DNA from: an uncultured virus (IMG/VR IMGVR_UViG_3300030118_003994)
Taxonomy: Duplodnaviria; Heunggongvirae; Uroviricota; Caudoviricetes; Crassvirales
Length of the DNA: 64,000 nucleotides
Virus record (IMG/VR): IMGVR_UViG_3300030118_003994
Direction: 5' to 3' (one strand)
The position numbers and the translations under genes were made by a program. Each line of letters starts with the position of its first letter. Position 1 is the stretch's first letter. The notes below the pieces were generated by a model. It was not told where the DNA came from, did not search any database, and saw only the letters and a list, made by a program, of their open reading frames with translations. This document shows, in pieces, positions 1 through 64,000 of this stretch.

Positions 1-20
1 GGAACTAAAAGAGTATAAAT

Positions 21-170
21 ATGGCAAAAAAGAAAAAAGGAAATAAAATATGTCCGGCAGGTATAGCCTGGGCAAAAAGAAAGTTTGACAGATATCCATC
101 AGCCTATGCAAATTTAGCTGCAAGTAAATACTGCAAAGACCCTAACTACGCAAAAAAGGATAAAAGATAA
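21..170 (+). CDS. Small basic phage protein, 49 aa (MAKKKKGNKICPAGIAWAKRKFDRYPSAYAN...)
   Basis: Translated by hand, ATG21-TAA170; YPSAYAN motif recurrent in small basic proteins of aquatic phages. Confidence 0.75.
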   Translation: MAKKKKGNKICPAGIAWAKRKFDRYPSAYANLAASKYCKDPNYAKKDKR

Positions 171-176
171 AACACG

Positions 177-419
177 ATGGGTGAATTAAAAAAATGGTTA
201 AAACAAAAATGGGTTCGTATAGGAACTGATGGCTCTATAAAAGGTCCTTGCGGTACCAGTAAAAACAAAAAAAACCCAGATAGATGTTTGCCTTTAGCAA
301 AAGCTAGAAGTTTAAGCAAGTCAGAAAGAGCAAAGACAGCTAAAAAAAAGAAAAGAGGAGGGGCTAAAGGAAAACAATTTGTAAGTAACACTAAAAAAGC
401 AAGAGTAAGAAACGCATAA
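177..419 (+). CDS. Small basic phage protein (DUF5872-like)
   Basis: LKKWLKQKWVRIG...GPCG...RCLP..KA motif; Lys-rich. Confidence 0.65.
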   Translation: MGELKKWLKQKWVRIGTDGSIKGPCGTSKNKKNPDRCLPLAKARSLSKSERAKTAKKKKRGGAKGKQFVSNTKKARVRNA

Positions 420-429
420 AAAAAATAAA

Positions 430-684
430 ATGAGTAATAGAGAACAACCAAAAGAATTTACAACAAATGTAAAACAAGGACAAAACGGAAGTGACACTTT
501 AAAAGTAGTAAAAACTCCTAATGTTAATGTTGTCATGAAAGAAAAAAAGTTTAATTTTCCAAGGCCTCCAGTAGCGCGTGGGGGAGGTATGAGAGATGTT
601 TTACCGACACCACCTCCAATACCTCCAATACCTAAAATAGAAACAATGAAAACTGAAAAGAAAGAAGAAAAGAAAGAAGAATAG
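430..684 (+). CDS. Hypothetical Pro-rich protein
   Basis: ORF in + strand operon, A-rich leader. Confidence 0.6.
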   Translation: MSNREQPKEFTTNVKQGQNGSDTLKVVKTPNVNVVMKEKKFNFPRPPVARGGGMRDVLPTPPPIPPIPKIETMKTEKKEEKKEE

Positions 685-686
685 AA

Positions 687-914
687 ATGAAAATAGGAAG
701 AAAATTAAGAGACATAGGAAATGAAGATTGTGGTTGTGGCCCTGCTGGTCGTCACACTGACCACATGATTGATACAAACCTTAACGTATATAATCATATA
801 GAATCTTTGCGTAAAGCAGACATGGAAAACAAGATTAAAAAAATAGACCAACAAGTTAGCACTGGTCGTATGTCAAAAAAGATAGGCAGATACCTTAAGA
901 AAAATTTAAAATGA
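687..914 (+). CDS. Hypothetical protein
   Basis: ORF 2 nt after upstream stop. Confidence 0.6.
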   Translation: MKIGRKLRDIGNEDCGCGPAGRHTDHMIDTNLNVYNHIESLRKADMENKIKKIDQQVSTGRMSKKIGRYLKKNLK

Positions 915-979
915 GTAAAGAAAAGAAAGTATTAGCCTGCGAAACTAAAGGCGTAAAAGTCTACGCAATATTCAAGCAA

Positions 980-1860
980 TAACATACTGTTTATACAAAA
1001 GTATTACAATTGTATTACAAAAGTAATACTATAAATAAATAAATATATAAATATATATACCCTTATCTACAACCGGGTAGGTACAAAAAAAATGTGAGAT
1101 GTACACGGGTTGGGTATTATATACTATATCCTATACATACATCTGCCTACCTAAACGAATATCTTTTACCGTGTACCCTAAAATGCCCAAACGGTAAGCC
1201 CTGAAGCACTTTTAAACACTATCACAAACGCCACGCCACGCCAACAAACTCAAACAATTATTTAAAGTCATTCTAAATAAAAAAAGTTAATCAGCCGGAC
1301 AAAGTCAGCTCGATTTTTTGCACGAGAAAAAGAACGGCATAAACCCCCCTCATTTTTAAATTAATCTAAATTGTACAAATGTTCATAACTTTTAATAAGT
1401 TTACTTGCATATTAATAAAAAAGTCTATGGCTTAATTTAAGCCGTTTTAAGCTACTTTATACCCCTTCTAGTATTATACCCTTAAAAAGTCGAGATGTTA
1501 CAACACGCTAAATTTGACCCCTTAACTCATTGATAATCAAGCAGTTACGAGCATTTACCCCTTATAACCCATGTTGATAGATAATGTTAATAAAGTGTCA
1601 AATTGTCATGAAAAAAAGATAAAAAAAGTTAAAAAAGTTTCAATTTTTATCCAAAAAATACTCCATAATTTTATCATTTTTTAATCATAATCTTGTAACT
1701 TATTGATAATTAAGCACTTACAGACGTTCATTTTGCCACCATTTTTTTCCAAAAATCGCCAACTTAACACCAAAATACTACTGACAAACTGACATTCAAG
1801 CACCTAACTTATTGATTTTCAAGCACTTACAAATCGTTTAATTTATTATAATTTCCTTAT
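980..1860. other. Long non-coding region; probable genome terminus/packaging or origin region
   Basis: Only ~0.9 kb ORF-free stretch; lies just before the early array; contains GTATTACAA x2 (~1001-1020), ACGCC x3 (~1228-1243) and three 26-bp palindromic repeats. Confidence 0.55.
1523..1830. repeat. Three copies of a 26-bp imperfect palindrome TAACTYATTGATWWTYAAGCASTTAC
   Basis: 1523-1548 TAACTCATTGATAATCAAGCAGTTAC; 1696-1721 TAACTTATTGATAATTAAGCACTTAC; 1805-1830 TAACTTATTGATTTTCAAGCACTTAC. Confidence 0.9.
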
Positions 1861-1869
1861 ACTTGCATT

Positions 1870-2280
1870 ATGAAACAAAAACAAATAGACCTAATGACAA
1901 AGCGCAAAATTTTCTTGAAAATGTGGTTCTATATAAGGCACCAACATTTAACAAAAAGCCAAGCACTCAAAAAAGCTTGGGACTTTTACAAAGGCAACGA
2001 CAAAAGCACCGGAATTTTAGAAGTATGGAACGGCAAAAGATTAAAGAATGTAGGCAAACCAAATCAACACCACTACCGAAGAGATGGGCGACTTTATACA
2101 GTAGTAAGGACTAAAATGGGACTAGAGCATAAATTGAGCGAAACATTATACAAGACAATAAACAATAGTAGTTGTAGACTAACAAGCCGTATGAGTAAAA
2201 ACGCCAACCCAACTAGAGATTGGAATCTCACTAGAGATTATGTAACATACCACCGGTCAAAAGAATATGCAGTTTGTTAA
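1870..2280 (+). CDS. First early gene, basic hypothetical protein
   Basis: 136-aa ORF; near-consensus promoter TATACTTG at 1858-1865, 4 nt before ATG. Confidence 0.7.
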   Translation: MKQKQIDLMTKRKIFLKMWFYIRHQHLTKSQALKKAWDFYKGNDKSTGILEVWNGKRLKNVGKPNQHHYRRDGRLYTVVRTKMGLEHKLSETLYKTINNSSCRLTSRMSKNANPTRDWNLTRDYVTYHRSKEYAVC

Positions 2281-2351
2281 TAACTTGTTGATAACTTATA
2301 AAAATACTATGCAAAAAAGTATCACTATCATTTCAAATAGTTGTAATTTTG
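2275..2351 (+). promoter_or_regulatory. Bacteroidota-type promoter (TAATTTTG 2344-2351) with upstream tandem TGTTRATAAC boxes
   Basis: TAnnTTTG -7 consensus; TGTTAATAAC 2275-2284, TGTTGATAAC 2286-2295. Confidence 0.7.
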
Positions 2352-2374
2352 CAAAAGATTTAAAACAATAAAAA

Positions 2375-2536
2375 ATGATTAAATTAACTAAAAAAGAAAA
2401 AGAAATAATTGCTTATATATTATCTTTAGATGTTGAGAATTTTAAAGGAGAAACACAAAAAAATATTATAAACGTTCTAGCTAAATTGCAAGAACAAAAC
2501 ATTTGGGGAGATATACCAAAAAAAGATTTTAACTAA
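2375..2536 (+). CDS. Early hypothetical protein, 53 aa (MIKLTKKEKEIIAY...)
   Basis: Hand-translated ORF directly after promoter. Confidence 0.7.
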   Translation: MIKLTKKEKEIIAYILSLDVENFKGETQKNIINVLAKLQEQNIWGDIPKKDFN

Positions 2537-2543
2537 ATATTAA

Positions 2544-2694
2544 TTAAAAAAGGAGGTGAAACGATGAGAACGAAGTAGATATAAGTCAAGTTTGAACTTT
2601 CTACAATTAAATTGTTGCCCTAAGGATTAAACCGACAAAGATACTTTTAATTGTAATATCAAAAAGTCAGTGTCAAAAAGCTTCCTTTTTTTAA
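2544..2694 (+). ncRNA. Long rod-like structured RNA/attenuator candidate with perfect SD and MRTK mini-ORF
   Basis: AAAAAAGGAGG(2546-2556)/CTTCCTTTTTT(2681-2691); TACAATTAAA(2602-2611)/TTTAATTGTA(2646-2655); TTGTTG/CGACAA. Confidence 0.6.
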
Positions 2695-2720
2695 GTAACT
2701 AAAACAAAAACAATAATATT

Positions 2721-2888
2721 ATGAACCTAAACAGAACAAATCAATTAGAGTTAGAAATCAAAGCACTATCAAATATTTTAAAAAGAAATGAAGATTCAGA
2801 AATTTTAAGTGCAAATGATGAAGTAATAATAAAAAACTTACTCGAAGAAATAAAAACTGAATATAGAATAAACTTAATGCAAGACTAA
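2721..2888 (+). CDS. Early hypothetical protein, 55 aa
   Basis: Hand-translated ORF after TAACTAAAAC leader. Confidence 0.7.
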   Translation: MNLNRTNQLELEIKALSNILKRNEDSEILSANDEVIIKNLLEEIKTEYRINLMQD

Positions 2889-2906
2889 AACTTAAACAAT
2901 AATACT

Positions 2907-3110
2907 ATGAAAGATTTAACCAAAAAAGATTTAAAATTAATTATCAATACATATCAAAATTATATGAATAATTTTATATATGACTTTCAATCTTTTAATT
3001 TAACCGATAAAGATATAAACAACATATATTTAGAGATAGCTAAACAAGATTTACAAGCTACATTTTATGGTAAATTAGATGATGAAATGACAATAATATC
3101 TAAAAGATAA
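2907..3110 (+). CDS. Early hypothetical protein
   Basis: ORF with shared leader motif. Confidence 0.7.
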   Translation: MKDLTKKDLKLIINTYQNYMNNFIYDFQSFNLTDKDINNIYLEIAKQDLQATFYGKLDDEMTIISKR

Positions 3111-3248
3111 GTTATACTGATGAGCATTCAATATGCGAAACAATAAGATAAGAAAAGCCAATGTATTAGGTTGCTAAACGTACCACCGTAATGAAAAAAG
3201 CGTAAAAATCCTATGTAACAACTAAAGTGTTATCTTATTGTCTATAAC
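3111..3248 (+). ncRNA. Hammerhead ribozyme, type I, with large stem III insert
   Basis: Stem I GTTATA(3111-3116)/TATAAC(3243-3248); core CTGATGA(3117-3123); stem II GCAT/ATGC; GAAA(3137-3140); stem III CAATAAGATAA(3141-3151)/TTATCTTATTG(3230-3240); GTC cleavage triplet 3240-3242. Confidence 0.9.
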
Positions 3249-3267
3249 AACTAAAACAAATTATATT

Positions 3268-3435
3268 ATGTATGAAAAAGAGAATGCAATTATGATTGCA
3301 ATATTAAACGGTAATGATACTATAAAGATTGACGATACAATTATCAACTTACCAACACCGCAAAAATCCGGTACTATCAGACAACAAGAAACGTATGCAA
3401 GATTAAAAGCAAAAGAACTATTAAATAATATATAA
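3268..3435 (+). CDS. Early hypothetical protein (true start probably ATG 3268)
   Basis: ATG follows CAACTAAAACAAATTATATT leader just 3' of the ribozyme. Confidence 0.7.
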   Translation: MYEKENAIMIAILNGNDTIKIDDTIINLPTPQKSGTIRQQETYARLKAKELLNNI

Positions 3436-3513
3436 TTATGCAAAAAGAAACTGATAAATTAATTTGGATAAGTACATCTCAAATCGGGACAACTTACACA
3501 GAAACAAGATAAT

Positions 3514-3726
3514 ATGAATACATTTGATAAATACAAAAAGAATTTAGAATATGATAATAAATATATATATTCTTTTGGGACTGCGGTTGCGCACTATGAT
3601 AATAATTTTGTTTATCCTATTGATTGGGAAATAGAATACAAAGGCGAAAAACTATCATCGTCTCCAACGACTAGCAAGCATATCAATTATGCTACTAACG
3701 AACTAAATTTAACATTAAACAAATAA
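3514..3726 (+). CDS. Early hypothetical protein
   Basis: YSFGTAVA...SPTTSKHIN motif seen in small phage early proteins. Confidence 0.7.
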   Translation: MNTFDKYKKNLEYDNKYIYSFGTAVAHYDNNFVYPIDWEIEYKGEKLSSSPTTSKHINYATNELNLTLNK

Positions 3727-3728
3727 TT

Positions 3729-3947
3729 ATGACAAAAATGGAATTAATACTAAAAGTAGCAGAAAGATTGGCTCACAAAGAAAATATAGCTACATCATAT
3801 AATGAAATAGCAGAAATTGTATTAACTTATGATGAGGGCTGGAAGTATGAGGGAGAAGAAATGATTGAGTTAATAGACGAAATATTATCTGTTAAAAAAA
3901 ATATAATTAAAAGTTTAAATTCAACACAAAAAGATTTATCATTTTAA
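3729..3947 (+). CDS. Early hypothetical protein
   Basis: ORF in array. Confidence 0.65.
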   Translation: MTKMELILKVAERLAHKENIATSYNEIAEIVLTYDEGWKYEGEEMIELIDEILSVKKNIIKSLNSTQKDLSF

Positions 3948-4112
3948 TAACTAAAAACAAATAACTATGACAAGAAAAATGAATAAATTAGAACAATACT
4001 GCTTTGATTTAGCAGTAGAAATAATAGGAAGTGATTTAGACAATGTAAATAGAGTGGCTGATATATTGTATAGAGAATTTGAAGATAAAATAATAACTAA
4101 AAACAAATAACT

Positions 4113-4337
4113 ATGAAAACAAAAGTAAATGAAGATAATAGAGTAGATTACATCTGTGATTATGAAATGGGAATGTTAAACGAAATAGACACCATACACC
4201 TGTTTGCCAACCTAATTGAAACAGGAATGGCTTGGAGTTTACAGGGGCATTATGGAAGAACGGCTAACGCCTTAATACAAAACGATTTGATAGACAACAA
4301 AGGAAATATTAATCTAATAAACTATTACGAAATATGA
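4113..4337 (+). CDS. Conserved small phage protein
   Basis: LIETGMAWSLQGHYGRTA motif common in phage early genes. Confidence 0.75.
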   Translation: MKTKVNEDNRVDYICDYEMGMLNEIDTIHLFANLIETGMAWSLQGHYGRTANALIQNDLIDNKGNINLINYYEI

Positions 4338-4477
4338 AAAAATTAATTGAAAAACACTTAGCAGAAATAATAGTATTGTCTGTAATTTTACTAGCGTGTT
4401 CAAGTTGTGGCACTACAAGTCCACACCACGCTCCAGGTATAACTGAGTGGAACAAGCAATACCAAAGATGTAGATAA
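4334..4477 (+). CDS. Small lipoprotein, 47 aa
   Basis: MKKLIEKHLAEIIVLSVILLACSSCGTTSPHHAPGITEWNKQYQRCR: basic N-terminus, hydrophobic core, lipobox Cys; ATGA overlap with upstream stop. Confidence 0.65.
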   Translation: MKKLIEKHLAEIIVLSVILLACSSCGTTSPHHAPGITEWNKQYQRCR

Positions 4478-4492
4478 CTAAAAAAAAAAATT

Positions 4493-4753
4493 ATGAAAAA
4501 GAAAGATTTATTACAAGACTGGGAGATTGTTCAACAAGAATACTATGAGCATCTTAATCGTTCAGAATTAGAGGAAAAATATTCTGATTGGTTTTATAAT
4601 GATGTAGATGTATGGGAATACTGCAAAGATATGGATAAAAGTGAAATGATTGACGAACTTATTCAAGATGAATTAAGATACCGAGCAGATGATACTATTG
4701 AAGAACTTAAAGAAACAATAGCATACATTGAGAAACTAAATTTTAATAACTAA
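4493..4753 (+). CDS. Acidic early protein
   Basis: Strongly D/E-rich 86-aa ORF. Confidence 0.7.
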   Translation: MKKKDLLQDWEIVQQEYYEHLNRSELEEKYSDWFYNDVDVWEYCKDMDKSEMIDELIQDELRYRADDTIEELKETIAYIEKLNFNN

Positions 4754-4935
4754 AAACAAATAGCTATGAAAACAATAATAAAAAGGTATTTAAAACAATT
4801 TGGATACGACCCTACTCTTGCTGAATTACAAGATTTATATACAAGAGGATTAATGAGGTTATCTGACAAAGAAGAAAACGCATTAATAAATGCTATTGAA
4901 AAAAATAATAAAACAACAACTAAAAACAAATAACT

Positions 4936-5286
4936 ATGGACAGACAAAAATATTTTGAATTACTAAAAGACGAGCATAATATTGAAATTGAAGTGCTTGA
5001 ATCATACAAAAACAAACATATTGATTGGACTTTTGATACATACGAAAGTTCTGATGGACAACAAGTATATGTTATAATAGAGGGCGGTCAAATTAACCCC
5101 GATTGGTATGATGGAGTTTATATTGATGAGCATCAATATGCAGAAAGAGTTATGGAAATAATAAAACATTTGAATGATGGAGATACTATACAATGGTATA
5201 TAGATGACATAGATGAGCATATAGATTGGGAAGAATTAGCAGAAGAACTAGATGAGTATGAAAAAGAAATAGCCGGATTAAATTAA
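4936..5286 (+). CDS. Highly acidic early protein (DNA-mimic candidate)
   Basis: About 33 D/E vs about 8 K/R in 116 aa by hand count. Confidence 0.7.
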   Translation: MDRQKYFELLKDEHNIEIEVLESYKNKHIDWTFDTYESSDGQQVYVIIEGGQINPDWYDGVYIDEHQYAERVMEIIKHLNDGDTIQWYIDDIDEHIDWEELAEELDEYEKEIAGLN

Positions 5287-5291
5287 ATAAT

Positions 5292-5489
5292 ATGAATATG
5301 AATAAATTAAATATAGATGAAGTTTTGTATCTAAAAATGATACTTAACTCAAATGTAGAAGAGATAGATGTGTGGGATAAAGAAGAGCAAAATACGAGGT
5401 ATGCAAACATGATTAGAGAATTATATAATAAAATAGTAAGAATACAAAACGAATTAAATAACTATGAAAAACTTAGGACAAAAAATTGA
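5292..5489 (+). CDS. Early hypothetical protein
   Basis: ORF in array. Confidence 0.6.
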   Translation: MNMNKLNIDEVLYLKMILNSNVEEIDVWDKEEQNTRYANMIRELYNKIVRIQNELNNYEKLRTKN

Positions 5490-5655
5490 GCGTGTAGATA
5501 ACGCTACTGATGATATAATGGATGAGATTGGCAATTATTTTTGGACAAAACATGATATAGATATTTGCGAATTTTACCCCAATCATGACGACAAAATAAG
5601 TATGAGTGATAAAATTTACTCAATAATACACAACAAACTAAAAGAAATAATATAA
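5464..5655 (+). CDS. Early hypothetical protein
   Basis: ORF in array, AATAACTATG leader. Confidence 0.65.
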   Translation: MKNLGQKIERVDNATDDIMDEIGNYFWTKHDIDICEFYPNHDDKISMSDKIYSIIHNKLKEII

Positions 5656-5657
5656 CT

Positions 5658-5849
5658 ATGGGAAAACAAAACGATACGCTTATAAAAAATATTGAAAACT
5701 ACGAAAAGTCTACACAAAAACTAGACAGAAACACTATCATCATTACGGCACTAGCTAATTATTATGATTACAACGATTTATCTCAAGAAGAGGGTAGAGA
5801 AGTAGTAAAAATAATTATGGACTTACAAAAAAATAACCGACATGAATAA
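5658..5849 (+). CDS. Early hypothetical protein
   Basis: ORF in array. Confidence 0.6.
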   Translation: MGKQNDTLIKNIENYEKSTQKLDRNTIIITALANYYDYNDLSQEEGREVVKIIMDLQKNNRHE

Positions 5850-6090
5850 TCTAATTAACAACTCATACGAAGATACAATAAAAGATTTGAGATTAAAATG
5901 CAAATACCTAGAGTCAGAAAATGAATGGCTTGATGAACTAGCTAACTACGAAAGGGACTCAAACAGATATGAAAAGTGTGAAGAAGATGAAGCATGGAGC
6001 GAAAAGATTGATAAATTATATCTAAAATCCGTAAAATTAAGAAGAGAGTATAACGAGTTTCAAAAAGAATTATTAACTAAAACTAAATAA
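5842..6090 (+). CDS. Early coiled-coil hypothetical protein
   Basis: ORF in array. Confidence 0.6.
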   Translation: MNNLINNSYEDTIKDLRLKCKYLESENEWLDELANYERDSNRYEKCEEDEAWSEKIDKLYLKSVKLRREYNEFQKELLTKTK

Positions 6091-6092
6091 CT

Positions 6093-6281
6093 ATGGAAAC
6101 AACAAACATGATGAAAATGTTCCTCGCACTAGGAGGACTACAAGCAAAAACTATGGAAGAAAAAGTAAAGTACAAAGAGAGAATTGTATTTGCTACTCCT
6201 GGAATTATTAAACCTAACAACTGGGAAGAACTTTCAATGGAAGAAAAACTTAGAAGATTAAATAAATTAGAAACTATATAA
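6093..6281 (+). CDS. Early hypothetical protein
   Basis: ORF with leader motif; GIIKPNNWEELSMEEKLRRL. Confidence 0.65.
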   Translation: METTNMMKMFLALGGLQAKTMEEKVKYKERIVFATPGIIKPNNWEELSMEEKLRRLNKLETI

Positions 6282-6285
6282 ATAT

Positions 6286-6366
6286 AGAAAGGGGGTTAAA
6301 TATCATATTATTAATTATTAACAGAGCGGTTATACTTTGTAATTAGATATAACACTCCCCCTTTCT
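6286..6366 (+). ncRNA. Intergenic structured RNA / long-loop terminator candidate
   Basis: AGAAAGGGGG(6286-6295)/CCCCCTTTCT(6357-6366) followed by T-run; inner ACAGAG-CGGTTATA-CTTTGT hairpin. Confidence 0.55.
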
Positions 6367-6390
6367 TTTTTTAACTAAAACAATAATACT

Positions 6391-6612
6391 ATGAATAAAA
6401 GAAAAGAAAAAATAGCAGAACTGCTATCGACTGCGCAAGATTATGTAGTAGGAACAAGACTAGATGATTTATATTTTGACTTTTGTTACTACCATATTAC
6501 CGGACTATATGAAAATTTAGATGATGAAGATTTAGATACTATTGAAAAAAGTGCGAAATCAATTATTAAAATGGCTAAATTAGATAAAGAAATAAAAAGT
6601 ATATTATATTAA
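6391..6612 (+). CDS. Early hypothetical protein
   Basis: ORF with leader motif. Confidence 0.65.
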   Translation: MNKRKEKIAELLSTAQDYVVGTRLDDLYFDFCYYHITGLYENLDDEDLDTIEKSAKSIIKMAKLDKEIKSILY

Positions 6613-6627
6613 CTAAAACAAATAATT

Positions 6628-6906
6628 ATGAAAGTAAAAATTATGCAAAGAAGTGTATATCACAAATACGCTGAGATAGAGGTAGAAGTACCTGATTTAA
6701 TTATTGATGGAGAAAATGAAGCATCTTGTGATGTACATACTTGGTTAATCGATAACGAGCAAGATTGGGTAGACATATTAGATACAAAAATAAATATATC
6801 TGAATTTGTTTTTGGAAATGGTATGGATACATACGATTGGACAGATAAAGATGCGGAGAGTGAATGGATGTATATGACAGAACACGGAATTGGTGGACAC
6901 TTATAA
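6628..6906 (+). CDS. Acidic early protein
   Basis: ORF with leader motif. Confidence 0.65.
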   Translation: MKVKIMQRSVYHKYAEIEVEVPDLIIDGENEASCDVHTWLIDNEQDWVDILDTKINISEFVFGNGMDTYDWTDKDAESEWMYMTEHGIGGHL

Positions 6907-6917
6907 AATAAATAACT

Positions 6918-7109
6918 ATGAATTACGATAAATGGAAACTAAGTACACCGGAAGACTATGGCTCTGACTATGTGTCGAACTGTTGCGGTGCAAGAGTAGA
7001 TAATTCAGAACTACGTTGTTCTGATTGTGGCGAGGGCTGTGAAGCTATTGAGGACTACGAATATGAAGCTATAAGAAAAGAAAACTATCTAGAAGATAGA
7101 GATTATTAA
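6918..7109 (+). CDS. Small zinc-ribbon-like protein
   Basis: SNCCGA...CSDCGEGC. Confidence 0.65.
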   Translation: MNYDKWKLSTPEDYGSDYVSNCCGARVDNSELRCSDCGEGCEAIEDYEYEAIRKENYLEDRDY

Positions 7110-7127
7110 CTTAAAACAAATAAAACT

Positions 7128-7313
7128 ATGAAAAATAAACAAGAACTAGTATCATTAACAAACAAAATAGATAACTATTACAAATGGTTTATGACTGATT
7201 GTAGTAGTCCATACGATGAATTAGAATGGTTAATCAAAACACTTTTAGAAAGTAAACATAAAGAAGATATGATGCAAGTTTTAAACGATACTTACGAAGA
7301 CTATAAAAATTAA
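7128..7313 (+). CDS. Early hypothetical protein
   Basis: ORF with leader motif. Confidence 0.6.
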   Translation: MKNKQELVSLTNKIDNYYKWFMTDCSSPYDELEWLIKTLLESKHKEDMMQVLNDTYEDYKN

Positions 7314-7315
7314 TT

Positions 7316-7789
7316 ATGAACATATTTTATCTAGACAAATGTCCTAAAAAATCTGCACAACTACAATACAATAAACATGTAGTTAAGATGATACTTGAGT
7401 CGGCACAAATGTTGTGTACTGCCCACCGGTACTATGGTAATGATAATGTCCCATATAAAACAGCACACCTAAACCATCCGTCTTCTGTATGGTGTAGAGA
7501 AAACTATCATCAATATGTATGGCTTTTTCAACACATGATGCACTTAGGGGATGAATACACTAAAAGATACAACAAGACGCATAAAAGTATAACTAAATGT
7601 TGGGAGTTTTTATGCCACACTCCACCAAACATACCAAAAGGAACGTTTACACAACCACCACAATGTATGCCTGATGAGTATAAAGATAAATGTAGTATCC
7701 AAGCATATTGGAACTACTATATAGCAGAGAAACACTCTGTTGCTAGTAAAGATGAAAAAATATATAAAACTAAACCAAATATTAACTAA
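7316..7789 (+). CDS. Pyrimidine-dimer DNA glycosylase / DenV-like family protein
   Basis: MNIFYLD...KHVVKMILESAQML...YKTAHLNHPSSVW...PQCMPDEYK. Confidence 0.8.
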   Translation: MNIFYLDKCPKKSAQLQYNKHVVKMILESAQMLCTAHRYYGNDNVPYKTAHLNHPSSVWCRENYHQYVWLFQHMMHLGDEYTKRYNKTHKSITKCWEFLCHTPPNIPKGTFTQPPQCMPDEYKDKCSIQAYWNYYIAEKHSVASKDEKIYKTKPNIN

Positions 7790-7802
7790 ATTAAATTAAA
7801 TT

Positions 7803-7988
7803 ATGAAATCAGAAAAAATGTTACACCCCTACATCAACAGTATCAATACTGATGAAACAATTACATATAAAAATGATACTGAATTAGAAAGGTTAAGAGA
7901 AGATAGAAAAAACTTACAATTAGAATTTATTAAATTAAAAGAATTACTTGAACAAATTAAAAAAACAATAGATGAATATAATGGATAA
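7803..7988 (+). CDS. Hypothetical coiled-coil protein
   Basis: ORF in array. Confidence 0.6.
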   Translation: MKSEKMLHPYINSINTDETITYKNDTELERLREDRKNLQLEFIKLKELLEQIKKTIDEYNG

Positions 7989-8101
7989 AATAGAAAAATG
8001 GTGGTCAAACCTATCAGACACACAACAACTAATTGTTATACTAATAGTTTTTGTATGGATATTATGGTCAAGCCCTTTTATAAATTAATAAAATAAATAA
8101 A

Positions 8102-8329
8102 ATGATAATAGATATTAAAGCAACTTATAACCTAACAATACAAGAATTTTTAGATGAGTTTGGATTACACAAAGAATTTGAAAAAACTTTTGGTTGTAAA
8201 CTAAAAGATTGGGATGATGATGTGTACGATGTAGATGTTATAGAAACCCTATTAGAAAAGTATAGGCCTGAAAACAACTATGTTGTACTTATAGATGACA
8301 GCGTATACACTCAAATAATAGAAATATAA
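8102..8329 (+). CDS. Acidic hypothetical protein
   Basis: ORF in array. Confidence 0.6.
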   Translation: MIIDIKATYNLTIQEFLDEFGLHKEFEKTFGCKLKDWDDDVYDVDVIETLLEKYRPENNYVVLIDDSVYTQIIEI

Positions 8330-8457
8330 TGAACGGACATAAATATGAATTTATAATTGATTGTATATTTGTTTACTTGATTCTTTTATTATTAAGTCTA
8401 ATATGAGACTCCAATCAGATAATTATACAAATGTATTACTATAAATAAATAAATAAA

Positions 8458-8832
8458 ATGAATAATAAAAATATTGAATACTTAATGGATACTGTTAACG
8501 AGCTTGTTTTTGGATTACAAGACTCAATAGATAGGCTTGAATTAGCAGACACAATTTGGGATAAAAAAATAGACCCTAAACTAAAAGACGATGATGTTCT
8601 TGAAGAAGTGTTAAATGAAAAAGAACTTGCTGTTTTAAATTGCATGAGAATTAAACAAATACTTGTTACTATATGTTATGCAATAGAAAACCCTCAGGTT
8701 ATACCAGAACTTCAAGAAAACACTATCATGAGTACTATGAGGCACAATATATCTAACAATAAAGCAACAGATGAAACTGTAAATACATTTTTAGACTATA
8801 TGAACTCGGTAAAAAAAGAAAAAAGTTATTAA
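8458..8832 (+). CDS. Hypothetical protein
   Basis: 124-aa ORF, A-rich leader. Confidence 0.65.
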   Translation: MNNKNIEYLMDTVNELVFGLQDSIDRLELADTIWDKKIDPKLKDDDVLEEVLNEKELAVLNCMRIKQILVTICYAIENPQVIPELQENTIMSTMRHNISNNKATDETVNTFLDYMNSVKKEKSY

Positions 8833-8869
8833 CATTTGTAATTTATATAAAAAGTTTGTTGTATATTTG
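8825..8869 (+). promoter_or_regulatory. Promoter TATATTTG (8862-8869) with GTTATTAACA box (8825-8834)
   Basis: Bacteroidota -7 consensus; TTTG at 8835-8838; upstream of recombination/replication operon. Confidence 0.75.
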
Positions 8870-8889
8870 CAAAGAATTTAAACAAAACT

Positions 8890-9069
8890 ATGGAAAACAA
8901 AGAAAAAATTAGTCATGAGTCAAAATTTTGGCTTATGATGTACAAAGAACAACAAAAAAAAGTGGATAGATTACAATATAAAATAGAAAGACTTAAAGAT
9001 AAACTCAAGGAGTGTGGTATCGGTAACGACCACGAGGACTTTTCCCATAGTAAACATTATCTGTCGTAA
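8890..9069 (+). CDS. Small coiled-coil protein, 59 aa (MENKEKISHESKFW...)
   Basis: Hand-translated ORF directly downstream of promoter. Confidence 0.6.
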   Translation: MENKEKISHESKFWLMMYKEQQKKVDRLQYKIERLKDKLKECGIGNDHEDFSHSKHYLS

Positions 9070-9224
9070 TACTTTGTTCCTTGTTACCTCCTTGTAACAC
9101 AACATTCCTGAGCAAGAATGATTATTTAAACTGCTTGTTAGTGTATTTAAAGTCTATGAAAGAAAGGGATGCTGAAACATAAGTATCTTTAAGACAAGGA
9201 ACGTAGTCTCTTTCTGATTAGACA
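9062..9224 (+). ncRNA. Multi-stem structured RNA with probable pseudoknot upstream of recombination genes
   Basis: TGTCGTAAT/ATTAGACA, GTTCCTTGT(9076-9084)/ACAAGGAAC(9194-9202), CATTC/GAATG hairpin whose loop GAGCA can pair TGCTT(9132-9136), GGATGCT/AGTATCT hairpin. Confidence 0.6.
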
Positions 9225-9253
9225 AAAAATTAAATTAAATTAAATTAAATATT

Positions 9254-9841
9254 ATGAGTAAAGAAAACATGAAACTGTGGAATGCAGTAGAAAAAACAAA
9301 TCCAAAGTACACTAAACAAGTAGGCTTTGGTCGTAAATTTACAACAGTTAACGCTCAATATCAAGTAAGATGTGCTACTGAGCAATTTGGACCTCTTGGC
9401 AAGGGTTGGGGTGTTGATAATGAGTTTTTTAATCCTATTATTGAAGGACTTATTGGATACACTGCTAAACTTTGGTGGCAAGATTCTGATGGTAAACATT
9501 CATTTGATATTAACGCATCTATATCTACACATAGTAAATCTGGTAAATTAGATGACGAGTGTTTCAAAAAAGTAACCACAGACGCACTTACAAAAGGTTT
9601 GTCTAAACTAGGTTTCAATGCAGATGTATTTATGGGTCAATATGATGATAACAAGTATGTTGCACAGATGAAGAAAGAGTTTTCTAAAGAAGAAAAAAAG
9701 AAAACAAAAATGACTGCTGACATATTTAATCTTATGATGGAGGCTATTAGTAAAGGAAAGGGTGATAAAGTAAAAGAAAGAATGGGGGACTACACAATGA
9801 CTAAGCCTCAAAAAGACAAACTATTAAAAGCTTTAGCGTAA
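9254..9841 (+). CDS. Rad52/Sak-like single-strand annealing protein
   Basis: FTTVNAQYQ...EQFGPLGKGWG...ECFKKVTTDALTKGLSKLGFNADVF; adjacent to exonuclease. Confidence 0.7.
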   Translation: MSKENMKLWNAVEKTNPKYTKQVGFGRKFTTVNAQYQVRCATEQFGPLGKGWGVDNEFFNPIIEGLIGYTAKLWWQDSDGKHSFDINASISTHSKSGKLDDECFKKVTTDALTKGLSKLGFNADVFMGQYDDNKYVAQMKKEFSKEEKKKTKMTADIFNLMMEAISKGKGDKVKERMGDYTMTKPQKDKLLKALA

Positions 9842-10608
9842 TGATTGATACATTAAAAACAGAATTAATACTATCTGATGATGAAAAGTATTATGCTGAT
9901 AAAGAACATGTGTCTAACAGTATGCTTTCTTTATTAAACAAATCACCTCAACATTTACAAAGATTATTAGATGGGCATCAGGAAGAAACTAATGCCCTAA
10001 TATTTGGAAGTGCTTTTCACACCTATGTATTAGAACCAGAAAAATGGAGTCAAAATGTAGCTGTGTATGAGGGTAAAACCAGAAGAGGCAAGGCTTGGGA
10101 TGAGTTTCAAGAACAAAATAAATCAAAAACTATTATCAATAAATCAGAGTATCAAAAGATTGTTGCCATGCGTAGAGCCTTGTGTACTCCGGCAGACAAT
10201 TACGATTTTATAGAAAACTCTTTACATGAAGTCGTTAGAGTTTGGGAAATGCAAGGCGTAAAGTGTAAAGGAAAGGCTGATTGTGTTTATGAAACTAACA
10301 ATGGTAAAAAAATAATTGTAGATGTTAAGACTACACAAGACGCAAGTCCTGATGGCTTTAGAAGGTCGGCCTACAAGTATGGTTACCATAGACAAGCATC
10401 TTTTTATGTTGATGGCTTTGGTGCTGATGAGTTTTGGTTTGCTGTAGTTGAAAAAGATTCTCCATATAGAGTTGGTTTATATCAAGCTTCGGAGGATTTT
10501 ATAAACAACGGTAGAGATGAGGTTTCGGTATTACTAGAAACATATAAAGAATATTTTATAGATAAAACAAAACAAGTACAAGATTATTATTTTAAAGGAG
10601 AATTATGA
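9841..10608 (+). CDS. RecE/exonuclease VIII-like PD-(D/E)XK nuclease (DUF3799-like)
   Basis: VSNSML, FGSAFHTYVLEP, CKGKAD, IVDVKTT, YGYHRQASFY, VEKDSPY. Confidence 0.85.
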   Translation: MIDTLKTELILSDDEKYYADKEHVSNSMLSLLNKSPQHLQRLLDGHQEETNALIFGSAFHTYVLEPEKWSQNVAVYEGKTRRGKAWDEFQEQNKSKTIINKSEYQKIVAMRRALCTPADNYDFIENSLHEVVRVWEMQGVKCKGKADCVYETNNGKKIIVDVKTTQDASPDGFRRSAYKYGYHRQASFYVDGFGADEFWFAVVEKDSPYRVGLYQASEDFINNGRDEVSVLLETYKEYFIDKTKQVQDYYFKGEL

Positions 10609-11189
10609 CAAAAAGAAAATTAGATTTATACGACATAGTTGTTACTGTTTGTAGTCACTATGGATTAACAGAAAAAGAATTTTTTTCTAAAAGAAGAAAA
10701 AGAAACTATGTAATAGCAAGACATGTGTCTATGTATCTTATGCGTAATCATGGTAAAATAAATTCTTATTTAGGTATTAAAAAATACTTTGAAAGTAACG
10801 GTAGTATTTCTAATCATGCTACAGTTATTTATGCAGTAAGAGAAATGGAAGATGCTATGGATGGTTTTGATAAAAGAAGAAAAAAAGATATAGAAGAAAT
10901 ATCTGAAAAACTTTGTGTATTTAGTAGAAAATATATAGATATTCATTGGTTTATGAAAGTAAACAAGGGAGAAAAAGTGCATTTAAAGTACGGTATAGAC
11001 GGAGAAAAAACTATTATATGGGAACACAAATCTTTAGAAACCAGAGGAAACAGAGTTTATGTTAAAGGAAAGATTAAAAAAGGAGAAGAGTGGATTGATA
11101 GAGATGATATGATGTATGAGGAAAATGGCTTCATATGTGCAGGTGATGGTCATAAAGTGTTTTCTACAGGAAGTCAAGTTTTAATATAA
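10605..11189 (+). CDS. Protein with N-terminal DnaA domain IV-like (Bac_DnaA_C) helix-turn-helix
   Basis: VCSHYGLTEKEFFSKRRKRNYVIARHVSMYLMR...NHATVIYAV matches the DnaA C-terminal R..r.iv.aR..amYL...DHtTV pattern. Confidence 0.75.
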   Translation: MTKRKLDLYDIVVTVCSHYGLTEKEFFSKRRKRNYVIARHVSMYLMRNHGKINSYLGIKKYFESNGSISNHATVIYAVREMEDAMDGFDKRRKKDIEEISEKLCVFSRKYIDIHWFMKVNKGEKVHLKYGIDGEKTIIWEHKSLETRGNRVYVKGKIKKGEEWIDRDDMMYEENGFICAGDGHKVFSTGSQVLI

Positions 11190-11485
11190 TGAATTTAAAA
11201 TATTTAAGAAAAGAACTTAGGTCAATGTCTAAATCTTTAGACATAAAGTATAGTTACGTTTATATACTTTTATACGCATATCATAGCGAAACCTTTAGCA
11301 ATAACGAGGTTGTTGCTGAAGTTCCTTTTGGTTGCGAAACTATAAGTAGAGGTATAAGAAGATTAAGCACCTTAGGATTGATAAATAAAGTTCATGGGGG
11401 TGGAGGTAAAAATAAGCTAAAAGCATTATATTCTATATCCGGAAAAGGAAAACTAGAAGTTAAAAGATTATATATAAAATTATAG
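11189..11485 (+). CDS. Winged helix-turn-helix (MarR-like) protein
   Basis: ETISRGIRRLSTLGLINK...YSISGKGK. Confidence 0.65.
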   Translation: MNLKYLRKELRSMSKSLDIKYSYVYILLYAYHSETFSNNEVVAEVPFGCETISRGIRRLSTLGLINKVHGGGGKNKLKALYSISGKGKLEVKRLYIKL

Positions 11486-11532
11486 GGGAAGCCGAAAACC
11501 TTTTAGAGTAGGTAAATTTAAATTTTTTTACA

Positions 11533-11817
11533 ATGAGTAGTATAATTAATCTGAGTATCAATTTAGATAAAATTGATAAAACAAAAATCATTACAGGTAA
11601 AAAGGGTAAATACCTTAATTTAACTGTAGGTTCTAACAGAGATGGTGAAGACCAGTTTGGAAACACGCATTACATTTTTCAGTCTCAATCAAAAGAAGAA
11701 AGAGAAGGTGGTTCTGAAAAAAACTATTTAGGTAATGGTAAAGAATTTGTTTTTGACAATCAGCCAAAAGCTAAAGCTGAAACTGTTACTAATGATGACG
11801 ATGATTTACCTTTTTAA
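11533..11817 (+). CDS. Single-stranded DNA-binding protein-like
   Basis: INLDKIDK...GKKGKYLNL...DQFGN...YLGNG; acidic DDDDLPF tail. Confidence 0.7.
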   Translation: MSSIINLSINLDKIDKTKIITGKKGKYLNLTVGSNRDGEDQFGNTHYIFQSQSKEEREGGSEKNYLGNGKEFVFDNQPKAKAETVTNDDDDLPF

Positions 11818-12483
11818 ATGAACACTGAACAGATGGCTAAGACAAAATCTTACTGGTTTTCACATGACACAGACGCATGGAGTGATATTAATATAGAACT
11901 TATGATGTCTGTATATGGTGCTGAGGGTTATGGGTTCTATTGGATTATAGTAGAAACATTATCAATGCAGGACAATTATAAATTACCAGTTAAAAATAAA
12001 GGATATTTAGCTGTTCTGTCTAGAAGAATGCAAACTACTCCAGAAAAACTTTCTGAGTTTATAGAGGATTGCATTGAATCATTTAATTTATTTGTTTCTG
12101 ATGACTCATTCTTTTGGTCAGATAGTTTGATTAAAAGATTGGGTATCAGAGATAATGTAAAAAAGTCAAGAACAGATGCTGTTATGAAAAGGTGGGGTAA
12201 TTTAGAAAGGTTTGATGAGTTTTGGAATGCTTATGATAAAAAAACAGCAAAAACTAAATGTGAGGCTCTATGGAAAAAAATGTCTAAAGATAAAAAAGAA
12301 AAAGCTATAAACTATATAAGTCAATATAAAAAATCACAGCCTGATAAAAGATACAGAAAAAATCCTGACACATATTTAAGAAACGAATCTTGGAATGATG
12401 AGATAATTAATAACACAAACGGTCAATCACTATCATACGACAATATTAGTAAGGCCGACTTTGACAAAGCATTTAAGGAATGA
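11818..12483 (+). CDS. Replication initiator-like protein (DUF4373/Lin1244-like N-terminus)
   Basis: YWFSHD...YGAEGYGFYWIIVETL; C-terminal FDEFWNAYDKK...KNPDTYLRNESWNDE; precedes helicase. Confidence 0.75.
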   Translation: MNTEQMAKTKSYWFSHDTDAWSDINIELMMSVYGAEGYGFYWIIVETLSMQDNYKLPVKNKGYLAVLSRRMQTTPEKLSEFIEDCIESFNLFVSDDSFFWSDSLIKRLGIRDNVKKSRTDAVMKRWGNLERFDEFWNAYDKKTAKTKCEALWKKMSKDKKEKAINYISQYKKSQPDKRYRKNPDTYLRNESWNDEIINNTNGQSLSYDNISKADFDKAFKE

Positions 12484-14234
12484 TACAAAAACACCAACTA
12501 AATGATTATGGAATTACTTACAAGGGTTCTTGGAAAGAAGAAATAAAAACAACATGCCCTAAATGTTCTCATCAAAGAAAAAAGAAAAAAGAACAATGTT
12601 TAGCAATCAATACTAAAACAGGTCTTTACACTTGTCATCATTGTGGTTGGTCTGGAGTCATAAGAGAAAAAAGAATGAATGAAAAACAATATATAAAGCC
12701 AAAGTGGGTAAACGGAACTAAACTACCCGAATCAATGGTAAAGTATTTTGAAAAAAGAAAGATACCTCAAGATGTTTTAATTAGAAATAAAGTTACAAGC
12801 AAAAAAGAATATATGCCTCAAGTACAAAAAAACAGAGGCGTAATATGTTTTAATTATTTTAGAGAAGGAGAGTTAATAAACATAAAGTACAGAGATGGTG
12901 ATAAAAACTTTAAACAAGTCGCTGGAGCAGAAAAAATATTTTATGGTTTAGATGATATAAAAGAAACCAATACATGTATTATTGTAGAGGGTGAAATGGA
13001 CAAATTATCTTTTGACACTATAGGTAAAACAGAAACAGTTAGTGTTCCTGATGGTGCTCCAAATCCTAATGCAAAAAATGTAGACGGTAAGTTTTCTTAC
13101 ATAGATAATTGTCACAGTTATTTTGAGAATATGGATGCTATATTTATCGCTGTTGATAATGATGTAAACGGAAGAAGACTTAGAGAAGAATTAGCTAGAA
13201 GACTTGGTAAGGAAAGGGTTTTGATTATAGATTTTCCAGAAGGATGCAAAGACGCTAACGATGTTTTGGTTATACATGGAAAAGAAAAACTTATAGAGTG
13301 TTATGAAAATGCTAGAGATTATCCTGTTGAAGGAGTATTTTCTGTATCTGATGTTGAGGGTTTAATGATAGACTCTTTTCATAATGGAAAAATAAAAGGT
13401 CTATCTACTGGATACCCAACCTTAGACCCTCATTATACGTTTAGAATGGCAGAGTTTGATGTTTTTACAGGCATTCCTGGTCACGGTAAAACATCATTTT
13501 GTTTTCAATTAATGATGAATGGTTCTATTTTATATGGGTGGAAGTGGGGTTTGTTTTCTCCTGAAAATTATCCTATAACAGAACTTTACGAAACTTTAGT
13601 AGAGATGTATATAGGTAAAACTTCAGACATAGAATCAAGTCAAAGAATGAGTATGACAGAGTATTCTGTAGGCATGAAGTTTGTAAATAAACACTTTTTT
13701 GTTGTTTACCCAGAAGATAGTTTTAGTTTAAAAAATGTATTAGATAAATTTAAACACCTGGTCCTAAGAAAAGGTATAAAAGGGGTGTTGGTTGACCCAT
13801 TCAATCAGCTAGACCATGACTTGAAAGGATTGACCGAAGCCTTACATGTAGCAAAAACTTTAAATGAAATAAGAAGATTTACCAAAAACTATCATCTTAA
13901 ATTTATTGTTGTTGCTCATCCTATTACCATGAGAAGTGACAAAGGTATAGGGGATAACGAGGTTCCTACTGCTTATAGAATTGCAGGTGGTAGCAACTGG
14001 TTTAATAAAGCAGATAATATTATTACTGTCCACAGACCAAACCCAAAAGACTTTAGAGACACAACAGTAGATATACATGTTCAAAAAATAAAATTTCAAA
14101 AACTTGTTGGTGTTCCTACAGGTACTCCTGTAAAACTAAATTATCACAGGCCTTCAAATAGGTTTAAGATTTTTGGAGGAGATTATCCTTTGGAGTATTT
14201 AATTAATATAACAGACAATTTAATACCTTACTAA
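12480..14234 (+). CDS. DNA primase-helicase (T7 gp4/Twinkle-like)
   Basis: Zn finger CPKC...CHHC, TOPRIM EGEMD and DND..G, KDAND, Walker A GIPGHGKT, VDPFN, VAHP. Confidence 0.92.
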   Translation: MIQKHQLNDYGITYKGSWKEEIKTTCPKCSHQRKKKKEQCLAINTKTGLYTCHHCGWSGVIREKRMNEKQYIKPKWVNGTKLPESMVKYFEKRKIPQDVLIRNKVTSKKEYMPQVQKNRGVICFNYFREGELINIKYRDGDKNFKQVAGAEKIFYGLDDIKETNTCIIVEGEMDKLSFDTIGKTETVSVPDGAPNPNAKNVDGKFSYIDNCHSYFENMDAIFIAVDNDVNGRRLREELARRLGKERVLIIDFPEGCKDANDVLVIHGKEKLIECYENARDYPVEGVFSVSDVEGLMIDSFHNGKIKGLSTGYPTLDPHYTFRMAEFDVFTGIPGHGKTSFCFQLMMNGSILYGWKWGLFSPENYPITELYETLVEMYIGKTSDIESSQRMSMTEYSVGMKFVNKHFFVVYPEDSFSLKNVLDKFKHLVLRKGIKGVLVDPFNQLDHDLKGLTEALHVAKTLNEIRRFTKNYHLKFIVVAHPITMRSDKGIGDNEVPTAYRIAGGSNWFNKADNIITVHRPNPKDFRDTTVDIHVQKIKFQKLVGVPTGTPVKLNYHRPSNRFKIFGGDYPLEYLINITDNLIPY

Positions 14235-14235
14235 T

Positions 14236-14736
14236 ATGGATTTAAATAAAAAATTTAAAAAAGACTTAGAGTTTGGAAATGTTGGTGAAAAAATAGTAGC
14301 GGCATACATGGCTATAAATGGAATGACTATTGTTAGCGATGAAAGTACAGACACAAAAGATTATGATATAATTATGTACTCCCCTAAAGCAGACAAAAAC
14401 TTATACATGGAGGTTAAAACAGATAATTATGTTGATGATAATAACGATACAGGAAATATAGCCATAGAGATTAGATACAGGGGCAAACCATCTGGTATAA
14501 GCACAACAAAATCAGATTGGTGGGTTTACTATATGCCCGATATATCTGTAAATAATTTATGGATGATGCCTTGTGACAAATTAAAAAGATTTATCAAAGA
14601 AAACATAAAAGATTTAAAGGTTGTAAAGGGCGGTGATAACAATTGGTCTGAATTAGTTTTAATACCTAGAAAAAAATATGCACAATATTTTGGTGTAGAC
14701 ACAATAAAAAAAACAAAATGGGATGACAAAAAATAG
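14236..14736 (+). CDS. PD-(D/E)XK nuclease-like protein
   Basis: GE...YD...EVKTD...TGNIAIE...KPSGISTTKSDWW. Confidence 0.7.
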   Translation: MDLNKKFKKDLEFGNVGEKIVAAYMAINGMTIVSDESTDTKDYDIIMYSPKADKNLYMEVKTDNYVDDNNDTGNIAIEIRYRGKPSGISTTKSDWWVYYMPDISVNNLWMMPCDKLKRFIKENIKDLKVVKGGDNNWSELVLIPRKKYAQYFGVDTIKKTKWDDKK

Positions 14737-15118
14737 TATTTTTATACCAGGAAATGTACCCAGTAGTAAAAACTCCAAGCAATGGACTGGAAAACTACTC
14801 ATAAACTCAAAGGCTACTAGAAACTATATAAAAGCCACTATGGAATTTTATATGAAATATAGGGTAGACTTTCAAAAAATGTTAAAAGATAAAGAGAAGC
14901 CTTATAAACTGTCTTTAAAGTTTATAAGAGGAACTAAACATAAGTTTGATTACATAAACCCAGCACAAACTGTTCAAGACTTGATGGTTAAATATAACTG
15001 GATAAAAGATGACAATTGTGAAGAAATAATACCAGTATTTGAAACTTATGAATACAACAAAGAAAAACCAGGAGTAATAATTAAAATATTAAAAAATGAC
15101 AAAAGAAGAGCACAGTAA
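14723..15118 (+). CDS. RusA-like Holliday junction resolvase
   Basis: IPGNVPSSKNS...FDYINPAQTVQDLMV...IKDDN. Confidence 0.7.
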   Translation: MTKNSIFIPGNVPSSKNSKQWTGKLLINSKATRNYIKATMEFYMKYRVDFQKMLKDKEKPYKLSLKFIRGTKHKFDYINPAQTVQDLMVKYNWIKDDNCEEIIPVFETYEYNKEKPGVIIKILKNDKRRAQ

Positions 15119-15443
15119 ATATTATTATGAAAAAGACAGGAATGGATGGACAGAAAACTGTACACTAGAAGTTAGTGATGAAAATACTAATTTTGCTTTA
15201 ACCTTAGATGCTGTAACAAAAAAAGTAACAGACTTGTTGAAATCTAAAAACAAAGCATATGGTAACACGGCTTTAAATCCTCCGAAAATTTTTAGTAAAT
15301 TAAGTTCAACAGAGGCTATATGTGCTAGATTAGACGATAAACTTTCTAGAATACAAAACAAAGGTATTAACGATGCAACAGAAGATACTGTAGATGATAT
15401 TATAGGCTATTTACTGTTACTTAAAATGTCTATGTTAAAATGA
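15096..15443 (+). CDS. Nucleotide-modification-associated domain protein (DUF1599-like)
   Basis: KNKAYGN...RLDDKLSRI...EDTVDDIIGYL. Confidence 0.7.
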   Translation: MTKEEHSKYYYEKDRNGWTENCTLEVSDENTNFALTLDAVTKKVTDLLKSKNKAYGNTALNPPKIFSKLSSTEAICARLDDKLSRIQNKGINDATEDTVDDIIGYLLLLKMSMLK

Positions 15444-15709
15444 GAAAAAAAGCAAAAGACTTTATATTATCAGACAAACTAAGTATTTGCTGTAATGCAA
15501 AAATGAAATTAGATTACCCTAGTTCTGATATAGGGGTTTGTACTAATTGTGGAAAACTTGCAATGGATAAAAGTAAGCAAGACAGGCTTTGGAAAAACAA
15601 AAACCAGTCTTTTAAAAAGATTGCAGATGACGCTATATATAATGTAACATGGAATAAAAAACGTAATAATTATAGATATGTTTCAAAGTCTACTAGAAAT
15701 ACAAAATAA
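15440..15709 (+). CDS. Small zinc-ribbon-like protein
   Basis: SICCNA...CTNCGK. Confidence 0.6.
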   Translation: MRKKAKDFILSDKLSICCNAKMKLDYPSSDIGVCTNCGKLAMDKSKQDRLWKNKNQSFKKIADDAIYNVTWNKKRNNYRYVSKSTRNTK

Positions 15710-15754
15710 GTTATTAACAATTTTTTATGCTTAATATAATTATATATATATTTG
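15710..15754 (+). promoter_or_regulatory. Promoter TATATTTG (15747-15754) with GTTATTAACA box (15710-15719)
   Basis: Same 37-bp box-to-promoter offset as at 8825/8862. Confidence 0.75.
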
Positions 15755-15769
15755 TATAAATTTAAGAAC

Positions 15770-16540
15770 ATGTCAAGTAAAAAACAATATGGAAGAAGAA
15801 TAAGGCTGACTCCTGAAGAAGAACGCCTTGTTATTAACCATAGAAGAACTACTAATGTAGGTATCATAGGTGATACCCACGAGCCATTCTGTCACCCAGA
15901 CTATAGAGATTTTTGTTATGAAACTTTCAATAGGTTTGGGTGTTCAGAAATCGTGCATATTGGAGACGAGTGCGATAATGCGGCCCTGTCATACCATGAG
16001 TCAGAATTAGAAATGCCTAATGCTGTAAGAGAGGCAGAGCAAGCACAGAAAGCTATGGAAAAATGGTACGCTACATTTCCAAATGTAAAAGTTTGTGTAG
16101 GTAACCACTCTGCTTTACCCTTCAGACAAGCTACTACAGCAGGTATACCAAAAAGATATTTAAAAACATATGAAGAAATATGGAACGCTCCAGAAGGTTG
16201 GAAATGGCAAATGGAGTGGGAAATAGACAATGTTTTGTATGTTCATGGAACAGGAAGCTCTGGAGTTTCTGGTGCAAGAAATAGAGCTATAGCAAATAGA
16301 CAGTCTACAGTTATAGGTCACTCACACTCATTTGGAGGTGTAAATTACATGGCATCTCGTAATGACATTATATTTGGCATGAATGTGGGTTGTGGTATAG
16401 ATGTGCATCATATGGCTTTTTCATACGGTAAGCATTTTCCAAAGAAACCTACTCTAGGTTGCGGTGTAGTTCTTGACGGAGGTCGTACTGCAATATTCAT
16501 CCCGATGAATTTAGGAAGTAAATATAAATGGATAAAATAA
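15770..16540 (+). CDS. Calcineurin-like metallophosphoesterase (start probably ATG 15770)
   Basis: GDTH, GDECD, GNH, HG, GHSH motifs. Confidence 0.88.
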   Translation: MSSKKQYGRRIRLTPEEERLVINHRRTTNVGIIGDTHEPFCHPDYRDFCYETFNRFGCSEIVHIGDECDNAALSYHESELEMPNAVREAEQAQKAMEKWYATFPNVKVCVGNHSALPFRQATTAGIPKRYLKTYEEIWNAPEGWKWQMEWEIDNVLYVHGTGSSGVSGARNRAIANRQSTVIGHSHSFGGVNYMASRNDIIFGMNVGCGIDVHHMAFSYGKHFPKKPTLGCGVVLDGGRTAIFIPMNLGSKYKWIK

Positions 16541-16546
16541 AATAAA

Positions 16547-16777
16547 ATGGCAAAAAATTATAACCCACCACCAAAAATTAACGAACACGCAGGTGTTCAG
16601 TTGTTAAATGACAAGCAAAGAAAAGTAGAAGCAAAAATGATTAGAATTGACGCTATGAGATTTACTATTGAAAGTTTAGCTAAAGATAGTGTTAGTGATA
16701 TGAATAATATTATAAATGAAGCTAAAAAGGTAGCTGATTACTTAGAGTACGGCACTGTTCCTGTTAAAAAGAAGTAA
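16547..16777 (+). CDS. Hypothetical protein
   Basis: Last + strand ORF before convergence point. Confidence 0.6.
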   Translation: MAKNYNPPPKINEHAGVQLLNDKQRKVEAKMIRIDAMRFTIESLAKDSVSDMNNIINEAKKVADYLEYGTVPVKKK

Positions 16778-17141
16778 CTTTAGTTTTAGTTTTATCTATA
16801 ATTTCTAAATTAGGATGCCTCCTTTTAAGAAACTCTATGTATATACTTAGGGTTTCTTTTTGTTCTGGAGTCATTGTGTTCTCTAGATTAAAACCATCCT
16901 CTGATATTCCTCCCATGTATGCTATATGTCTAGAGTTTGGCATATTCCAATCGTAAGGTTTTTTACCTTGATTAATCTGTATTGTTGACTCTATCAAGCC
17001 ATCAAAATGTATAATATCTGAAAATCCTATAGACCCATATCCGTTTATTAAATGTTCTTCGTATATGTCCTCTGTAGGTATATATACACCATAAGGTGTT
17101 TTTGTTGCGTGTATTACTAGTTTAGCCAAGCTCATAATCAA
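16764..17141 (-). CDS. N-acetylmuramoyl-L-alanine amidase-like protein (T7 lysozyme family), probably degenerate
   Basis: LVIHAT.TP, GYGSIGF, NSRHIAYMGG, NTMTPEQKETL; lacks C-terminal GH...CP Zn ligands. Confidence 0.7.
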   Translation of the reverse strand: MIMSLAKLVIHATKTPYGVYIPTEDIYEEHLINGYGSIGFSDIIHFDGLIESTIQINQGKKPYDWNMPNSRHIAYMGGISEDGFNLENTMTPEQKETLSIYIEFLKRRHPNLEIIDKTKTKVTSF

Positions 17142-17601
17142 AATCTATATATTCTATAATTACTTCTTCTCCTTTTAGTATTGCTTTAGCAATATCTGGA
17201 TATATTCTTTTATACGCATTAACGGACTTTCCAATGAAGCCATCTTTGATGATTGCATTATTTTCTTGCGAATCACCAACAAGAAGGCATCCAGCAGTAT
17301 GTTCATCAGTGTTGCCAGTATGTATAAGTATGTATTCAAAACCAGGAACATCAGTGACATGAAGCATTCCTTTGTGCATTCTGCCATATTTTTTTTTATA
17401 TCTTTCATGAAAACCCCCTTCGGTTCTTAATTTTATTTTGTATTCTCCTGCGGGCACTCTAGTTTCTCCCCTAACTTTTCTGCTTCTATGCTCATCTTCC
17501 AATGTGTAGCAAAGAAACTCAAAAGAACCTTTTCTATTGCTAAAAAGCAATCCGTTTGTTGAATCTTTTTGACTGCTAAATCTTAATACTTTTAACTCCA
17601 T
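17122..17601 (-). CDS. DUF5675-like protein, putative endolysin
   Basis: CYTLED...ETRVPAGEY...VPGFEYILIHTGN...TAGCLLVG; in lysis module. Confidence 0.75.
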   Translation of the reverse strand: MELKVLRFSSQKDSTNGLLFSNRKGSFEFLCYTLEDEHRSRKVRGETRVPAGEYKIKLRTEGGFHERYKKKYGRMHKGMLHVTDVPGFEYILIHTGNTDEHTAGCLLVGDSQENNAIIKDGFIGKSVNAYKRIYPDIAKAILKGEEVIIEYIDFDYELG

Positions 17602-17611
17602 AATTTATTTT

Positions 17612-17953
17612 TTAAACACCAACAATATCTAAACTACCTGTTGCCATAACTACTTTTAACTCCCATATTTCATTATTAAAAGATATTTCAGAACCTTCAA
17701 AAACTAAAGTAGTTCCAGGGGCCATAACATGATTTTTTAAAATATGATACGTTCCTAAAGTTGTATCTATACCTTCGTAATATAAATTAAATTTTGCATC
17801 ATCTGTACTGTGTGTGCTTGTAATATATAAGTTTTTTAATTGAGAGGGATTAATAGCTGTTTTAATTTCTCCTGTTGACTCACTTACAGTAACTTTTTTT
17901 CCTATTAAAATGTTTACCGCACTTGGAACTATGTTAAAAAATACTTGTGGCAT
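17612..17953 (-). CDS. Hypothetical beta-rich protein
   Basis: ORF in late operon. Confidence 0.6.
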   Translation of the reverse strand: MPQVFFNIVPSAVNILIGKKVTVSESTGEIKTAINPSQLKNLYITSTHSTDDAKFNLYYEGIDTTLGTYHILKNHVMAPGTTLVFEGSEISFNNEIWELKVVMATGSLDIVGV

Positions 17954-17964
17954 AATTAATAATT

Positions 17965-18537
17965 TTAAGATATAGTTAAAACTCCTCCATAAACAATATC
18001 GGATGTTGCTGTTACATTAACTTTTATAGCTAAATAATTTGTACTATTAGAAGCCACATCTGTCATATCGCAAGCACTTCCAACTACGCATCCACCTCCT
18101 GGCGTTTTATCTGTCAAAGTCCCTTCATTAACATTTGCCTCAAAAACTTCTACCGTGTTGCCGGTGTCACTACCATATATAATAACGCTAGTTGCTGTTT
18201 TTCCAGTAGGTATACTAACAAAAGCATACAACTCACTGTTTGCCTCTGAGGACCTAACACCTATAGTTCCAGTATCATCATACTGTACAGATTTGTTTAC
18301 ACCACCATCTTCATTTTGCATAAAATCTCTAGGTAATAATTTTATTTCTGTTGCGTTACCATCTTTTACAACAAAATTATTGATAGCAGTTTCAATGGTA
18401 GATTGAGTTGTTGAGTCTATGGAGTCTATATTTTTAAGAGAAGTAACTCCTGAAATATTTGTTTCTATTACATCTACATTTCCAACAATAAGACTTCTTA
18501 CTGCATTTAATAAATGTGGATTGTTTATAAATTTCAT
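17965..18537 (-). CDS. Hypothetical protein, possibly structural
   Basis: ORF in late operon, T/S/G-rich. Confidence 0.6.
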   Translation of the reverse strand: MKFINNPHLLNAVRSLIVGNVDVIETNISGVTSLKNIDSIDSTTQSTIETAINNFVVKDGNATEIKLLPRDFMQNEDGGVNKSVQYDDTGTIGVRSSEANSELYAFVSIPTGKTATSVIIYGSDTGNTVEVFEANVNEGTLTDKTPGGGCVVGSACDMTDVASNSTNYLAIKVNVTATSDIVYGGVLTIS

Positions 18538-18926
18538 TTTTTTACTTTTTCAAGGCTACGCCCCCCAAAGTAAGCTCCGATAACTGTTATTAATACTAAC
18601 TGTAGTAAATCTACCCAAGAAGCTTTAACTTCAAAACTAATTATACCAGCATCAATAAATATTAATAAAACCGTAGATGTAACCAAAAATATAAGAACCA
18701 AAGGTCTTATGTTTTTTGATAGCCATGAATCAGATTGCATGTCAACCTTCCATCTTTCAGTAACTTGCTTTTGCATCTCAGCTTCATAACCTCTTATCAT
18801 GTCTTCTATTTTTCTTTTTGCTTCTAGTCTTTCTTCATCTGTAGTTACCAAATTATCTACAACACCACCAACGGATTTTACTAAATCACTAGCTCCAGCA
18901 GAAAATATTTTACCTAATACACTCAT
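18534..18926 (-). CDS. Holin (3-TM, GTA-holin-like)
   Basis: TTDEERLEAK...RWKVDMQSDSWLSKNIRPLVL...VIGAYFGGRSLEK. Confidence 0.82.
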   Translation of the reverse strand: MSVLGKIFSAGASDLVKSVGGVVDNLVTTDEERLEAKRKIEDMIRGYEAEMQKQVTERWKVDMQSDSWLSKNIRPLVLIFLVTSTVLLIFIDAGIISFEVKASWVDLLQLVLITVIGAYFGGRSLEKVKK

Positions 18927-21208
18927 TGTTTTATTATTTTATGAATATTTATTTTACCCTCAAATATAGTAATAATATTATAAATACCACTATTATAGTT
19001 GGTTAAATCTATGTTTTTACCATTATCTTTTATTATTAACCTACCAATATTATTATATACAAATATATCAACAATTTTATTTATATAAACAATATTTTTT
19101 GTAGGATTTGGATGTAATGTTACCTCTTTATTTCTTAACATTAATTCCACACCTCCGCTCCAACCATCTGAACAATGATTATAAGTTAATACACAAACAG
19201 AATCCCATTCGTGCTCACAACAATATTCATCTACATCTATAACCCAAGCATAACAAGGGTCGTTTAACCAATAAGGATTTCCAGGGCCGGTAACACAGCC
19301 AGCATCATACAAACAATTACTATCATCTACATTTGCTTGTTCATTGTAATTGTACGCATTGACATCCATACATCCTTCAACAATAGATATACACGAACCA
19401 TTGTCAGTATTAGCCAGTGAATCATAGTTAAGAGCAGTACTATCCATGCAGCCGTAAATATAAGGAATACAAGAGAAATCTTCCGTATTAGCGGATGGGT
19501 TGTAATTAAGCATGCTAGGGTCAGTACAACCGTAAATAAAAGGTATACAAGAATTATTGTCTGCATTTGCTAAAGGATTAAAATTAAACATTGTTGAGTC
19601 TGTACAACCAAACACATAAGGAACGCAACTTCCGTCATCAGTATTAGCATTTGGGTCATAATTGAACATACTTGCATCCGTACATCCGTATATATAAGGA
19701 AGACATGTGTCTGGAGTGTTAGCTAAAGGGTCGTAATTAAAGGCTAAAGGTTGCATGCAGCCCATAATAATAGGAATACAACCGCCATTATCTATGTTTG
19801 CTAAAGAATCATAGTTAAACATAGTTGTGTCTGTGCAACCCCATATAGCAGGAGTTAAACAACTACCGTCATTGTAATCAGCAGTAAAGCCTTGTGTGTA
19901 ATATTCTAAATACGATGAATTTGTACATCCTGGAGAATAATAACAGCTACTGTCTGTAGTGTTTGCATCTTCATTATAATTAATTGCTAATGAATCTAGG
20001 CAACCATAAACCTTTTCTTCACATGTGTTTCCACAATTAGAAATAAAACTATAAGGAAATAAAGGTTGTATAAACGGAGGCATTACACTTATTAGCGTGT
20101 CTCCTTCAGGATTTATAAATGTAAAACCACATTCTATTGTAGTCAAACTAGCCTGTGACGATATATGAAATCTAAAAGTTATTGGGTCTGGAGCTGTTAA
20201 GCCTACTTGATACTCATCAGTAAAACCACCAGTGTGTGTAAACTGATAAGATGTATCAGGGTGTATTAGTTTTAAATGAGAACCTACCCAACCATTACCC
20301 ATTAAATCATGTAGTATTAAGGTATACTCACAAGTATCTATAAGCTCCATTGTGTTGGCGTTTGGGTCGTAATTAAACATGGTGCTATCTGTACACCCAA
20401 ATATCTTTAATGTTTGACAACTTCCATCATCAACAGTAGCAAATGGATTCCATTCTACATAATCATCATCTGTACACCCTAGTATAGGAGGGCATGAATC
20501 AGAAACAAATACATGTGCAGTGTCGGTTCCAAAAGCAGGATTTGTACCATACACTAAAGTATCATTACATTGTTTTACAAAATAAGAACCGTCTTGACCT
20601 TGCCAAAGTGAACCCTGCATACCATCTCCATAGGTGTCATATATATTAAAAACTAAAGGTCCTTTTGGTATTTGAACCGGAATTACAACCGTAGCGTAAT
20701 CTGGTTGTGAGTTGTAGCCTCCGCCAGAAGCATACATTATTCCATTTGTATCTTTAATATCCCAGCTGGTTTCACCTTGATATTGGTCTAAGTTTATTAT
20801 AACTTTAGCTGGTACTAGCTGTACCGGTGGTGGTTGAGGCATACACTGTGGAACAGTTCTATTATGAACCAATCCATTTGAAAATGTACTTACAGGATAA
20901 TTTACAACTGTATCTCCACATATAGTTACATAATACTCACCATTAGTAATACCATCTCCGTAAGAATCAAATATAACCCAAGATATATTTGCAATACTAT
21001 CTGGTATGTATACCGTGTCATGATTCATTACATTTGGCTGTGTGTAATGACCATAAGAAACATAATCTATAGTATCTCCTTGATAAACATCTTTGTGTAA
21101 TGTCCATTTAGTTTCAGATGGATACGAGTCCGTCTTAATGCTTATAATAACTTCTTTTTGTGCAAAAGCTAATATAGGAAATAAAAATAAAATTATTAGT
21201 TTTTTCAT
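18923..21208 (-). CDS. Secreted Cys-rich repeat protein with T9SS type A C-terminal sorting domain
   Basis: Sec signal MKKLIILFLFPILAFA; about 10 GC(T/M/L)D..(A/M).NY...AN.DDGSC repeats; C-terminus LHPNPTKN...VYNNIGRLI...IDLTNYNSGIY...KIIKQ. Confidence 0.85.
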   Translation of the reverse strand: MKKLIILFLFPILAFAQKEVIISIKTDSYPSETKWTLHKDVYQGDTIDYVSYGHYTQPNVMNHDTVYIPDSIANISWVIFDSYGDGITNGEYYVTICGDTVVNYPVSTFSNGLVHNRTVPQCMPQPPPVQLVPAKVIINLDQYQGETSWDIKDTNGIMYASGGGYNSQPDYATVVIPVQIPKGPLVFNIYDTYGDGMQGSLWQGQDGSYFVKQCNDTLVYGTNPAFGTDTAHVFVSDSCPPILGCTDDDYVEWNPFATVDDGSCQTLKIFGCTDSTMFNYDPNANTMELIDTCEYTLILHDLMGNGWVGSHLKLIHPDTSYQFTHTGGFTDEYQVGLTAPDPITFRFHISSQASLTTIECGFTFINPEGDTLISVMPPFIQPLFPYSFISNCGNTCEEKVYGCLDSLAINYNEDANTTDSSCYYSPGCTNSSYLEYYTQGFTADYNDGSCLTPAIWGCTDTTMFNYDSLANIDNGGCIPIIMGCMQPLAFNYDPLANTPDTCLPYIYGCTDASMFNYDPNANTDDGSCVPYVFGCTDSTMFNFNPLANADNNSCIPFIYGCTDPSMLNYNPSANTEDFSCIPYIYGCMDSTALNYDSLANTDNGSCISIVEGCMDVNAYNYNEQANVDDSNCLYDAGCVTGPGNPYWLNDPCYAWVIDVDEYCCEHEWDSVCVLTYNHCSDGWSGGVELMLRNKEVTLHPNPTKNIVYINKIVDIFVYNNIGRLIIKDNGKNIDLTNYNSGIYNIITIFEGKINIHKIIKQ
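18961..18968 (-). promoter_or_regulatory. Possible internal promoter for lysis genes (TATATTTG)
   Basis: Exact TATATTTG on - strand about 35 nt upstream of holin ATG. Confidence 0.4.
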
Positions 21209-21294
21209 GCCTTACAACAGTTATCTCCACAAGTATCAATACATACTTTTCCAAAAGTAATTTTACATAATAATTTGCATATAAATTTTTTCAT
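21205..21294 (-). CDS. Cys-rich 29-aa peptide MKKFICKLLCKITFGKVCIDTCGDNCCKA
   Basis: Hand-translated; fills the gap; TGA overlaps next ATG (ATGA); A-rich leader. Confidence 0.7.
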   Translation of the reverse strand: MKKFICKLLCKITFGKVCIDTCGDNCCKA

Positions 21295-21305
21295 TTTTTT
21301 TTGTT

Positions 21306-21668
21306 TTAAAAGTCACTCATTAATTGATTATCTATTTCTTCCTGCACCTCCTCTCTAGTTGCTACCATTTTAAATGATAAGTCTGCTTGAAACCTAGCAA
21401 CTTCTTCTCCGTCTTTAAATATAACAATGGTTGGTACCACAGCTATTTTATGTTTTTTTTGTGCCTCTGTATTTTTAGCTACATCCACATATCCTATTGT
21501 TTGACACTCTTTTAATCCTTGAATCCAGTCTACATCATTAGCCTCATTCCACCCTGCATTAAATTGTATTATTTTAATTTGCCCAAAAGCAGTGCTAGCA
21601 AAAAATACTAAAAACATTATTAAGGCGTATAAAAAATACTGAGGCCAAGTTGAATTACGCTCTTCCAT
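21306..21668 (-). CDS. Exported thioredoxin-fold protein lacking CxxC
   Basis: Signal/TM N-terminus; QFNAGWNEAN in place of FxAxWCxxC; IAVVPTIVIFKDGEEV. Confidence 0.75.
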   Translation of the reverse strand: MEERNSTWPQYFLYALIMFLVFFASTAFGQIKIIQFNAGWNEANDVDWIQGLKECQTIGYVDVAKNTEAQKKHKIAVVPTIVIFKDGEEVARFQADLSFKMVATREEVQEEIDNQLMSDF

Positions 21669-21946
21669 TATCTATTATATAATTTATCTTCAATTTTTTC
21701 TAACGTAGCTTTTATTTCTTGTACATCCTCCTGTGTATCCATAATAGTTTGACGTATCATCTGGTCTTTCATGTCAAACTCCATGCGTGTTACTTCTGGG
21801 TCTGGTGGTGCTGGCAACTCTTTAGCTTCATTTATATCAGCTTGTAGTGTAAACCACATACCAACTAGAGTAAATATTAGTGCAGCAATACCAGCTAGCG
21901 TTTTGATGCTCACTTTAAAACTAGTGTCTTCGTTTAGCTCTTTCAT
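21668..21946 (-). CDS. Single-TM protein with coiled-coil
   Basis: LAGIAALIFTLVGMWFTL then heptad-rich tail. Confidence 0.7.
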   Translation of the reverse strand: MKELNEDTSFKVSIKTLAGIAALIFTLVGMWFTLQADINEAKELPAPPDPEVTRMEFDMKDQMIRQTIMDTQEDVQEIKATLEKIEDKLYNR

Positions 21947-21947
21947 T

Positions 21948-23081
21948 TTAAAATATTATATAATTAACACCTAATTTAAAATCATACCACTCTCTATTCC
22001 AGTATTTATTGTATTTACCCTCTACAAAATAACCTAAACTTTTATCTACTTTTATACCGTATATCAAGCCTCCTGAATAATCATACCACTGTTCATTGTT
22101 ATTATACTTATGATAACTAAACTCAGTATCATCATCGTAATGCCACGGTAATAAATTACCCCAAACATGAAGCCATGTTTTTTTACTATACTTATAATAA
22201 TCAAATCCTACAATTATAGAATGTTGTATAACTCTTTCTAATTCGTTTCTTTTTTTCTGTGTGTAATCTGCTATTACTTGTGGTATTACATTTTCTTCCC
22301 AAACCTCTACAGAAGTAGCCACTATATTGCCCTCAGGGTCTTTGTATTCGCTATTTGCAACATCTATAGTGTAACCCTCCTGTATAGCTAAATAAGTGTA
22401 ATGTAGGCTTCCATTTGATAACATCCATTCTTCTAAAGGATTGTATCCGTATGGTTCTGAAAGCCTGTGTGCGGCACCTATACTAAATGATAAATCTTTA
22501 TCTTTCTTCCATCTATATCTTTCTGATAATTCAAAATATTCTACATCTGCAAAACCATCTTTTACATACTCTACTTTTGCAGCAAAGTGGTCTACACATA
22601 AAGGCCCATCACAATTATCATCTGAACTATATCTAATAAAATGATGTTGGTCTATATAATCTAAACCTTGTTGTCTAGCATAATCTATTTCAAATAGATA
22701 CTCAAACCCTTGCACCTTACCTACAGTAGCAGCATCTGTATAATTAGACTCTGTACCATCATAAAATGTATTAGCTCTATTTTCATATCCAAATCTAGCT
22801 ATTTTTCTAACACCTATTGTTAATGAGTAATCGTATGGAGTTAATATAACACCCTCTTGTAATTGTCCAGATGTAACACTAAATGTTTTAATATCGTATT
22901 TTGAAGTACCACCGTTTATAGCTCCATAAACAGTTGCAAATTTAGCATGTTTTTTTAAGGATTTTTGTAAGTCGAAGTCTTTTAAATATTCAGAGTAAGC
23001 AGAAAGATTTTGTGAGCAACATGTTTTTGGTGAAGAACAAGAGGCAATAGTTAATAATAATATTATTAATATTTTTTTCAT
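21948..23081 (-). CDS. Outer-membrane beta-barrel-like protein with lipoprotein-like signal
   Basis: MKKILIILLLTIASC; Tyr-rich alternating strands; C-terminal FKLGVNYIIF (BAM-type terminal Phe). Confidence 0.65.
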   Translation of the reverse strand: MKKILIILLLTIASCSSPKTCCSQNLSAYSEYLKDFDLQKSLKKHAKFATVYGAINGGTSKYDIKTFSVTSGQLQEGVILTPYDYSLTIGVRKIARFGYENRANTFYDGTESNYTDAATVGKVQGFEYLFEIDYARQQGLDYIDQHHFIRYSSDDNCDGPLCVDHFAAKVEYVKDGFADVEYFELSERYRWKKDKDLSFSIGAAHRLSEPYGYNPLEEWMLSNGSLHYTYLAIQEGYTIDVANSEYKDPEGNIVATSVEVWEENVIPQVIADYTQKKRNELERVIQHSIIVGFDYYKYSKKTWLHVWGNLLPWHYDDDTEFSYHKYNNNEQWYDYSGGLIYGIKVDKSLGYFVEGKYNKYWNREWYDFKLGVNYIIF

Positions 23082-23783
23082 TTAACCTACGCTCACTAAA
23101 TAATTATACAATTCATTTCTGTCTGAATCACTAAGAGAATCATTACAAACAATAACTTCGTACCAAAAAGATATGTTTGCTGGTATACCCATTCTTCTTA
23201 TACCTATTGTTGTTGATGTAGCTACATTTAGACTATCACCATCGTTAGCAGTTGCTTTTATATTGTCTTTGTAAACTTCTATATCTCCGTTAGACTTTCT
23301 TTCAAATCCAATAATAAAATCTTGACCCTCTATTATTTCATCTATTGCAAAGTCGTGTCTAGAGCCTATTTTTACCCTTGCTTCATCAGGAGATGCTATT
23401 TTTAAAAAGTGACTACTTCCTGCGTCATCCATTAAGTCTTCAGCAGATATTGTTGAGCTTTCATCCCACTTTATCTTAAAGTAAATAGCAAAAGTACCCA
23501 AAGTAAGTGCAGAACTAAAAACAAAATCATCTACAGTAGATTGAAATTTTATAGTTCCATCACTTTGAAGTTGTGGCATTTTATCCTTGTTGTTGGTTAC
23601 TGCAGGTGCAGTGTTGTTTGAGCCTTTAGAGTCAGCCCAAGCTGTTACAGCGTTAGCATCACCCCCTACTTCCGTAACATCAATTCCTGTATTAAACTTA
23701 TACCAGTGTAATAAAGATGATAAGTTTGTCGGGTCAAAACCCGAAACATCTGTTTTGGTTAAAGATAGTCCGAGTCCTAACAT
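23082..23783 (-). CDS. Virion protein with ConA/LamG-like domain
   Basis: MLGLGLSL N-terminus, LLHWYK...WADSKGSN, YEVIVCNDSLSDSDR...YL. Confidence 0.65.
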   Translation of the reverse strand: MLGLGLSLTKTDVSGFDPTNLSSLLHWYKFNTGIDVTEVGGDANAVTAWADSKGSNNTAPAVTNNKDKMPQLQSDGTIKFQSTVDDFVFSSALTLGTFAIYFKIKWDESSTISAEDLMDDAGSSHFLKIASPDEARVKIGSRHDFAIDEIIEGQDFIIGFERKSNGDIEVYKDNIKATANDGDSLNVATSTTIGIRRMGIPANISFWYEVIVCNDSLSDSDRNELYNYLVSVG

Positions 23784-23786
23784 GGT

Positions 23787-24503
23787 TTACTTTTTAGTGT
23801 AAACAATACAGGCTCCAGTAGTAAGAGTAATATCTGTAGCAGGAAGATATACAGTCATTCCTTTTGGTATTTTAACATCAAAAGCACCATCAGTATCAAA
23901 CATGTTTACTTGAAGACCACTGTCTGCTGATGTTTTATACACATTACCGTCTACATTTCCACATATTTGATGAGTTCTATCGTTACTTGCAGCTTTTCTA
24001 GTGAATGTACCGTAAGAAAAATCTTGGTCTGAAACCTTAGCTATCCAAGAATCTTTTCCGTTTAAAGTTCCGTCATCATCTATTGTTATAGCTCCAGCAC
24101 CTAAACTTTCTTCTAGTTTTACTTCATTACTAGCAGTGTCTATGGCTTGTATAAAATATATTGTTTTATCTTTAAACTCAGTAGGTCTACTTCCAGTAGA
24201 CTCTTGAACAGTACCTGTAGGTAAATCTGTACCACCCCAGTTTAAAAGAACTCTATCACCAACAGAAAGCTTGTTTATAGCTGCAGCAGGCAAAGTAAAC
24301 TCATTAGAAGCGTTTGTAACAGCAGAAATAATATAATGCTCTTCAGTTGTAATAGTTGGAGTCATATCCAAGTCTAATTGTGAAAAAACACACTCTTCTA
24401 AAGTTTGTATAGCGTATCCTTGTATACCACTACACGCATCACCATCGTGCATTAATAAAGTAGGACCTCCCATTCCTAGTGATAATTGAAAAGATTTTGA
24501 CAT
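23787..24503 (-). CDS. Putative virion protein with inserted FCCH-like beta domain
   Basis: KLSVGDRV...IYFIQ...VKLEESLG insert; IPKGMTVY...ITLTTG C-terminus. Confidence 0.55.
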   Translation of the reverse strand: MSKSFQLSLGMGGPTLLMHDGDACSGIQGYAIQTLEECVFSQLDLDMTPTITTEEHYIISAVTNASNEFTLPAAAINKLSVGDRVLLNWGGTDLPTGTVQESTGSRPTEFKDKTIYFIQAIDTASNEVKLEESLGAGAITIDDDGTLNGKDSWIAKVSDQDFSYGTFTRKAASNDRTHQICGNVDGNVYKTSADSGLQVNMFDTDGAFDVKIPKGMTVYLPATDITLTTGACIVYTKK

Positions 24504-24525
24504 AATTTTTTATTTTTATAGTTTA

Positions 24526-24572
24526 CAAATATAGTTTTTTTTTCTGTTATTAACAAGTAAAATGTTTATAAA
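24526..24572 (-). promoter_or_regulatory. Late promoter TATATTTG (24526-24533) with GTTATTAACA box (24546-24555)
   Basis: CAAATATA on + strand in intergenic gap. Confidence 0.7.
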
Positions 24573-24573
24573 T

Positions 24574-27500
24574 TTAATCAAAAGCACTCTTTATTCTTTT
24601 ACCTCGTGTTGCGTCATAGAATTCTACAGGTGCTTTGTCAAATCTATCCATCATTATATCATAATATCTTTGTATAGTAGCATCTTGAGCTATAGCTGTA
24701 CCTCTAAGCATTAAATACACTCTTATCATATTTACAAGCATGTTTTCTACAGCCAACTCTTTTCTAAATTTTTCATTAGCAAATTTAGCAGATTCTGGGT
24801 CGTAAACACCCTTTTGTTTTCTGAAAGCTGTATAATCCTCACTAAAGTTTTCTACTTGTATCAATAAATTGTCAATATGCGGAAGCATCATATTAATTAA
24901 TTTTCCAGGGTCTGCGGTAGGAGTAACATACAACCCCTCTTTTACTAAAGCCTCAGCAGTAGACATTCCTTTTTCTACTTCTAAAAGTTTTCTTAACTGA
25001 GTTTCGTTTTCTAAAAGCTCATCTTGAATTTGTTGTTTACTCATGCCGGCAGCCCTACCTTTTGTTTTTAACCATTCATCGTATACGTAACCAAGAGCAG
25101 CAGCAGAAGCCCTACCAGATGCACCATATTGAGATTGAGCTAGAAAAAGAGCATTTGAAACAATTTGGTCTTTTATACCTTTTCTTGTAAACATTTTATC
25201 CCATTCTTTATCAAAATTTTCTCTAAGAATTCTAAGTTCTTTTTCCGTATCATAACGACCCATTTTGTCGTCTTTTTCGTTTTTCAGTATAATAAACTTG
25301 TTTAAAAAATACTCTGTCACTAAGTATTCTGCACTTATACCCATACCGTAAGCTATACCAGCCCCTATAATAGCAGTAAACGCTCTTGCTCCTTGCTCTT
25401 TTGTTTTTAAACTTTCTCCAGCCATCATATCTCTAACAGCCTTTCTAGCCATAGAAACTTCTAGATAACCAAAATTACCCATAAATGTTAATACTGGTGC
25501 AAATTCACTAGTTGACCTTACAGGGCCTGCAACAGTTAGTATAGCGGTACGACCAGCTCCTTTAACCCCTACATTTTTCCATTGCATAGCAGCCCTATCT
25601 CCAATAGCAGCAGCATCTAATATAGCTTTTTTATATTTTTTTTGATATTCAGGTTTTTTAATTTCAGAATAGCTAAAATCTTTTCCTGTTATTCTTTTAA
25701 ACTCCGCCTTAAAAGCAGGCATAAAAGCCAAATGAAGAGTGTTTCTATCTACAGAACTAAGAGCCCAATTACTAGCTCTATTAAAAAGTCCTTTTGTTTG
25801 CCCTGTAATGTCTTTTGAAAACTCTATATCATGTCTAGAATATCTGTTTAAAAACTGACTGTTTGTTAATTTTAAAATAGTCTGCATAGATGATTGAAGG
25901 TCAGCTTCTTTTAAATCTCTATCTACTGATTTATTTAAAAGATTTCCAAGTTTATTTATATTAGCAGAAGCTAAATCAGTTGCTTGTTTATGAAAAGATT
26001 CTAAAGTTGATATTTCCTTAGGAGTTTCGGCTGCACCAATAAAAGTTCTTCCAGTTTCAGCACCAACTTCTGTGATTAATCTACCAACCCTAACTAGCCT
26101 AGAACTATACAAAGACTGCAGCAAAGGTGACAATAGCTCTGAGTTAAGAAAATGCCTTTCATATTGTAAATGTAAACCCACACCGTCTTTCATTCTGTTA
26201 TTCAAGGCATCAAAGTATCCTTCATAGTTTTCTCCAGATTTAATTTTAGCGTCTTTTAACAGCTCTCTAACTATATTAGAAGGTTGTGTAAAATAAAAAT
26301 CAGTATTGACCTCTCTCACTCTATTATTTACAACTCTGTTAACATTAAAGTCTATAGCTTTAATATCGGTAGTAGTTCTTTCTTTACCAGCATTTGAGGC
26401 TAGTTTATTATTGTTTTTAAAAATTTCTTCTGTCCAACTTTTATAATGTTCTTTATTTGCAAGAACTTGACTTCTTGCTTTTGGATTCAATATTAAAGGA
26501 TAATACTGGTTTACACCTTCAAAAGGAATACCCCTTATGCCATTTGCATAATTTTGTTTTGGAAGAAGCTCTGTATCCATAAGTCTTCTAAACTCATTAA
26601 TCATTTTCTTTTCTCTTGCTGTTAATTGACTTAGTGCTTTTTTAATATCTATAACTTCTTTTCCATCAACAGTTTTTTTAGGAAGGTCTTTGTATATTTC
26701 TTTTAGTATTTTAATCTCTCCTTCTTTGTATGTATTTATAAGATTAGGCTTTTCTAAAATAGTCTTTAAAACATTCGTGTTGTCTATAGTGTTTCTTTGT
26801 ATTTGAGCCAATATAACACCAACCTTGTTATCAGATTTTACTTTTTGTCTATATATAGGGTTTACATACCTTGAAAAAGGAAGAGCAAGAATATTTCCTG
26901 AAACTTCTCTTTCAATCCATTTAGAAAACTTACCATCACGAGCACCAGTAGCATTTTCCCACCTTTCTAGAGTTTCTCTTGTATCTCTATCATATTTAGT
27001 CATCGCTCTTGTAAGTGGAGCTATAATTTCTTTATCTAATAAACCTGCGTTTTTTACATCTTTTTCTGCTCTAAATATTTCAGATATTAATCCAAGAGGA
27101 GTATAGCTTAACCTTCTTTCTAGTTCTGCCATATTTTTAGGTATTCTATCAAACAAGAAAAACGACTCAGGTTTTTTCTTGCCAGCATATTTGTCTATCC
27201 TGTTTATCAATAATTCCGATAAATTATTTGAGTGCCTGTTATTGTTAGACTCTATTAATAATCTGCCCACAACATTTATTGGAGGAACTCCATTAGATAT
27301 ATTTAATGATGCTACAAACAAATTGTCATTAAAACCTATGTTGTCAACAAACTCAACTTCTTTTAAATCTTCTATAAGTTCTTTTTCGTATTTACTTAAT
27401 TTTTTCAAATCAGAGTTTTTCAAAATTTCTTGAGCAATGTCAAATCTTTCTTTGTTAAATTTTGTTGTTTTTCCAGCTATTTTTTCTTCTAGCTTTATAA

Positions 27501-30500
27501 TTTTTTTTATTATTTTTTCACTTTTTTCTTGCGTAATATTTCCAGACTGCTCTGCATTATATAAAGATTTTTTTAACTTTTCTAAAGCCCTGTTAATTGA
27601 AATAACTTCTTTAGCACCATCAGTTGATTGAACATCTAACTTAGATTCTTTTATTCTATCTGTTAGTTTTTGTATATCAACATTTATTTGGCTTTCGTTT
27701 TTAATCTTAGGAAGTTTAGCTTCTACTGAGGAGCTTATCTGTTCTATTTTATCATTAGACTCTTTTATTTTTTTTGGGTCAATTAAAGGCTGTTTTTGTC
27801 TGTTTAAATCAGTCAAAAGGCTGTTTAAATTATTTAAAGTAGCAAGGTCTTCTACTTTTGATAAGTTTTTGTTTATAAGTTCTTCTACAAAAGAAGTTTG
27901 GTTACCATAAAGACCTTTTTTTAATTTTTTCTTTATGCCTTTTATTTTTTCTTTTGCTTCAGCCCTGGAAGATGATAGTGATTCTTTTTGACCAATCTCT
28001 TCTACTGTAGATATAAACCTATCTAGTTTTTTAGGATTGTCTACATTTACAGCTTGTTTTAATACTGTTTTTTTAATTACTTTGTTTAATACATCAGAGC
28101 CCTTTATATAGTCTAGCAATTCTTTTTTTATTTCTTTTACAGCTTTTTTGTCTGCTTTAAAATCTTGCTTTACTTTAATTATCTTGTCCTCATAAGACTT
28201 TCTTATGTTCTTAATTTTATCATTAAAGTTTTTTCTAGCAATTTGTTTTTCAGATAAAACTTTTCCGGTACCACCAGTTTCAATTTCTTTGAATGTTTTT
28301 AAATCAAATATTGATATTTGGTTGTATTTTTTAGCTAACTCTATTGCTTTCTCTTTATTTTTTTGAACCTCAGAAACATCTAGGTAAGTTTGATTGTCTT
28401 TTTCGTTATACCAAGTTCCTATTACAGCATTAGGATTTTTTGAAAGTATATCTTTATTTGCATCAATAAAATCTAAAATATCTTTTTTTGTTACTTTTTT
28501 ACCCTTTACTAGTTTAGTTCTATCAGGGTATCTAGAAACAGAATAACCTTCTTTTACTATTTTGTTTTGTTGGTCAAAAGTACTTCCTTGATTTTCATTG
28601 TGATATTTTACCTGCTCATTTACTCTTTTTTCTATTGTAATTTCTGGGGTAGTTTCAGTTTTTACATCAGTTTCTTTTACTTCTTTTATTTCTCCTTTTT
28701 GAGCTTTTATTTCTAAAGTATTAATAAAAGCAAGAGCTTCATTGTTAGTAGCAAACCTATAATCAACACCTATTTTTTCCATGGCACTGTTAAGATATTT
28801 TTTAACACTATTTATAAATGTGTTATTTTCTAACAATTTGTATTCTCCTCTTGAGTTTCTTGCCATAAACTCAACCAATGCTTCATTTTTTCTTTCTGCT
28901 TCTGATTTGTAGACCCGCTCCCCACTTTCATATTTAGTATTAATAAAATCAAGAACTCCAGCGTACTCAGGAGTAGTTTGTATAAGCTTATAAACTTCCG
29001 CCTCTATTTCTTTATATTTTTCTGGATTAGACTTTCTTAAGTTATCTACTATAGCGTGTTTAGGTTCATGTGCTGCTGTACGCTTATTCATAGCAGAAAG
29101 ATTATAGTGTATATTACCAGTAGAAATATCTCTATGCCCTCCTATATACTCTGCTATACCTTTATCTCCAGCCCTTTCTAACTCTCTTTGATAAGTTGTA
29201 TTGTTTGTGTGGACAAAAACTTTACCAGGCAGCCCCTTCAATTGTTCATTAAACTTTATAATATCATCAATAGATTCTTTTTGCCTTGTAGTTTTTGCCG
29301 ATTCTTTTAGTTTAGAAGTGTTACTTTCATTCACTTCTATAGGAGCGTCAGGTTCTTCACTTGAAACCAACTCTCTTCGTATTCTTTCTATAAAACTAAC
29401 ATCTTCAATACCAAGTTCTTTTTTTTCTTTAGCTTCTTTTTGTATATCCTCAGCCTCCTCTACTTTTTCTTTTAGTATAACCTCTCGTTGAGCTATAGTT
29501 AAATCTTTTGCGCCTTCTTGAACTTGACTTACAATAGCCTTTTCTTGTTTTGCTTGATTGTTGTATATTTCAATAATTTTTTCACTAAAACTATCTGTAA
29601 CTATTCTTTGGTCTGCAGTCTTTTTTTCTATAGCATAATACTTTTTTACATCGCTCATTGTTAGGCCTAGTTTTTCTAGCTCTAACTCTAGTTTTGCCTT
29701 GCTTTCCGTGTCTAATAAATTATTGTCAATTATAACAGAGCCTTCTGATTCTTTTTTGTTTTTTTCTACTTCTTTTATATATTCAATAGCCTCTCTTTCG
29801 TTGTTAAACTTTTGCTCAAACAATTTAACACCATTTTTGTTATAAACTTCAACTAAATTAGGTTTTTTTGGAACTATTTTAGCTTCAAAAAACACACCGT
29901 CTAAAGGGTTTGATGCTTTTAATATAGAACCTGTAGCAGCATAAACATATTTAGCAAAAAGCTGGGTAGATATTTTGTCTATATATTCTACAGCTTCTTT
30001 TTCAGACTTTGAAAATAAGTTTTTTTCTATCTCCTTATATATTTCTTTATCTGTTTTGTTTTCTAAGCCTAGAGACATTCTTTCTGCTTCAGTAGTTTTA
30101 AACGAATAAATACCCGTATTTCGGTTCCTATCAGTAAAGTATTCATTTCTAGCAAGTTTCATTGGAATTTTTGTGGCTCTTAAACCTAAAACAAACTGAA
30201 AATTGTCATTTAAAGATTTTATAGAAAGTTCTCCTTCTCCAGCAAGAGCTGAAACACTAGTAAAGGCCACAGCTTCTGCACCTATACCCACTCCTGTAGT
30301 GACTTGTTTTCTTGTAAATGTAGACACTGGATTATAACCTAAAGCTACAATTTTATTTTTTATATCTCTTTCTTTGTACCCTATTCTACCTGTAATCCAT
30401 CCAAGACCAAACCCTTCAACACCTTTAAATAAAACTTGACCGTAATTTAAATCTTCTAAACTATGTGTTTCTTTATACTGGTTAACTGCATCACCAGCAG

Positions 30501-33354
30501 CCATCCATGTTGCTAAATTAGCAGAACCTCCTATAAGGTTTAAATTTTTATTGTAAGCATCAAGTTTTTTTGCATATCTTAAGTCAAGAAGTTTATCATA
30601 ATTTCTTAGTCGTTTACTTTCAAAAACTATTTTATTGCCCTCCATTGTTAATTTTGTGCTCAAATTGTTAGTTTTTGCAAAATTTTCTAAATCGTCTAAT
30701 CTTGCTTTTATAAGATATTTTTGTTTTTCATTTGCAAATCTACCGGTTACAAATTTAGTTCCCCTACCAATTATAGGTAGAGCTAAGTCAAGAGCAATAC
30801 CACCTACTCCAGACCAAAATTGTTCTGTGTTACTGTATTGAACACCCCACTCTGGATTTAACGGTCTGTCCGTTAAAAGAGTAAGTCCTTGTGCAAATAA
30901 TGTTTTTTCAAAAGAATTAGCAAGAAGATTTTTTTCCATTCCATTTTCTTCTTGATATTTTTTCCATGATTTTTTATCTGCCCCACGAATAACTTTTTCT
31001 AATTCTTTTAAATAATCTTCGTCAAAAGATTCAGGAAAAGAAAAATTACTGTCTTCATTTAAATCTATTCCATATTTATTTTTTATTATATTTTTTTTAA
31101 CCTCAAAAGGTTGTCCGCTTAAATTATTTAAATCTTGCACAGCTAAATTTGCCAAATCTTGTGGTAGTAATAATGGAGTTTCTTTATCTTTATTATAATT
31201 ATTCAAAGCTTCTATCCTGCCACGGTCTCTTGTTTGAGCAAACTCAGGAGTATTTGCATGATAATCATTAGCCAAAGCTTCGGCCATTATAGCTATCCAA
31301 GGCTCAGGAATGTTATCGTATTTTTCTGACTTTAAAATATCAAAAGCAAAATTTATAATATCCTTACTTTTTTCAGATTTAGTGCTTTGTTTTTGTATTT
31401 CTTTGTTGGCGTTTAATATATCTTCTTCATTAAAAGTAAAGCTAGGCACACCAATACCAGGCCTTCTTGGGCTACGCATTATCAATATGTCGTCTATTTT
31501 TCTTTGCTCAATTTTTTTATCATGATAATTAGGAAATTCATTTTTCATACGATTACGAGCACCATCTAAAAAATCTCCTGTATAGTAATCATATAAAATT
31601 GTAGGCTTTATGTCTAAAATGTCTGATTCTAAAGCCCCTCTACTTAACTGTAGGTATTCATTTTTTTCTCTTAAAATTTGTTCCAAGTCAAAATAAGCCC
31701 TTCTATCTATTATTTCCCCAATCTTATGATTAAAGTCTCCAGAAGAAGGAGTTAATTTGTTTCCTTTTGAATCAAATGAACTATTTATTTCTTGTTTTAT
31801 GTTGTCAATTAGGTCGTTTTTAGAATCTTCATATTGTTCTTCAAAATCATTTACTAAAATACCTAAATCTTCTTTACTTATTTTTTTACCCGTAGCATTT
31901 ACTCTATCTAAAAGTAACTCTTTTATTTCTTCTGTTGTTTTGCTTTCCACACCTTGACTTACAGCAGAATTTTTTATTTCTTTTTCCGTAACTTCTTCCC
32001 CTTGAGGAATTGTAACCATTTGACCGTCAGGACCTAAAACTTCTATAGTTTTTACATTATTTCCTTTTATATTTTGTGTTCCACTAACCTCTCTTTTTGC
32101 TTTTCTAACTATTTTTGGTTCACCATCTGATAAAGCCCACTGAAAACCTTGTTCAACCTCTTCTTCAGTAAGTTTTCTTAATCCTAATTTTACCTGCTCC
32201 GACCTATCAATCAGTGCAAATTTTCCTGCTTTAGCTTTAGTAATAATATTGCTTAACTCTTTTTCTGTTTCTTCTTCAGATTTATTAGAATTTTTTTTAT
32301 ATAAATTTCTAAATTCTTCTTCATTAACCTCTTTACCATCATACATAAAAGACTGAACACCATCTTTTATTTCTACTTTGTAATTAAATAATTTTGGTGC
32401 TGTGTAGTCTCCAGCAGGTAAATCTTCTCCAGCAGCCATTAACCCAGGGTCTTCTAAAGGGTTTATCATACTAGTTGGGTCAGCAGCATTATATCCGCTT
32501 CTATATCTCTTTAAATAATCTCCTATAGTTAAATTTTTGCCTTTTGGAGAAACTTCGTAAATACTGTTTGTGTTAAAATCTTTTTCATCTCTTACACGAG
32601 CAAAAAGTTTTCTTAAATCACCATGACCAACAAAATGTTGTAAGGCTACTAAGTCTGAAAAATTTAAATCTTTGTCTATTTGTTTTTTGTAGTCTTTTTG
32701 TAAACGTCTAGCCATAAACGGATAACGACCAGGCTTATCCTCAAGCATATAACTCATAAGTTTTTCTTGAGCCTCTTTATTGCCAATAAACTCTTCTTTT
32801 GAATTTACTCCAAAATTACTTTTTAATAATTTTGCATGAGTATTGTACAAAAACTGATACGGACCCACAGCTGAAGATGCTGGTTGACCTGTTTCTTTAT
32901 CCTTAAATGCGGTTAAAGAATAGTTCATTTCTCCACTAGCCTCTACGTTTGCTATACCTCTTCTGTATTTATCAGGGTCAAACTCCGAAGTAGAAGGGGT
33001 TTCTAAGCTTGAGCCACTTGAATCTTCTGAAGAATCTTGCGATACGATATTTTTTTCTTTTTTTTTTAACGTATCTCCCCCGAAAATGTTAGCCCTTTTT
33101 TTAGCTTCTTCTAAAACATCTTGATTGTTTTCAAATTCAGGAAACAATTCTAAAATTTCTTCGTCAGGCATGTTTGGATTTTTATCCAAAGTAGCGTAAA
33201 GTTCTTTTGCAGTAAAATCAAAATCATCCAGATTTAAATCATCTTCTTGTAACAAATTACTTTGAGGAATCATCATCTCTTCTTGAGAAGAAATCATTTC
33301 TTCATCCTTATAAAAAAGACTTTTAATATCAGATGACAAATTTTTTATTGACAT
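24574..33354 (-). CDS. Very large internal virion/ejection (polyvalent) protein, 2926 aa
   Basis: Lysozyme-like IANVEASG...SSAVGPYQF near N-terminus; HEPKH (HExxH); follows other cargo-like genes. Confidence 0.75.
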   Translation of the reverse strand: MSIKNLSSDIKSLFYKDEEMISSQEEMMIPQSNLLQEDDLNLDDFDFTAKELYATLDKNPNMPDEEILELFPEFENNQDVLEEAKKRANIFGGDTLKKKEKNIVSQDSSEDSSGSSLETPSTSEFDPDKYRRGIANVEASGEMNYSLTAFKDKETGQPASSAVGPYQFLYNTHAKLLKSNFGVNSKEEFIGNKEAQEKLMSYMLEDKPGRYPFMARRLQKDYKKQIDKDLNFSDLVALQHFVGHGDLRKLFARVRDEKDFNTNSIYEVSPKGKNLTIGDYLKRYRSGYNAADPTSMINPLEDPGLMAAGEDLPAGDYTAPKLFNYKVEIKDGVQSFMYDGKEVNEEEFRNLYKKNSNKSEEETEKELSNIITKAKAGKFALIDRSEQVKLGLRKLTEEEVEQGFQWALSDGEPKIVRKAKREVSGTQNIKGNNVKTIEVLGPDGQMVTIPQGEEVTEKEIKNSAVSQGVESKTTEEIKELLLDRVNATGKKISKEDLGILVNDFEEQYEDSKNDLIDNIKQEINSSFDSKGNKLTPSSGDFNHKIGEIIDRRAYFDLEQILREKNEYLQLSRGALESDILDIKPTILYDYYTGDFLDGARNRMKNEFPNYHDKKIEQRKIDDILIMRSPRRPGIGVPSFTFNEEDILNANKEIQKQSTKSEKSKDIINFAFDILKSEKYDNIPEPWIAIMAEALANDYHANTPEFAQTRDRGRIEALNNYNKDKETPLLLPQDLANLAVQDLNNLSGQPFEVKKNIIKNKYGIDLNEDSNFSFPESFDEDYLKELEKVIRGADKKSWKKYQEENGMEKNLLANSFEKTLFAQGLTLLTDRPLNPEWGVQYSNTEQFWSGVGGIALDLALPIIGRGTKFVTGRFANEKQKYLIKARLDDLENFAKTNNLSTKLTMEGNKIVFESKRLRNYDKLLDLRYAKKLDAYNKNLNLIGGSANLATWMAAGDAVNQYKETHSLEDLNYGQVLFKGVEGFGLGWITGRIGYKERDIKNKIVALGYNPVSTFTRKQVTTGVGIGAEAVAFTSVSALAGEGELSIKSLNDNFQFVLGLRATKIPMKLARNEYFTDRNRNTGIYSFKTTEAERMSLGLENKTDKEIYKEIEKNLFSKSEKEAVEYIDKISTQLFAKYVYAATGSILKASNPLDGVFFEAKIVPKKPNLVEVYNKNGVKLFEQKFNNEREAIEYIKEVEKNKKESEGSVIIDNNLLDTESKAKLELELEKLGLTMSDVKKYYAIEKKTADQRIVTDSFSEKIIEIYNNQAKQEKAIVSQVQEGAKDLTIAQREVILKEKVEEAEDIQKEAKEKKELGIEDVSFIERIRRELVSSEEPDAPIEVNESNTSKLKESAKTTRQKESIDDIIKFNEQLKGLPGKVFVHTNNTTYQRELERAGDKGIAEYIGGHRDISTGNIHYNLSAMNKRTAAHEPKHAIVDNLRKSNPEKYKEIEAEVYKLIQTTPEYAGVLDFINTKYESGERVYKSEAERKNEALVEFMARNSRGEYKLLENNTFINSVKKYLNSAMEKIGVDYRFATNNEALAFINTLEIKAQKGEIKEVKETDVKTETTPEITIEKRVNEQVKYHNENQGSTFDQQNKIVKEGYSVSRYPDRTKLVKGKKVTKKDILDFIDANKDILSKNPNAVIGTWYNEKDNQTYLDVSEVQKNKEKAIELAKKYNQISIFDLKTFKEIETGGTGKVLSEKQIARKNFNDKIKNIRKSYEDKIIKVKQDFKADKKAVKEIKKELLDYIKGSDVLNKVIKKTVLKQAVNVDNPKKLDRFISTVEEIGQKESLSSSRAEAKEKIKGIKKKLKKGLYGNQTSFVEELINKNLSKVEDLATLNNLNSLLTDLNRQKQPLIDPKKIKESNDKIEQISSSVEAKLPKIKNESQINVDIQKLTDRIKESKLDVQSTDGAKEVISINRALEKLKKSLYNAEQSGNITQEKSEKIIKKIIKLEEKIAGKTTKFNKERFDIAQEILKNSDLKKLSKYEKELIEDLKEVEFVDNIGFNDNLFVASLNISNGVPPINVVGRLLIESNNNRHSNNLSELLINRIDKYAGKKKPESFFLFDRIPKNMAELERRLSYTPLGLISEIFRAEKDVKNAGLLDKEIIAPLTRAMTKYDRDTRETLERWENATGARDGKFSKWIEREVSGNILALPFSRYVNPIYRQKVKSDNKVGVILAQIQRNTIDNTNVLKTILEKPNLINTYKEGEIKILKEIYKDLPKKTVDGKEVIDIKKALSQLTAREKKMINEFRRLMDTELLPKQNYANGIRGIPFEGVNQYYPLILNPKARSQVLANKEHYKSWTEEIFKNNNKLASNAGKERTTTDIKAIDFNVNRVVNNRVREVNTDFYFTQPSNIVRELLKDAKIKSGENYEGYFDALNNRMKDGVGLHLQYERHFLNSELLSPLLQSLYSSRLVRVGRLITEVGAETGRTFIGAAETPKEISTLESFHKQATDLASANINKLGNLLNKSVDRDLKEADLQSSMQTILKLTNSQFLNRYSRHDIEFSKDITGQTKGLFNRASNWALSSVDRNTLHLAFMPAFKAEFKRITGKDFSYSEIKKPEYQKKYKKAILDAAAIGDRAAMQWKNVGVKGAGRTAILTVAGPVRSTSEFAPVLTFMGNFGYLEVSMARKAVRDMMAGESLKTKEQGARAFTAIIGAGIAYGMGISAEYLVTEYFLNKFIILKNEKDDKMGRYDTEKELRILRENFDKEWDKMFTRKGIKDQIVSNALFLAQSQYGASGRASAAALGYVYDEWLKTKGRAAGMSKQQIQDELLENETQLRKLLEVEKGMSTAEALVKEGLYVTPTADPGKLINMMLPHIDNLLIQVENFSEDYTAFRKQKGVYDPESAKFANEKFRKELAVENMLVNMIRVYLMLRGTAIAQDATIQRYYDIMMDRFDKAPVEFYDATRGKRIKSAFD

Positions 33355-33363
33355 ATTTTAAAT

Positions 33364-34992
33364 TTATTGTTTTCTATTAAGTTCTATATCTTTAGGTGTT
33401 ATACCAGCTCTTTTCATCATGTCATAATAAGTTTGTATACGTCTTTTTCTAACATCAGCTTTACCAGACTTAGCTGTTATAAAGGCAGCAAACCTATCAT
33501 GAACAGCGTCATCAAAACCTACATTAACAGTTATACCACTTCTTTTTTCTTTACCTTCTAACCAAGGTTCAATAGAGAAAAATTGATTATCTCTATCAAA
33601 GTCTGCTGAGTCTTGATTATTTAAATTATTGTCGTAAATATACTGTAAAGCCTCATCATCAATCATTTCTCCTTTTCGAATTTTTTCTTTATTACCATCT
33701 ATTTCTACAACAATATCTTTTTTAGCTGTTGGATTAAACACTAGTGCTGAAGGAACAAAATCTACATTTTCACCTCTGGTATTATAGCCCATTTCTAAAC
33801 CAATTTCAGCTCCCGTTGCATCTTTTGCTCTACTAAAAATCATAAACCCTCTATCAGCTGTTGGTCTTACATTAAAGCTAGACTCAGGACCATAATCAAA
33901 TGTTGTACCAAACTTTTCTGGAGTAATAATTTCTATTTCTCCTTCTTTATTCGTTTTAGTTACAGCAGGTATATTTCTTGTTGTAAAATTAAAGTTTCTA
34001 TTTATAGCCTTTGCTTCTTTTGTTTCAGGATTAAATCTGGATATGTTTGTAAATTGAGTTGTAGCAACATCAAATTGTCTTCCTGAACCTGGAGATTCTG
34101 GAGTACCTTGACTTAAACTTACATTAATACCTTTAACTTCTTTATCAACAAATCCTTTTACATCTGTTTCTCCAGTTCTTTGTCTTATTTGGTCTTTTAT
34201 ATAAGCTAAAACATCAGTACCAAAACCAGCTTTTTCTGCAGCTGCCTCTTGATTTGTTCTAAAACTATATTTATAAGGGTGGTTTTCTAATATATTATTA
34301 GCCGCATCAGTAAGTTGGTCTTCTTCTAATTCCTGTCTAGTTGTAAATGTTCTGTAAGACCCATTAGAGGCTTTATATTTAAATCCTCCACCAGGAACCT
34401 CTTCTATTACTACATCTTTTAATGCTAGGTTTTCAATATTCTTTTTATAATGGTCCTCAACATCTAATGTAGGTTCTATTGTAGCGACATTACCAAAATC
34501 GTCATCAGTAGCAAAATAACTAGCGTTAGGGCCAAACATTGGTGCTTTATTTTCTCTTTCTAAAGCAAAAGCATTACTTTCGGTTTGATAATCTTCATTT
34601 TGAGTAGCTTCTTTAATTTTTCTATTATAATCGTCTTTACCGTTTGAAGAGGCTATAGAGTTAGCCCTAAATTGATTAATTTGTTTTCTTAAATCTAAAT
34701 CAGTTAAAGGATTTCCTCCAGCAGTAGTTATTGCGTTAGCTTTTGCCAAAATGTCATCAAACTCTGATTGAAAATGTGAAATATCAGCAGTTCTAACTTT
34801 AGAATAATCAACATCTTTTAAAAGCTCTGTAAGGTTTTTTTGAGCATCAATTTTTGCCTTTTTTTTAGCTGCAGCAGCAGCGGCTTTTCTTGCTCTTTCT
34901 CCCTCAATACCTTTAGTAACATCTTGTTGTTTAAAAACTTGAGCTTGACCGTACCCTATTAAATTTCTACTTCCTGCGTATTTTATTGCCAT
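33364..34992 (-). CDS. Putative ejection/internal virion protein
   Basis: Position between tail genes and giant protein; helical N-terminus. Confidence 0.55.
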   Translation of the reverse strand: MAIKYAGSRNLIGYGQAQVFKQQDVTKGIEGERARKAAAAAAKKKAKIDAQKNLTELLKDVDYSKVRTADISHFQSEFDDILAKANAITTAGGNPLTDLDLRKQINQFRANSIASSNGKDDYNRKIKEATQNEDYQTESNAFALERENKAPMFGPNASYFATDDDFGNVATIEPTLDVEDHYKKNIENLALKDVVIEEVPGGGFKYKASNGSYRTFTTRQELEEDQLTDAANNILENHPYKYSFRTNQEAAAEKAGFGTDVLAYIKDQIRQRTGETDVKGFVDKEVKGINVSLSQGTPESPGSGRQFDVATTQFTNISRFNPETKEAKAINRNFNFTTRNIPAVTKTNKEGEIEIITPEKFGTTFDYGPESSFNVRPTADRGFMIFSRAKDATGAEIGLEMGYNTRGENVDFVPSALVFNPTAKKDIVVEIDGNKEKIRKGEMIDDEALQYIYDNNLNNQDSADFDRDNQFFSIEPWLEGKEKRSGITVNVGFDDAVHDRFAAFITAKSGKADVRKRRIQTYYDMMKRAGITPKDIELNRKQ

Positions 34993-34999
34993 ATTGTTA

Positions 35000-35749
35000 T
35001 TATTCTATACCTAATAATCTTTTGTCTTCGGGTGTTAAGAATCTTGTGTCTCGCATTTGGTTTCCTCTCATGTTATCAAACAAAGAATTAGGGTTGTTAA
35101 CACCATAGTTAAAATTATTACCAAAAGCTGTTTGGTTTTGATTTAACAAACTCATGTTTTGTGTATTCTGCAATCCTCCAGTGTTAGGAGTGTTTGGAAT
35201 ATTAATGCCAGCCAATCCCTGTCCAAGGCCGGTAAGACCCTGCATAACTCCTTGTTGCATATTTTGCATACCAGCACCCTGAATAGCTCTAGCGTAATCT
35301 AAATCAGCAGTATATTCGTTATACTCATGCTCAAACTGTTTTGTTTTGTAATCAGCCAAAACACTTCTATTTTGCATAGCTAACATCATGTTTTGTCTTC
35401 TTCTGTCTGACTCCATTTGCAATAAACTCAAAGAAGAACGGTCAGAAACTGACTGTGCATTAGAAATAGACTGAAGACCACCTCTTCTGTCACTTATACT
35501 TCTTAATGAGGCACTACGATTTCTTTGTAAGTTTTCTATAAATAATCTTTTTTCTTCTTCAGGAAGACCTCTAAACTCCATTTCTTCAGCTCTACTTAAG
35601 TTAACAAGAACTTCTTGAGGTATTTCAAAATCAGGCCTAATAAGACTAGATTCCATATTTTGACCTCTATTGAATTGTCGTTGACCCTGAAGGTAATTAT
35701 ATCCACCCGCTGCTAACTGGACTCCCATTGATAATAATGCTAGACTCAT
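35000..35749 (-). CDS. Putative ejection (pilot-like) protein
   Basis: Hydrophobic G/A-rich N-terminus, Q/G-rich GLTGLGQGLAG segment. Confidence 0.6.
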   Translation of the reverse strand: MSLALLSMGVQLAAGGYNYLQGQRQFNRGQNMESSLIRPDFEIPQEVLVNLSRAEEMEFRGLPEEEKRLFIENLQRNRSASLRSISDRRGGLQSISNAQSVSDRSSLSLLQMESDRRRQNMMLAMQNRSVLADYKTKQFEHEYNEYTADLDYARAIQGAGMQNMQQGVMQGLTGLGQGLAGINIPNTPNTGGLQNTQNMSLLNQNQTAFGNNFNYGVNNPNSLFDNMRGNQMRDTRFLTPEDKRLLGIE

Positions 35750-35771
35750 TGGATTAAAATTTTAATTATTA

Positions 35772-35779
35772 CAAATATA
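35772..35779 (-). promoter_or_regulatory. Late promoter TATATTTG
   Basis: Intergenic, 22 nt upstream of ATG 35749. Confidence 0.7.
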
Positions 35780-35803
35780 GTTTTTTTTTGTCATATAAAC
35801 AAA

Positions 35804-36493
35804 TTATTTATTACTTCTGTGACTGTTAAAAAAATTAAAGTTAACAGCAAAAATTCTTGTTAAGTTTTGAGCGTAAACTCTAAGTTTAGCAAGTAAAGTA
35901 ACATCTCTTATCCTGTCCCCTTCAATAATTCCACCAGGACTGTTTGTGTCATTTAAAATATCGCTGTAATGAATATTTTCTCTTGTGTCAAAATCAGAAG
36001 AAACAAGAGCAGAGTTTTGTCCGTTTGGAGTGCTAAATTCTACATCCCATATATCATCACTTTCTTGACTAAAAGCTGTATAAACTTTATTGTTTGAACC
36101 ACCCTGGTTGCTTGCTACGGTTAATTCACTAGGAAAATCTCCACCATAAAAATTATTATAAGGCACTGTAGCTGTTTCGCTGTTGTGTGTGTAAATTTCT
36201 CCATTTTTAAAAGTAACTATACCTGTATTTAAACCACACATGTAATCAGGATTATAACTATAAAAAGAATTCCATCTTTTATTTTCTTCACAAAAACCTA
36301 AAGTTTCTTCTTCTATATATTGAATTGGTGTGCTAGAAGATTGTTGAGCATGGTTTGCTCCTGCCATATATCCAGTTTGACCCCGAAACTCATGAGTGTG
36401 ATGTCCTGACAAATCATTGCTAGAGCCATACTCTAAAGCCTCTTCAAGAGTACTCCATAAAGGGCTTCCGTCTATTCTTGTAAGTAATGCCAT
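35804..36493 (-). CDS. C-terminal part of tail stabilization/muzzle protein as a separate gene
   Basis: TLGFCEENKRWNSFYSYNPDYM...FKNGEIYTHN...NNFYG pattern typical of the end of such proteins. Confidence 0.6.
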   Translation of the reverse strand: MALLTRIDGSPLWSTLEEALEYGSSNDLSGHHTHEFRGQTGYMAGANHAQQSSSTPIQYIEEETLGFCEENKRWNSFYSYNPDYMCGLNTGIVTFKNGEIYTHNSETATVPYNNFYGGDFPSELTVASNQGGSNNKVYTAFSQESDDIWDVEFSTPNGQNSALVSSDFDTRENIHYSDILNDTNSPGGIIEGDRIRDVTLLAKLRVYAQNLTRIFAVNFNFFNSHRSNK

Positions 36494-36508
36494 ATTTTTT
36501 ATTTTAAA

Positions 36509-39500
36509 TTAATAACCTCCAGAACTACCAGAACCGCTGCTTGTTGGGGTGCTAGTTGTTGCGGTTGTAGTTGTGGAAGAAGTGCTTGAGCTAGTTCTTT
36601 CTTTAGGTAACAACTCCTCTTCTTTGTCTTTTTTAAAAGCCCTATCTCTACTTTCGTTTTCAATTTTTTGTTCGTATCTTGCTCCTGCAAAAGCTTTGGT
36701 TGGGGGTAATAAATTAGAGGTCATACTTCCTGTAGCCCCACAATTATTGTAGCAATCTGCTAAACTAGTGTAGGTACCGCTATTGTCACAGAATTTTACA
36801 CAAGCACCATCAACACAATCCCAAGTAGGTCCTGTGCTGGTAGGAGGACAAATATTTATTTTTTCAAAAGCTACTATATATTCATTAAATCTTATATCAT
36901 AAACACCATAAATATTAAATCTATTTGCAGCAATATTAGCATTGTTTATTTGAGTTGCTTTATCTGTAAAATATTCTCTCATTTTATTGTTAGATATTTC
37001 TGTAAATCCATCTTGAGCTAACCTTAATACAGCACCTCTTTTTATATCAACAAAATACATTCTATTTCCGTTATAAGCAAAAGATTCTGGGTTTTTATTT
37101 ATACCATATCTACCTAAATAAGGAACCGCTTGTGATAAAACACTGTCTGATGTAGCTACATTTCCACTACCATCTACGTTAAATATTACATCTCTGTTAA
37201 CTAAAGACTGTGAAACTTTATCTTCTTGGAATATAACAAGCATATTATCTTTAGAGTGTAGTTTTTGTATGGAGTTATAACTTCTTTCAAACTCCGCAAA
37301 GTTTACATCTGGATATATAGATGATATTCCATTTATATTTGTGTTAGGAATATAGGCATCAGAATATAGACATGTAGAATGTTTTCTGCTTCTTCTAAAA
37401 TCTTCTTGAACTGCATTAGGCCTACCTTTATTCCAAAAATCAGATAAAAACTTATCATTAAAATGAAAAGATTCTACAATAGTTAACGATTTGTTTGAAT
37501 AAGAGTTTCTATATCTAAGATAAATATCTCCTTTTTTAAATACACCAGTTGCTGGCTGTGATATTGAAGGGTCTTGATTTTGATATGTGGACTCTATTCT
37601 TCTGTGAAATCTAGTGTCTTGATATGGATTACCTATCTGTCCTACTTCACCTATTTCAAAATACAAAGGACTTTCTTCTTCAGTTTTCTTTTTTGGAGAA
37701 TATATTTCCATACTCCAGTCTACATAAGATGGAACAGCATTTACAGCGTCTAGCGCATCTGGACCCGTAATTAATGCTATTTCTCTAGACAGAACTAAAA
37801 ACTCCTTATCATCAATAAAGGGATTAACAGCACCAAAGCCTGGTGAAATATTTTCTCCAGACTGTAATATTCTTGGGTATTCTCCTTTTCCAGCTATTCC
37901 TAAAACTTTAAACTCCCAGTTGTTATCTATAGCTGGCTGTTCTCCTTGGTCTGATACAAATCTTAGTATGTCTCCCTCCACAAAGTCATAGTAAAAAGCA
38001 GAGCCAGAACCCTCACCTTTATTGTGTTTTCTAATATTAGTTATATCAACCATTATATTGTCTCTATAAATATCATCTGGAATTATGGCTCCTATATTGT
38101 CAGTTCTGTCACTAAAACCTAAAAAAGCACCAGTATTTCCATCAAAAATACCATCAGTAACAAAATGAATAAAGTTATCTGCTAAAGCATTACCACCATA
38201 AACCCATTGATAATGCGTAGCCCAAACAGGAGGAATGTGATTTATTTCCCACTGTATATTCCATTCTCCTAAATAACCTGTAGAATTTAAAGCTGAGGCA
38301 GAAGCACCAGTGTCATAATTTATATTGTCATAAAAAGGTTTTGATTGAGAAGCTTTAGGAATATAAATAGTAGATTTTCTGCCTAACTGAACAGCACAGC
38401 TTCTATTTGCTCTATCGTAATAAACTAATCCAAACCTATGATTAGAGCCAGCCTTAAAAGTCCCTGCTACCGCTACTGATTGAGATGATGATGGTTTCAA
38501 CACCTCAATACCTAAAATTATTGGAGTATGTGAAGCGAAATACAAATTAGATATAAAAGTTTTGTCTGAAGGGCACATATTAAATTCTATACCTTTAGCA
38601 TTATTGTGCACTAAAGAACCTGGAAAATCTACATTTCCTGGGTTAGGACTTTGATAACTAGCACTATTGCTCACCACCTCATTATAAGCGTTTGAAAACC
38701 CACAACAACCCCCAACTCTACCTCTACTAACCCAAATAAAACAAGAGTTTGCATCAGGAGGGGCGATTGAATTCATATCTGCCGCAGTAGCACAAGAGTT
38801 TGAATTATTATTTTCTCTTAAACACCAAAAAGATTTAGAAGAAGCCCCCATACCCCATGAATTATCATAAGGATAAGCGTCTATTCCTCCAGCTACGTTA
38901 GGTCCATATATACCAGGAATCATATTGTCTAGGTTGGGGTCAGGGCCAGTACTACCGTGTCTTGCACCCATAGAAGGGTCATATTTTTGTCCAGCAGAAA
39001 CCTGCACTCCAGTACCAGATTTGTTTAAATCACCTAAACTAGAGTATCCGTTTACAAGACTTACTTCGTTTAAAGGATGCCACTCGTCTCTAAATAATAT
39101 TCCGTTTCCACTGTTTGGAGACGAACTGTTATAACTAGCCCAGTAAAAATCTCCAGGATTACGAGTTTTTGTTCCTCCTTGGTATGAATTATAGGTGTGT
39201 GAGCTAGTATTCCACTCAAAATCATTTCCCGCTTGATTTGCTATAGCATAACCATCACCATCAACAATCCTGTTGAGGTAAAAAGACCCACCAGTTGTTG
39301 GTCTTATAGCATAATATGTAGCACTATCCCACTCTTGATGAAAACTATGGCCCACAACATTTAATGAAGGATTACTACCAACTAAGTTACCAGAACTATT
39401 ACTATACGCAGCAAAAGGTTGTGTTTGTCCATTGCTAGCAGCACTAGTTGAAACTAGACCATAAGCTTGACTAGGAGTATCCCCTGAACCACTGGTAAAT

Positions 39501-41179
39501 AATTCTTCTCTTTTTACACTGTTATCTGTTGTGTCTAAATACCTAACACTTAGTTCGCTAGCTATATCTTCCCTAATATCATTTAAATCTGTCTTTGAAG
39601 TCGTATGAGTGTAATCTATATCGTAAACAAACATGTTATAGGTATCTGACGCTGCTGTACCATATTTAGATTGACCCCAGTAAAAATCATGTCCGTAAAA
39701 TGAAGTTTGTATAGGGTCATATGTACCAGTAGAGTTCCTCAGAGGAGCATTATCACCCCAATCAACATTTGCCTGAACAACAGAGTACATGACCTGCCAG
39801 TTTCTAATTTCTATTTTAAAAACACTAATAGAGCCTGGGTCTATAACAATAGTGTCAGGAAATATAATTTCTAACTCATACTCCATACGAAACTTGTGCC
39901 TTGGATTGTTATTAGGGCCATCTGGGTCTCCGAACTTAAAACTTACCCTGTGTCTTCCTTCTAAATTAAATGTTGTAATATTTTTTACTAATGTAGGGTT
40001 TTCTACCACTACTGGTTTAAGTTCTACATCTGTAGAAACACCGTCTTGACCAGAAACCACATTACCATAAACCATTCTGTTTCCATCAACAACTTCTTGT
40101 GCTTTTGCTAAATGAGGAACATCATCATATAATTTTTCAGACTCAACAACATCAATAGTAGAATAAATACCATCATTATAAAATAAAAAATATCTAGACT
40201 GATTATCAGCTAAGGTGTCGTCTATTATAATTGTATTACCAAAATCTGTTATGCTATTAAAAGTAAAAGGAACACTAGAGCCAGTAACATATTCTGTTAC
40301 ATTTTCTTTGTCAATATCTGCTATTAAAACAAAGTCATCTTTTCCGTTTGTATTTCTTGCTGCTATTTGTATTCTTTTTACAGTTTCATGACCAGTGTTA
40401 AACTCTACACTTATAACATTGTTGTCTGATGATTCGCTACCCCCAATATCATAATACCTGTTAAAACCCACATCAACAAGACCTTTACTTATAGGAGACC
40501 AAGCAGACTTTTCTAAATCATCGTAAACCCACCTGTATTTAAATTGAAAAGACTTTTCTAAAAGTTGATTAGTTAAAACGCCTTCGTCTGTTAAAAATCC
40601 AGGGACAGTAGCTACTCCAACCCCTTGAAATGTTGGTGGGTGAAAAGGTGGGTATTTTACAGCATCTAAAGTTTGTATGTCTATATTAGAATAACCACCG
40701 GTACCATTAGAAAAATCTATTGCTTTTTTTATGTTTAATTTTCTTGGAGGATTTATATCATCTGTCCAATACAGCATTCCTAAAGGAAAATATTGTTCGT
40801 CTGAACCAACAACATTAATACCTGTAATAAGATTTTCTTTATTAAAATTTAATAAAATGTTTCTGTATATGGTTTCTACTGTTTCTGTTTTAGGGTCAAA
40901 TCTATATATACCATGATTATTATCACCAGCAACAAAATATATTACAACGCCATTATCAAAATCTTCATATGCTCCAATAACCTTAGGATTTGATATTCCT
41001 AAGTTTGTGTTTAAAATATATTTGTTAGAACGAATATTTTCAACAATACCATCATTACCTTCGTCAGATTTAGAAATACGACAATTTAAAGCTTTTTTGT
41101 AGTCTGTAGGGGCTAAGAATCTTTCATCCGTATCCATATCCATGCCTCCTCCTGCGAATATCTTTTTTTCTAAAGGCAT
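36509..41179 (-). CDS. Tail stabilization/muzzle protein (P22 gp10-like, crAss-like type)
   Basis: GGMDMDTDERF..YKKALN, LYWTD.INPPRKLNI, YDDVPHLAKAQE..GNRMVYGN, FGLVYYDRANR, YGINKNPESFA. Confidence 0.8.
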   Translation of the reverse strand: MPLEKKIFAGGGMDMDTDERFLAPTDYKKALNCRISKSDEGNDGIVENIRSNKYILNTNLGISNPKVIGAYEDFDNGVVIYFVAGDNNHGIYRFDPKTETVETIYRNILLNFNKENLITGINVVGSDEQYFPLGMLYWTDDINPPRKLNIKKAIDFSNGTGGYSNIDIQTLDAVKYPPFHPPTFQGVGVATVPGFLTDEGVLTNQLLEKSFQFKYRWVYDDLEKSAWSPISKGLVDVGFNRYYDIGGSESSDNNVISVEFNTGHETVKRIQIAARNTNGKDDFVLIADIDKENVTEYVTGSSVPFTFNSITDFGNTIIIDDTLADNQSRYFLFYNDGIYSTIDVVESEKLYDDVPHLAKAQEVVDGNRMVYGNVVSGQDGVSTDVELKPVVVENPTLVKNITTFNLEGRHRVSFKFGDPDGPNNNPRHKFRMEYELEIIFPDTIVIDPGSISVFKIEIRNWQVMYSVVQANVDWGDNAPLRNSTGTYDPIQTSFYGHDFYWGQSKYGTAASDTYNMFVYDIDYTHTTSKTDLNDIREDIASELSVRYLDTTDNSVKREELFTSGSGDTPSQAYGLVSTSAASNGQTQPFAAYSNSSGNLVGSNPSLNVVGHSFHQEWDSATYYAIRPTTGGSFYLNRIVDGDGYAIANQAGNDFEWNTSSHTYNSYQGGTKTRNPGDFYWASYNSSSPNSGNGILFRDEWHPLNEVSLVNGYSSLGDLNKSGTGVQVSAGQKYDPSMGARHGSTGPDPNLDNMIPGIYGPNVAGGIDAYPYDNSWGMGASSKSFWCLRENNNSNSCATAADMNSIAPPDANSCFIWVSRGRVGGCCGFSNAYNEVVSNSASYQSPNPGNVDFPGSLVHNNAKGIEFNMCPSDKTFISNLYFASHTPIILGIEVLKPSSSQSVAVAGTFKAGSNHRFGLVYYDRANRSCAVQLGRKSTIYIPKASQSKPFYDNINYDTGASASALNSTGYLGEWNIQWEINHIPPVWATHYQWVYGGNALADNFIHFVTDGIFDGNTGAFLGFSDRTDNIGAIIPDDIYRDNIMVDITNIRKHNKGEGSGSAFYYDFVEGDILRFVSDQGEQPAIDNNWEFKVLGIAGKGEYPRILQSGENISPGFGAVNPFIDDKEFLVLSREIALITGPDALDAVNAVPSYVDWSMEIYSPKKKTEEESPLYFEIGEVGQIGNPYQDTRFHRRIESTYQNQDPSISQPATGVFKKGDIYLRYRNSYSNKSLTIVESFHFNDKFLSDFWNKGRPNAVQEDFRRSRKHSTCLYSDAYIPNTNINGISSIYPDVNFAEFERSYNSIQKLHSKDNMLVIFQEDKVSQSLVNRDVIFNVDGSGNVATSDSVLSQAVPYLGRYGINKNPESFAYNGNRMYFVDIKRGAVLRLAQDGFTEISNNKMREYFTDKATQINNANIAANRFNIYGVYDIRFNEYIVAFEKINICPPTSTGPTWDCVDGACVKFCDNSGTYTSLADCYNNCGATGSMTSNLLPPTKAFAGARYEQKIENESRDRAFKKDKEEELLPKERTSSSTSSTTTTATTSTPTSSGSGSSGGY

Positions 41180-41184
41180 ATTAT

Positions 41185-41922
41185 TTAAAATTTAGGTGAT
41201 TGCTTTACTTGTTTTCTTGATATTCTCCATGCTTGGTCAGGAGTAAAGTTAACTATTCTAGCTCTTGCTAATCTTTTTTCATTATACCAGTCTCTTCTAG
41301 CATTTTCTTTTTCTCCTAAAGGTATACCAGACCTTCTTTGAACTAGTTTCCAGTAAATGTAAGCTCTTAGAGCTTCTTCTGCTAAAACATTTATTTTCAT
41401 ATCTCCATTTATATTAGAACCATCACTAATATATTCTAAAACTATAGATTCGCCAGAAAGCTCAGAAGATAACGCTATTTGATGTTTTTCTCTATCTATT
41501 CTATAATAACCGTTTCTATAACCACCACCTACACCATACCATCCTCCTGTTAGTTCTGCGTTTCTTGAGTTTCCTCCGCTAGCTGATTTTAGTCCAGAAA
41601 AGTCATGTGCTTCTGGAGCACCACAACAATCAATGTTATTTTGTATACAAAGATACTCATCATAACCCAAAGTTTCTATTCTACCATGAGACTTACATTG
41701 TCCTATTCTTGTGTAATTTACATAATCTTTTGGCAGGTCTACAGTTAAATTATCATTAACCATTAAAGTTTCTGTCTTTACTTGTTGTAAAGTATCAAAT
41801 GTAAGCTCTTTTAAGCCTCTTATAGCAATATCTAAATACTGCATATACTTATGCTCAGTAGTCTCTCCTTGTTGTATTAGAAGTGATTTAATTATTTCGT
41901 CTAAACTTACATTTAAAGCCAT
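41185..41922 (-). CDS. Tail ring/tubular protein
   Basis: LPKDYVNYTRI, IVLEYISDG, LAEEALRAYI; position. Confidence 0.7.
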   Translation of the reverse strand: MALNVSLDEIIKSLLIQQGETTEHKYMQYLDIAIRGLKELTFDTLQQVKTETLMVNDNLTVDLPKDYVNYTRIGQCKSHGRIETLGYDEYLCIQNNIDCCGAPEAHDFSGLKSASGGNSRNAELTGGWYGVGGGYRNGYYRIDREKHQIALSSELSGESIVLEYISDGSNINGDMKINVLAEEALRAYIYWKLVQRRSGIPLGEKENARRDWYNEKRLARARIVNFTPDQAWRISRKQVKQSPKF

Positions 41923-41923
41923 A

Positions 41924-42550
41924 TTATTCCATATTATCGTTTACCTCATCATTTGGTATGTTTTTCATTGGAGCGTACAACTGAAGAACATTTCTTATAA
42001 CTTCAGACTCTAAATCTGAAGGTATAGGAAATATATCATCTGGATTTACATCTCCTGAATTCATTACCATTTTTACTATAACAGTATTACCGCAACAATC
42101 ATCTATAGCACTATTATAATATATTCTATCTCCTTCTAACCAATAACCACCCCTACCTCCAATCATAGAAGAAACTAATCCGTTATATAAACTTAACGAA
42201 CCATTAGGCATTCTTACAAAAGCATTATATTGGTCTTTTGTGTAACTTACATGAACAATACCCATATCTTTAGGTAAAGACATTATACGGCCTGGCAAAG
42301 AAGAATATAACAAATCTTTTGTAGTATCTCTTTTTATCATTATATTGTCAAAAGTAGAAATAATATCTCCTGGTATTTCACCCTGACCTCTTTCTAAAGA
42401 TTCAAACAATCTCATTCTTACAACTCTATCTCTTTCTTGTTCTATAGCCAATAACAATTCTCTAGGGTCTATAGAGTTATCATGAGTAGTATCACCAGAG
42501 TTTAATATTCTGATAATTTGTTCTGCTAATTGATTTTTTGTTGTTGCCAT
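41924..42550 (-). CDS. Tail ring/adaptor-like protein
   Basis: Position between ring-like genes. Confidence 0.55.
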   Translation of the reverse strand: MATTKNQLAEQIIRILNSGDTTHDNSIDPRELLLAIEQERDRVVRMRLFESLERGQGEIPGDIISTFDNIMIKRDTTKDLLYSSLPGRIMSLPKDMGIVHVSYTKDQYNAFVRMPNGSLSLYNGLVSSMIGGRGGYWLEGDRIYYNSAIDDCCGNTVIVKMVMNSGDVNPDDIFPIPSDLESEVIRNVLQLYAPMKNIPNDEVNDNME

Positions 42551-43324
42551 TTATATTCCTGTTTGTCTTTTACCTTCACTATATTGTGCTAAATCACCTT
42601 CTCTAAGATTTATACCTACAAATGATAAAATTCTAATTGCTATTTCATTAAAAACTTGTGGAGGCCACTCTAAATCTATAGAGTTTATGTTGTCATAAAC
42701 CGGCCTTCTGTTTACCAAGACATACTCCCAAGATGGTTTTATAGGTTCTCTTAAATAAACAAAGTCAACCGCCCCTATATCTCTAGGATGATACTGAACG
42801 CCTTCTTCATAAAAAGTTAATACAGGATAAGCCTTTGTAGGAACCACTATACTACTAGATAATAAATTAGAAAGTTCTGAATCATCTACAGGTCTTATAG
42901 CTACAGTTTTGCTTGTTACTGTACTTGAGGTTGTACCTACGGTATTATCTTTATTACACCCTGGGCAATTGTCAGTGGTTGTTGTTCCTCTATCAAACTT
43001 TACATCAACATAATTAGTAGATGCAGAACTAAAGTGTAAATAATCTTCAGGATAAAGCATTAATCCAGTACTGTCAACAGGTAAAGAAACTCTTCTTATA
43101 AAATATCTTAAATCATCTGATATTTTTTGCGTTTGACTATATGCTACTCTAGGTATAGGTCTTCCAGGTTGATATTCAGCTGGGTTGCCGTATCTTTCCA
43201 TAAAAAGTTGCATTTGAGCCCTATCAACCGCCAGATTAAAATCTGAAGGCTTTATAAATCCTGACTGCTCTTTATTTGCAACAAACTGAACAAATCTATA
43301 TACTTCGTCAATATTAATAGCCAT
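42551..43324 (-). CDS. Tail ring/tubular protein
   Basis: INIDEVYRFV..ANKEQSGFIKPSDFN..AQ; YLREP..PSW; ILSFVGINLRE. Confidence 0.7.
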   Translation of the reverse strand: MAINIDEVYRFVQFVANKEQSGFIKPSDFNLAVDRAQMQLFMERYGNPAEYQPGRPIPRVAYSQTQKISDDLRYFIRRVSLPVDSTGLMLYPEDYLHFSSASTNYVDVKFDRGTTTTDNCPGCNKDNTVGTTSSTVTSKTVAIRPVDDSELSNLLSSSIVVPTKAYPVLTFYEEGVQYHPRDIGAVDFVYLREPIKPSWEYVLVNRRPVYDNINSIDLEWPPQVFNEIAIRILSFVGINLREGDLAQYSEGKRQTGI

Positions 43325-43337
43325 TTATATTTATTTA

Positions 43338-44867
43338 TTACGCAGCCTCAACATATGCAACAAAAATATTAACTTTTCCTGCTGTTAAAGCAGCAGTGTT
43401 AATTGTAAATGTTACTTTTGAAGCTGTCAATATTTGTCCTACATTATCAATACCTCTAACAACATCTCCAACAGCGTTAAATGGTGTAGCTCCAAAAGCA
43501 GTTGCTCCATTAAAGAAGTTTGTATCGTCAGCTAAATACCCTCCTGAAGTAGAACCGACATCTAACCCTACTTCTACGGTTGGAGAACCACTAGACGTTA
43601 ATGCTGTTTCTACCTGTACAAAACTTTGTGCTCCATCAATAATAGCTTTTGCAGGAAGTAATTCTGTTGCATCACTACCTAAAGAATATGTTCCAACAGC
43701 ACCTGTGTGAACGTCAAAATCATATGTAAATTTTTTGTATTGTATTCCGCTTGCTCTACCCCAACTTCTAACACCAGCAGCAGTAGAAACAAGAACCATG
43801 CCGTCTGTACTAGGGTTTCCTAAATCTCTTTCTAATCCTGTAGCGTCTTTTAATATAGGGTTTGCACTTGACCAGTTACCGTTTATATATCTTGTTTTAA
43901 TTTCAAAAGGTTTTGTGCTACCAGAGCTATAATCAGCTGATGTAAGTGCCTTGCCAAAAACATTTACACTACCAGAAGTAGTAACATCTGCAGCCCATCT
44001 TACAACATACTCATCACCTTCTCTTGGAGAACCACCAGTAGGTAAATTAATTGTGTAATTACCACTACCCAAAGAATGAGAACCCGAAACCTCAATAACC
44101 CCTTCTGTAGTGTCTGTAGTAGGAGTAAAAGAACCACCTCCAGATACACTTGTTATTCTGTTAACACCTTCTTTTTTTATGTTTACACCTGCAGCCTTTA
44201 ACTTATCTGTAGTTATTATGTTACCTAAAAGAATATCTTTATTAACAGGAACTCTGTTTACCTCATGCCAAGATGTTGATGAGCTTGAATACATTAGCAT
44301 GATGATAGTATTTGCATCAAATGTAGAAAAGTTTGAGTTTGTATCTAAATACAAAGAACCAACTCCTAATCCTGATGATATAGCCGCACTATCTTCCCTG
44401 TCTAAAAGGGTGGTTATTCTAGCTGAATTTGCACCAGATATAATTAAAATATCACCATCAGAAATAACGCTATTTGTTTCTCTTATATATATACAGTTAC
44501 TGGTTGCAGCAGAGCCCTCTGTGTCTAAATTTATTTTTTGAACACTTGCATTTCTTGTGTAGGTTAAAATATTACTAGATACAGAAACGCTAGCAATAGG
44601 CATTCTATTGTTTCCTCCTATATTTGTAATATAACTAGTAATCTCTGTTGCTCCAGATATAGAACCTTCTGTTCCAGAAGTGTTTAGGTAGTATTTTTTA
44701 GACTCAACAAGACTAGTTGTATTGTTGGCCAAAGAAGAATTTGTTAAAGCGTCTTTAATAACGCTTTTTTTACCTTTTATATTATTTTCAATGTTTGATA
44801 ATATATTACCTAACAAATCTGTTATGTATATATACCCTTGATTATTTCCTAAATTATTTATTGCCAT
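43338..44867 (-). CDS. Virion structural protein (tail-associated)
   Basis: S/T/G-rich beta protein in morphogenesis block. Confidence 0.6.
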   Translation of the reverse strand: MAINNLGNNQGYIYITDLLGNILSNIENNIKGKKSVIKDALTNSSLANNTTSLVESKKYYLNTSGTEGSISGATEITSYITNIGGNNRMPIASVSVSSNILTYTRNASVQKINLDTEGSAATSNCIYIRETNSVISDGDILIISGANSARITTLLDREDSAAISSGLGVGSLYLDTNSNFSTFDANTIIMLMYSSSSTSWHEVNRVPVNKDILLGNIITTDKLKAAGVNIKKEGVNRITSVSGGGSFTPTTDTTEGVIEVSGSHSLGSGNYTINLPTGGSPREGDEYVVRWAADVTTSGSVNVFGKALTSADYSSGSTKPFEIKTRYINGNWSSANPILKDATGLERDLGNPSTDGMVLVSTAAGVRSWGRASGIQYKKFTYDFDVHTGAVGTYSLGSDATELLPAKAIIDGAQSFVQVETALTSSGSPTVEVGLDVGSTSGGYLADDTNFFNGATAFGATPFNAVGDVVRGIDNVGQILTASKVTFTINTAALTAGKVNIFVAYVEAA

Positions 44868-44868
44868 T

Positions 44869-46482
44869 TTATTTTGCTATTATTTTAAATGTTATATTTA
44901 CCTCTGCAGGTAATGAATCTACTGTTTTTTGAATTTTAGTTTCTTTGTCTAAAATTTTAAATTTAAAACTACTAAAACTAGTGTTATCTATATCATAAAC
45001 TTCTGCGATAACACCCTCAGAATCAGGAATTGTTGCTATAACAGAGTCTATCGTGTTAGTGCTAGAAACAAATAAATTTGATACCTTATACCAATCGTTA
45101 AAACTATTTGTTGGAGAGCCAGCATGACCATCCCACCTAATAATATTAGGAGAAGGAGTAAACTTTCTGTTAGTCAAAGGGCTTGTAATGATAAAATTAT
45201 AAAAAGACGGATTAACAATGCTATCTGACTCTGCAATGCTGTTTGAAATACTAGATAACTTTACATTATAAACTTGAGTGCTAAACTCTAAATTATAATT
45301 ATTTTGTATATTTTCTATATTGTTTAAAGACAAACCTAAGCTTTCCACCTGAGACTCTACGGAAGCTAAACTAGAAGCTATATAAGAAACATCTCCAGAT
45401 ATTTCCGGCCCTAACTCTAAATCATAAACAACTGGGTCTGCAGATGTTCCGGAGCCTGAAGACCTTACTGAAATATTATCATTTACAGATTGCAGTAAAT
45501 ATGAATTTGAGGAAACAGAAGATGTTATAGGAATATTAGCAGGAGCACTGTTGCCTCCATAACAAGCACATTCTGTGCTACATTCAGAAACATGCTTTAT
45601 ATCATTAAGATAAACCTCTGCATCAGCCGTATTACCACAAGCAAGAGCTTGAGTATATAAAGTAATTAATCTTGTTACATCTTCTACTTTTGCTTTGTAA
45701 TCTTCTGCTAAAGCTTTATTTTTACACTTAGCATCTTCGTATCTTAAATTTAACGCTTTTAAACAACAATAAACATCACACAACCCTAAATCACTAACTA
45801 CATTTGTATTAGCAAAACCTGATATAGTAGTTAAAACGCTATAAGAACCTGCATTTCCTGTTAAAGAGTATTCTAAAATAGATTGAACATCAGAAGTCCA
45901 TAGTCCAGTTGTAATACCAGTATAAGTTATAGTTGAATTAGAACCTTGGTCTACAGGGCTAGGTAAAAGATTTCCGCTAGAATCTGTTGCTCCTTGAGGA
46001 GGGTATAAGCTGTGGGTTCTAGTTTGAGAAGACACAGTGTAAGAACCAGAAGATGTATAATCTGTTGAATCTGCTGATGTTATTTGAGAAGCAACAGTAG
46101 AAGCTTCTAAAGTCAATAAAACAGAAGGAGCTGTAAAGTTATATGTAAAATTAATTTGCGAAGCTGATTCTATAGTACCAGAACCAGAGCTTGGATAAAC
46201 AGAATAATCAACAGCCCAAATATCACCAACATTTAAAGAAGATAATGTTAATTCTAATTTTCTAGAATTTTGAACAGGGCTAGACGGAGAATAATCTGTA
46301 GGAGCAACAGTTATATCTGGAGAACTACTAGTTCCAGGAGTATTAAAAGCACTTCCGTTTTGAACTATAGTTACAACACCATGTATATTACCAGAATAAC
46401 CACTAGTGTAATCTGTAGTATCTTCTATTATAATTTTACCATTATTTATATCGAATATAACTTTATGTGTTATCGTTGCCAT
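44869..46482 (-). CDS. Virion structural protein (fibre-base-like)
   Basis: Paralogous segments with 47410-52776 and 46537-47403. Confidence 0.6.
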   Translation of the reverse strand: MATITHKVIFDINNGKIIIEDTTDYTSGYSGNIHGVVTIVQNGSAFNTPGTSSSPDITVAPTDYSPSSPVQNSRKLELTLSSLNVGDIWAVDYSVYPSSGSGTIESASQINFTYNFTAPSVLLTLEASTVASQITSADSTDYTSSGSYTVSSQTRTHSLYPPQGATDSSGNLLPSPVDQGSNSTITYTGITTGLWTSDVQSILEYSLTGNAGSYSVLTTISGFANTNVVSDLGLCDVYCCLKALNLRYEDAKCKNKALAEDYKAKVEDVTRLITLYTQALACGNTADAEVYLNDIKHVSECSTECACYGGNSAPANIPITSSVSSNSYLLQSVNDNISVRSSGSGTSADPVVYDLELGPEISGDVSYIASSLASVESQVESLGLSLNNIENIQNNYNLEFSTQVYNVKLSSISNSIAESDSIVNPSFYNFIITSPLTNRKFTPSPNIIRWDGHAGSPTNSFNDWYKVSNLFVSSTNTIDSVIATIPDSEGVIAEVYDIDNTSFSSFKFKILDKETKIQKTVDSLPAEVNITFKIIAK

Positions 46483-46502
46483 TTTTTATTTTTTATATAT
46501 TA

Positions 46503-46510
46503 CAAATATA
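46503..46510 (-). promoter_or_regulatory. Late promoter TATATTTG
   Basis: Intergenic, 20 nt upstream of ATG 46482. Confidence 0.7.
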
Positions 46511-46536
46511 GTAAATTTTTATCAATATTCCTAGAA

Positions 46537-47403
46537 CTAATAACCAGAACTACCACCCGAACTTGATGAGCCACCAGAAGAGCCAGAACTTGATGACGGT
46601 GAAGAGTAAGAAGAACCGCTAGAAGCTGTTGTAGATGAAGAAACAGAAATACTTGTGTTATTATTTACATTATTGCTTGTGTTACTAATATTATTAAATG
46701 TTTTTTTATCCCACTCCATAAAAAAACTTATTTTTGTTTGAGGTTGTGTTGATAAAAAATAATTAGAAACATAATTGTTTTTTTCTAATTCTTTTATTTT
46801 AAACTTTACATAATCATTTTTTATTTCAACTACATCTATATCTAAATCACTGTTATCAATTTTATATTCTACATAAGGTATACCATCTAAAGATTTATCA
46901 AAACGAATGTAAAAACAATTATTTTTATATTTAAATAATTGGCTTGTTGTTTTTTCGCTTTCAACCTTATAACCAGAAGCATCTTTTTCATTTAAAGTTT
47001 TGCTTTCTATAAAATGATTTCTATCTGTAAATTTAAAAGTAGATTCTATGTTTAAAATATTTTTAAAAGACAATTCGCTTTTTCTCATATTATTATAAGT
47101 TGTAATAATTTTTCTACGTTCTTTTATAAGATTGTCTTTTATTTTTTCGTTTTTAGATTTGTAATCTGCTATAACATCAGTAAAGTTTTTTTGTAAATCA
47201 AGTGTATAAACATATGGATTTGCAGATGTCCCTTTTCCTGTTTGCTCAAGAGTTATAATGTTAGATTTGTTTTTTACAACAGCATAATCTCCTTTGTGTC
47301 CTACCTTTTTAGGTACACGCCTATTATTTACACCATTAGTATATATAATATTTTTAGTGTTGTCTACAGGTTCTTTTACTGATTTTAAATTTCTTCTTGA
47401 CAT
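46537..47403 (-). CDS. Hypothetical protein with Ser/Gly-rich ...GY tail
   Basis: GKGTSANPYVYTLDL resembles GSGTSADPVVYDLEL of 44869-46482. Confidence 0.6.
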   Translation of the reverse strand: MSRRNLKSVKEPVDNTKNIIYTNGVNNRRVPKKVGHKGDYAVVKNKSNIITLEQTGKGTSANPYVYTLDLQKNFTDVIADYKSKNEKIKDNLIKERRKIITTYNNMRKSELSFKNILNIESTFKFTDRNHFIESKTLNEKDASGYKVESEKTTSQLFKYKNNCFYIRFDKSLDGIPYVEYKIDNSDLDIDVVEIKNDYVKFKIKELEKNNYVSNYFLSTQPQTKISFFMEWDKKTFNNISNTSNNVNNNTSISVSSSTTASSGSSYSSPSSSSGSSGGSSSSGGSSGY

Positions 47404-47409
47404 ATATTT

Positions 47410-50400
47410 TTATATTATAACAGTTACAGTGGTTGAACAAATAGTATAAGGAAGATTATCCTGCATATACTCAACTCTTGTTTTTAATCCTCCAGCACCG
47501 CTACCGCCAGAAGTTCCAGGAACATCTCCAGAGCCAACACTTATGGTTAAAGAGTTAGAGCCAGAATTGTATATTTTTACCATAAAACCGGCAAGTAATG
47601 TTAGGTCTAAGTTTGGACTTAAATTAAGAGTAAATGAACTTACACCTTCTACAGATATGTTTATATTTGCCAATACGTTCATATGACTCAAATCTAAAGA
47701 GCTAATTCCTTGTAAAGGACCAATCATTAAATTTGATAAAGCAACATTTTGACTTAAATCTAAAGTTGTTAAAGGTTGTCCTATAATATCAACAGCATAT
47801 AATGCCGGAGAGTCTGTAGGAGTAAAACTAGTTAAGGTTCTGTGGTCCCTACAACTCCCACTACAAATACATCCAGCGTACATATCACCAGCAGCACATT
47901 GAGCCGCTGTATTACCACAAGAGTTAGGGTTATTACCAATACTAGTGGTTAGCCCCCCAATCATAATAAAAGACCCTAAAGAAGAACATCCCGTTAAGTC
48001 TACAGATGTTATTGAGTTCCAGCTTAAATCAACATTTACAAGCTTTGACATGCCGCTTAAATCAACAGCTCCAGTAATGTTTTCACCTTTAAAATTTAAC
48101 CATGCAAGGCAGCTTAATTCTTTTATATTATCAAGATTAGAAACAGCACCATAAACACCAGTTGAGAAAAAATTACTGGTTCCATTTAATATTTGAATCA
48201 AACATTTATAATCATTATCTATAGAGGCATCTCCTGTAGTTCCGGAAACACCACTATTAATTGCTAATTCATTTTCTAAAATAAGCTCAAGCTCAGGGTC
48301 TGTAATTGCTGTTGTCCCTGTACAATTACAGTTATTACAAGGAGCACAAGGTGTATATCCTCCACCTCCATAAGTACAAGAACCATCATCTATTGTAGCA
48401 GTTGCATTGTAATTATCGGCATTTGAATCTGTACATCCGGAACAACTAGCGTATACTTGTATTTCAAATCCTGGAGCTCCAGTTGGTGGAACCGCATCTG
48501 AGTGATAACCTATATATAAATTATTATTATCATAAAACATTCTTCCTAATTGATGAGCTGTACCAGTAAGATTAATATCTTCTCCTATTATAAACCAAGC
48601 AGAACCATTGTATTTTTCTACTCTTATACCGTCTGTGCTGTACGGGTGTTTAGAGTATGCTATTATTAAATTTGATTCTTTATCTGTTGTATATGTGTAA
48701 TTATTAACAAATGCCTGACCACTATTTGAGCTGTGTAAAACATTTACAGATAAGCTATTATGTATATAATTCCATGTTAAATTATTTCCATCCCATACGG
48801 AAGCTTTTATTTTCATGTCGTTTTGATTAGCATATGGTTTTTTAATTCTATATATTTTAAGGTCAGAAGCTTGTTTTGAAGCTATTAAATGACCGTCAGT
48901 GTCATCTTGCACCCCTCCAGTAGTTTCAATAAGCTCCCAATATTCATTTACTTTATCATACTTGTGCAGTAAATAATTACCACCAGAATTAAGTTGTATT
49001 AACGCCCACAAAAGATTGTTTTTATCAACATCACATTTTGCTCCATAAATAGCATTAAACTCATCTCCATTAACATCTACGTTTTTTATTTTTGTCCAAA
49101 GAGCCGTATCAGGAGACCACATATACTGACCTTGATTTGACCTTTCTCCTTCTAAACAAAAACTACATGTATTGTTAGTCTTTTTAAATACATCTCCTAA
49201 TAAATAAAGATTTCTTCTATAATTATTAAAAGAACTATCCTTTGCATCTAATTTTAAATGTCCAATTCTAAAATATGAAGCAGGATAAGGAGTTCCATCA
49301 GTAGTATTAGTGTTTATATAATTTGTTCCTGAAATTGAAGGAAAGTTTCCGGTATCTAATTTAGAAATATCCATAAAACTATTAGTAGTTATATTGTACC
49401 TCAAAGTAACCTGTACTATATACTGAGTACCACTACTCCAGGTGTAATTTTGTCCATTTGAATCAACACCCGTAACGTCATTATTTAATTGATTTGTTTG
49501 TTGAAAATGAATATATATAATATCTTCACTTGTGTCGCAAATTATTTCTATAGACTGAAGGTTTCCTGTAGGACCTCCAACCGGAGTTCCTAATTGGTCT
49601 CTAGTTCCAAAAGGAATTTCTCTTAAATTACTCCAGCTAGAGCCATCAAACTTTCTAAGAAAAGCAGCATCTTGATTTGTAGAATGAATTAAACCTACAT
49701 CATAAAATACAGCATACACATTACCAGTTGAATCAATAGCCATGCTTCCTGATTCCTGACTTTCTCCTTGATGAACATCACCCCTATTACCTACATAGTC
49801 CCACGAAGCTAAAGCATTACATGGGGCTGGTAAGTATTGACACGAACCATCATCTACTTGAGCTCCTGCAAAGTAGTTAACTGCAGTTGGGTCTGTACAA
49901 CCATAAACTACAGCAATACAAGAACCATCATCAAAAACTGCATTAGGGTCGTAGTTTGTTGCAGTAGGGTCAGTACATCCCCATGATAAAGTAGGTCCTC
50001 CAGAACAAGGAATATATGTCCAAACTTGACCCATATCATACAAAGGAATTTGATTTACATCAAAAGCATTCCAAGCAGGAATAGTGTTTAACTGAAAACA
50101 TAAGTCATATGTTTGGTTGTTTCCACTAGCCTGAAAGGTAACATAATCACCAACAGCATACCCTCCATTGTTATGTGTGTTATCATCCCACTCTAAAACA
50201 GAAGGGTCATCACAAGGACAAAGAGAACCTCCACCTCCTCCGGTTCCTCCACCCCCTCCGGTTCCTCCACCACCAGAACCACCAGGCCCTCCACCACCTG
50301 TATTTGTAATGCCTCCTCCAGAAGTATCGTCACATTTTATAGGGTCAAATTTAGGTTTTCCAGAGCTAGCCATATTTAAATTAACATAAGGATTTCCACA

Positions 50401-52776
50401 ACAATTTTCATAAGTTATGTCATCCAGATTTGTTATATCTAATATATCCCATAATTCACTATAATCTTCAGCACAACCAGTTCCCTGCCCTAACATAAAT
50501 AATGTTAAAAGTTCTATTGCTCTTTTATATTTTTCCTCAAACTTTTTAATTTTTACAATATCTCTTTTACATATAGCATCATCATATCTATTTTTTAATT
50601 TTTTAATATGTTGATTTATTCCACAAGGGTCTATAAGACAAACAACATTAGTAAAGTCTGTTCCTGTCATTGTTTTTATAACACAAGCAGAAGTATAAAG
50701 AACAGTGTGTGAAGGAGTTGCTGGAATTTCCCAAACTATTTCTGTAGTAATCATGTTTCTCCATTCACCTTCATATAGGTCATGAGAAATAAACTGTGCC
50801 CCTGTTGAGCCAGCAGGTGAAGGTAATCCACTAGAAGCTGGTGGAAATATTTCGTGTGTTCTGGTAAACGTATAAGGTATACCAGATATATTATAATCTG
50901 TATTATCATTACTTTCTAACTCCCCTTCACAATCATAAGTTAGAGAAGCATCTATTTCTAAATTTCCAAATAAATCTATATCTGAAGCATTTAAAAACAT
51001 TGTTTTTGTATAATCAACACCACTACCACCTGTAAAGTTCCAATCCATTATAATTTCATAAATATCATCTATATATGTATTGGAAGAAGATTTAGGTATA
51101 GGAATAGAAGAATTCATACCTAATTTATTATTTTCATCATAAGTTCTATTAGAAGCTAAAGCGTCATCATTAAATATATCTGGCGAAACTAAAGAGCCAG
51201 GATAAGAAATAGAACCATTAGAATGTTTTATAGTTATAGCTACTGTAGAAGTATTGTAAGAGCTACCCGCAACCACATAATCGTTTTCATCAACAAATTC
51301 AAAAGTTTCTTCGTCTAAATTTAAACAAACCTTTAAACCATCAGGAGAAGGATAAACTGGAGCATTTGCCACAGTGACAGTTACTGTTTCTATACATCCA
51401 GCAAACTTTCCAAGACCCTGAACTGTACAAGTGTAGGTTCCTGCAGAAAGACCAGATATAGCCGCCCCTGTCATACCATTACTCCATGTATATATCATAT
51501 TGGACAATCCAGTTGCTACCACTGTAGCTGTACCGTCATTAGCACCAACTGCAGTTTCTCCAGTAGATGTTCCTGTGGCTGATATAGAAGCAAATTGAAT
51601 AGATGCTTGTGGAAATGTATATTGATACATTGGTGAGTTAAACACACAAGAAGTACCAACTCCAGCATTAATTGTAACAGTAACATCTTCCTCAACTGTT
51701 GTTAAATAAGAAACAATGCCTGAAAAAGTGCTTAAATTTTCATTAGTTGATTGTAAAACATTACCAGAAGAATCTGTCCAAACAACATCTATATTTGTAA
51801 ACAAACTTGAGCCTGGAGCAGAAGCCGTAACATTAACACTAAGGTCAGCACTTCCACAAAAATTATCTACAGGGTTTGGAGATGCAGATATATTACAAGC
51901 GTTACTTGTTGCTGGCTGAATAGTAAATGTTCCGCTATTACCACAACCAAAACTATTAATGTCTGCAGGACAATTACCAGTTCCATGAACCCAAGATAAT
52001 ACCCAAGAATAGGTACCGGGAGCTAAATTTTGTATGGTAATATTATCATAAGGAGCAGTTCCTGTAGGACTATAAGTTGTTGTTCCTCCTAGAGGGTTAT
52101 TAAAAATTAAAATTGGTTCACAAGCAGGCTGATTGTTTCCAGAGTTTGGAAATGATATAATTACCTGTCCATCTGCATTTCCAGAGTTAGTAGTATAATT
52201 CCAAGTTTCATTACTGTAAGTAGCCAAACCATTGTAATTTGTATTACAAGGACTTCCTGCTCCAGGAAAACAACTAGCACAGTCCGTGAATAAATGCAAG
52301 CTACTTCCTTGGTTTTGTAAAACAAAAAGATTTCCAGGAGATTGTAAAGAAAGATTTGTAGTTGTTTCTGAATCAAGAAGACGACCATAAGCTATGTTTT
52401 GTCCAGTAATATAACCACCATGACCAAGAGGTGAGTTTTGATATATGTCACTTGGAGACACTATTGTTCCTGCCCCACCCGCAAAAGCTGTGTAAGTTAC
52501 TTTTTGAAAAAATTCAATACACCATTTATCACCATTAGGTGCTTCTACTCTACATTTTTGTCCTTGTTGTGCTGTTGAAGCAATAGATTGATTTAAGCTA
52601 AAATCATAAAGAGCACCATCAACAGGACTATAAGAGTCATTGTTAATCCAAAACAAGCCTCCTTCGTCTGTTTCTGGCGTGCATTGATTGTCTGAATATC
52701 TTCTGGCAATCCAAGCACACTCTGTTCCCTGACTGTCTACAAAAGCTATTTCATTCCACTGTAAAGTATGAGACAT
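47410..52776 (-). CDS. Large mosaic fibre/adhesin protein (SprB-like repeat, GCTD repeats, LRR)
   Basis: NDGTATVVATG..YTWSNG..ISGLSAGTYTCTV; GCTDPTATNYDPNAVFDDGSC; Gly linker; C-terminal LRR (VDLSWNSITSVDL, LTTLDLSQN). Confidence 0.7.
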   Translation of the reverse strand: MSHTLQWNEIAFVDSQGTECAWIARRYSDNQCTPETDEGGLFWINNDSYSPVDGALYDFSLNQSIASTAQQGQKCRVEAPNGDKWCIEFFQKVTYTAFAGGAGTIVSPSDIYQNSPLGHGGYITGQNIAYGRLLDSETTTNLSLQSPGNLFVLQNQGSSLHLFTDCASCFPGAGSPCNTNYNGLATYSNETWNYTTNSGNADGQVIISFPNSGNNQPACEPILIFNNPLGGTTTYSPTGTAPYDNITIQNLAPGTYSWVLSWVHGTGNCPADINSFGCGNSGTFTIQPATSNACNISASPNPVDNFCGSADLSVNVTASAPGSSLFTNIDVVWTDSSGNVLQSTNENLSTFSGIVSYLTTVEEDVTVTINAGVGTSCVFNSPMYQYTFPQASIQFASISATGTSTGETAVGANDGTATVVATGLSNMIYTWSNGMTGAAISGLSAGTYTCTVQGLGKFAGCIETVTVTVANAPVYPSPDGLKVCLNLDEETFEFVDENDYVVAGSSYNTSTVAITIKHSNGSISYPGSLVSPDIFNDDALASNRTYDENNKLGMNSSIPIPKSSSNTYIDDIYEIIMDWNFTGGSGVDYTKTMFLNASDIDLFGNLEIDASLTYDCEGELESNDNTDYNISGIPYTFTRTHEIFPPASSGLPSPAGSTGAQFISHDLYEGEWRNMITTEIVWEIPATPSHTVLYTSACVIKTMTGTDFTNVVCLIDPCGINQHIKKLKNRYDDAICKRDIVKIKKFEEKYKRAIELLTLFMLGQGTGCAEDYSELWDILDITNLDDITYENCCGNPYVNLNMASSGKPKFDPIKCDDTSGGGITNTGGGGPGGSGGGGTGGGGGTGGGGGSLCPCDDPSVLEWDDNTHNNGGYAVGDYVTFQASGNNQTYDLCFQLNTIPAWNAFDVNQIPLYDMGQVWTYIPCSGGPTLSWGCTDPTATNYDPNAVFDDGSCIAVVYGCTDPTAVNYFAGAQVDDGSCQYLPAPCNALASWDYVGNRGDVHQGESQESGSMAIDSTGNVYAVFYDVGLIHSTNQDAAFLRKFDGSSWSNLREIPFGTRDQLGTPVGGPTGNLQSIEIICDTSEDIIYIHFQQTNQLNNDVTGVDSNGQNYTWSSGTQYIVQVTLRYNITTNSFMDISKLDTGNFPSISGTNYINTNTTDGTPYPASYFRIGHLKLDAKDSSFNNYRRNLYLLGDVFKKTNNTCSFCLEGERSNQGQYMWSPDTALWTKIKNVDVNGDEFNAIYGAKCDVDKNNLLWALIQLNSGGNYLLHKYDKVNEYWELIETTGGVQDDTDGHLIASKQASDLKIYRIKKPYANQNDMKIKASVWDGNNLTWNYIHNSLSVNVLHSSNSGQAFVNNYTYTTDKESNLIIAYSKHPYSTDGIRVEKYNGSAWFIIGEDINLTGTAHQLGRMFYDNNNLYIGYHSDAVPPTGAPGFEIQVYASCSGCTDSNADNYNATATIDDGSCTYGGGGYTPCAPCNNCNCTGTTAITDPELELILENELAINSGVSGTTGDASIDNDYKCLIQILNGTSNFFSTGVYGAVSNLDNIKELSCLAWLNFKGENITGAVDLSGMSKLVNVDLSWNSITSVDLTGCSSLGSFIMIGGLTTSIGNNPNSCGNTAAQCAAGDMYAGCICSGSCRDHRTLTSFTPTDSPALYAVDIIGQPLTTLDLSQNVALSNLMIGPLQGISSLDLSHMNVLANINISVEGVSSFTLNLSPNLDLTLLAGFMVKIYNSGSNSLTISVGSGDVPGTSGGSGAGGLKTRVEYMQDNLPYTICSTTVTVII

Positions 52777-52802
52777 TATTGTTTATTTGAATTCTTAATT
52801 TA

Positions 52803-52810
52803 CAAATATA
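52803..52810 (-). promoter_or_regulatory. Late promoter TATATTTG
   Basis: Intergenic, upstream of ATG 52776. Confidence 0.7.
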
Positions 52811-52827
52811 CAAAAAACTTATGAAAT

Positions 52828-52861
52828 AAAAAAGGGGATATACAATAAATATTCCCCTTTT
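52828..52861 (-). terminator. Intrinsic terminator
   Basis: AAAAGGGGATAT...ATATTCCCCTTTT hairpin with T-run on - strand. Confidence 0.7.
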
Positions 52862-52881
52862 CAAACCTAGTAAAACTTATA

Positions 52882-53697
52882 TTAATTTACAACTTTTTCT
52901 TTTGTTTTTTTAGTTTTTTCAGGCTCTCCAGACAGTAGTCTTTTTATTCTGCTAAAAACTGGTGTACCCTCATCATTCATTGTGTATTCAGTTAAAGCGT
53001 CTACAGGATTAACACCTACAGGAACTGTAAATATTAACTCTTTTGTATCTGACCATAAAAACTGTCTTTTACCTTTATTTTCAATAATTAATCTTTCATC
53101 TATTGCATCCATTATTACCTGTTTTCTTTCAATTATTGGATTAGAAATTTCTTCCATAAAAGCCGTTGGATTGTTTTTAGCCATAATCATCATATCATGT
53201 TTTATTTCATACATACTTCTGTCTATGTCTAACTCTAAAGCTCTAGCATACCCAACCATTTTTTGAGCATCCATTTTCATTAAAGTATCAACAGCTATAT
53301 ACTGAATCTCCATTTGGTCTAAAGATTTTTCAGCGTCAAACTCATTGTTAATAACATTAAACAAAACTTTTTTATCAGGAATTCTATCAGGATTATCACC
53401 GTTATAATTACAAGTATCTAAATATTTTTTTAAAGTTACTTGATTGTATTGAACTGGTAGTATACCATTAGTAAAAACAATATCTCCTATTATAGGGTTG
53501 TCTGAACTTTGTTCATCTTGATATATTGATTGTTCACCCATAACATAACGAATCATTCTATTTGTGTTTGTTTTTTCACAATAAATTTCATCTATAGATG
53601 GTATTCTTGAACTTGATGCGAAATTTTTTCCCTGTGTTGCAGGAACTTCATTTTTGTACGATATTTGATATATCGTTGATTTTTTCTTTTTTGCCAT
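52882..53697 (-). CDS. Conserved protein downstream of major capsid gene
   Basis: RMIRY..GEQSIYQDEQ...IVFTNGIL.V; typical position in Bacteroidota podoviruses. Confidence 0.65.
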   Translation of the reverse strand: MAKKKKSTIYQISYKNEVPATQGKNFASSSRIPSIDEIYCEKTNTNRMIRYVMGEQSIYQDEQSSDNPIIGDIVFTNGILPVQYNQVTLKKYLDTCNYNGDNPDRIPDKKVLFNVINNEFDAEKSLDQMEIQYIAVDTLMKMDAQKMVGYARALELDIDRSMYEIKHDMMIMAKNNPTAFMEEISNPIIERKQVIMDAIDERLIIENKGKRQFLWSDTKELIFTVPVGVNPVDALTEYTMNDEGTPVFSRIKRLLSGEPEKTKKTKEKVVN

Positions 53698-53721
53698 TTT
53701 CTAAAATTTAATATAATTAAT

Positions 53722-53760
53722 AAAAAAAAGAAAGGGGGGAGGCTTTCCCCCCTGTTCTTT
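53722..53760 (-). terminator. Intrinsic terminator after capsid gene
   Basis: GGGGGGA-GGCT-TTCCCCCC hairpin, T-run on - strand. Confidence 0.8.
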
Positions 53761-53774
53761 CAGTAAATAAGCTA

Positions 53775-55154
53775 TTAAGCTCTTTCTAATAAGATGAATC
53801 TATTTGAAGCAAAACCTTCAAAACCTCTTTCAGTTCTATAGTGAACCTCCATGTTATCAGTCTCATTAGTTGGATTTGCAAGACCTGCAGAACCTGTTAA
53901 CCAGTGCTCCATTTTTCTTGAGTATCCACCCGCTTCTTTATATCTAATTCTTAAAGAAGGAGTAGCGTCTCCAGTTCTAGCATCCTTTCTCATATCTCCT
54001 GGTATTACCATACCCATTCCTGGATAGTTGAAACCAGCAGCACCAAACATTGGTAAGTAGTTAAATACATCATAAGTTTTCTTATGGAATGTGTAACCAC
54101 CTCTAGTGAAAGATTTAAATCCGAATGCTACAGCGATTTCTTCAGCACCATTAAATGCACCGTAAGAAACACCACCTCCAGCAAACATTGCAGCTATTGC
54201 ATCGTCAATTGCTAATGATAAGTCAATACCACACCACATAGTATTTTCTTTTGCACCTCTATTTTGGTCTAGAGTTCTAATCATTGAATCAAAATCAGAT
54301 AAATTAAATCCTGCTAATTGGTTGTAAGTTTGAGTGTTACCTGTTCTCATGAACTCAATAAGTCCTTCAGAACCTGTAATACCACCTTGACCAATAGTAC
54401 CTGGTAAAGCAGCGTTTGTGTTTGTTGCGATTTTACCCTGAAGCATCATAGTCTCACAGTAGTTTACAAAACGTCTGTAAGTGTCAGCCTCACCTTTTAA
54501 GTACCAAAGGTATCCTGATTGACCTGTATTTGGGTCAGTAACCTGGAACCAAGTTTTATTAGTAGCTTCAGAACCAGAAACTTCAAATGATTCTTTCATA
54601 ATCATTGTGTAGTTAAAGTAATGATTTACCTCAGGAGTAATACCTTCTGGTTGAGCAGTGCTTTCAGCCCATTCATTACCAATAACAATTAAAGTTTCAC
54701 CAGCTGCTAATGTAAATGCAGTGTTGTATGCAACCATAGTAATTTGGTCAGAAGCATAGTTAACCGCAGTAACTAAAGCAAGGTCTCCACTTTTAGCCAT
54801 AACAATATCACCTACTCTTGGAAAGTAATTTCCTCCAGCAGAACCTGTTGATGAAAAAGAAGTATCTAAACTTACGTTAGTACCAGCTAATGCAATTGTT
54901 GGTGTACCAGTATTTTTAAAACTTTGATGAATATAATCATCCTCATAGTGCTCAAATTTACGTTGAGCAGTAGGAGCCATTGCCCCCATTGAATCTAGAA
55001 ATCCTGTAAGAGATTGGTCTCCATAACGAGAGATAAAATCTTCAGCGACTTCTGGTGCATGTACGTTTAACGAAGAAACGTAATTTTCGGTAGTAGCAAC
55101 CTGGAAAGCACTAGGAATTCCGTTTGCGTACCCCGCTCCACTTGAATATGCCAT
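53775..55154 (-). CDS. Major capsid protein
   Basis: After portal/scaffold, terminator downstream; RYGDQSLTGFL, GYLWYLKGE, GSEGL, GFKSFTRGGYTFHK, MEVHYRTERG. Confidence 0.85.
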   Translation of the reverse strand: MAYSSGAGYANGIPSAFQVATTENYVSSLNVHAPEVAEDFISRYGDQSLTGFLDSMGAMAPTAQRKFEHYEDDYIHQSFKNTGTPTIALAGTNVSLDTSFSSTGSAGGNYFPRVGDIVMAKSGDLALVTAVNYASDQITMVAYNTAFTLAAGETLIVIGNEWAESTAQPEGITPEVNHYFNYTMIMKESFEVSGSEATNKTWFQVTDPNTGQSGYLWYLKGEADTYRRFVNYCETMMLQGKIATNTNAALPGTIGQGGITGSEGLIEFMRTGNTQTYNQLAGFNLSDFDSMIRTLDQNRGAKENTMWCGIDLSLAIDDAIAAMFAGGGVSYGAFNGAEEIAVAFGFKSFTRGGYTFHKKTYDVFNYLPMFGAAGFNYPGMGMVIPGDMRKDARTGDATPSLRIRYKEAGGYSRKMEHWLTGSAGLANPTNETDNMEVHYRTERGFEGFASNRFILLERA

Positions 55155-55189
55155 TTTTCTTGTTTTTTAAATGTTTAATAATTAATTGT

Positions 55190-56305
55190 TTAACGACCTA
55201 TTAATTGTTTATTAATTTGGTCTTGTATGGACAATGGACTATCAGGATTAACTTTGCTTTCAGGAGTGTAAGATGGGTTTTTAATGTCTTTTATAACATC
55301 TTCTTTTCCACCAGACTTTCCTTGAGCATATGCACTTCTTACAATTGAATCTATGTTGTTTAAAATAGCCATTTCTTTAGCAAGCTTCGCAACATTTTCT
55401 GTTCCGTCTTTTTCTATATATCTATCCCAAAAACTTGTTAAATTCATACTTGTATCTTTAACATATTTTACAGTATCATCATTAACAGCAAACGTATACT
55501 TTTCTCCTTTATCATTTAGAGAAAACTCTACATTTTTAAAACCCTCAAGAGATTTGTTTACATTTTCAATCCACGCTTTTTGTGCAGCTTCAGATTCTGC
55601 TTTTTGTTTTTCATCTATTTTTGCAGCTTCTGGTAAAGCATTTTCTTTTTGAAATTTTGTAAGTTCTCTTTTAGCTTCTGCTGATTTTTGTTTCAACTTT
55701 ATTTTAGATAACCTTATTTCCTTATCCGTATATTCGTCTTCATCCAGCTTATATGTATCTGCGTAAAGCAAATTTATATCTTCATTATCTAAATCTGGGT
55801 TTTGAAATTTCATGTAATTTTTAACAAGATTTTCAGAATCCATATCTTCATAATTAGCTGTTTGAGTACGAAAGAAATCCTCCATTCTACCGCCTTTTGA
55901 AACATATTCATTTAATTTTTCTATCTGCTCGTTAGCAAAATTATTTTTTTCGGCAACAGGTTGCTCAGATAAAGCCGCATTTAACTCTTCATATGTTTTA
56001 AACTTACCGTCAGTCTTTTCGCTTAACATGTCGTTAAAACTAGGTTGAGCAACAACTTTTTCCTCACTAGGAGTATTATCTTTTGTTTCCTGAGGAATAA
56101 CTTCTTCCTCTTTCAAAGAACTATTTGTTTCTTCTGTTGTTTCTGGTTTTACCTCTTCAACAGAAGTTTCTTCTGCTTTTACTTCTTCTTTTACTTCTTC
56201 TTTAGGTGCTTCTGTTTTAACCTCTTCGGTTTTAGGAGTTTCTTGTGTATCTATTTTAGCACCCATGCTTTTAGCTACTAGCTCCTCGAATCTATTTGTT
56301 GACAT
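55190..56305 (-). CDS. Scaffolding-like protein
   Basis: Acidic low-complexity N-terminus; YAQGKSGG...IKNP C-terminus; between portal and MCP. Confidence 0.7.
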   Translation of the reverse strand: MSTNRFEELVAKSMGAKIDTQETPKTEEVKTEAPKEEVKEEVKAEETSVEEVKPETTEETNSSLKEEEVIPQETKDNTPSEEKVVAQPSFNDMLSEKTDGKFKTYEELNAALSEQPVAEKNNFANEQIEKLNEYVSKGGRMEDFFRTQTANYEDMDSENLVKNYMKFQNPDLDNEDINLLYADTYKLDEDEYTDKEIRLSKIKLKQKSAEAKRELTKFQKENALPEAAKIDEKQKAESEAAQKAWIENVNKSLEGFKNVEFSLNDKGEKYTFAVNDDTVKYVKDTSMNLTSFWDRYIEKDGTENVAKLAKEMAILNNIDSIVRSAYAQGKSGGKEDVIKDIKNPSYTPESKVNPDSPLSIQDQINKQLIGR

Positions 56306-56330
56306 TTCTTAAATTTAAATTAAACTTGTG

Positions 56331-56338
56331 CAAATATA
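56331..56338 (-). promoter_or_regulatory. Late promoter TATATTTG
   Basis: Intergenic, upstream of scaffold ATG. Confidence 0.7.
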
Positions 56339-56361
56339 CAAAAAAATTATGACATTTGCAA

Positions 56362-58647
56362 TTATTTTATTTTTGTTCTAACCAAGTCAGAATCATCTTG
56401 AGATAAAGATATATGCTCGCTTTTTATATTACCCTGATATTCTAACTCTAATAATTTTCTTTTATGCTCTGCTTGAGCAAAGTTTTCTTTCATTTCAAAC
56501 TCTGCTTTCATTTTTTCAATTTCAGCCTGAATATCCATTTGTTTAGCTTGAGCCTCTACTTGTGCTTTTGCTTGTATAGACATTTGTTGTTGTTGAGCAT
56601 TAGCTTGAGAGTTGGCTAAAGCCATTTCTTTTAATTCTTTTTGATATTGTTTTCTTCTTAAAACTAACATTTGATTAGCAAGCTTTATATTTTTAATATT
56701 TCTAATCATTATAGAATCTTCAATTCTTAATTCTTTTTGCTGAATAGAAGCTTGTATATTTTGTTCTAAAAGAGCTTTTTCTTCTTCATCCGGCAAAGGC
56801 TCAATCATAATACCAAAATCTGCTAAAGTAACATCTTTTGTAACTTCTATTGCCTTCATGTTATATTCTCCAATAGCTTGAACATAACCTTTATACGGCC
56901 CAGAGTAAGAAACTAAATCTTGAACTCTTAAAGCAACGCTTTTAGCTAGTTTTTTTGTAATGCTTAAAAAAGCTTGATTTAACCATCTTGTCGCATTGTT
57001 AGAAGCTAATAAAGCCATTTTTTGAACACCAACTAAAGATTCTTTATTAGGCTGCGAAGCATCTCTTACTTCATTTATACCGGTTACATCTCTTATCATT
57101 TGTAAATTGTATTGGTATATAGCTATTAACTCTTGCAAAGCTCCTCCTATACCTCCTCTTAATTCTGTAATCGGATTCGGGTTTCCAGCTCTACCGTCAT
57201 CCATTTGTAGCCTGTAGTAAAGATTACCAGTTTGTTGGTAAATATCTTGAACTTCAATAGGAGTAAAAGTACCACCATCTCCTTTTCCTACATTTTCAAT
57301 AGCTCCTAACTCTATAGCAGAACCTTGGGGTTTTACTTTGGAAATTAAGTGTTGTATTTTTAAATGTGCTAATTGTATTTGGTCTGCAAAAGGTATCATT
57401 CTTTCTACCATACCTTTATTATTCATATTAATTATATTAGGAGCGTAAACAGCGTAAGGCATTAATGCTTTTGAAAGATTACTTTTAGGTCTTACTATAT
57501 TTTCTGCTATACCATAGTCAAATATAAAATCGGTTCCACATATCCATTTTCCTTTATAAATCATTTCTACATGAGATTTCATTTGTTCTCTTTTGTATCT
57601 AGGACTTTTAGGAGGCTTGTAGTTTGAGTCTTTTTTGTTTACAGAAAAACCACCATATCTATTATTCTTTTTTTCATAGTTCATTGAGTCTGTGCACTTA
57701 AAAACACCATCAAGTAATGCTAACTTGTATGTATCGTATTCACTTACTTCATACCCATTATAATTAATAGAACTTAAAGATAATTTTGCAGGATTTCCGT
57801 GCTTACCTAAAACTGATAAAGCTATTTTTTCATACTCTTCTTCGGTAAACTGGTCTCCTGCCATTCTTTTTAAATCATGAATAGTAACATATATTATTTC
57901 TCCAGCATACTCCATGTTTTTAAAGTCTGGGTCGGAAGAATGAGAACAAACAAAGTTTTTAGGGTCTACATATCTAACTGTTATTTTACCATTTTCAACA
58001 CCTGTTTTTGCAACACCTATATTTAAAACAACTAAATCACGAATAATTCTTTTTTTAATTTCTTCAAAATCATTTAAATACATGGTAAGTTCTATGCCCT
58101 GTTCCATTGCTATTTCTACAGATTGTTTGTAGTTAAGCTCCATATACAAATCTAATTCTTCCTTGTTTTCTGGTAAATTATCAAAACCTTCATCTAAAGG
58201 CAATCCTGTTAAAGCTGCTGCCTCATATGCAAAGTCTTTCATTCTCATCTTTGTTAAAGCATCAAACTTATCTTGATTTTTCTTATCTACAGAGGTAGGG
58301 TCTATAGCAGTACACTTTATAGTATAATCTTGATTTGTAAGACCTCCAACTATAACGTCTACAAATTTTGGTATAATAGGCACTACTTCCCAGTTTAAAT
58401 TAAGATAAGAGCTGTCTCCGTTTGCTCCTACTAGTTCTTTATATTGGTCAACAGACTGCATGCCTTCTGCATACTCTCTATATCTTTTATACCTTTGATT
58501 TCTCGTTGACATAAGGTTTACTCCGGCACCATCATTTTCCCATTCTCTATACATTTGTTTCATGTACTGAAGCCCATATGCTTTTTCCATTTTTTCCTCC
58601 CTAGTTGCTAGTGGATTTGGAAATCCATAAAAATCTTTATATTTCAT
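56362..58647 (-). CDS. Portal protein
   Basis: SYLNLNWEVVPIIPKFVDVIV, MIRDVTGINEVRD, Q-rich C-terminal coil; follows terminase. Confidence 0.88.
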   Translation of the reverse strand: MKYKDFYGFPNPLATREEKMEKAYGLQYMKQMYREWENDGAGVNLMSTRNQRYKRYREYAEGMQSVDQYKELVGANGDSSYLNLNWEVVPIIPKFVDVIVGGLTNQDYTIKCTAIDPTSVDKKNQDKFDALTKMRMKDFAYEAAALTGLPLDEGFDNLPENKEELDLYMELNYKQSVEIAMEQGIELTMYLNDFEEIKKRIIRDLVVLNIGVAKTGVENGKITVRYVDPKNFVCSHSSDPDFKNMEYAGEIIYVTIHDLKRMAGDQFTEEEYEKIALSVLGKHGNPAKLSLSSINYNGYEVSEYDTYKLALLDGVFKCTDSMNYEKKNNRYGGFSVNKKDSNYKPPKSPRYKREQMKSHVEMIYKGKWICGTDFIFDYGIAENIVRPKSNLSKALMPYAVYAPNIINMNNKGMVERMIPFADQIQLAHLKIQHLISKVKPQGSAIELGAIENVGKGDGGTFTPIEVQDIYQQTGNLYYRLQMDDGRAGNPNPITELRGGIGGALQELIAIYQYNLQMIRDVTGINEVRDASQPNKESLVGVQKMALLASNNATRWLNQAFLSITKKLAKSVALRVQDLVSYSGPYKGYVQAIGEYNMKAIEVTKDVTLADFGIMIEPLPDEEEKALLEQNIQASIQQKELRIEDSIMIRNIKNIKLANQMLVLRRKQYQKELKEMALANSQANAQQQQMSIQAKAQVEAQAKQMDIQAEIEKMKAEFEMKENFAQAEHKRKLLELEYQGNIKSEHISLSQDDSDLVRTKIK

Positions 58648-60680
58648 TATTTTATTAATTTAGATATTTTACCACTGTTGCTATACCTTCTAACAAAAGG
58701 GCTTGTTGTTTTAATTTCTATTTTTGGTTTTATATGTTTTTGAGATGCAAGCAATGTAAATCCAGCAGCCATTGTTGCGTCAAATTTAGTTCTATTATTT
58801 ATATCAAACTCTAACCAGTCTTTTAGTAGTCTTACAAAAAATACTCTTCCTATATCTCCTGTTTCTTCATTTACACCTACATAGTCATATATGTAAGCTT
58901 GTATAGAATCTACTATAGCATTTGCAACAGCTGTCCCAGTAGCAGGTATACCTACTTCTTTTTGTTTTTTAGAAAACTTAGTATGTGTTGATTCTGGTCT
59001 TGCCATTAAATATTTTTCGTATCCTCTTCTTTTAAAATATTGTATTAATCCTATTTTATTATTCTCTACAAGTATTGGGCATCCATAATAAACACACTGC
59101 ATAAGCATATGTTCAAAAAACATTTCTGCTTTTGGAGGCCTGTGTATATATTCGCAAACAAACATATGAGAATTATCTTGGTCGTGAACATCTAGTTTTT
59201 TAAAAACATATGATGCTGCATCAGACCTTCTTCCATCTGTTGTTGTATCGTGGTCAAAAGGGTCACATCCAGAAACTAAACTTAATTCATTACCAGGATA
59301 TTTTCCTGATAATTTTACTTCCATTTTATTACTATCTTCTTTTTTTGGAAGCCAAGCTGTATTCCAATTTCCTTTTTTATCTGGCATCCATATTACCTCT
59401 GTATCTTTATCCCCGTTTTTCCATAAAAAATTACCCCTTGTAGTCATAACATTTCCAGTTCCTTCTATATAATCTATTTGTTGATATATTCTTTCTGAAT
59501 CAAACAAACAATCGTCTGTACTAACCCTAAACGCTTCTTCTGGAGTAAAAGGAAATTGTCTTTTATATTCCGCAAGTTTATTTGTATCATTTTTATAGCT
59601 TTGCCGTATGCCTTCTAAATACTGTTTACTTCCTATTTCAATTTTTTCTCCATACTTGTCGTAAATAGTTTTTTTAGGATTTTCTATAACACTATTTCCG
59701 TATTCATCTATAAACCCTTCAAACCCATCATAAGCTGGAGTAAAGTATCTAAACAAACCAGATTTTGTTCTATTAATACCAGGAACTATATTTTCTTGGT
59801 CTGAATCATCCCATATATCCTTAAAAGCTTTACCTCCTGATTCCATTTCATTTACTGTTGATGGTAAAAATGCTTTACCTATAATTCTTATACCTTCAGA
59901 TAATGCAGGTTTTACTATTTGCCAGTTTTTTGAAACATCAGCTTCTAACCATTTACCACCCTCATCAGATATAAAAGTTTTTAATTTTTCTCCATCATAA
60001 GAGTTATCTCTAGTATTACGCCAGTCTATTTGACTATCTAAAGCTTCTGACTTTTTTACTTTAGCATTATTTTTAGTAATTTTTTCTCCAGGTTTTTTAA
60101 AAGACAAAACCGTTTTTGGAGAGTCTGTACCTTCAATAATAGGCTGAAAAAAGTCTGGTAACTTTCTAAACATAAACACAACCTTGTCAAAGAGCTTTTT
60201 TGCGTCAGAACCCGTTTTACTCATAATTCCACCATTAGAATTATAGGATAAAGTTATATCGTGCATAACAATTGCTGCTGCTTTCCAAGAAGCTCCTTGT
60301 CTTCTATGTTTTGGCATAATTAAACCGTAACAATTAGGGTTGTTTCTAACGCCATCCCATATCAAAAAAAACCTCCTATCTCTATCCCAGTAATCTGGAT
60401 AACCAACATCTATTTTACACCAATTTAAATAGTAGTAGTGAACTCCTGTTATGTAGGTTGCCACACCATTATTCATAAACCAAACACCTTCAACTCTTCT
60501 TTTAAACTCTTGCTCTATAAACTTTGCTCTTTTAGATTCTGGTAAAATTTCCCAGTTTTCTGGAAGCTTAGTTCTTTCCCACTTTTGTTTCTTTTTTGGT
60601 TTGTTAGAACCTAAAATAAAACGCTTAGAAGGTTTTTTTGGAATACTAATTGGTATACCATAAATTTCTTTACTTGACAT
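58647..60680 (-). CDS. terL: Terminase large subunit
   Basis: KHRRQGASW (Walker A-like), SDEGGKW (Walker B), STVN, RQFP.T.EEAF, GCDPFD nuclease, ENNK. Confidence 0.9.
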   Translation of the reverse strand: MSSKEIYGIPISIPKKPSKRFILGSNKPKKKQKWERTKLPENWEILPESKRAKFIEQEFKRRVEGVWFMNNGVATYITGVHYYYLNWCKIDVGYPDYWDRDRRFFLIWDGVRNNPNCYGLIMPKHRRQGASWKAAAIVMHDITLSYNSNGGIMSKTGSDAKKLFDKVVFMFRKLPDFFQPIIEGTDSPKTVLSFKKPGEKITKNNAKVKKSEALDSQIDWRNTRDNSYDGEKLKTFISDEGGKWLEADVSKNWQIVKPALSEGIRIIGKAFLPSTVNEMESGGKAFKDIWDDSDQENIVPGINRTKSGLFRYFTPAYDGFEGFIDEYGNSVIENPKKTIYDKYGEKIEIGSKQYLEGIRQSYKNDTNKLAEYKRQFPFTPEEAFRVSTDDCLFDSERIYQQIDYIEGTGNVMTTRGNFLWKNGDKDTEVIWMPDKKGNWNTAWLPKKEDSNKMEVKLSGKYPGNELSLVSGCDPFDHDTTTDGRRSDAASYVFKKLDVHDQDNSHMFVCEYIHRPPKAEMFFEHMLMQCVYYGCPILVENNKIGLIQYFKRRGYEKYLMARPESTHTKFSKKQKEVGIPATGTAVANAIVDSIQAYIYDYVGVNEETGDIGRVFFVRLLKDWLEFDINNRTKFDATMAAGFTLLASQKHIKPKIEIKTTSPFVRRYSNSGKISKLIK

Positions 60681-60684
60681 AAGA

Positions 60685-60732
60685 CAAATATACGAATAAA
60701 TTTGGATATATACAATAGTTTAACTATATTTG
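60685..60732. promoter_or_regulatory. Divergent promoter pair (TATATTTG - strand 60685-60692; + strand 60725-60732)
   Basis: Two exact TATATTTG in the 92-bp gap between divergent genes. Confidence 0.75.
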
Positions 60733-60772
60733 CATTTACAATCAATCTATTTATTAACAAAAAATTAAAAAA

Positions 60773-61762
60773 ATGGCAAATTTTATTTCAGTACCTGTAA
60801 AAAAGTTTGGAAACGAGGATTTTAGTAATCCTGGTGACGGAACTACTGGGTACAACACAATGGGTATAGATGTAAATAAAATCATCTATGCTTTTGACAC
60901 AGAAACTAATTTAGGAAAAGCAGTTTCAGCTCAAACAGATTCTGGAGACACTATTACTATTACTGGTCATGGGTTACAAGTAAACGATGCTATATATTTT
61001 GATGCAGAATGTGAAGCTACAACTGTTCTTGCAAACAGAGTATATTTCGTTAAAACTGTTCCAACAGCTGATACTATTACTGTTTCAGATACTTTAGGGG
61101 GAAGCGTGCAAAATATTGCTGCTGACGGAACTTCTGATACTCCTAATGTTTTTAAAATTGAAGGTCAAATTATTTATGCTGACACAACTAACAATGGAAG
61201 ACCTGTTGATGTTATTGTAAACAGAGGTCTTATCAGACAAAATCATGCAGGGGATACGGTTCAAGCATTATCTCAAAACTTATTAATTGTAGACTGCAAT
61301 GAAAAAAATGGAATAGCTTATTCTGGAACTGATAGCAACATGATTATAAACACTCACAGAGTTATGTTGTCTTATGATGGCGGTAGTGATGACTGGAAAA
61401 CTTTTTATGATGCTTCTAACACAAACATGGCAGGATTAGATTCTCCTTTCGTTGATGTTTTAGAGTTAGAAACTTCTTTAAATTCTGCAGGAACTCTAGC
61501 TAAATTTATTAATCACATTGGTGCATTAGGAGGTCCTGAAAATTTTGAAAGTTTAACAGTAAATGGTAGAACTGTTAGTTTTCCAGATGTATCGGCTTCT
61601 GGTATAGTAAGACTAACTTGTGTAGCAAGTGCATATGAGTCTGAGTCTAAAACTTACTTAAAAATAAAAGGAATGGGTAAAAATAGCTGGGATACTTTAG
61701 TTATAAACACTACTCTTTCAAATGTAGTAGGTTCAACAGACGCAACAAATATTGTAGAATAA
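60773..61762 (+). CDS. Putative virion protein with FCCH-like insert
   Basis: ITITGHGLQVNDAIYF...VYFVKTV..DTITVSDTLGG. Confidence 0.6.
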   Translation: MANFISVPVKKFGNEDFSNPGDGTTGYNTMGIDVNKIIYAFDTETNLGKAVSAQTDSGDTITITGHGLQVNDAIYFDAECEATTVLANRVYFVKTVPTADTITVSDTLGGSVQNIAADGTSDTPNVFKIEGQIIYADTTNNGRPVDVIVNRGLIRQNHAGDTVQALSQNLLIVDCNEKNGIAYSGTDSNMIINTHRVMLSYDGGSDDWKTFYDASNTNMAGLDSPFVDVLELETSLNSAGTLAKFINHIGALGGPENFESLTVNGRTVSFPDVSASGIVRLTCVASAYESESKTYLKIKGMGKNSWDTLVINTTLSNVVGSTDATNIVE

Positions 61763-61787
61763 TCATTAACTTTAAAAATTTAAAAAC

Positions 61788-62150
61788 ATGGCAACATTAA
61801 AACCAACATTAACATTAACAAATGCAGATTCTACTGCTGATGCTTTAAATATTTCAGTTACTGATACCTTAACAGTCTCAGAGCCTGCTGTAAATATAGC
61901 TAGAGCTTCAATAGCAACTTCTGCTGCAACTAATATTTTAACTACAGCCAACTCAGCTATTACTTATGTTTATTTAAAAAATATAGACACTACAAATATC
62001 ATTACAGTAAAAAATGATAATGGTGATAATTTTTTAGATTTAGGTCCTGGTGAGTTTTCTTTCTTTCCTGTAAAGGGAGCGATTGGATTAGAGGTTCAAG
62101 CTAACACTGCTGCTTGTGTGTTAGAATACGGATACTGGTCTAAGTCGTAG
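61788..62150 (+). CDS. Putative small virion (decoration-like) protein
   Basis: YVYLKN...LGPGEFSFFP...LEYG, T/A-rich. Confidence 0.6.
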   Translation: MATLKPTLTLTNADSTADALNISVTDTLTVSEPAVNIARASIATSAATNILTTANSAITYVYLKNIDTTNIITVKNDNGDNFLDLGPGEFSFFPVKGAIGLEVQANTAACVLEYGYWSKS

Positions 62151-62162
62151 TATTTATGTATT

Positions 62163-62192
62163 AAAAAAGAAAGGGGCGTAAGCCCCTTTTTT
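62163..62192. terminator. Bidirectional intrinsic terminator
   Basis: AAAGGGGC-GTAA-GCCCCTTT flanked by A and T runs between convergent genes. Confidence 0.85.
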
Positions 62193-62457
62193 ATTTTTTA
62201 TACAATTTTTTAGCCTCTACTAAATCTTGGCACTTTTCGTATTCTTCTGTACTTATAAAATATTCTATTAAAACATCTATTAATTCTATAGGGTCTGCTT
62301 GCTCCATGTTATCAGGATTAAATATAAGACCAAAGTCTTCGTCTTGCTCAAACAAACCGTCTATAGTTATTTGTTGAGTTAACACCATGTAAGACCAAAA
62401 CATAGAGTTGTGTATTATTTCTTCTTGTTTTTGCATTTCAGCTATTTCTTCTATCAT
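62191..62457 (-). CDS. Acidic protein with UVR-like motif
   Basis: YFISTEEYEKCQDL. Confidence 0.6.
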   Translation of the reverse strand: MIEEIAEMQKQEEIIHNSMFWSYMVLTQQITIDGLFEQDEDFGLIFNPDNMEQADPIELIDVLIEYFISTEEYEKCQDLVEAKKLYKK

Positions 62458-62765
62458 TTTTTTCTTGCGTATCTTTCGGAGAAACCTCCTTTAAAATTAT
62501 TGTTTTCTATTTCCTCTTCTTGATTCTGGCCTTTTATTTTTTTCTCTAAAGATACTAATGCTGCTAGCATTTCTTGAGCATCCATAAAAGCTTTCTTTTT
62601 TGATTCTAATGCTGACTTTCTTTTTTCGTCAGCCACATCATCTGCTATTGGTCTTCTTACATCTGCAATTAAAGTAGATATACCATCTTTAGCTGCACTT
62701 AACAAGTCCTGTAATGTTTCCTCAACATATACTTGTACATCGCTTTTTTCTAGTTTATCTTGCAT
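62454..62765 (-). CDS. Possible terminase small subunit
   Basis: Helical, SKKKAFMDA...FKGGFSERYARK; near terL. Confidence 0.5.
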   Translation of the reverse strand: MQDKLEKSDVQVYVEETLQDLLSAAKDGISTLIADVRRPIADDVADEKRKSALESKKKAFMDAQEMLAALVSLEKKIKGQNQEEEIENNNFKGGFSERYARKK

Positions 62766-63322
62766 AGTATTTCATTGTTTTTCATTCTAAACAATCTTTC
62801 TCCTTCAATAACCATATCGTAGTTTGCATTTTTAATAAAAACTATTTCATCTCCTACACCAAAGCCTTCTTGTTTTGAAAACTTATTAGTATGAGCTACT
62901 ATACCTTTTTTTGTAGACTCTTTTGATTCTACATATATGTTTTTTATTTTATCTTCTGTTTGTATAGGCTTTACAAAAACATAATCTTGAGTCATTGTTA
63001 TTTTACCATCTCTAACATAACAATATATTTGGTCGTAGTGAACTTTATATATATTTTCTCCACCAAACTGACTAGCCATTCTTTCATCTATTACATGATG
63101 ATGAAAATAAACTTTATCTCCTTCTAGCAAAGTTAAATTATCCTTTACTCTTTTGTTTATATTTATAGATGACATTTTTACAATTCCGTATTGTCTAGCA
63201 TTTACATATCTATCATAAGAAGTGTCTAACCATATTTTTTCTCCATTGTCTAAAACAACAGTGTTTTCTTCTTCTTTTTCTAACTCTACATATACAAAAT
63301 CTCCTATTGGTATTATTTTCAT
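62750..63322 (-). CDS. GroES/Cpn10-like co-chaperonin with two tandem domains
   Basis: IIPIGDFVYVE...GIV...GDKVYF then DYVFVKP...GIV...VGDEIVF...LFRMKNNEIL. Confidence 0.7.
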   Translation of the reverse strand: MKIIPIGDFVYVELEKEEENTVVLDNGEKIWLDTSYDRYVNARQYGIVKMSSININKRVKDNLTLLEGDKVYFHHHVIDERMASQFGGENIYKVHYDQIYCYVRDGKITMTQDYVFVKPIQTEDKIKNIYVESKESTKKGIVAHTNKFSKQEGFGVGDEIVFIKNANYDMVIEGERLFRMKNNEILCKIN

Positions 63323-63585
63323 ATTAATTGTGGTTCTAGTGATAAATCATATTCTGGCACACACTTGCTGGAGGGTATAGATTTCCACAATCTAACGTAG
63401 TTTTTTTTGTTAGGTATGACGTAGATGTTATATCTTCCCTCTCCGAAGTGTTCTGCATAAGCTGAGTCAAATGTTATGTCTACAACTTTTATTGCTCCAT
63501 TTGCAATAGTTTGTCCTTTTACATAAGTTATATCTCTGTCTCCAGCTGTTACTATTACTTTTCTTATTAATCCTTGTTCAATCAT
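63319..63585 (-). CDS. Hypothetical protein
   Basis: LIRKV...YVKGQ...LWK...EYDL; coupled to GroES-like gene. Confidence 0.65.
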   Translation of the reverse strand: MIEQGLIRKVIVTAGDRDITYVKGQTIANGAIKVVDITFDSAYAEHFGEGRYNIYVIPNKKNYVRLWKSIPSSKCVPEYDLSLEPQLI

Positions 63586-63586
63586 T

Positions 63587-63835
63587 TTACCATTTGTTTT
63601 TAGGACAAGACTCAGTCTTCATTCTTCCTTTATACTCTACTATACATCCGCAAACACCACAAGTTCCTTTGTCTCTTTTTAACAATTCACAAGAATTACA
63701 AATCAACATTCTTTTTTCAAAAATCTCTTCTGATACGTTAGGAAATCCTTCAGAAGCATATCTTATTAAAGACTTTGTTAAGCTCCAGCCTTTTCTTATT
63801 AAATTAGGTTCTTTATTGTTATTGTCCTTATCCAT
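63587..63835 (-). CDS. Cys-rich metal-binding protein (DUF6171-like)
   Basis: RMLICNSC...CGVCGC...CPKNKW. Confidence 0.7.
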   Translation of the reverse strand: MDKDNNNKEPNLIRKGWSLTKSLIRYASEGFPNVSEEIFEKRMLICNSCELLKRDKGTCGVCGCIVEYKGRMKTESCPKNKW

Positions 63836-63855
63836 ATTATTAAATTAAATTGTTT

Positions 63856-63916
63856 CAAATATAGTAATAAAAAACAATATAATACTATGATGTTAATAAA
63901 TTTTTTATTATATTTG
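63856..63916. promoter_or_regulatory. Divergent promoter pair (TATATTTG - strand 63856-63863; + strand 63909-63916)
   Basis: Exact motifs; TGTTAATAAA box at 63891-63900. Confidence 0.7.
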
Positions 63917-63946
63917 TATATTATTAACCAATAAAAAAATAAAATT

Positions 63947-64000
63947 ATGGCTTACGGAATGATGAAAAAAGGAAAGAAAAAAAAGAAAATGAAAAAAGGA
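63947..64000 (+). CDS. Start of small Lys-rich protein (MAYGMMKKGKKKKMKKG..., truncated by window)
   Basis: ATG after promoter; resembles basic genes at window start. Confidence 0.55.
   Translation, partial: MAYGMMKKGKKKKKMKKG

Follow-up and report, generated by a model that had tools for sequence, protein, structure and literature searches.

A type I hammerhead ribozyme with a long stem III insert at an early-gene junction of an uncultured marine phage

The plus strand of a 64 kb stretch of DNA from an uncultured virus (the whole of which we refer to as the window) carries a complete type I hammerhead at positions 3111–3248. All of the core elements are present, as an earlier note on this DNA had claimed, and were recognised both by reading the sequence and by an independent descriptor script. 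By every criterion of sequence and structure that could be tested the element is a genuine type I hammerhead, with only the Rfam score failing, and it belongs to a large type I family located at gene junctions of uncultured marine phages. We think it probable, taking the reading as a whole, that this is a conserved family hammerhead which processes an early polycistron, and that the long insert in its stem III is tolerated filler. Within that reading, genuine membership of the hammerhead family is held with greater confidence than the whole, and the role in processing of the polycistron is proposed with less.

Results

The element and its position in the phage genome

The features of the element and of its neighbours are listed in Table 1. 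Stem I of the three-way junction is open and stems II and III are closed, with helices of 6, 4 and 12 bp respectively; an A15.1-U16.1 pair opens stem III, and position 17 is C, not G. Stem III had previously been described as an 11 bp helix; the helix is confirmed but its length is not, the earlier count having omitted the A15.1-U16.1 pair, and A3140-U3241 together with the 11 pairs between 3141–3151 and 3230–3240 gives 12 perfect base pairs. The claim that the ribozyme exactly fills the gap behind the upstream gene also holds, with stem I beginning directly after the TAA codon at 3108–3110, and the sequence supports the position proposed for the cut, which is predicted to fall after C3242 and just 5' of the leader of the next gene. 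The upstream ORF has no PHROG match. The downstream ORF has a match in one other locus (L147), which covers residues 26–51 only and aligns with the C-terminal part of a longer frame.

Table 1. Features of the hammerhead and flanking genes in the window.
Feature	Position	Strand	Remarks
Upstream early ORF, 67 aa (67 codons)	2907–3110	+	TAA stop (3108–3110) adjoins the ribozyme
Stem I, 5' strand, GTTATA	3111–3116	+	6 bp with TATAAC at 3243–3248
Catalytic core, CTGATGA (C3-U4-G5-A6-U7-G8-A9)	3117–3123	+	next to stem I
Stem II, GCAT/ATGC, 4 bp, loop TCAAT	3124–3136	+	closing pair G10.1-C11.1
GAAA (G12-A13-A14 and A15.1)	3137–3140	+	sequence and descriptor
Stem III, 5' strand, 12 nt	3140–3151	+	100% complementary to 3230–3241 (repeat search)
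Loop III insert, 78 nt	3152–3229	+	ends conserved (3152–3173, 3208–3229); centre indel-rich
Stem III, 3' strand, U16.1 last	3230–3241	+	complement of 3140–3151
C17, predicted cut between 3242 and 3243	3242	+	hammerhead consensus, GUC site
Stem I, 3' strand, TATAAC	3243–3248	+	would form the 5'-OH end of the downstream transcript
Early-gene leader, TAACAACTAAA..., then ATG	3245–3267	+	common to many early genes of the phage
Downstream small ORF, 55 aa	3268–3435	+	ATG 25 nt past the predicted cut

The window is phage DNA with a G+C content of 29–35%. Small co-directional ORFs occupy the plus strand up to ~16.5 kb, with replication and recombination genes at 9–16 kb, and the structural genes and the large terminase are on the minus strand. 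The terminase shares no more than 42% identity with any cultured-phage terminase, and its matches are mostly to phages of Flavobacterium, Cellulophaga, Maribacter and Tenacibaculum; the phage is distantly related to podoviruses that infect Flavobacteriia. The public runs that contain the region are marine or seawater metagenomes. Many of the early genes have the leader AACTAAAACAAATAACT followed by ATG, and in the window this leader begins within the 3' strand of stem I. Just upstream of the first gene of the block is an ORF-poor stretch (915–1860) with three copies of a 25 nt motif, an arrangement that would fit a rightward early transcript reading through the ribozyme. Sigma-70-like promoter matches in the region are at the level of shuffled sequences (10 versus 10.9), no terminator-like site was found in the region, and the insert (3152–3229) has no box of the TAnnTTTG type, which is the Bacteroidota promoter consensus.

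Chance occurrence and predicted folding

The descriptor called for CTGANGA, a stem II of at least 3 bp, GAAA, a stem III of at least 4 bp opening with an A-U pair, a position 17 other than G, and a stem I of at least 4 bp. Its sole match on either strand of the 64 kb window is 3111–3248. It could be argued that AT-rich DNA has matched the hammerhead consensus by chance, given the very many windows that were screened at the first stage and the loose matches of any kind that do occur in 10 of 300 dinucleotide-preserving shuffles of the window. However, none of the 300 shuffles contains a match with stems of at least 6, 4 and 8 bp, compared with 6, 4 and 12 bp in the window copy, and both the retention of the ribozyme in syntenic relatives and the existence of homologous copies with covarying stems speak against it. 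The probability of a chance origin is vanishingly small, and we regard it as excluded, the family evidence described below refuting it.

The minimum-energy fold of 3105–3255 is the hammerhead fold, with a folding energy z-score that is unremarkable (-1.39). Stems II and III are predicted to pair with probabilities of 0.92–0.98 despite the insert, in contexts of 138–451 nt. Stem I, which is AU-rich, pairs weakly, with a probability of 0.61 alone and 0.01–0.43 in longer contexts. To cleave fast at low Mg2+, hammerheads need loop II and stem I to be in tertiary contact. No extension of stem I was seen in the flanks of the family copies, for which the mean duplex energy is -6.43 kcal/mol compared with -6.60 kcal/mol in mismatched-pair controls (p = 0.77), and no pseudoknot of loop II is obvious by eye. 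A 9 bp pairing between 3090–3099 and 3263–3271 can be drawn, such as would extend stem I or sequester the start codon, and this was rejected as chance because flank pairing across the family does not exceed that of the mismatched-pair controls. We also noted that an upstream repeat at 3089–3099 is complementary to 3232–3242.

A family of hammerheads in marine phage contigs

The expectation that related phages would carry the same core with covarying stems was borne out, as many phage contigs contain homologues in which stems II and III covary, and the family comprises ~190 unique type I hammerhead copies in uncultured marine phage contigs. Two search patterns were used, in which position 7 was the sole core position left free (N). 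The first fixed the 5' strand of stem I, the core and CGAAAC, leaving stem II, loop II and everything downstream free, and matched 43 viral-contig loci, which together with the window and a related phage locus, L032, represent 38 unique ribozymes. In the second, most of loop II was fixed and stem I was free, and this pattern matched at least 126 loci. Among the matches listed there are 113 unique copies, and these have many different stem I sequences, each of them complementary.

Alignment of 31 short copies shows that 97.2% of cells pair, compared with 25–44% in slid registers, and the covariation score of 0.404 (versus 0.100 in shuffles) was reached by none of 500 shuffles. Changes on both sides of a pair are seen at three of the four pairs in stem II and at four of the six in stem III, and the 3' strand of stem I, although free in the first pattern, pairs in 100% of cells. 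Loop II is similarly conserved despite having been left free in that pattern, with the consensus TTTAATA, to which TTCAATA in the window conforms. Stem I is exactly 6 bp long in 178 of 189 unique copies, as scored by a script with a 5 bp minimum. When a covariance model was derived from the 31 short copies, it recovered the window copy with 32.5 bits (E = 7.6e-5) but misplaced its 3' end at 3179, the insert being longer than the model can span. A second match to this model in the window, at 20178–20226 (12.3 bits, E = 2.7), was treated as noise.

The placement of the ribozyme between genes was counted for 196 unique copies, using ORFs of at least 30 codons and ATG-started ORFs on the downstream side. 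Of 184 evaluable copies, 137 have an upstream ORF whose end is no more than 60 nt away, and in 107 the upstream stop falls between -2 and +5 nt relative to the base that begins stem I. On the other side, 171 of 181 evaluable copies have an ATG-started ORF that begins no more than 120 nt past the cut, with the ATG positioned 19–31 nt past it in 135. The window copy fits this placement rule on all counts, its stop codon adjoining stem I and its ATG being at 25 nt. The position first noticed in the window, between a stop codon and the next leader on the early-gene strand, is confirmed and is also a trait of the family. In some contigs (L117, L133) paired ribozymes are present ~1.2 kb apart.

Relatives of the phage itself were collected through its nuclease-like ORF (9841–10608) and its DNA-binding-protein ORF (7316–7789), giving 103 loci. 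Scripts applied to all 103 identified a convincing hammerhead in L032 only, and the covariance model, which was run on L001–L100 with L101–L103 left out, found a family copy in one of the 100. The L032 copy has the same stem I as the window, a short stem III with a 4 nt loop, and a position directly past a stop codon. In L148, which contains the closest homologue of the upstream ORF (65% identical), the next gene follows directly and there is no ribozyme. The ribozyme is dispensable, as indicated by its presence in one of 100 related loci and its absence from L148.

Database searches

A search with the Rfam hammerhead models had been suggested earlier as a check, and here the outcome went against the element: the models do not match 3111–3248, and none gives a match at the gathering score anywhere in the window. 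At E ≤ 10 on 3000–3400 there is again no hammerhead, and the only row is a chance-level CRISPR-DR51 at 3057–3088. The window copy thus falls short of RF00163, which has a gathering score of 34 bits, presumably because the insert is longer than the model allows. The pattern-matched family copies that were tested also have no match to the Rfam hammerhead models, either at gathering (20 loci) or at E ≤ 0.01 (20 other loci). Two RF00163 matches are present in the tested family loci, at 26.9 and 30.5 bits and below the gathering score of 34, but they sit elsewhere in these loci and so represent additional hammerheads, not the copies matched by the patterns.

The best Rfam match of the short L032 copy is to RAGATH-1 (RF03152), with 32.6 bits and E = 0.0012, in an alignment that includes the open stem I, the core and stem III. 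The score, however, is far below the gathering threshold of 56.3, the upstream hairpin of the model is barely matched, and the window copy has no match to it at all. Membership of RAGATH-1 was rejected on these grounds. A BLAST search of 2500–4500 against cultured phages gave no match, the same search with the 47 nt 5' half of the ribozyme gave one chance-level match (E = 3), and an exact 25-mer search in viral contigs gave 0 matches.

The stem III insert in close relatives

The large loop III had been singled out as unusual, and this is true in one respect, as the 78 nt of the window is the longest loop III seen. It is at the end of a continuous tail, however, and is less unusual than was assumed: loop III in other family copies ranges from 3 to 70 nt among the matches listed, and for the 112 of these with located 3' ends it is 6 nt or shorter in 88, 7–13 nt in 8 and 19–70 nt in 15. 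An apparent 259 nt loop III in L199 is an artefact of two tandem ribozymes.

A scan of metagenomes yielded nine loci with the stem II of the window. One of these (L152) is the same phage as the window, with 3 mismatches in 1296 nt, and is not independent. Three others (L153, L155 and L156) have the flanking genes of the window, its core and its 12 bp stem III, with inserts of ~68–69 nt; L155 is identical to L153 over the aligned stretch, and the 12 bp of stem III are unchanged in all three of these close relatives. L158 also has the flanking genes of the window, together with a short stem III of 9 bp and a loop of ~7 nt. The comparisons with the window are given in Table 2.

Table 2. Identity of relatives to the window.
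Locus	Upstream ORF	Ribozyme outside insert	Insert, with gaps	Downstream ORF
L156	98.0%	59/60	71.8%	95.8%
L153	91.4%	59/60	53.8%	95.8%
L158	91.4%	stem III replaced	absent	167/168

The sole ribozyme change in L156 is at N7, which is U in the window and G in L156, and the sole change in L153 is in loop II. Divergence at third codon positions in the flanking ORFs is 6.6% for L156 and 11.2% for L153, and at four-fold sites it is 3/24 and 7/24 respectively. At the third-position rates, the probability of no more than one change in 60 positions is 0.089 for L156 and 0.007 for L153. Set against this divergence, the conservation of the ribozyme at 59 of 60 positions indicates that it is under purifying selection, whereas the insert diverges at least as fast as silent sites. 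Most differences within the insert are in its centre (~3174–3207), and its ends are conserved in L156 and largely so in L153.

The RNAalifold consensus of the three variants retains stems II and III, its sole addition being a 4 bp helix (3167–3170/3210–3213), and covariation is seen at none of the 21 predicted pairs of the insert. Rfam families do not match the insert at E ≤ 10, its centre has no predicted stable fold, and no homologue of it was found in 150 loci or elsewhere in the window, beyond the leader motif. A tandem repeat search gave nothing. A coding function was rejected by eye, since the frames from the ATG common to the window, L156 and L153 differ in both length and sequence, and derivation as a relic of the downstream gene was rejected because the direct repeats are not collinear and the local alignment is reached by 256 of 2000 shuffles. 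Contigs from marine runs vary further in this region. X7 record 27 and X20 record 10 have the insert with many 1–3 nt indels, from 3162 to 3203, and X20 record 9 has 63 other letters in place of 3143–3238. Several contigs share only 3108/3109–3142 and then diverge, that of X20 entering a short stem III. These observations suggest that the insert is a tolerated and weakly constrained lengthening of the stem III hairpin, of which only the 12 bp closing helix would matter.

Discussion

A plausible sequence of events is that the ribozyme is transcribed within a rightward early polycistron, and that the core and stem II would fold first during transcription of the early operon. About 78 nt later the 3' arm would close the 12 bp stem III, stem I would form, and the RNA would be cut after C3242. 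The upstream message would then have a 2',3'-cyclic phosphate end and a 132 nt folded tail (3111–3242), composed of stem II and the long stem III hairpin, and the downstream message would have a 5'-OH at U3243, 25 nt before the ATG, with its standard leader freed from stem I. We infer cleavage in vivo, the processing itself and any effect on stability or translation. The four metagenomic runs are available as assembled contigs, which carry no RNA ends, and one of them, X20 (0.05 of sampled words), is an RNA library; two of its contigs (X20 records 9 and 10) run across the cut site, which may reflect either uncut RNA or carry-over of DNA.

Those spanning contigs, ambiguous as they are, would also be expected if the ribozyme were decaying or crippled, with its cleavage slowed or abolished by the insertion or by a missing tertiary contact, and were persisting as a hairpin or spacer. 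The weakness of stem I and the failure to identify a tertiary contact point in the same direction, and an earlier survey cautions that some phage hammerheads may be non-functional (PMC3088659). We nevertheless consider decay quite improbable, as the core and stems of two diverged relatives each differ from those of the window at one position in 60, a free position in both cases, loop II of the window fits the family consensus, and loops of 19–70 nt accompany intact cores in 15 of 112 members among the matches listed. A different proposal, made when the element was first noted, is that the insert is itself a functional domain, either a ligand- or protein-sensing switch of the aptazyme kind or an sRNA or decoy at the 3' end of the upstream fragment. 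The conservation of its ends (3152–3173 and 3208–3229) in L156 and largely in L153, the 4 bp helix at 3167–3170/3210–3213 kept in all three variants, and the recurrence of similar long stem III cassettes in different ribozymes (L139/L166, L123/L138 and L143/L154/L159) are consistent with such a function, and regulation through the very large loop of a mouse hammerhead is raised as a possibility in the discussion of that survey (PMC3088659). This proposal has fared poorly and is very unlikely to be correct. The insert has drifted with indels to 54–72% identity (71.8% in L156 and 53.8% in L153), compared with 91–98% in the flanking ORFs; covariation in related phages, by which such a domain was to be recognised, is absent (0 of 21 predicted pairs); there is no Rfam match at E ≤ 10 and no predicted stable fold in the centre; and the insert is missing altogether from L158, which has a 9 bp short hairpin instead and a downstream ORF that is identical at 167 of 168 positions, as well as being replaced by the 63 other letters that the X20 contig has for 3143–3238. 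The conserved, structured sensor domain that marks an aptazyme is thus not seen in the insert.

The variation in stem III invites another interpretation, namely that it is an exchangeable cassette, and that the conserved halves of the ribozyme double as portable recombination junctions by which early-gene modules are shuffled, besides or instead of RNA processing. The insert would be the scar of such an exchange, a reading suggested by what looks like a degenerate duplicate of the gene junction, start codon included, within it: 3209–3240 resembles a tandem copy of the junction and start at 3240–3270 (17 of 5000 shuffles are as good, in what is a post hoc comparison), and the leader motif is found at 3216 as well as at 3245. 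The mosaic relationships among relatives are also consistent with exchange. L158 combines an upstream ORF of the L153 type (91.4%, with indels) with a downstream ORF of the window type (167/168) and an unrelated stem III; L151 and L157, which have a short stem III, share the flanks of L154, which has a long one, over the stretch shown; and the cassette of L154 is found again, between different flanks, in L159 and L143. However, mosaicism in the early region extends to places that lack a ribozyme, with a mini-ORF (3438–3512) that is either present or absent and a segment (2376–2702) that is absent in L153. The local alignment of the insert with the downstream region is not significant (256 of 2000 shuffles), a swap of stem III that keeps both flanks requires two crossovers in very short homology, and the covariation indicates selection at the RNA level whatever else holds. 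Overall, a recombinational role seems unlikely.

Processing of the early polycistron by a conserved family hammerhead, with the insert as tolerated filler, is the reading that we prefer, and it places the element close to described systems. The core, the G10.1-C11.1 and A15.1-U16.1 pairs and C17 are alike in the type I hammerheads of phages, prophages and environmental sequences (RF00163, clan CL00010; PMC3088659), as are the open 6 bp stem I and the closed stems II and III, and an intergenic position between co-directional phage genes is described in that survey (PMC3088659). The RF00163 consensus has a 6 bp stem I and an A-rich loop II, as in the family of the window, but its loop III is a few nucleotides long, compared with 78 nt in the window and mostly 3–6 nt in the family (88 of the 112 listed). 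Hammerheads flank genes in phages and prophages (PMC3088659; PMC6765202), and were proposed to process long transcripts into gene-length mRNAs (PMC3088659). Perreault et al. (2011) describe there the cleavage of ~2 kb constructs in vitro, during transcription, and of one triple arrangement in E. coli, and their dataset has 860 environmental type I hammerhead matches (PMC3088659). They also mention a mouse hammerhead with a 'very large loop structure' (PMC3088659).

That a hammerhead can assemble across a long loop is not a new idea, and the window copy is not a new kind of element. The mouse hammerhead, which is unnamed there, is possibly the discontinuous hammerhead that Martick et al. reportedly found in mammalian Clec2 3' UTRs in 2008. 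The Clec2 hammerhead is said to be a eukaryotic 3' UTR element in which an insert of hundreds of nucleotides is located in a different helix. In both, a long non-conserved stretch separates the strand with most of the core from the strand with the cut site; they differ in that there is no sequence relationship between them, and in that the insert of the window is closed by a strong 12 bp helix.

A 2019 review describes most genomic ribozymes as functional orphans and still calls their purpose undefined (PMC6765202). The near-identical phage variants with 78 nt, ~68 nt and short forms of stem III constitute a natural comparison for the effects of its length. The placement rule, in which a stop codon adjoins the ribozyme and the cut is 19–31 nt before an ATG, is a hint that the ribozymes of this family may define the 5' ends of single-gene messages.

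Organization of the early region around the ribozyme

The early block is preceded by an ORF-poor stretch (915-1860) that lies immediately 5' of its first gene (ATG 1870) and contains all three copies of a 25-nt motif, where none is expected by chance. This stretch is likely to be an early promoter or operator region. Over 2700-7810 (+ strand), many early genes share the leader TAAyAACTAAAACAAATAACT followed by an ATG, which is positioned 22 nt from the motif start, or 23 nt for the gene after the ribozyme; no Shine-Dalgarno-like sequence is present in this shared leader. An additional copy of the motif is located within the 78-nt insert of the ribozyme, at 3216, with an in-frame TTG 22 nt downstream, at 3238.

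The 55-aa ORF after the ribozyme corresponds to only the C-terminal part of a longer frame associated with another contig, L147 (2659-3110, about 150 codons), with residues 26-51 matching at 62% identity; this ORF may represent a truncated version of a longer gene. Among relatives with the same flanking genes, the mini-ORF is found in the window and in L158 and is missing from L153, L155 and L156; a contig assembled from a public sequencing run (X4) skips 3437-3512 and also lacks it. This pattern of presence and absence shows the early region to be mosaic at a fine scale. Further downstream, the match to DUF805b RNA scores 40.1 bits, above the gathering score (35.6), with E 6.5e-8, and falls in the gap between an ORF at 10605-11189 and a replication-initiator-like ORF at 11818-12483.

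Features of the window and of related loci
Feature	Sequence	Position	Strand	Remarks
25-nt motif, three copies	window	1524-1548, 1697-1721, 1806-1830	+	partial dyad symmetry
Leader motif, example copies	window	3945, 4091, 4744, 4914	+	
55-aa ORF	window	3268-3435	+	
Mini-ORF, 24 codons	window	3438-3512	+	between two early genes
DUF805b RNA (RF02914)	window	11482-11514	+	Rfam match
Pistol ribozyme (RF02679)	L112	2265-2329		54.9 bits; gathering score 34.5
Two family hammerheads	L199	401-793		368 nt apart

Ribozymes and stem III extensions in related loci

The Pistol ribozyme of L112 is about 760 nt downstream of a hammerhead on the same contig, placing two self-cleaving ribozyme classes within one phage early region. 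In L199, two family hammerheads flank a very short coding stretch, and an alternative pairing can be drawn between the 5' half of the first and the 3' end of the second. Long extensions of stem III, about 35-50 nt and of several distinct kinds, are found repeatedly as similar cassettes (L139 and L166; L123 and L138; L143, L154 and L159; L230 and L285; L223 and L237) in hammerheads that differ in stem I or flanks, which suggests that some of these extensions may be conserved units.

What the first reader, a model, noticed from the sequence alone, without database searches (positions are those of the whole stretch)
9062..9224. Multi-domain leader RNA with pseudoknot and exposed anti-SD loop before the recombination operon
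Seen: outer stems TGTCGTAAT/ATTAGACA and GTTCCTTGT/ACAAGGAAC; hairpin TGTTAC-CTCCTT-GTAACA presents ACCTCCTT (9086-9093), the 16S anti-SD core and exact complement of AAGGAGGT at 2550-2557; CATTC-CTGAGCAA-GAATG loop can pair with TGCTT to give an H-type pseudoknot; CCTTGT occurs twice so either copy can pair with ACAAGG (two-state fold). Inference: riboswitch-like element or trans-acting anti-SD mimic linked to the 2544-2694 element.
Basis: partly seen in the sequence, partly recalled or inferred. Interest (0 to 1): 0.7.

Follow-up and report, generated by a model that had tools for sequence, protein, structure and literature searches.

The report
Modular phage leader RNA, c4-2-like core

Summary
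As one fold it is no better than chance (z -1.38). The two long-range stems and the "exposed anti-SD hairpin" are not kept in relatives (71% and 52% of cells paired, matched by 240 and 122 of 500 shuffles).

Nine related marine phage contigs show a conserved modular leader at 9005-9253:
- M1 (9005-9095) is a three-helix RNA with a GNRA hairpin. 10 of its 20 pairs covary. CTCCTT is the 3' strand of its closing helix, paired with AAGGAG at 9007-9012. M1 is a divergent relative of Rfam c4-2 (c4 antisense clan). The window scores only 15.4 bits against a threshold of 41; relative L050 scores 40.2 and L107 48.5.
- M3 (9152-9223) is an optional stem-loop.
- (UUAAA)n runs up to the AUG of a Rad52-like annealing-protein gene.

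A riboswitch role, an anti-SD mimic role and a link to position 2550 are not supported.

I judge it a new variant of a known kind. The scan has noted c4-like phage RNAs on other DNA, none on this genome.

The parts
8865..8872 (+). Bacteroidetes-type -7 promoter box (TAnnTTTG) of the operon, about 20 nt before the first ATG.
   Evidence: Read. It sits at the same relative place, 19-24 nt before the first ATG, in 7 of 7 homologues examined. The consensus itself is recalled, not tested.
8890..9069 (+). Small ORF (59 aa, coiled-coil-like), the first cistron. Its 3' end runs through M1 in this genome only by accident of frame.
   Evidence: ORF list. In 6 of 9 homologues the frame through M1 has no start codon upstream of M1, so M1 is not conserved as coding sequence.
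9005..9095 (+). Module M1, a divergent c4-2-type RNA folded as a three-helix junction. P1 is 9005-9013 with 9087-9095 (core AAGGAG/CTCCTT). P2 is 9014-9033 (4 bp, UA bulge, 3 bp, GUAA tetraloop). P3 is 9035-9038 with 9078-9081.
   Evidence: On 9 sequences 96.1% of 180 cells pair and 10 of 20 pairs change on both sides; 0 of 500 shuffles reach this and slid controls give 33-58%. Rfam c4-2 scores: window 15.4 bits, L050 40.2, L107 48.5, threshold 41. My own model R1 finds L102 (38.8 bits) and L107 (27 bits).
9039..9077 (+). Expanded, variable P3 loop of M1 (39 nt here, 24-42 nt in relatives). It is the candidate antisense segment.
   Evidence: Alignments A3 and A4. Complementarity to start regions was tested.
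9103..9136 (+). Module M2, an H-type pseudoknot. S1 is 9103-9107 with 9116-9120. S2 is 9110-9114 with 9132-9136. An A/U-rich 11-nt loop lies between them.
   Evidence: S1 and S2 pair in 100% of cells in 7 of 7 sequences. One S2 pair is GU in 4, GC in 2 and AU in 1; another is CG in 6 and UG in 1. M2 is absent in L001 and L050.
9152..9223 (+). Module M3, an optional stem-loop. The basal stem is 9152-9156 with 9219-9223. An internal loop follows, then a long upper stem starting at 9158 with 9214.
   Evidence: MFE z-scores are -3.65 (window), -4.13 (L055), -2.92 (L053) and -1.64 (L051), all with the same architecture. The basal stem reads GTCTA/TAGAC, ATCTA/TAGAT or CCTA/TAGG. In contigs of runs X5, X7 and X20 only 35 letters stand in place of window 9136-9258, while run X2 keeps the full stretch.
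9227..9250 (+). (AAATT)4.8, which is (UUAAA)n in the RNA. It is an unstructured A/U tract ending 3 nt before the start codon.
   Evidence: TRF reports period 5, 4.8 copies and 100% matches. The tract is present in all 10 close relatives (9 distinct leaders plus L057), counting L057's imperfect tract. A 17-nt stretch (9228-9244) is identical to the T4 gene 32 leader at -29 to -13.
9254..9841 (+). Gene for a Rad52-like single-strand annealing protein (195 aa).
   Evidence: phrog_7838, E 5.8e-41. AlphaFold model with pLDDT 69.3. Foldseek matches human RAD52 chains at E 4.6e-5 to 9e-4 and Mgm101 at 8e-3, with TM only 0.33-0.43.
9841..10608 (+). PD-(D/E)XK exonuclease gene, the partner of the annealing protein.
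   Evidence: Pfam DUF3799, E 1.1e-29. phrog_412 'exonuclease VIII', E 5.1e-60.
8887..8897 (+). Candidate cis target: the start region of the first cistron, complementary to P3 loop 9041-9051.
   Evidence: Inverted repeat I3, 11 nt, 91% complementary. Loop-versus-start-region duplex: p 0.022 here, 0.016 in L050, 0.056 in L001, 0.11 in L051 and 0.79 in L056. The test was chosen post hoc.
5655..5666 (+). Candidate trans target: the start region of ORF 5658-5849, a perfect 12-nt complement of P3 loop 9040-9051.
   Evidence: It is the best of 121 start regions at -17.1 kcal/mol, but shuffled loops reach this in 10.7% of trials. A 12-mer match somewhere in the window has P 0.25-0.38.

Best explanation
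The interval is the middle and 3' part of a roughly 250-nt conserved, modular leader (9005-9253). The leader belongs to the mRNA that starts at a Bacteroidetes-type promoter near 8865. That mRNA encodes a small protein, a Rad52-like annealing protein, a PD-(D/E)XK exonuclease and replication proteins of an uncultured marine phage.

**What is shown**
- The first module, M1, is a divergent member of the c4-2 RNA family, in the clan of the P1/P7 c4 antisense RNA. It is a three-helix junction.
- Its closing helix is AAGGAG/CUCCUU. Its second helix carries a UA bulge and a GNRA tetraloop. Its third helix carries a long variable loop.
- M1 is followed by a small H-type pseudoknot (M2), an optional stem-loop (M3) and an unstructured (UUAAA)n tract that reaches the AUG of the annealing-protein gene.
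- The folds, their covariation, the family link and the modularity rest on direct tests.

**What is inferred**
- By analogy with c4, M1 presents its variable P3 loop to translation start regions. Candidates are the first cistron of its own transcript and a few early genes that share the same start motif. Pairing would damp their translation.
- M2 plus the UUAAA tract would set translation of the annealing protein.

The 'anti-SD' motif is a helix strand, not a ribosome mimic.

My confidence is about 0.85 for the anatomy and family link and about 0.35 for the antisense mechanism. The figure given is for the statement as a whole.
For: **Homologues.** 10 metagenome contigs and 1 viral contig encode the annealing protein at 70-100% identity. 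All keep a leader.

**M1 fold.**
- 96.1% of 180 cells pair and 10 of 20 pairs have compensatory changes. 0 of 500 shuffles reach this; slid controls give 33-58%.
- The whole-leader model pairs in 96.5% of 260 cells, again 0 of 500.
- G-U pairs are strand-specific.

**Family link.**
- Rfam c4-2 scores 48.5 bits on L107 (threshold 41) and 40.2 on L050, which carries the same leader family as the window. That alignment places P1, P2 and P3 as I do.
- A model built only from the 9 leaders finds L102 (38.8 bits, E 2.8e-7) and L107 (27 bits, E 4e-4).

**Not coding.** 6 of 9 homologues have no start codon in the frame through M1.

**RNA library.** A contig from an RNA library (X20) spans small ORF, M1, M2, the UUAAA tract and the gene. 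This is weak, because DNA can be carried over.

**Loop-to-start-region pairing.**
- p is 0.022, 0.016, 0.11, 0.79 and 0.056 in five lineages, and each best duplex covers the AUG.
- Fisher combination by my own arithmetic gives about 0.003, post hoc.
- The best of 121 start regions in the window is a 12-of-12 match at ORF 5658.
- Four early genes share the start motif.

**c4 mechanism.** Passages of PMC12197685.
Against: - The window's own M1 scores only 15.4 bits with the Rfam model, and its 3' half is misaligned there.
- The c4-2 family has no experimentally shown function. From Weinberg 2017 I saw only one sentence and could not read the supplement.
- Target prediction is weak. The best-of-121 energy is reached by 10.7% of shuffled loops. 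12-mer matches are common.
- The cognate versus non-cognate matrix shows no specificity. L056 shows no pairing (p 0.79).
- Loop-versus-downstream-leader pairing is not significant in any of 9 sequences (p 0.087-0.79).
- No terminator-like site or processing signal was found in the window. Release of a separate small RNA is therefore unproven.
- In this genome ribosomes translating the small ORF would run through P1, P2 and most of the P3 loop.
Confidence: 0.55

Rival explanations
1. A gp32-type autogenous translational operator. This partly complements the main reading.

The pseudoknot M2 would nucleate the downstream-encoded single-strand annealing protein. The protein would then spread cooperatively over the unstructured (UUAAA)n tract and occlude its own start codon. 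This is how T4 gp32 acts on gene 32 mRNA.

M1 and M3 would be accessory modules.
For: - The T4 operator is a roughly 28-nt 5' pseudoknot plus an adjacent unstructured segment of more than 40 nt, with UUAAA/UAAA repeats reaching the start site. Both parts are needed for repression (passages of PMC535899).
- The T4 leader as read here carries the same repeat. A 17-nt stretch at -29 to -13 is identical to window 9228-9244.
- In L049, L054 and contigs of X5, X7 and X20, M3 is missing, so little separates M2 from the UUAAA tract and the AUG; in L049 and L054 a T-run joins them directly.
- L057 (70% protein identity) lacks M1. By my reading it has a different-sequence H-type pseudoknot, an M3-like stem-loop and a UUAAA-like tract.
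- The UUAAA tract is kept in all 10 close relatives, imperfect in L057, and is absent from the relatives at 58% identity or less.
- The gene product has a Rad52-like fold that binds single strands.
Against: - The product is not an OB-fold SSB like gp32. No RNA binding has been shown.
- L001 and L050 have the tract without a pseudoknot.
- In the window itself the pseudoknot and the tract are separated by about 90 nt that include M3.
- A second (AAATT)3 lies before an unrelated 61-aa ORF at 7803. The tract may therefore be a generic start-region enhancer in an SD-less host.
- S2 support is one-sided variation (GU, GC, AU) in only 7 related sequences.
- The L057 pseudoknot was read by eye only.
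Confidence: 0.25
2. A riboswitch-like, two-state multi-domain fold is closed by long-range stems. An exposed ACCUCCUU loop mimics the 16S anti-SD and pairs with AAGGAGGU of the 2544-2694 element.
For: - The strings exist.
- The MFE of the isolated interval uses both long-range stems.
- A 14-nt, 86% complementary inverted repeat sits at 9071-9084 and 9194-9207.
Against: - Fold z is -1.38.
- Long-range stems pair in 71.2% of cells, matched by 240 of 500 shuffles. L056 keeps a near-identical M3 but has a different partner strand.
- The anti-SD hairpin pairs in 52.4% of cells. Its loop is the covarying 3' strand of P1.
- M3, which carries one strand of each long-range stem, is missing in near-identical genomes.
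- The 8-mer occurs at chance frequency.
- No Rfam riboswitch matches.
- The start regions of related phages seen show no SD motifs.
Confidence: 0.03
3. Transcription attenuator. P1 of M1, or M2, followed by a U-run terminates most transcripts. This yields a short RNA and limits read-through into the recombination genes.
For: - The c4-2 consensus ends in U residues.
- L050 has seven T directly after P1, and L107 has six T after its closing helix.
- L049 and L054 have a T-run right after M2.
Against: - The window has no U-run after P1 or M2 and no terminator-like site in 8700-9400.
- A three-way junction is not a canonical terminator hairpin.
- An RNA-library contig runs through into the gene.
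Confidence: 0.1
4. A DNA-level element. The hairpins and the AT-rich repeat act in single-stranded or duplex DNA, next to the replication genes. They could be an origin or unwinding element, or a recombination site.
For: - The element lies next to recombination and replication genes.
- The (AAATT)n tract is AT-rich.
- The STAXI precedent, where a DNA role was discussed for structures near c4 RNAs (passage of PMC2864571).
Against: - GNRA tetraloops and G-U pairs fit only the + strand RNA.
- M1 matches an RNA family model.
- The position is fixed between a promoter and a start codon in all relatives.
Confidence: 0.04

Closest known systems
c4-2 RNA motif (Rfam RF02944; clan CL00128 with the c4 antisense RNA)
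   Same: - A three-helix junction with a closing helix P1.
- P2 has 4 bp, a UA bulge, 3 bp and a GNRA tetraloop. P2 is close in sequence to the family consensus.
- A single purine joins P2 to P3. P3 has a variable loop.
- It is phage-borne and lies just upstream of an ORF in replication and recombination modules.
   Different: - The window copy scores 15.4 bits against a threshold of 41.
- The P3 loop is expanded to 24-42 nt.
- P1 is shorter and lacks the internal loops of the consensus.
- There is no 3' U tail in the window.
- It is embedded in a longer leader with extra modules, and here it is overlapped by an ORF.
c4 antisense RNA of phages P1 and P7 (Rfam RF01695)
   Same: - It belongs to the same Rfam clan.
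- It is a leader-embedded small RNA whose loops pair with start regions of genes on the same operon to block translation (mechanism from passages of PMC12197685).
- Here the P3 loop is complementary to the first cistron's start region in several lineages.
   Different: - The RF01695 model gives no match at E <= 10.
- No antirepressor or immunity context was seen in the 11 ORFs annotated between 7316 and 14234.
- Targets are not established. RNase P processing is unknown.
- The host type is Bacteroidetes-like, without SD-led initiation.
Translational operator of T4 gene 32 (pseudoknot plus UUAAA/UAAA repeats)
   Same: - A small H-type pseudoknot lies upstream of an unstructured tract of UUAAA repeats.
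- The tract reaches the AUG of a gene for a protein that binds single-stranded nucleic acid and acts in recombination.
- 17 nt of the tract are identical.
   Different: - The pseudoknot sequence is unrelated.
- The product has a Rad52-like fold, not the fold of gp32.
- M3 is inserted between pseudoknot and tract in this genome.
- There is no SD motif.
- Autoregulation is untested.

Membership tests
c4-2 RNA (RF02944) | Scores at or above the curated gathering threshold (41 bits) with the Rfam covariance model. | tested here: not met
   The window scores 15.4 bits, with only P2 aligned correctly. Same-family leader L050 scores 40.2. The unrelated phage contig L107 scores 48.5 and L102 scores 24.2.
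c4-2 RNA (RF02944) | A P1/P2/P3 three-helix junction supported by covariation. | tested here: met
   96.1% of cells pair. 10 of 20 pairs have changes on both sides. 0 of 500 shuffles reach this.
c4-2 RNA (RF02944) | P2 hairpin of 4 bp, UA bulge, 3 bp and a GNRA tetraloop. | tested here: met
   P2 pairs in 100% of cells in 9 of 9 sequences. The loop is GTAA or GTGA. The bulge is TA in 8 and CA in 1.
c4-2 RNA (RF02944) | Homology to accepted members, shown independently of the Rfam model. | tested here: met
   Model R1, built from the 9 leaders only, finds L107 (27 bits, E 4e-4; an Rfam-valid member) and L102 (38.8 bits, E 2.8e-7) among 73 sources. E-values are rough because calibration was short.
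c4-2 RNA (RF02944) | A U-rich 3' tail after P1. | tested here: not met
   The window has no U-run after 9095. A tail is present in L050 and L107.
c4 antisense RNA (RF01695, P1/P7) | Match to the C4 covariance model. | tested here: not met
   No C4 row at E <= 10 in 8800-9400 or 8985-9115. Where clan members overlap, only the best match is kept.
c4 antisense RNA (RF01695, P1/P7) | Loops complementary to sites at the ribosome-binding region of a target in the same operon. | tested here: inconclusive
   Against the upstream first-cistron start region, p is 0.022, 0.016, 0.11, 0.79 and 0.056 in five lineages. Against the downstream leader nothing is significant in 9 of 9 sequences. The best of 121 start regions has p 0.107.
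c4 antisense RNA (RF01695, P1/P7) | Processed out of the leader (RNase P) to a roughly 77-nt RNA that represses translation. | not testable with these tools
   Only contigs of an RNA library were available. They show no ends.
T4 gene 32-type translational operator | An RNA pseudoknot 5' of the start region. | tested here: met
   S1 and S2 of M2 pair in 100% of cells in 7 of 7 sequences. S2 shows GU, GC and AU variation. M2 is absent in L001 and L050.
T4 gene 32-type translational operator | An adjacent unstructured tract with UUAAA/UAAA repeats reaching the start codon. | tested here: met
   (AAATT)4.8 at 9227-9250. The tract is in all 10 close relatives, imperfect in L057. It is adjacent to M2 in L049 and L054, and nearly so in X5, X7 and X20, but is separated from it by M3 in the window.
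T4 gene 32-type translational operator | The regulated gene encodes the cooperative single-strand binding protein that binds the operator. | tested here: inconclusive
   The product has a Rad52-like fold (Foldseek E 4.6e-5, TM 0.33-0.43, model pLDDT 69). Binding to the leader was not tested.
Riboswitch (any known class) | Match to a known aptamer class, or an invariant ligand-binding core kept across distant taxa. | tested here: not met
   No Rfam riboswitch appears at gathering or at E <= 10. Modules M2 and M3 are dispensable between near-identical genomes.

The most novel reading that the evidence does not exclude
A Rad52-type single-strand annealing protein of a Bacteroidetes-type marine phage controls its own translation through a gp32-style operator. 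That operator is a nucleating pseudoknot plus a (UUAAA)n landing tract over an SD-less start site.

The operator is coupled to a c4-2-type antisense RNA in the same leader. The variable loop of that RNA addresses the shared start motif of several early genes.

This would be the first gp32-like operator outside the T4-like phages and outside SSB proteins. It would also be the first functional assignment for the c4-2 family.
Probability: 0.2. Interest if true: 0.75.

Novelty: new variant of a known kind. Interest (0 to 1): 0.55.

Why it matters
- It gives the orphan c4-2 RNA family a defined genomic setting: the leader of recombination and replication operons in marine Bacteroidetes-type phages. 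It also gives testable candidate targets.
- It shows how a plausible single-sequence fold, with an "exposed anti-SD loop", dissolves once relatives are aligned.
- The pseudoknot plus UUAAA-repeat layout in front of an annealing-protein gene suggests something broader. The classical T4 gene 32 autoregulation design may be reused, or reinvented, for other single-strand binding proteins in hosts that do not use Shine-Dalgarno initiation.
- The idea can be tested with a purified protein and a 150-nt RNA.

Tried and rejected
**Searches that found nothing useful**
- blastn of 8400-10700 against 50,697 phage records: no match.
- Genome-contig scan with the annealing protein: 0 of 55 candidate stretches confirmed.
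- No whole genome is held for the window.
- Motif scans of viral contigs:
  - The TTAT..GTCGTAATACTT pattern gave 21 stretches. Only the known L001 contig was related; many of the rest were dihydrofolate-reductase-like coding sequence.
  - The strict M2 pattern gave 0.
  - The loose M2 pattern gave 20 unrelated stretches.
  - The M3 pattern gave 1 unrelated stretch.
- Rfam on 2400-2800: nothing relevant. That element was not found in the L001 record.

**Target tests**
- P3 loop against the downstream leader was not significant in 9 of 9 sequences.
- A genome-wide duplex scan of the loop gave long, interrupted, uninformative duplexes. Helices of 9 bp or more were no more frequent than for shuffled loops (78 against 119 +/- 36).
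- I tried to test covariation of the ORF 5658 start region in a relative. The homologue in the L001 record is cut by the contig end and the other end does not continue it. L051, L053 and L056 records are not held.

**Other**
- The supplement of Weinberg 2017, with the c4-2 text and alignment, could not be read. It may bear on the family's known context.
- One script was killed at its limit and rerun in parts.
- RNA run X20: its contig covers the leader, but contigs cannot show transcription, ends or levels.
Full report
**Setting.**
- The window looks like an uncultured marine phage. The stretches I listed (1-14234) are densely packed with short ORFs on the + strand. There are no tRNAs. No match was found among deposited phage genomes or bacterial and archaeal genomes.
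- Relatives come only from marine viral and metagenome contigs and marine, seawater or estuary sequencing runs.
- Relatives carry TTG...TAnnTTTG promoter-like boxes and start regions without Shine-Dalgarno motifs. From recalled knowledge this is the Bacteroidetes style.
- The finding lies in the 184-nt gap between a 59-aa ORF (8890-9069) and a 195-aa gene (9254-9841).
- That gene matches phrog_7838. Its model (pLDDT 69.3) matches human RAD52 chains (Foldseek E 4.6e-5 to 9e-4, TM only 0.33-0.43) and Mgm101. It is a Rad52-like single-strand annealing protein.
- Downstream follow a PD-(D/E)XK exonuclease, a DnaA-C-like HTH protein, a replication initiator and a primase-helicase.
- 'Recombination operon' is therefore a fair description.

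**The observation.**
- The isolated interval folds no better than shuffled sequence. Its energy is -33.7 kcal/mol against -28.84 +/- 3.51 (z -1.38); 20 of 200 shuffles fold as well. The minus strand gives z -0.51.
- Rfam at gathering thresholds finds nothing here. Its only hit in the window is DUF805b at 11482-11514.
- At E <= 10 the region gives 5 weak rows. One is c4-2 at 9006-9078 with 15.4 bits.

**Relatives.**
- The annealing protein retrieved 26 viral loci, one at 78% identity (L001) and the rest at 64% or below.
- It also retrieved 53 metagenome loci, ten at 70-100% (L048-L057; L048 is identical to the window, and L052's leader reads the same as L001's).
- Reading the upstream DNA shows a conserved but modular leader in the close group.
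- More distant relatives (58% or less) mostly have only a promoter box and a short A-rich leader.

**Module M1 (9005-9095).**
- A 9-sequence alignment (A3) supports three helices. P1 has the core AAGGAG/CTCCTT. P2 has 4 bp, a UA bulge, 3 bp and a GNRA loop. P3 is AGGN/NCCT around a 24-42-nt loop.
- 96.1% of 180 cells pair. 10 of 20 pairs change on both sides. 0 of 500 column shuffles reach the observed values. Sliding the partners gives 33-58% pairing.
- The shuffle control ignores relatedness. However, the compensatory changes are many and of several types. For example the innermost P2 pair is AU in 4, GC in 4 and CG in 1. The last P3 pair is CG in 3, GC in 3, AU in 2 and GU in 1.
- M1 is not conserved as protein. 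In 6 of 9 homologues the frame through it has no start codon upstream of M1, and the small ORF stops at different places relative to the helices.

**Family of M1.**
- A motif scan for the P2 core in viral contigs found 7 stretches. Two groups had the full three-helix arrangement in unrelated phages: L102-L105 and L107.
- Rfam's c4-2 model (RF02944, clan CL00128 with the c4 antisense RNA) scores 48.5 bits on L107 (threshold 41). It scores 40.2 on L050, a member of the window's own leader group, aligned with P1, P2 and P3 as I draw them. It scores 24.2 on L102.
- For the window the model aligns only P2 and loses the 3' half in the long P3 loop, giving 15.4 bits.
- A covariance model built from my 9 leaders finds L102 (38.8 bits, E 2.8e-7) and L107 (27 bits, E 4e-4). 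It finds only one copy in the window (73 sources, 318,917 bases; the three other window rows have E 0.12-0.71).
- I therefore file M1 as a divergent variant of c4-2, not as a threshold-passing member.
- Weinberg et al. 2017 state that c4-2 is likely a distant homologue of a previously described RNA. I saw one passage. The supplement was unreadable here.
- c4 of P1/P7 blocks translation by pairing its loops with the ribosome-binding region of the ant operon (passages of the review PMC12197685).
- In L107 and L102 the RNA also sits in replication modules.

**Module M2 (9103-9136).**
- In S2 one pair is GU in 4, GC in 2 and AU in 1. Another is CG in 6 and UG in 1.
- S1 never varies, so it is uninformative.
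- The geometry is ordinary for an H-type pseudoknot: 5 bp, a 2-nt loop, 5 bp, a 1-nt loop and an 11-nt loop.
- M2 is missing in L001 and L050.

**Module M3 (9152-9223).**
- M3 is a local stem-loop. Its basal stem covaries (GTCTA/TAGAC, ATCTA/TAGAT, CCTA/TAGG).
- It has a conserved internal loop and a long upper stem. Two unrelated apical sequences occur, the window type and the L051 type.
- MFE z-scores are -3.65, -4.13, -2.92 and -1.64, with the same architecture each time.
Those stems pair in only 71.2% of 73 cells; 240 of 500 shuffles do as well.
- L056 keeps an almost identical M3 while the supposed partner in M1 differs.
- Contigs laid on the region show natural presence/absence variation. 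X2 keeps M3. X5, X7 and the RNA-library run X20 have 35 letters in place of window 9136-9258. In X5 the rest is nearly identical, with 2 differences in 296 nt.

**The A/U tract.**
- (AAATT)4.8 at 9227-9250 ends 3 nt before the AUG. It is kept in all 10 close relatives (9 distinct leaders plus L057), counting L057's imperfect tract.
- The only other exact (AAATT)3 in the window is at 7788-7802, directly before ORF 7803.
- The T4 gene 32 operator is described as a 5' pseudoknot plus an unstructured segment with UUAAA/UAAA repeats up to the start site. Both parts are required for autogenous repression by gp32 (passages of PMC535899).
- I read the T4 leader. 17 nt at -29 to -13 are identical to window 9228-9244.
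- In L049 and L054 a T-run is all that lies between the pseudoknot and the tract. L057 lacks M1. By my reading it has a different-sequence pseudoknot, an M3-like stem-loop (z -1.96) and a UUAAA-like tract.
- This is an architectural analogy. No binding was tested.

**Targets of the P3 loop.**
- Pairing with the downstream leader is not significant in any of 9 sequences (p 0.087-0.79).
- The repeat finder showed that loop 9041-9051 is 91% complementary to 8887-8897, the start region of the first cistron.
- I then tested loop against first-cistron start region in 7 leaders. The p values are:
  - 0.022 (window) and 0.032 (L049, same lineage);
  - 0.016 (L050);
  - 0.110 and 0.146 (L051 and L053, one lineage);
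  - 0.79 (L056);
  - 0.056 (L001).
- Every best duplex covers the AUG.
- Fisher combination over five lineages, by my arithmetic, gives about 0.003. The test was chosen after seeing the repeat, and the cross matrix shows no cognate preference.
- Within the window the best of 121 start regions is a 12-of-12 match at ORF 5658 (-17.1 kcal/mol). Shuffled loops reach that in 10.7% of trials, and random 12-mer matches are common (P 0.25-0.38).
- Four early genes (4936, 5658, 6093, 8890) share the 7-nt start motif. It occurs 10 times on the + strand against 3.2 expected.
- These are leads, not findings.

**Other readings.**
- No terminator-like site exists in 8700-9400. Relatives do have U-runs after P1 or M2.
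- The AAGGAGGT at 2550 is one of 3 occurrences against 1.7 expected. The 2540-2700 gap folds with z -1.37, has no Rfam match and was not found in the L001 record.
- Earlier notes of this scan describe c4-like antisense RNAs in other phage genomes. None concerns this genome.

**Verdict.**
- The region is a real, conserved, modular leader RNA. Its core is a divergent c4-2-family RNA.
The global fold, the anti-SD mimicry and the link to 2550 are not.
- The mechanism is inferred, not shown. It comprises antisense control of start regions and a possible gp32-like operator.

Noticed in passing
window 11482-11514 (+); L001 5292-5326: A DUF805b RNA (RF02914) scores above threshold in the window (40.1 bits, threshold 35.6) and at the syntenic place in the relative (45.5 bits). 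It lies just upstream of a 94-aa ORF (11533-11817, phrog_24909).
   Followed up: no
window 2537-2720: A second 184-nt gene-free gap. A purine-rich 5' strand containing AAGGAGGT pairs with a pyrimidine-rich 3' strand followed by a run of T. This is the same closing-helix-plus-U-tail look as c4-2 RNAs, but there is no Rfam match, the fold z is -1.37, and it was not found in the L001 record.
   Followed up: partly
window 915-1862: About 950 nt without any ORF of 50 aa or more on either strand. The stretch holds a 14-bp (2 G-U) complement to P3 loop 9053-9066 at 1575-1588. It could hold promoters, an origin or further RNA genes.
   Followed up: no
window 7788-7802: The only other exact (AAATT)3 in the window. 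It fills the gap between the stop of a pyrimidine-dimer-glycosylase-like gene (7316-7789) and the ATG of a 61-aa ORF of unknown family (7803-7988).
   Followed up: partly
window 4933, 5655, 6090, 8887: Four early genes share the same 7-nt start motif (positions -3 to +4), preceded by TAA or AAA. The motif occurs 10 times on the + strand against 3.2 expected from base composition.
   Followed up: partly
L010-L012, L074, L075 (about 150 nt before the annealing-protein ATG): A more distant relative group (54% protein identity) carries a different, G+C-richer and apparently structured leader after the same kind of promoter box. No Rfam match was found there in L010. Structured leaders may be common for this gene family.
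   Followed up: no
L057 about 190-331: A 70%-identity relative lacks the c4-2-like module. By eye it has a different-sequence H-type pseudoknot, then an M3-like stem-loop (z -1.96) and a UUAAA-like tract.
   Followed up: partly
window 9136-9258 in runs X5, X7, X20 versus X2: The M3 stem-loop is a presence/absence polymorphism among otherwise near-identical phage genomes from different studies. The M3-less form is the one seen in the RNA-library contig.
   Followed up: partly
window 6284-6368: Weak hits of my M1 model on both strands (15-18 bits, E 0.12-0.71) fall in the gap between ORFs 6093-6281 and 6391-6612. The spot lies next to a 17-nt tandem repeat (6250-6290) and is probably an AT-rich palindrome.
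   Followed up: no
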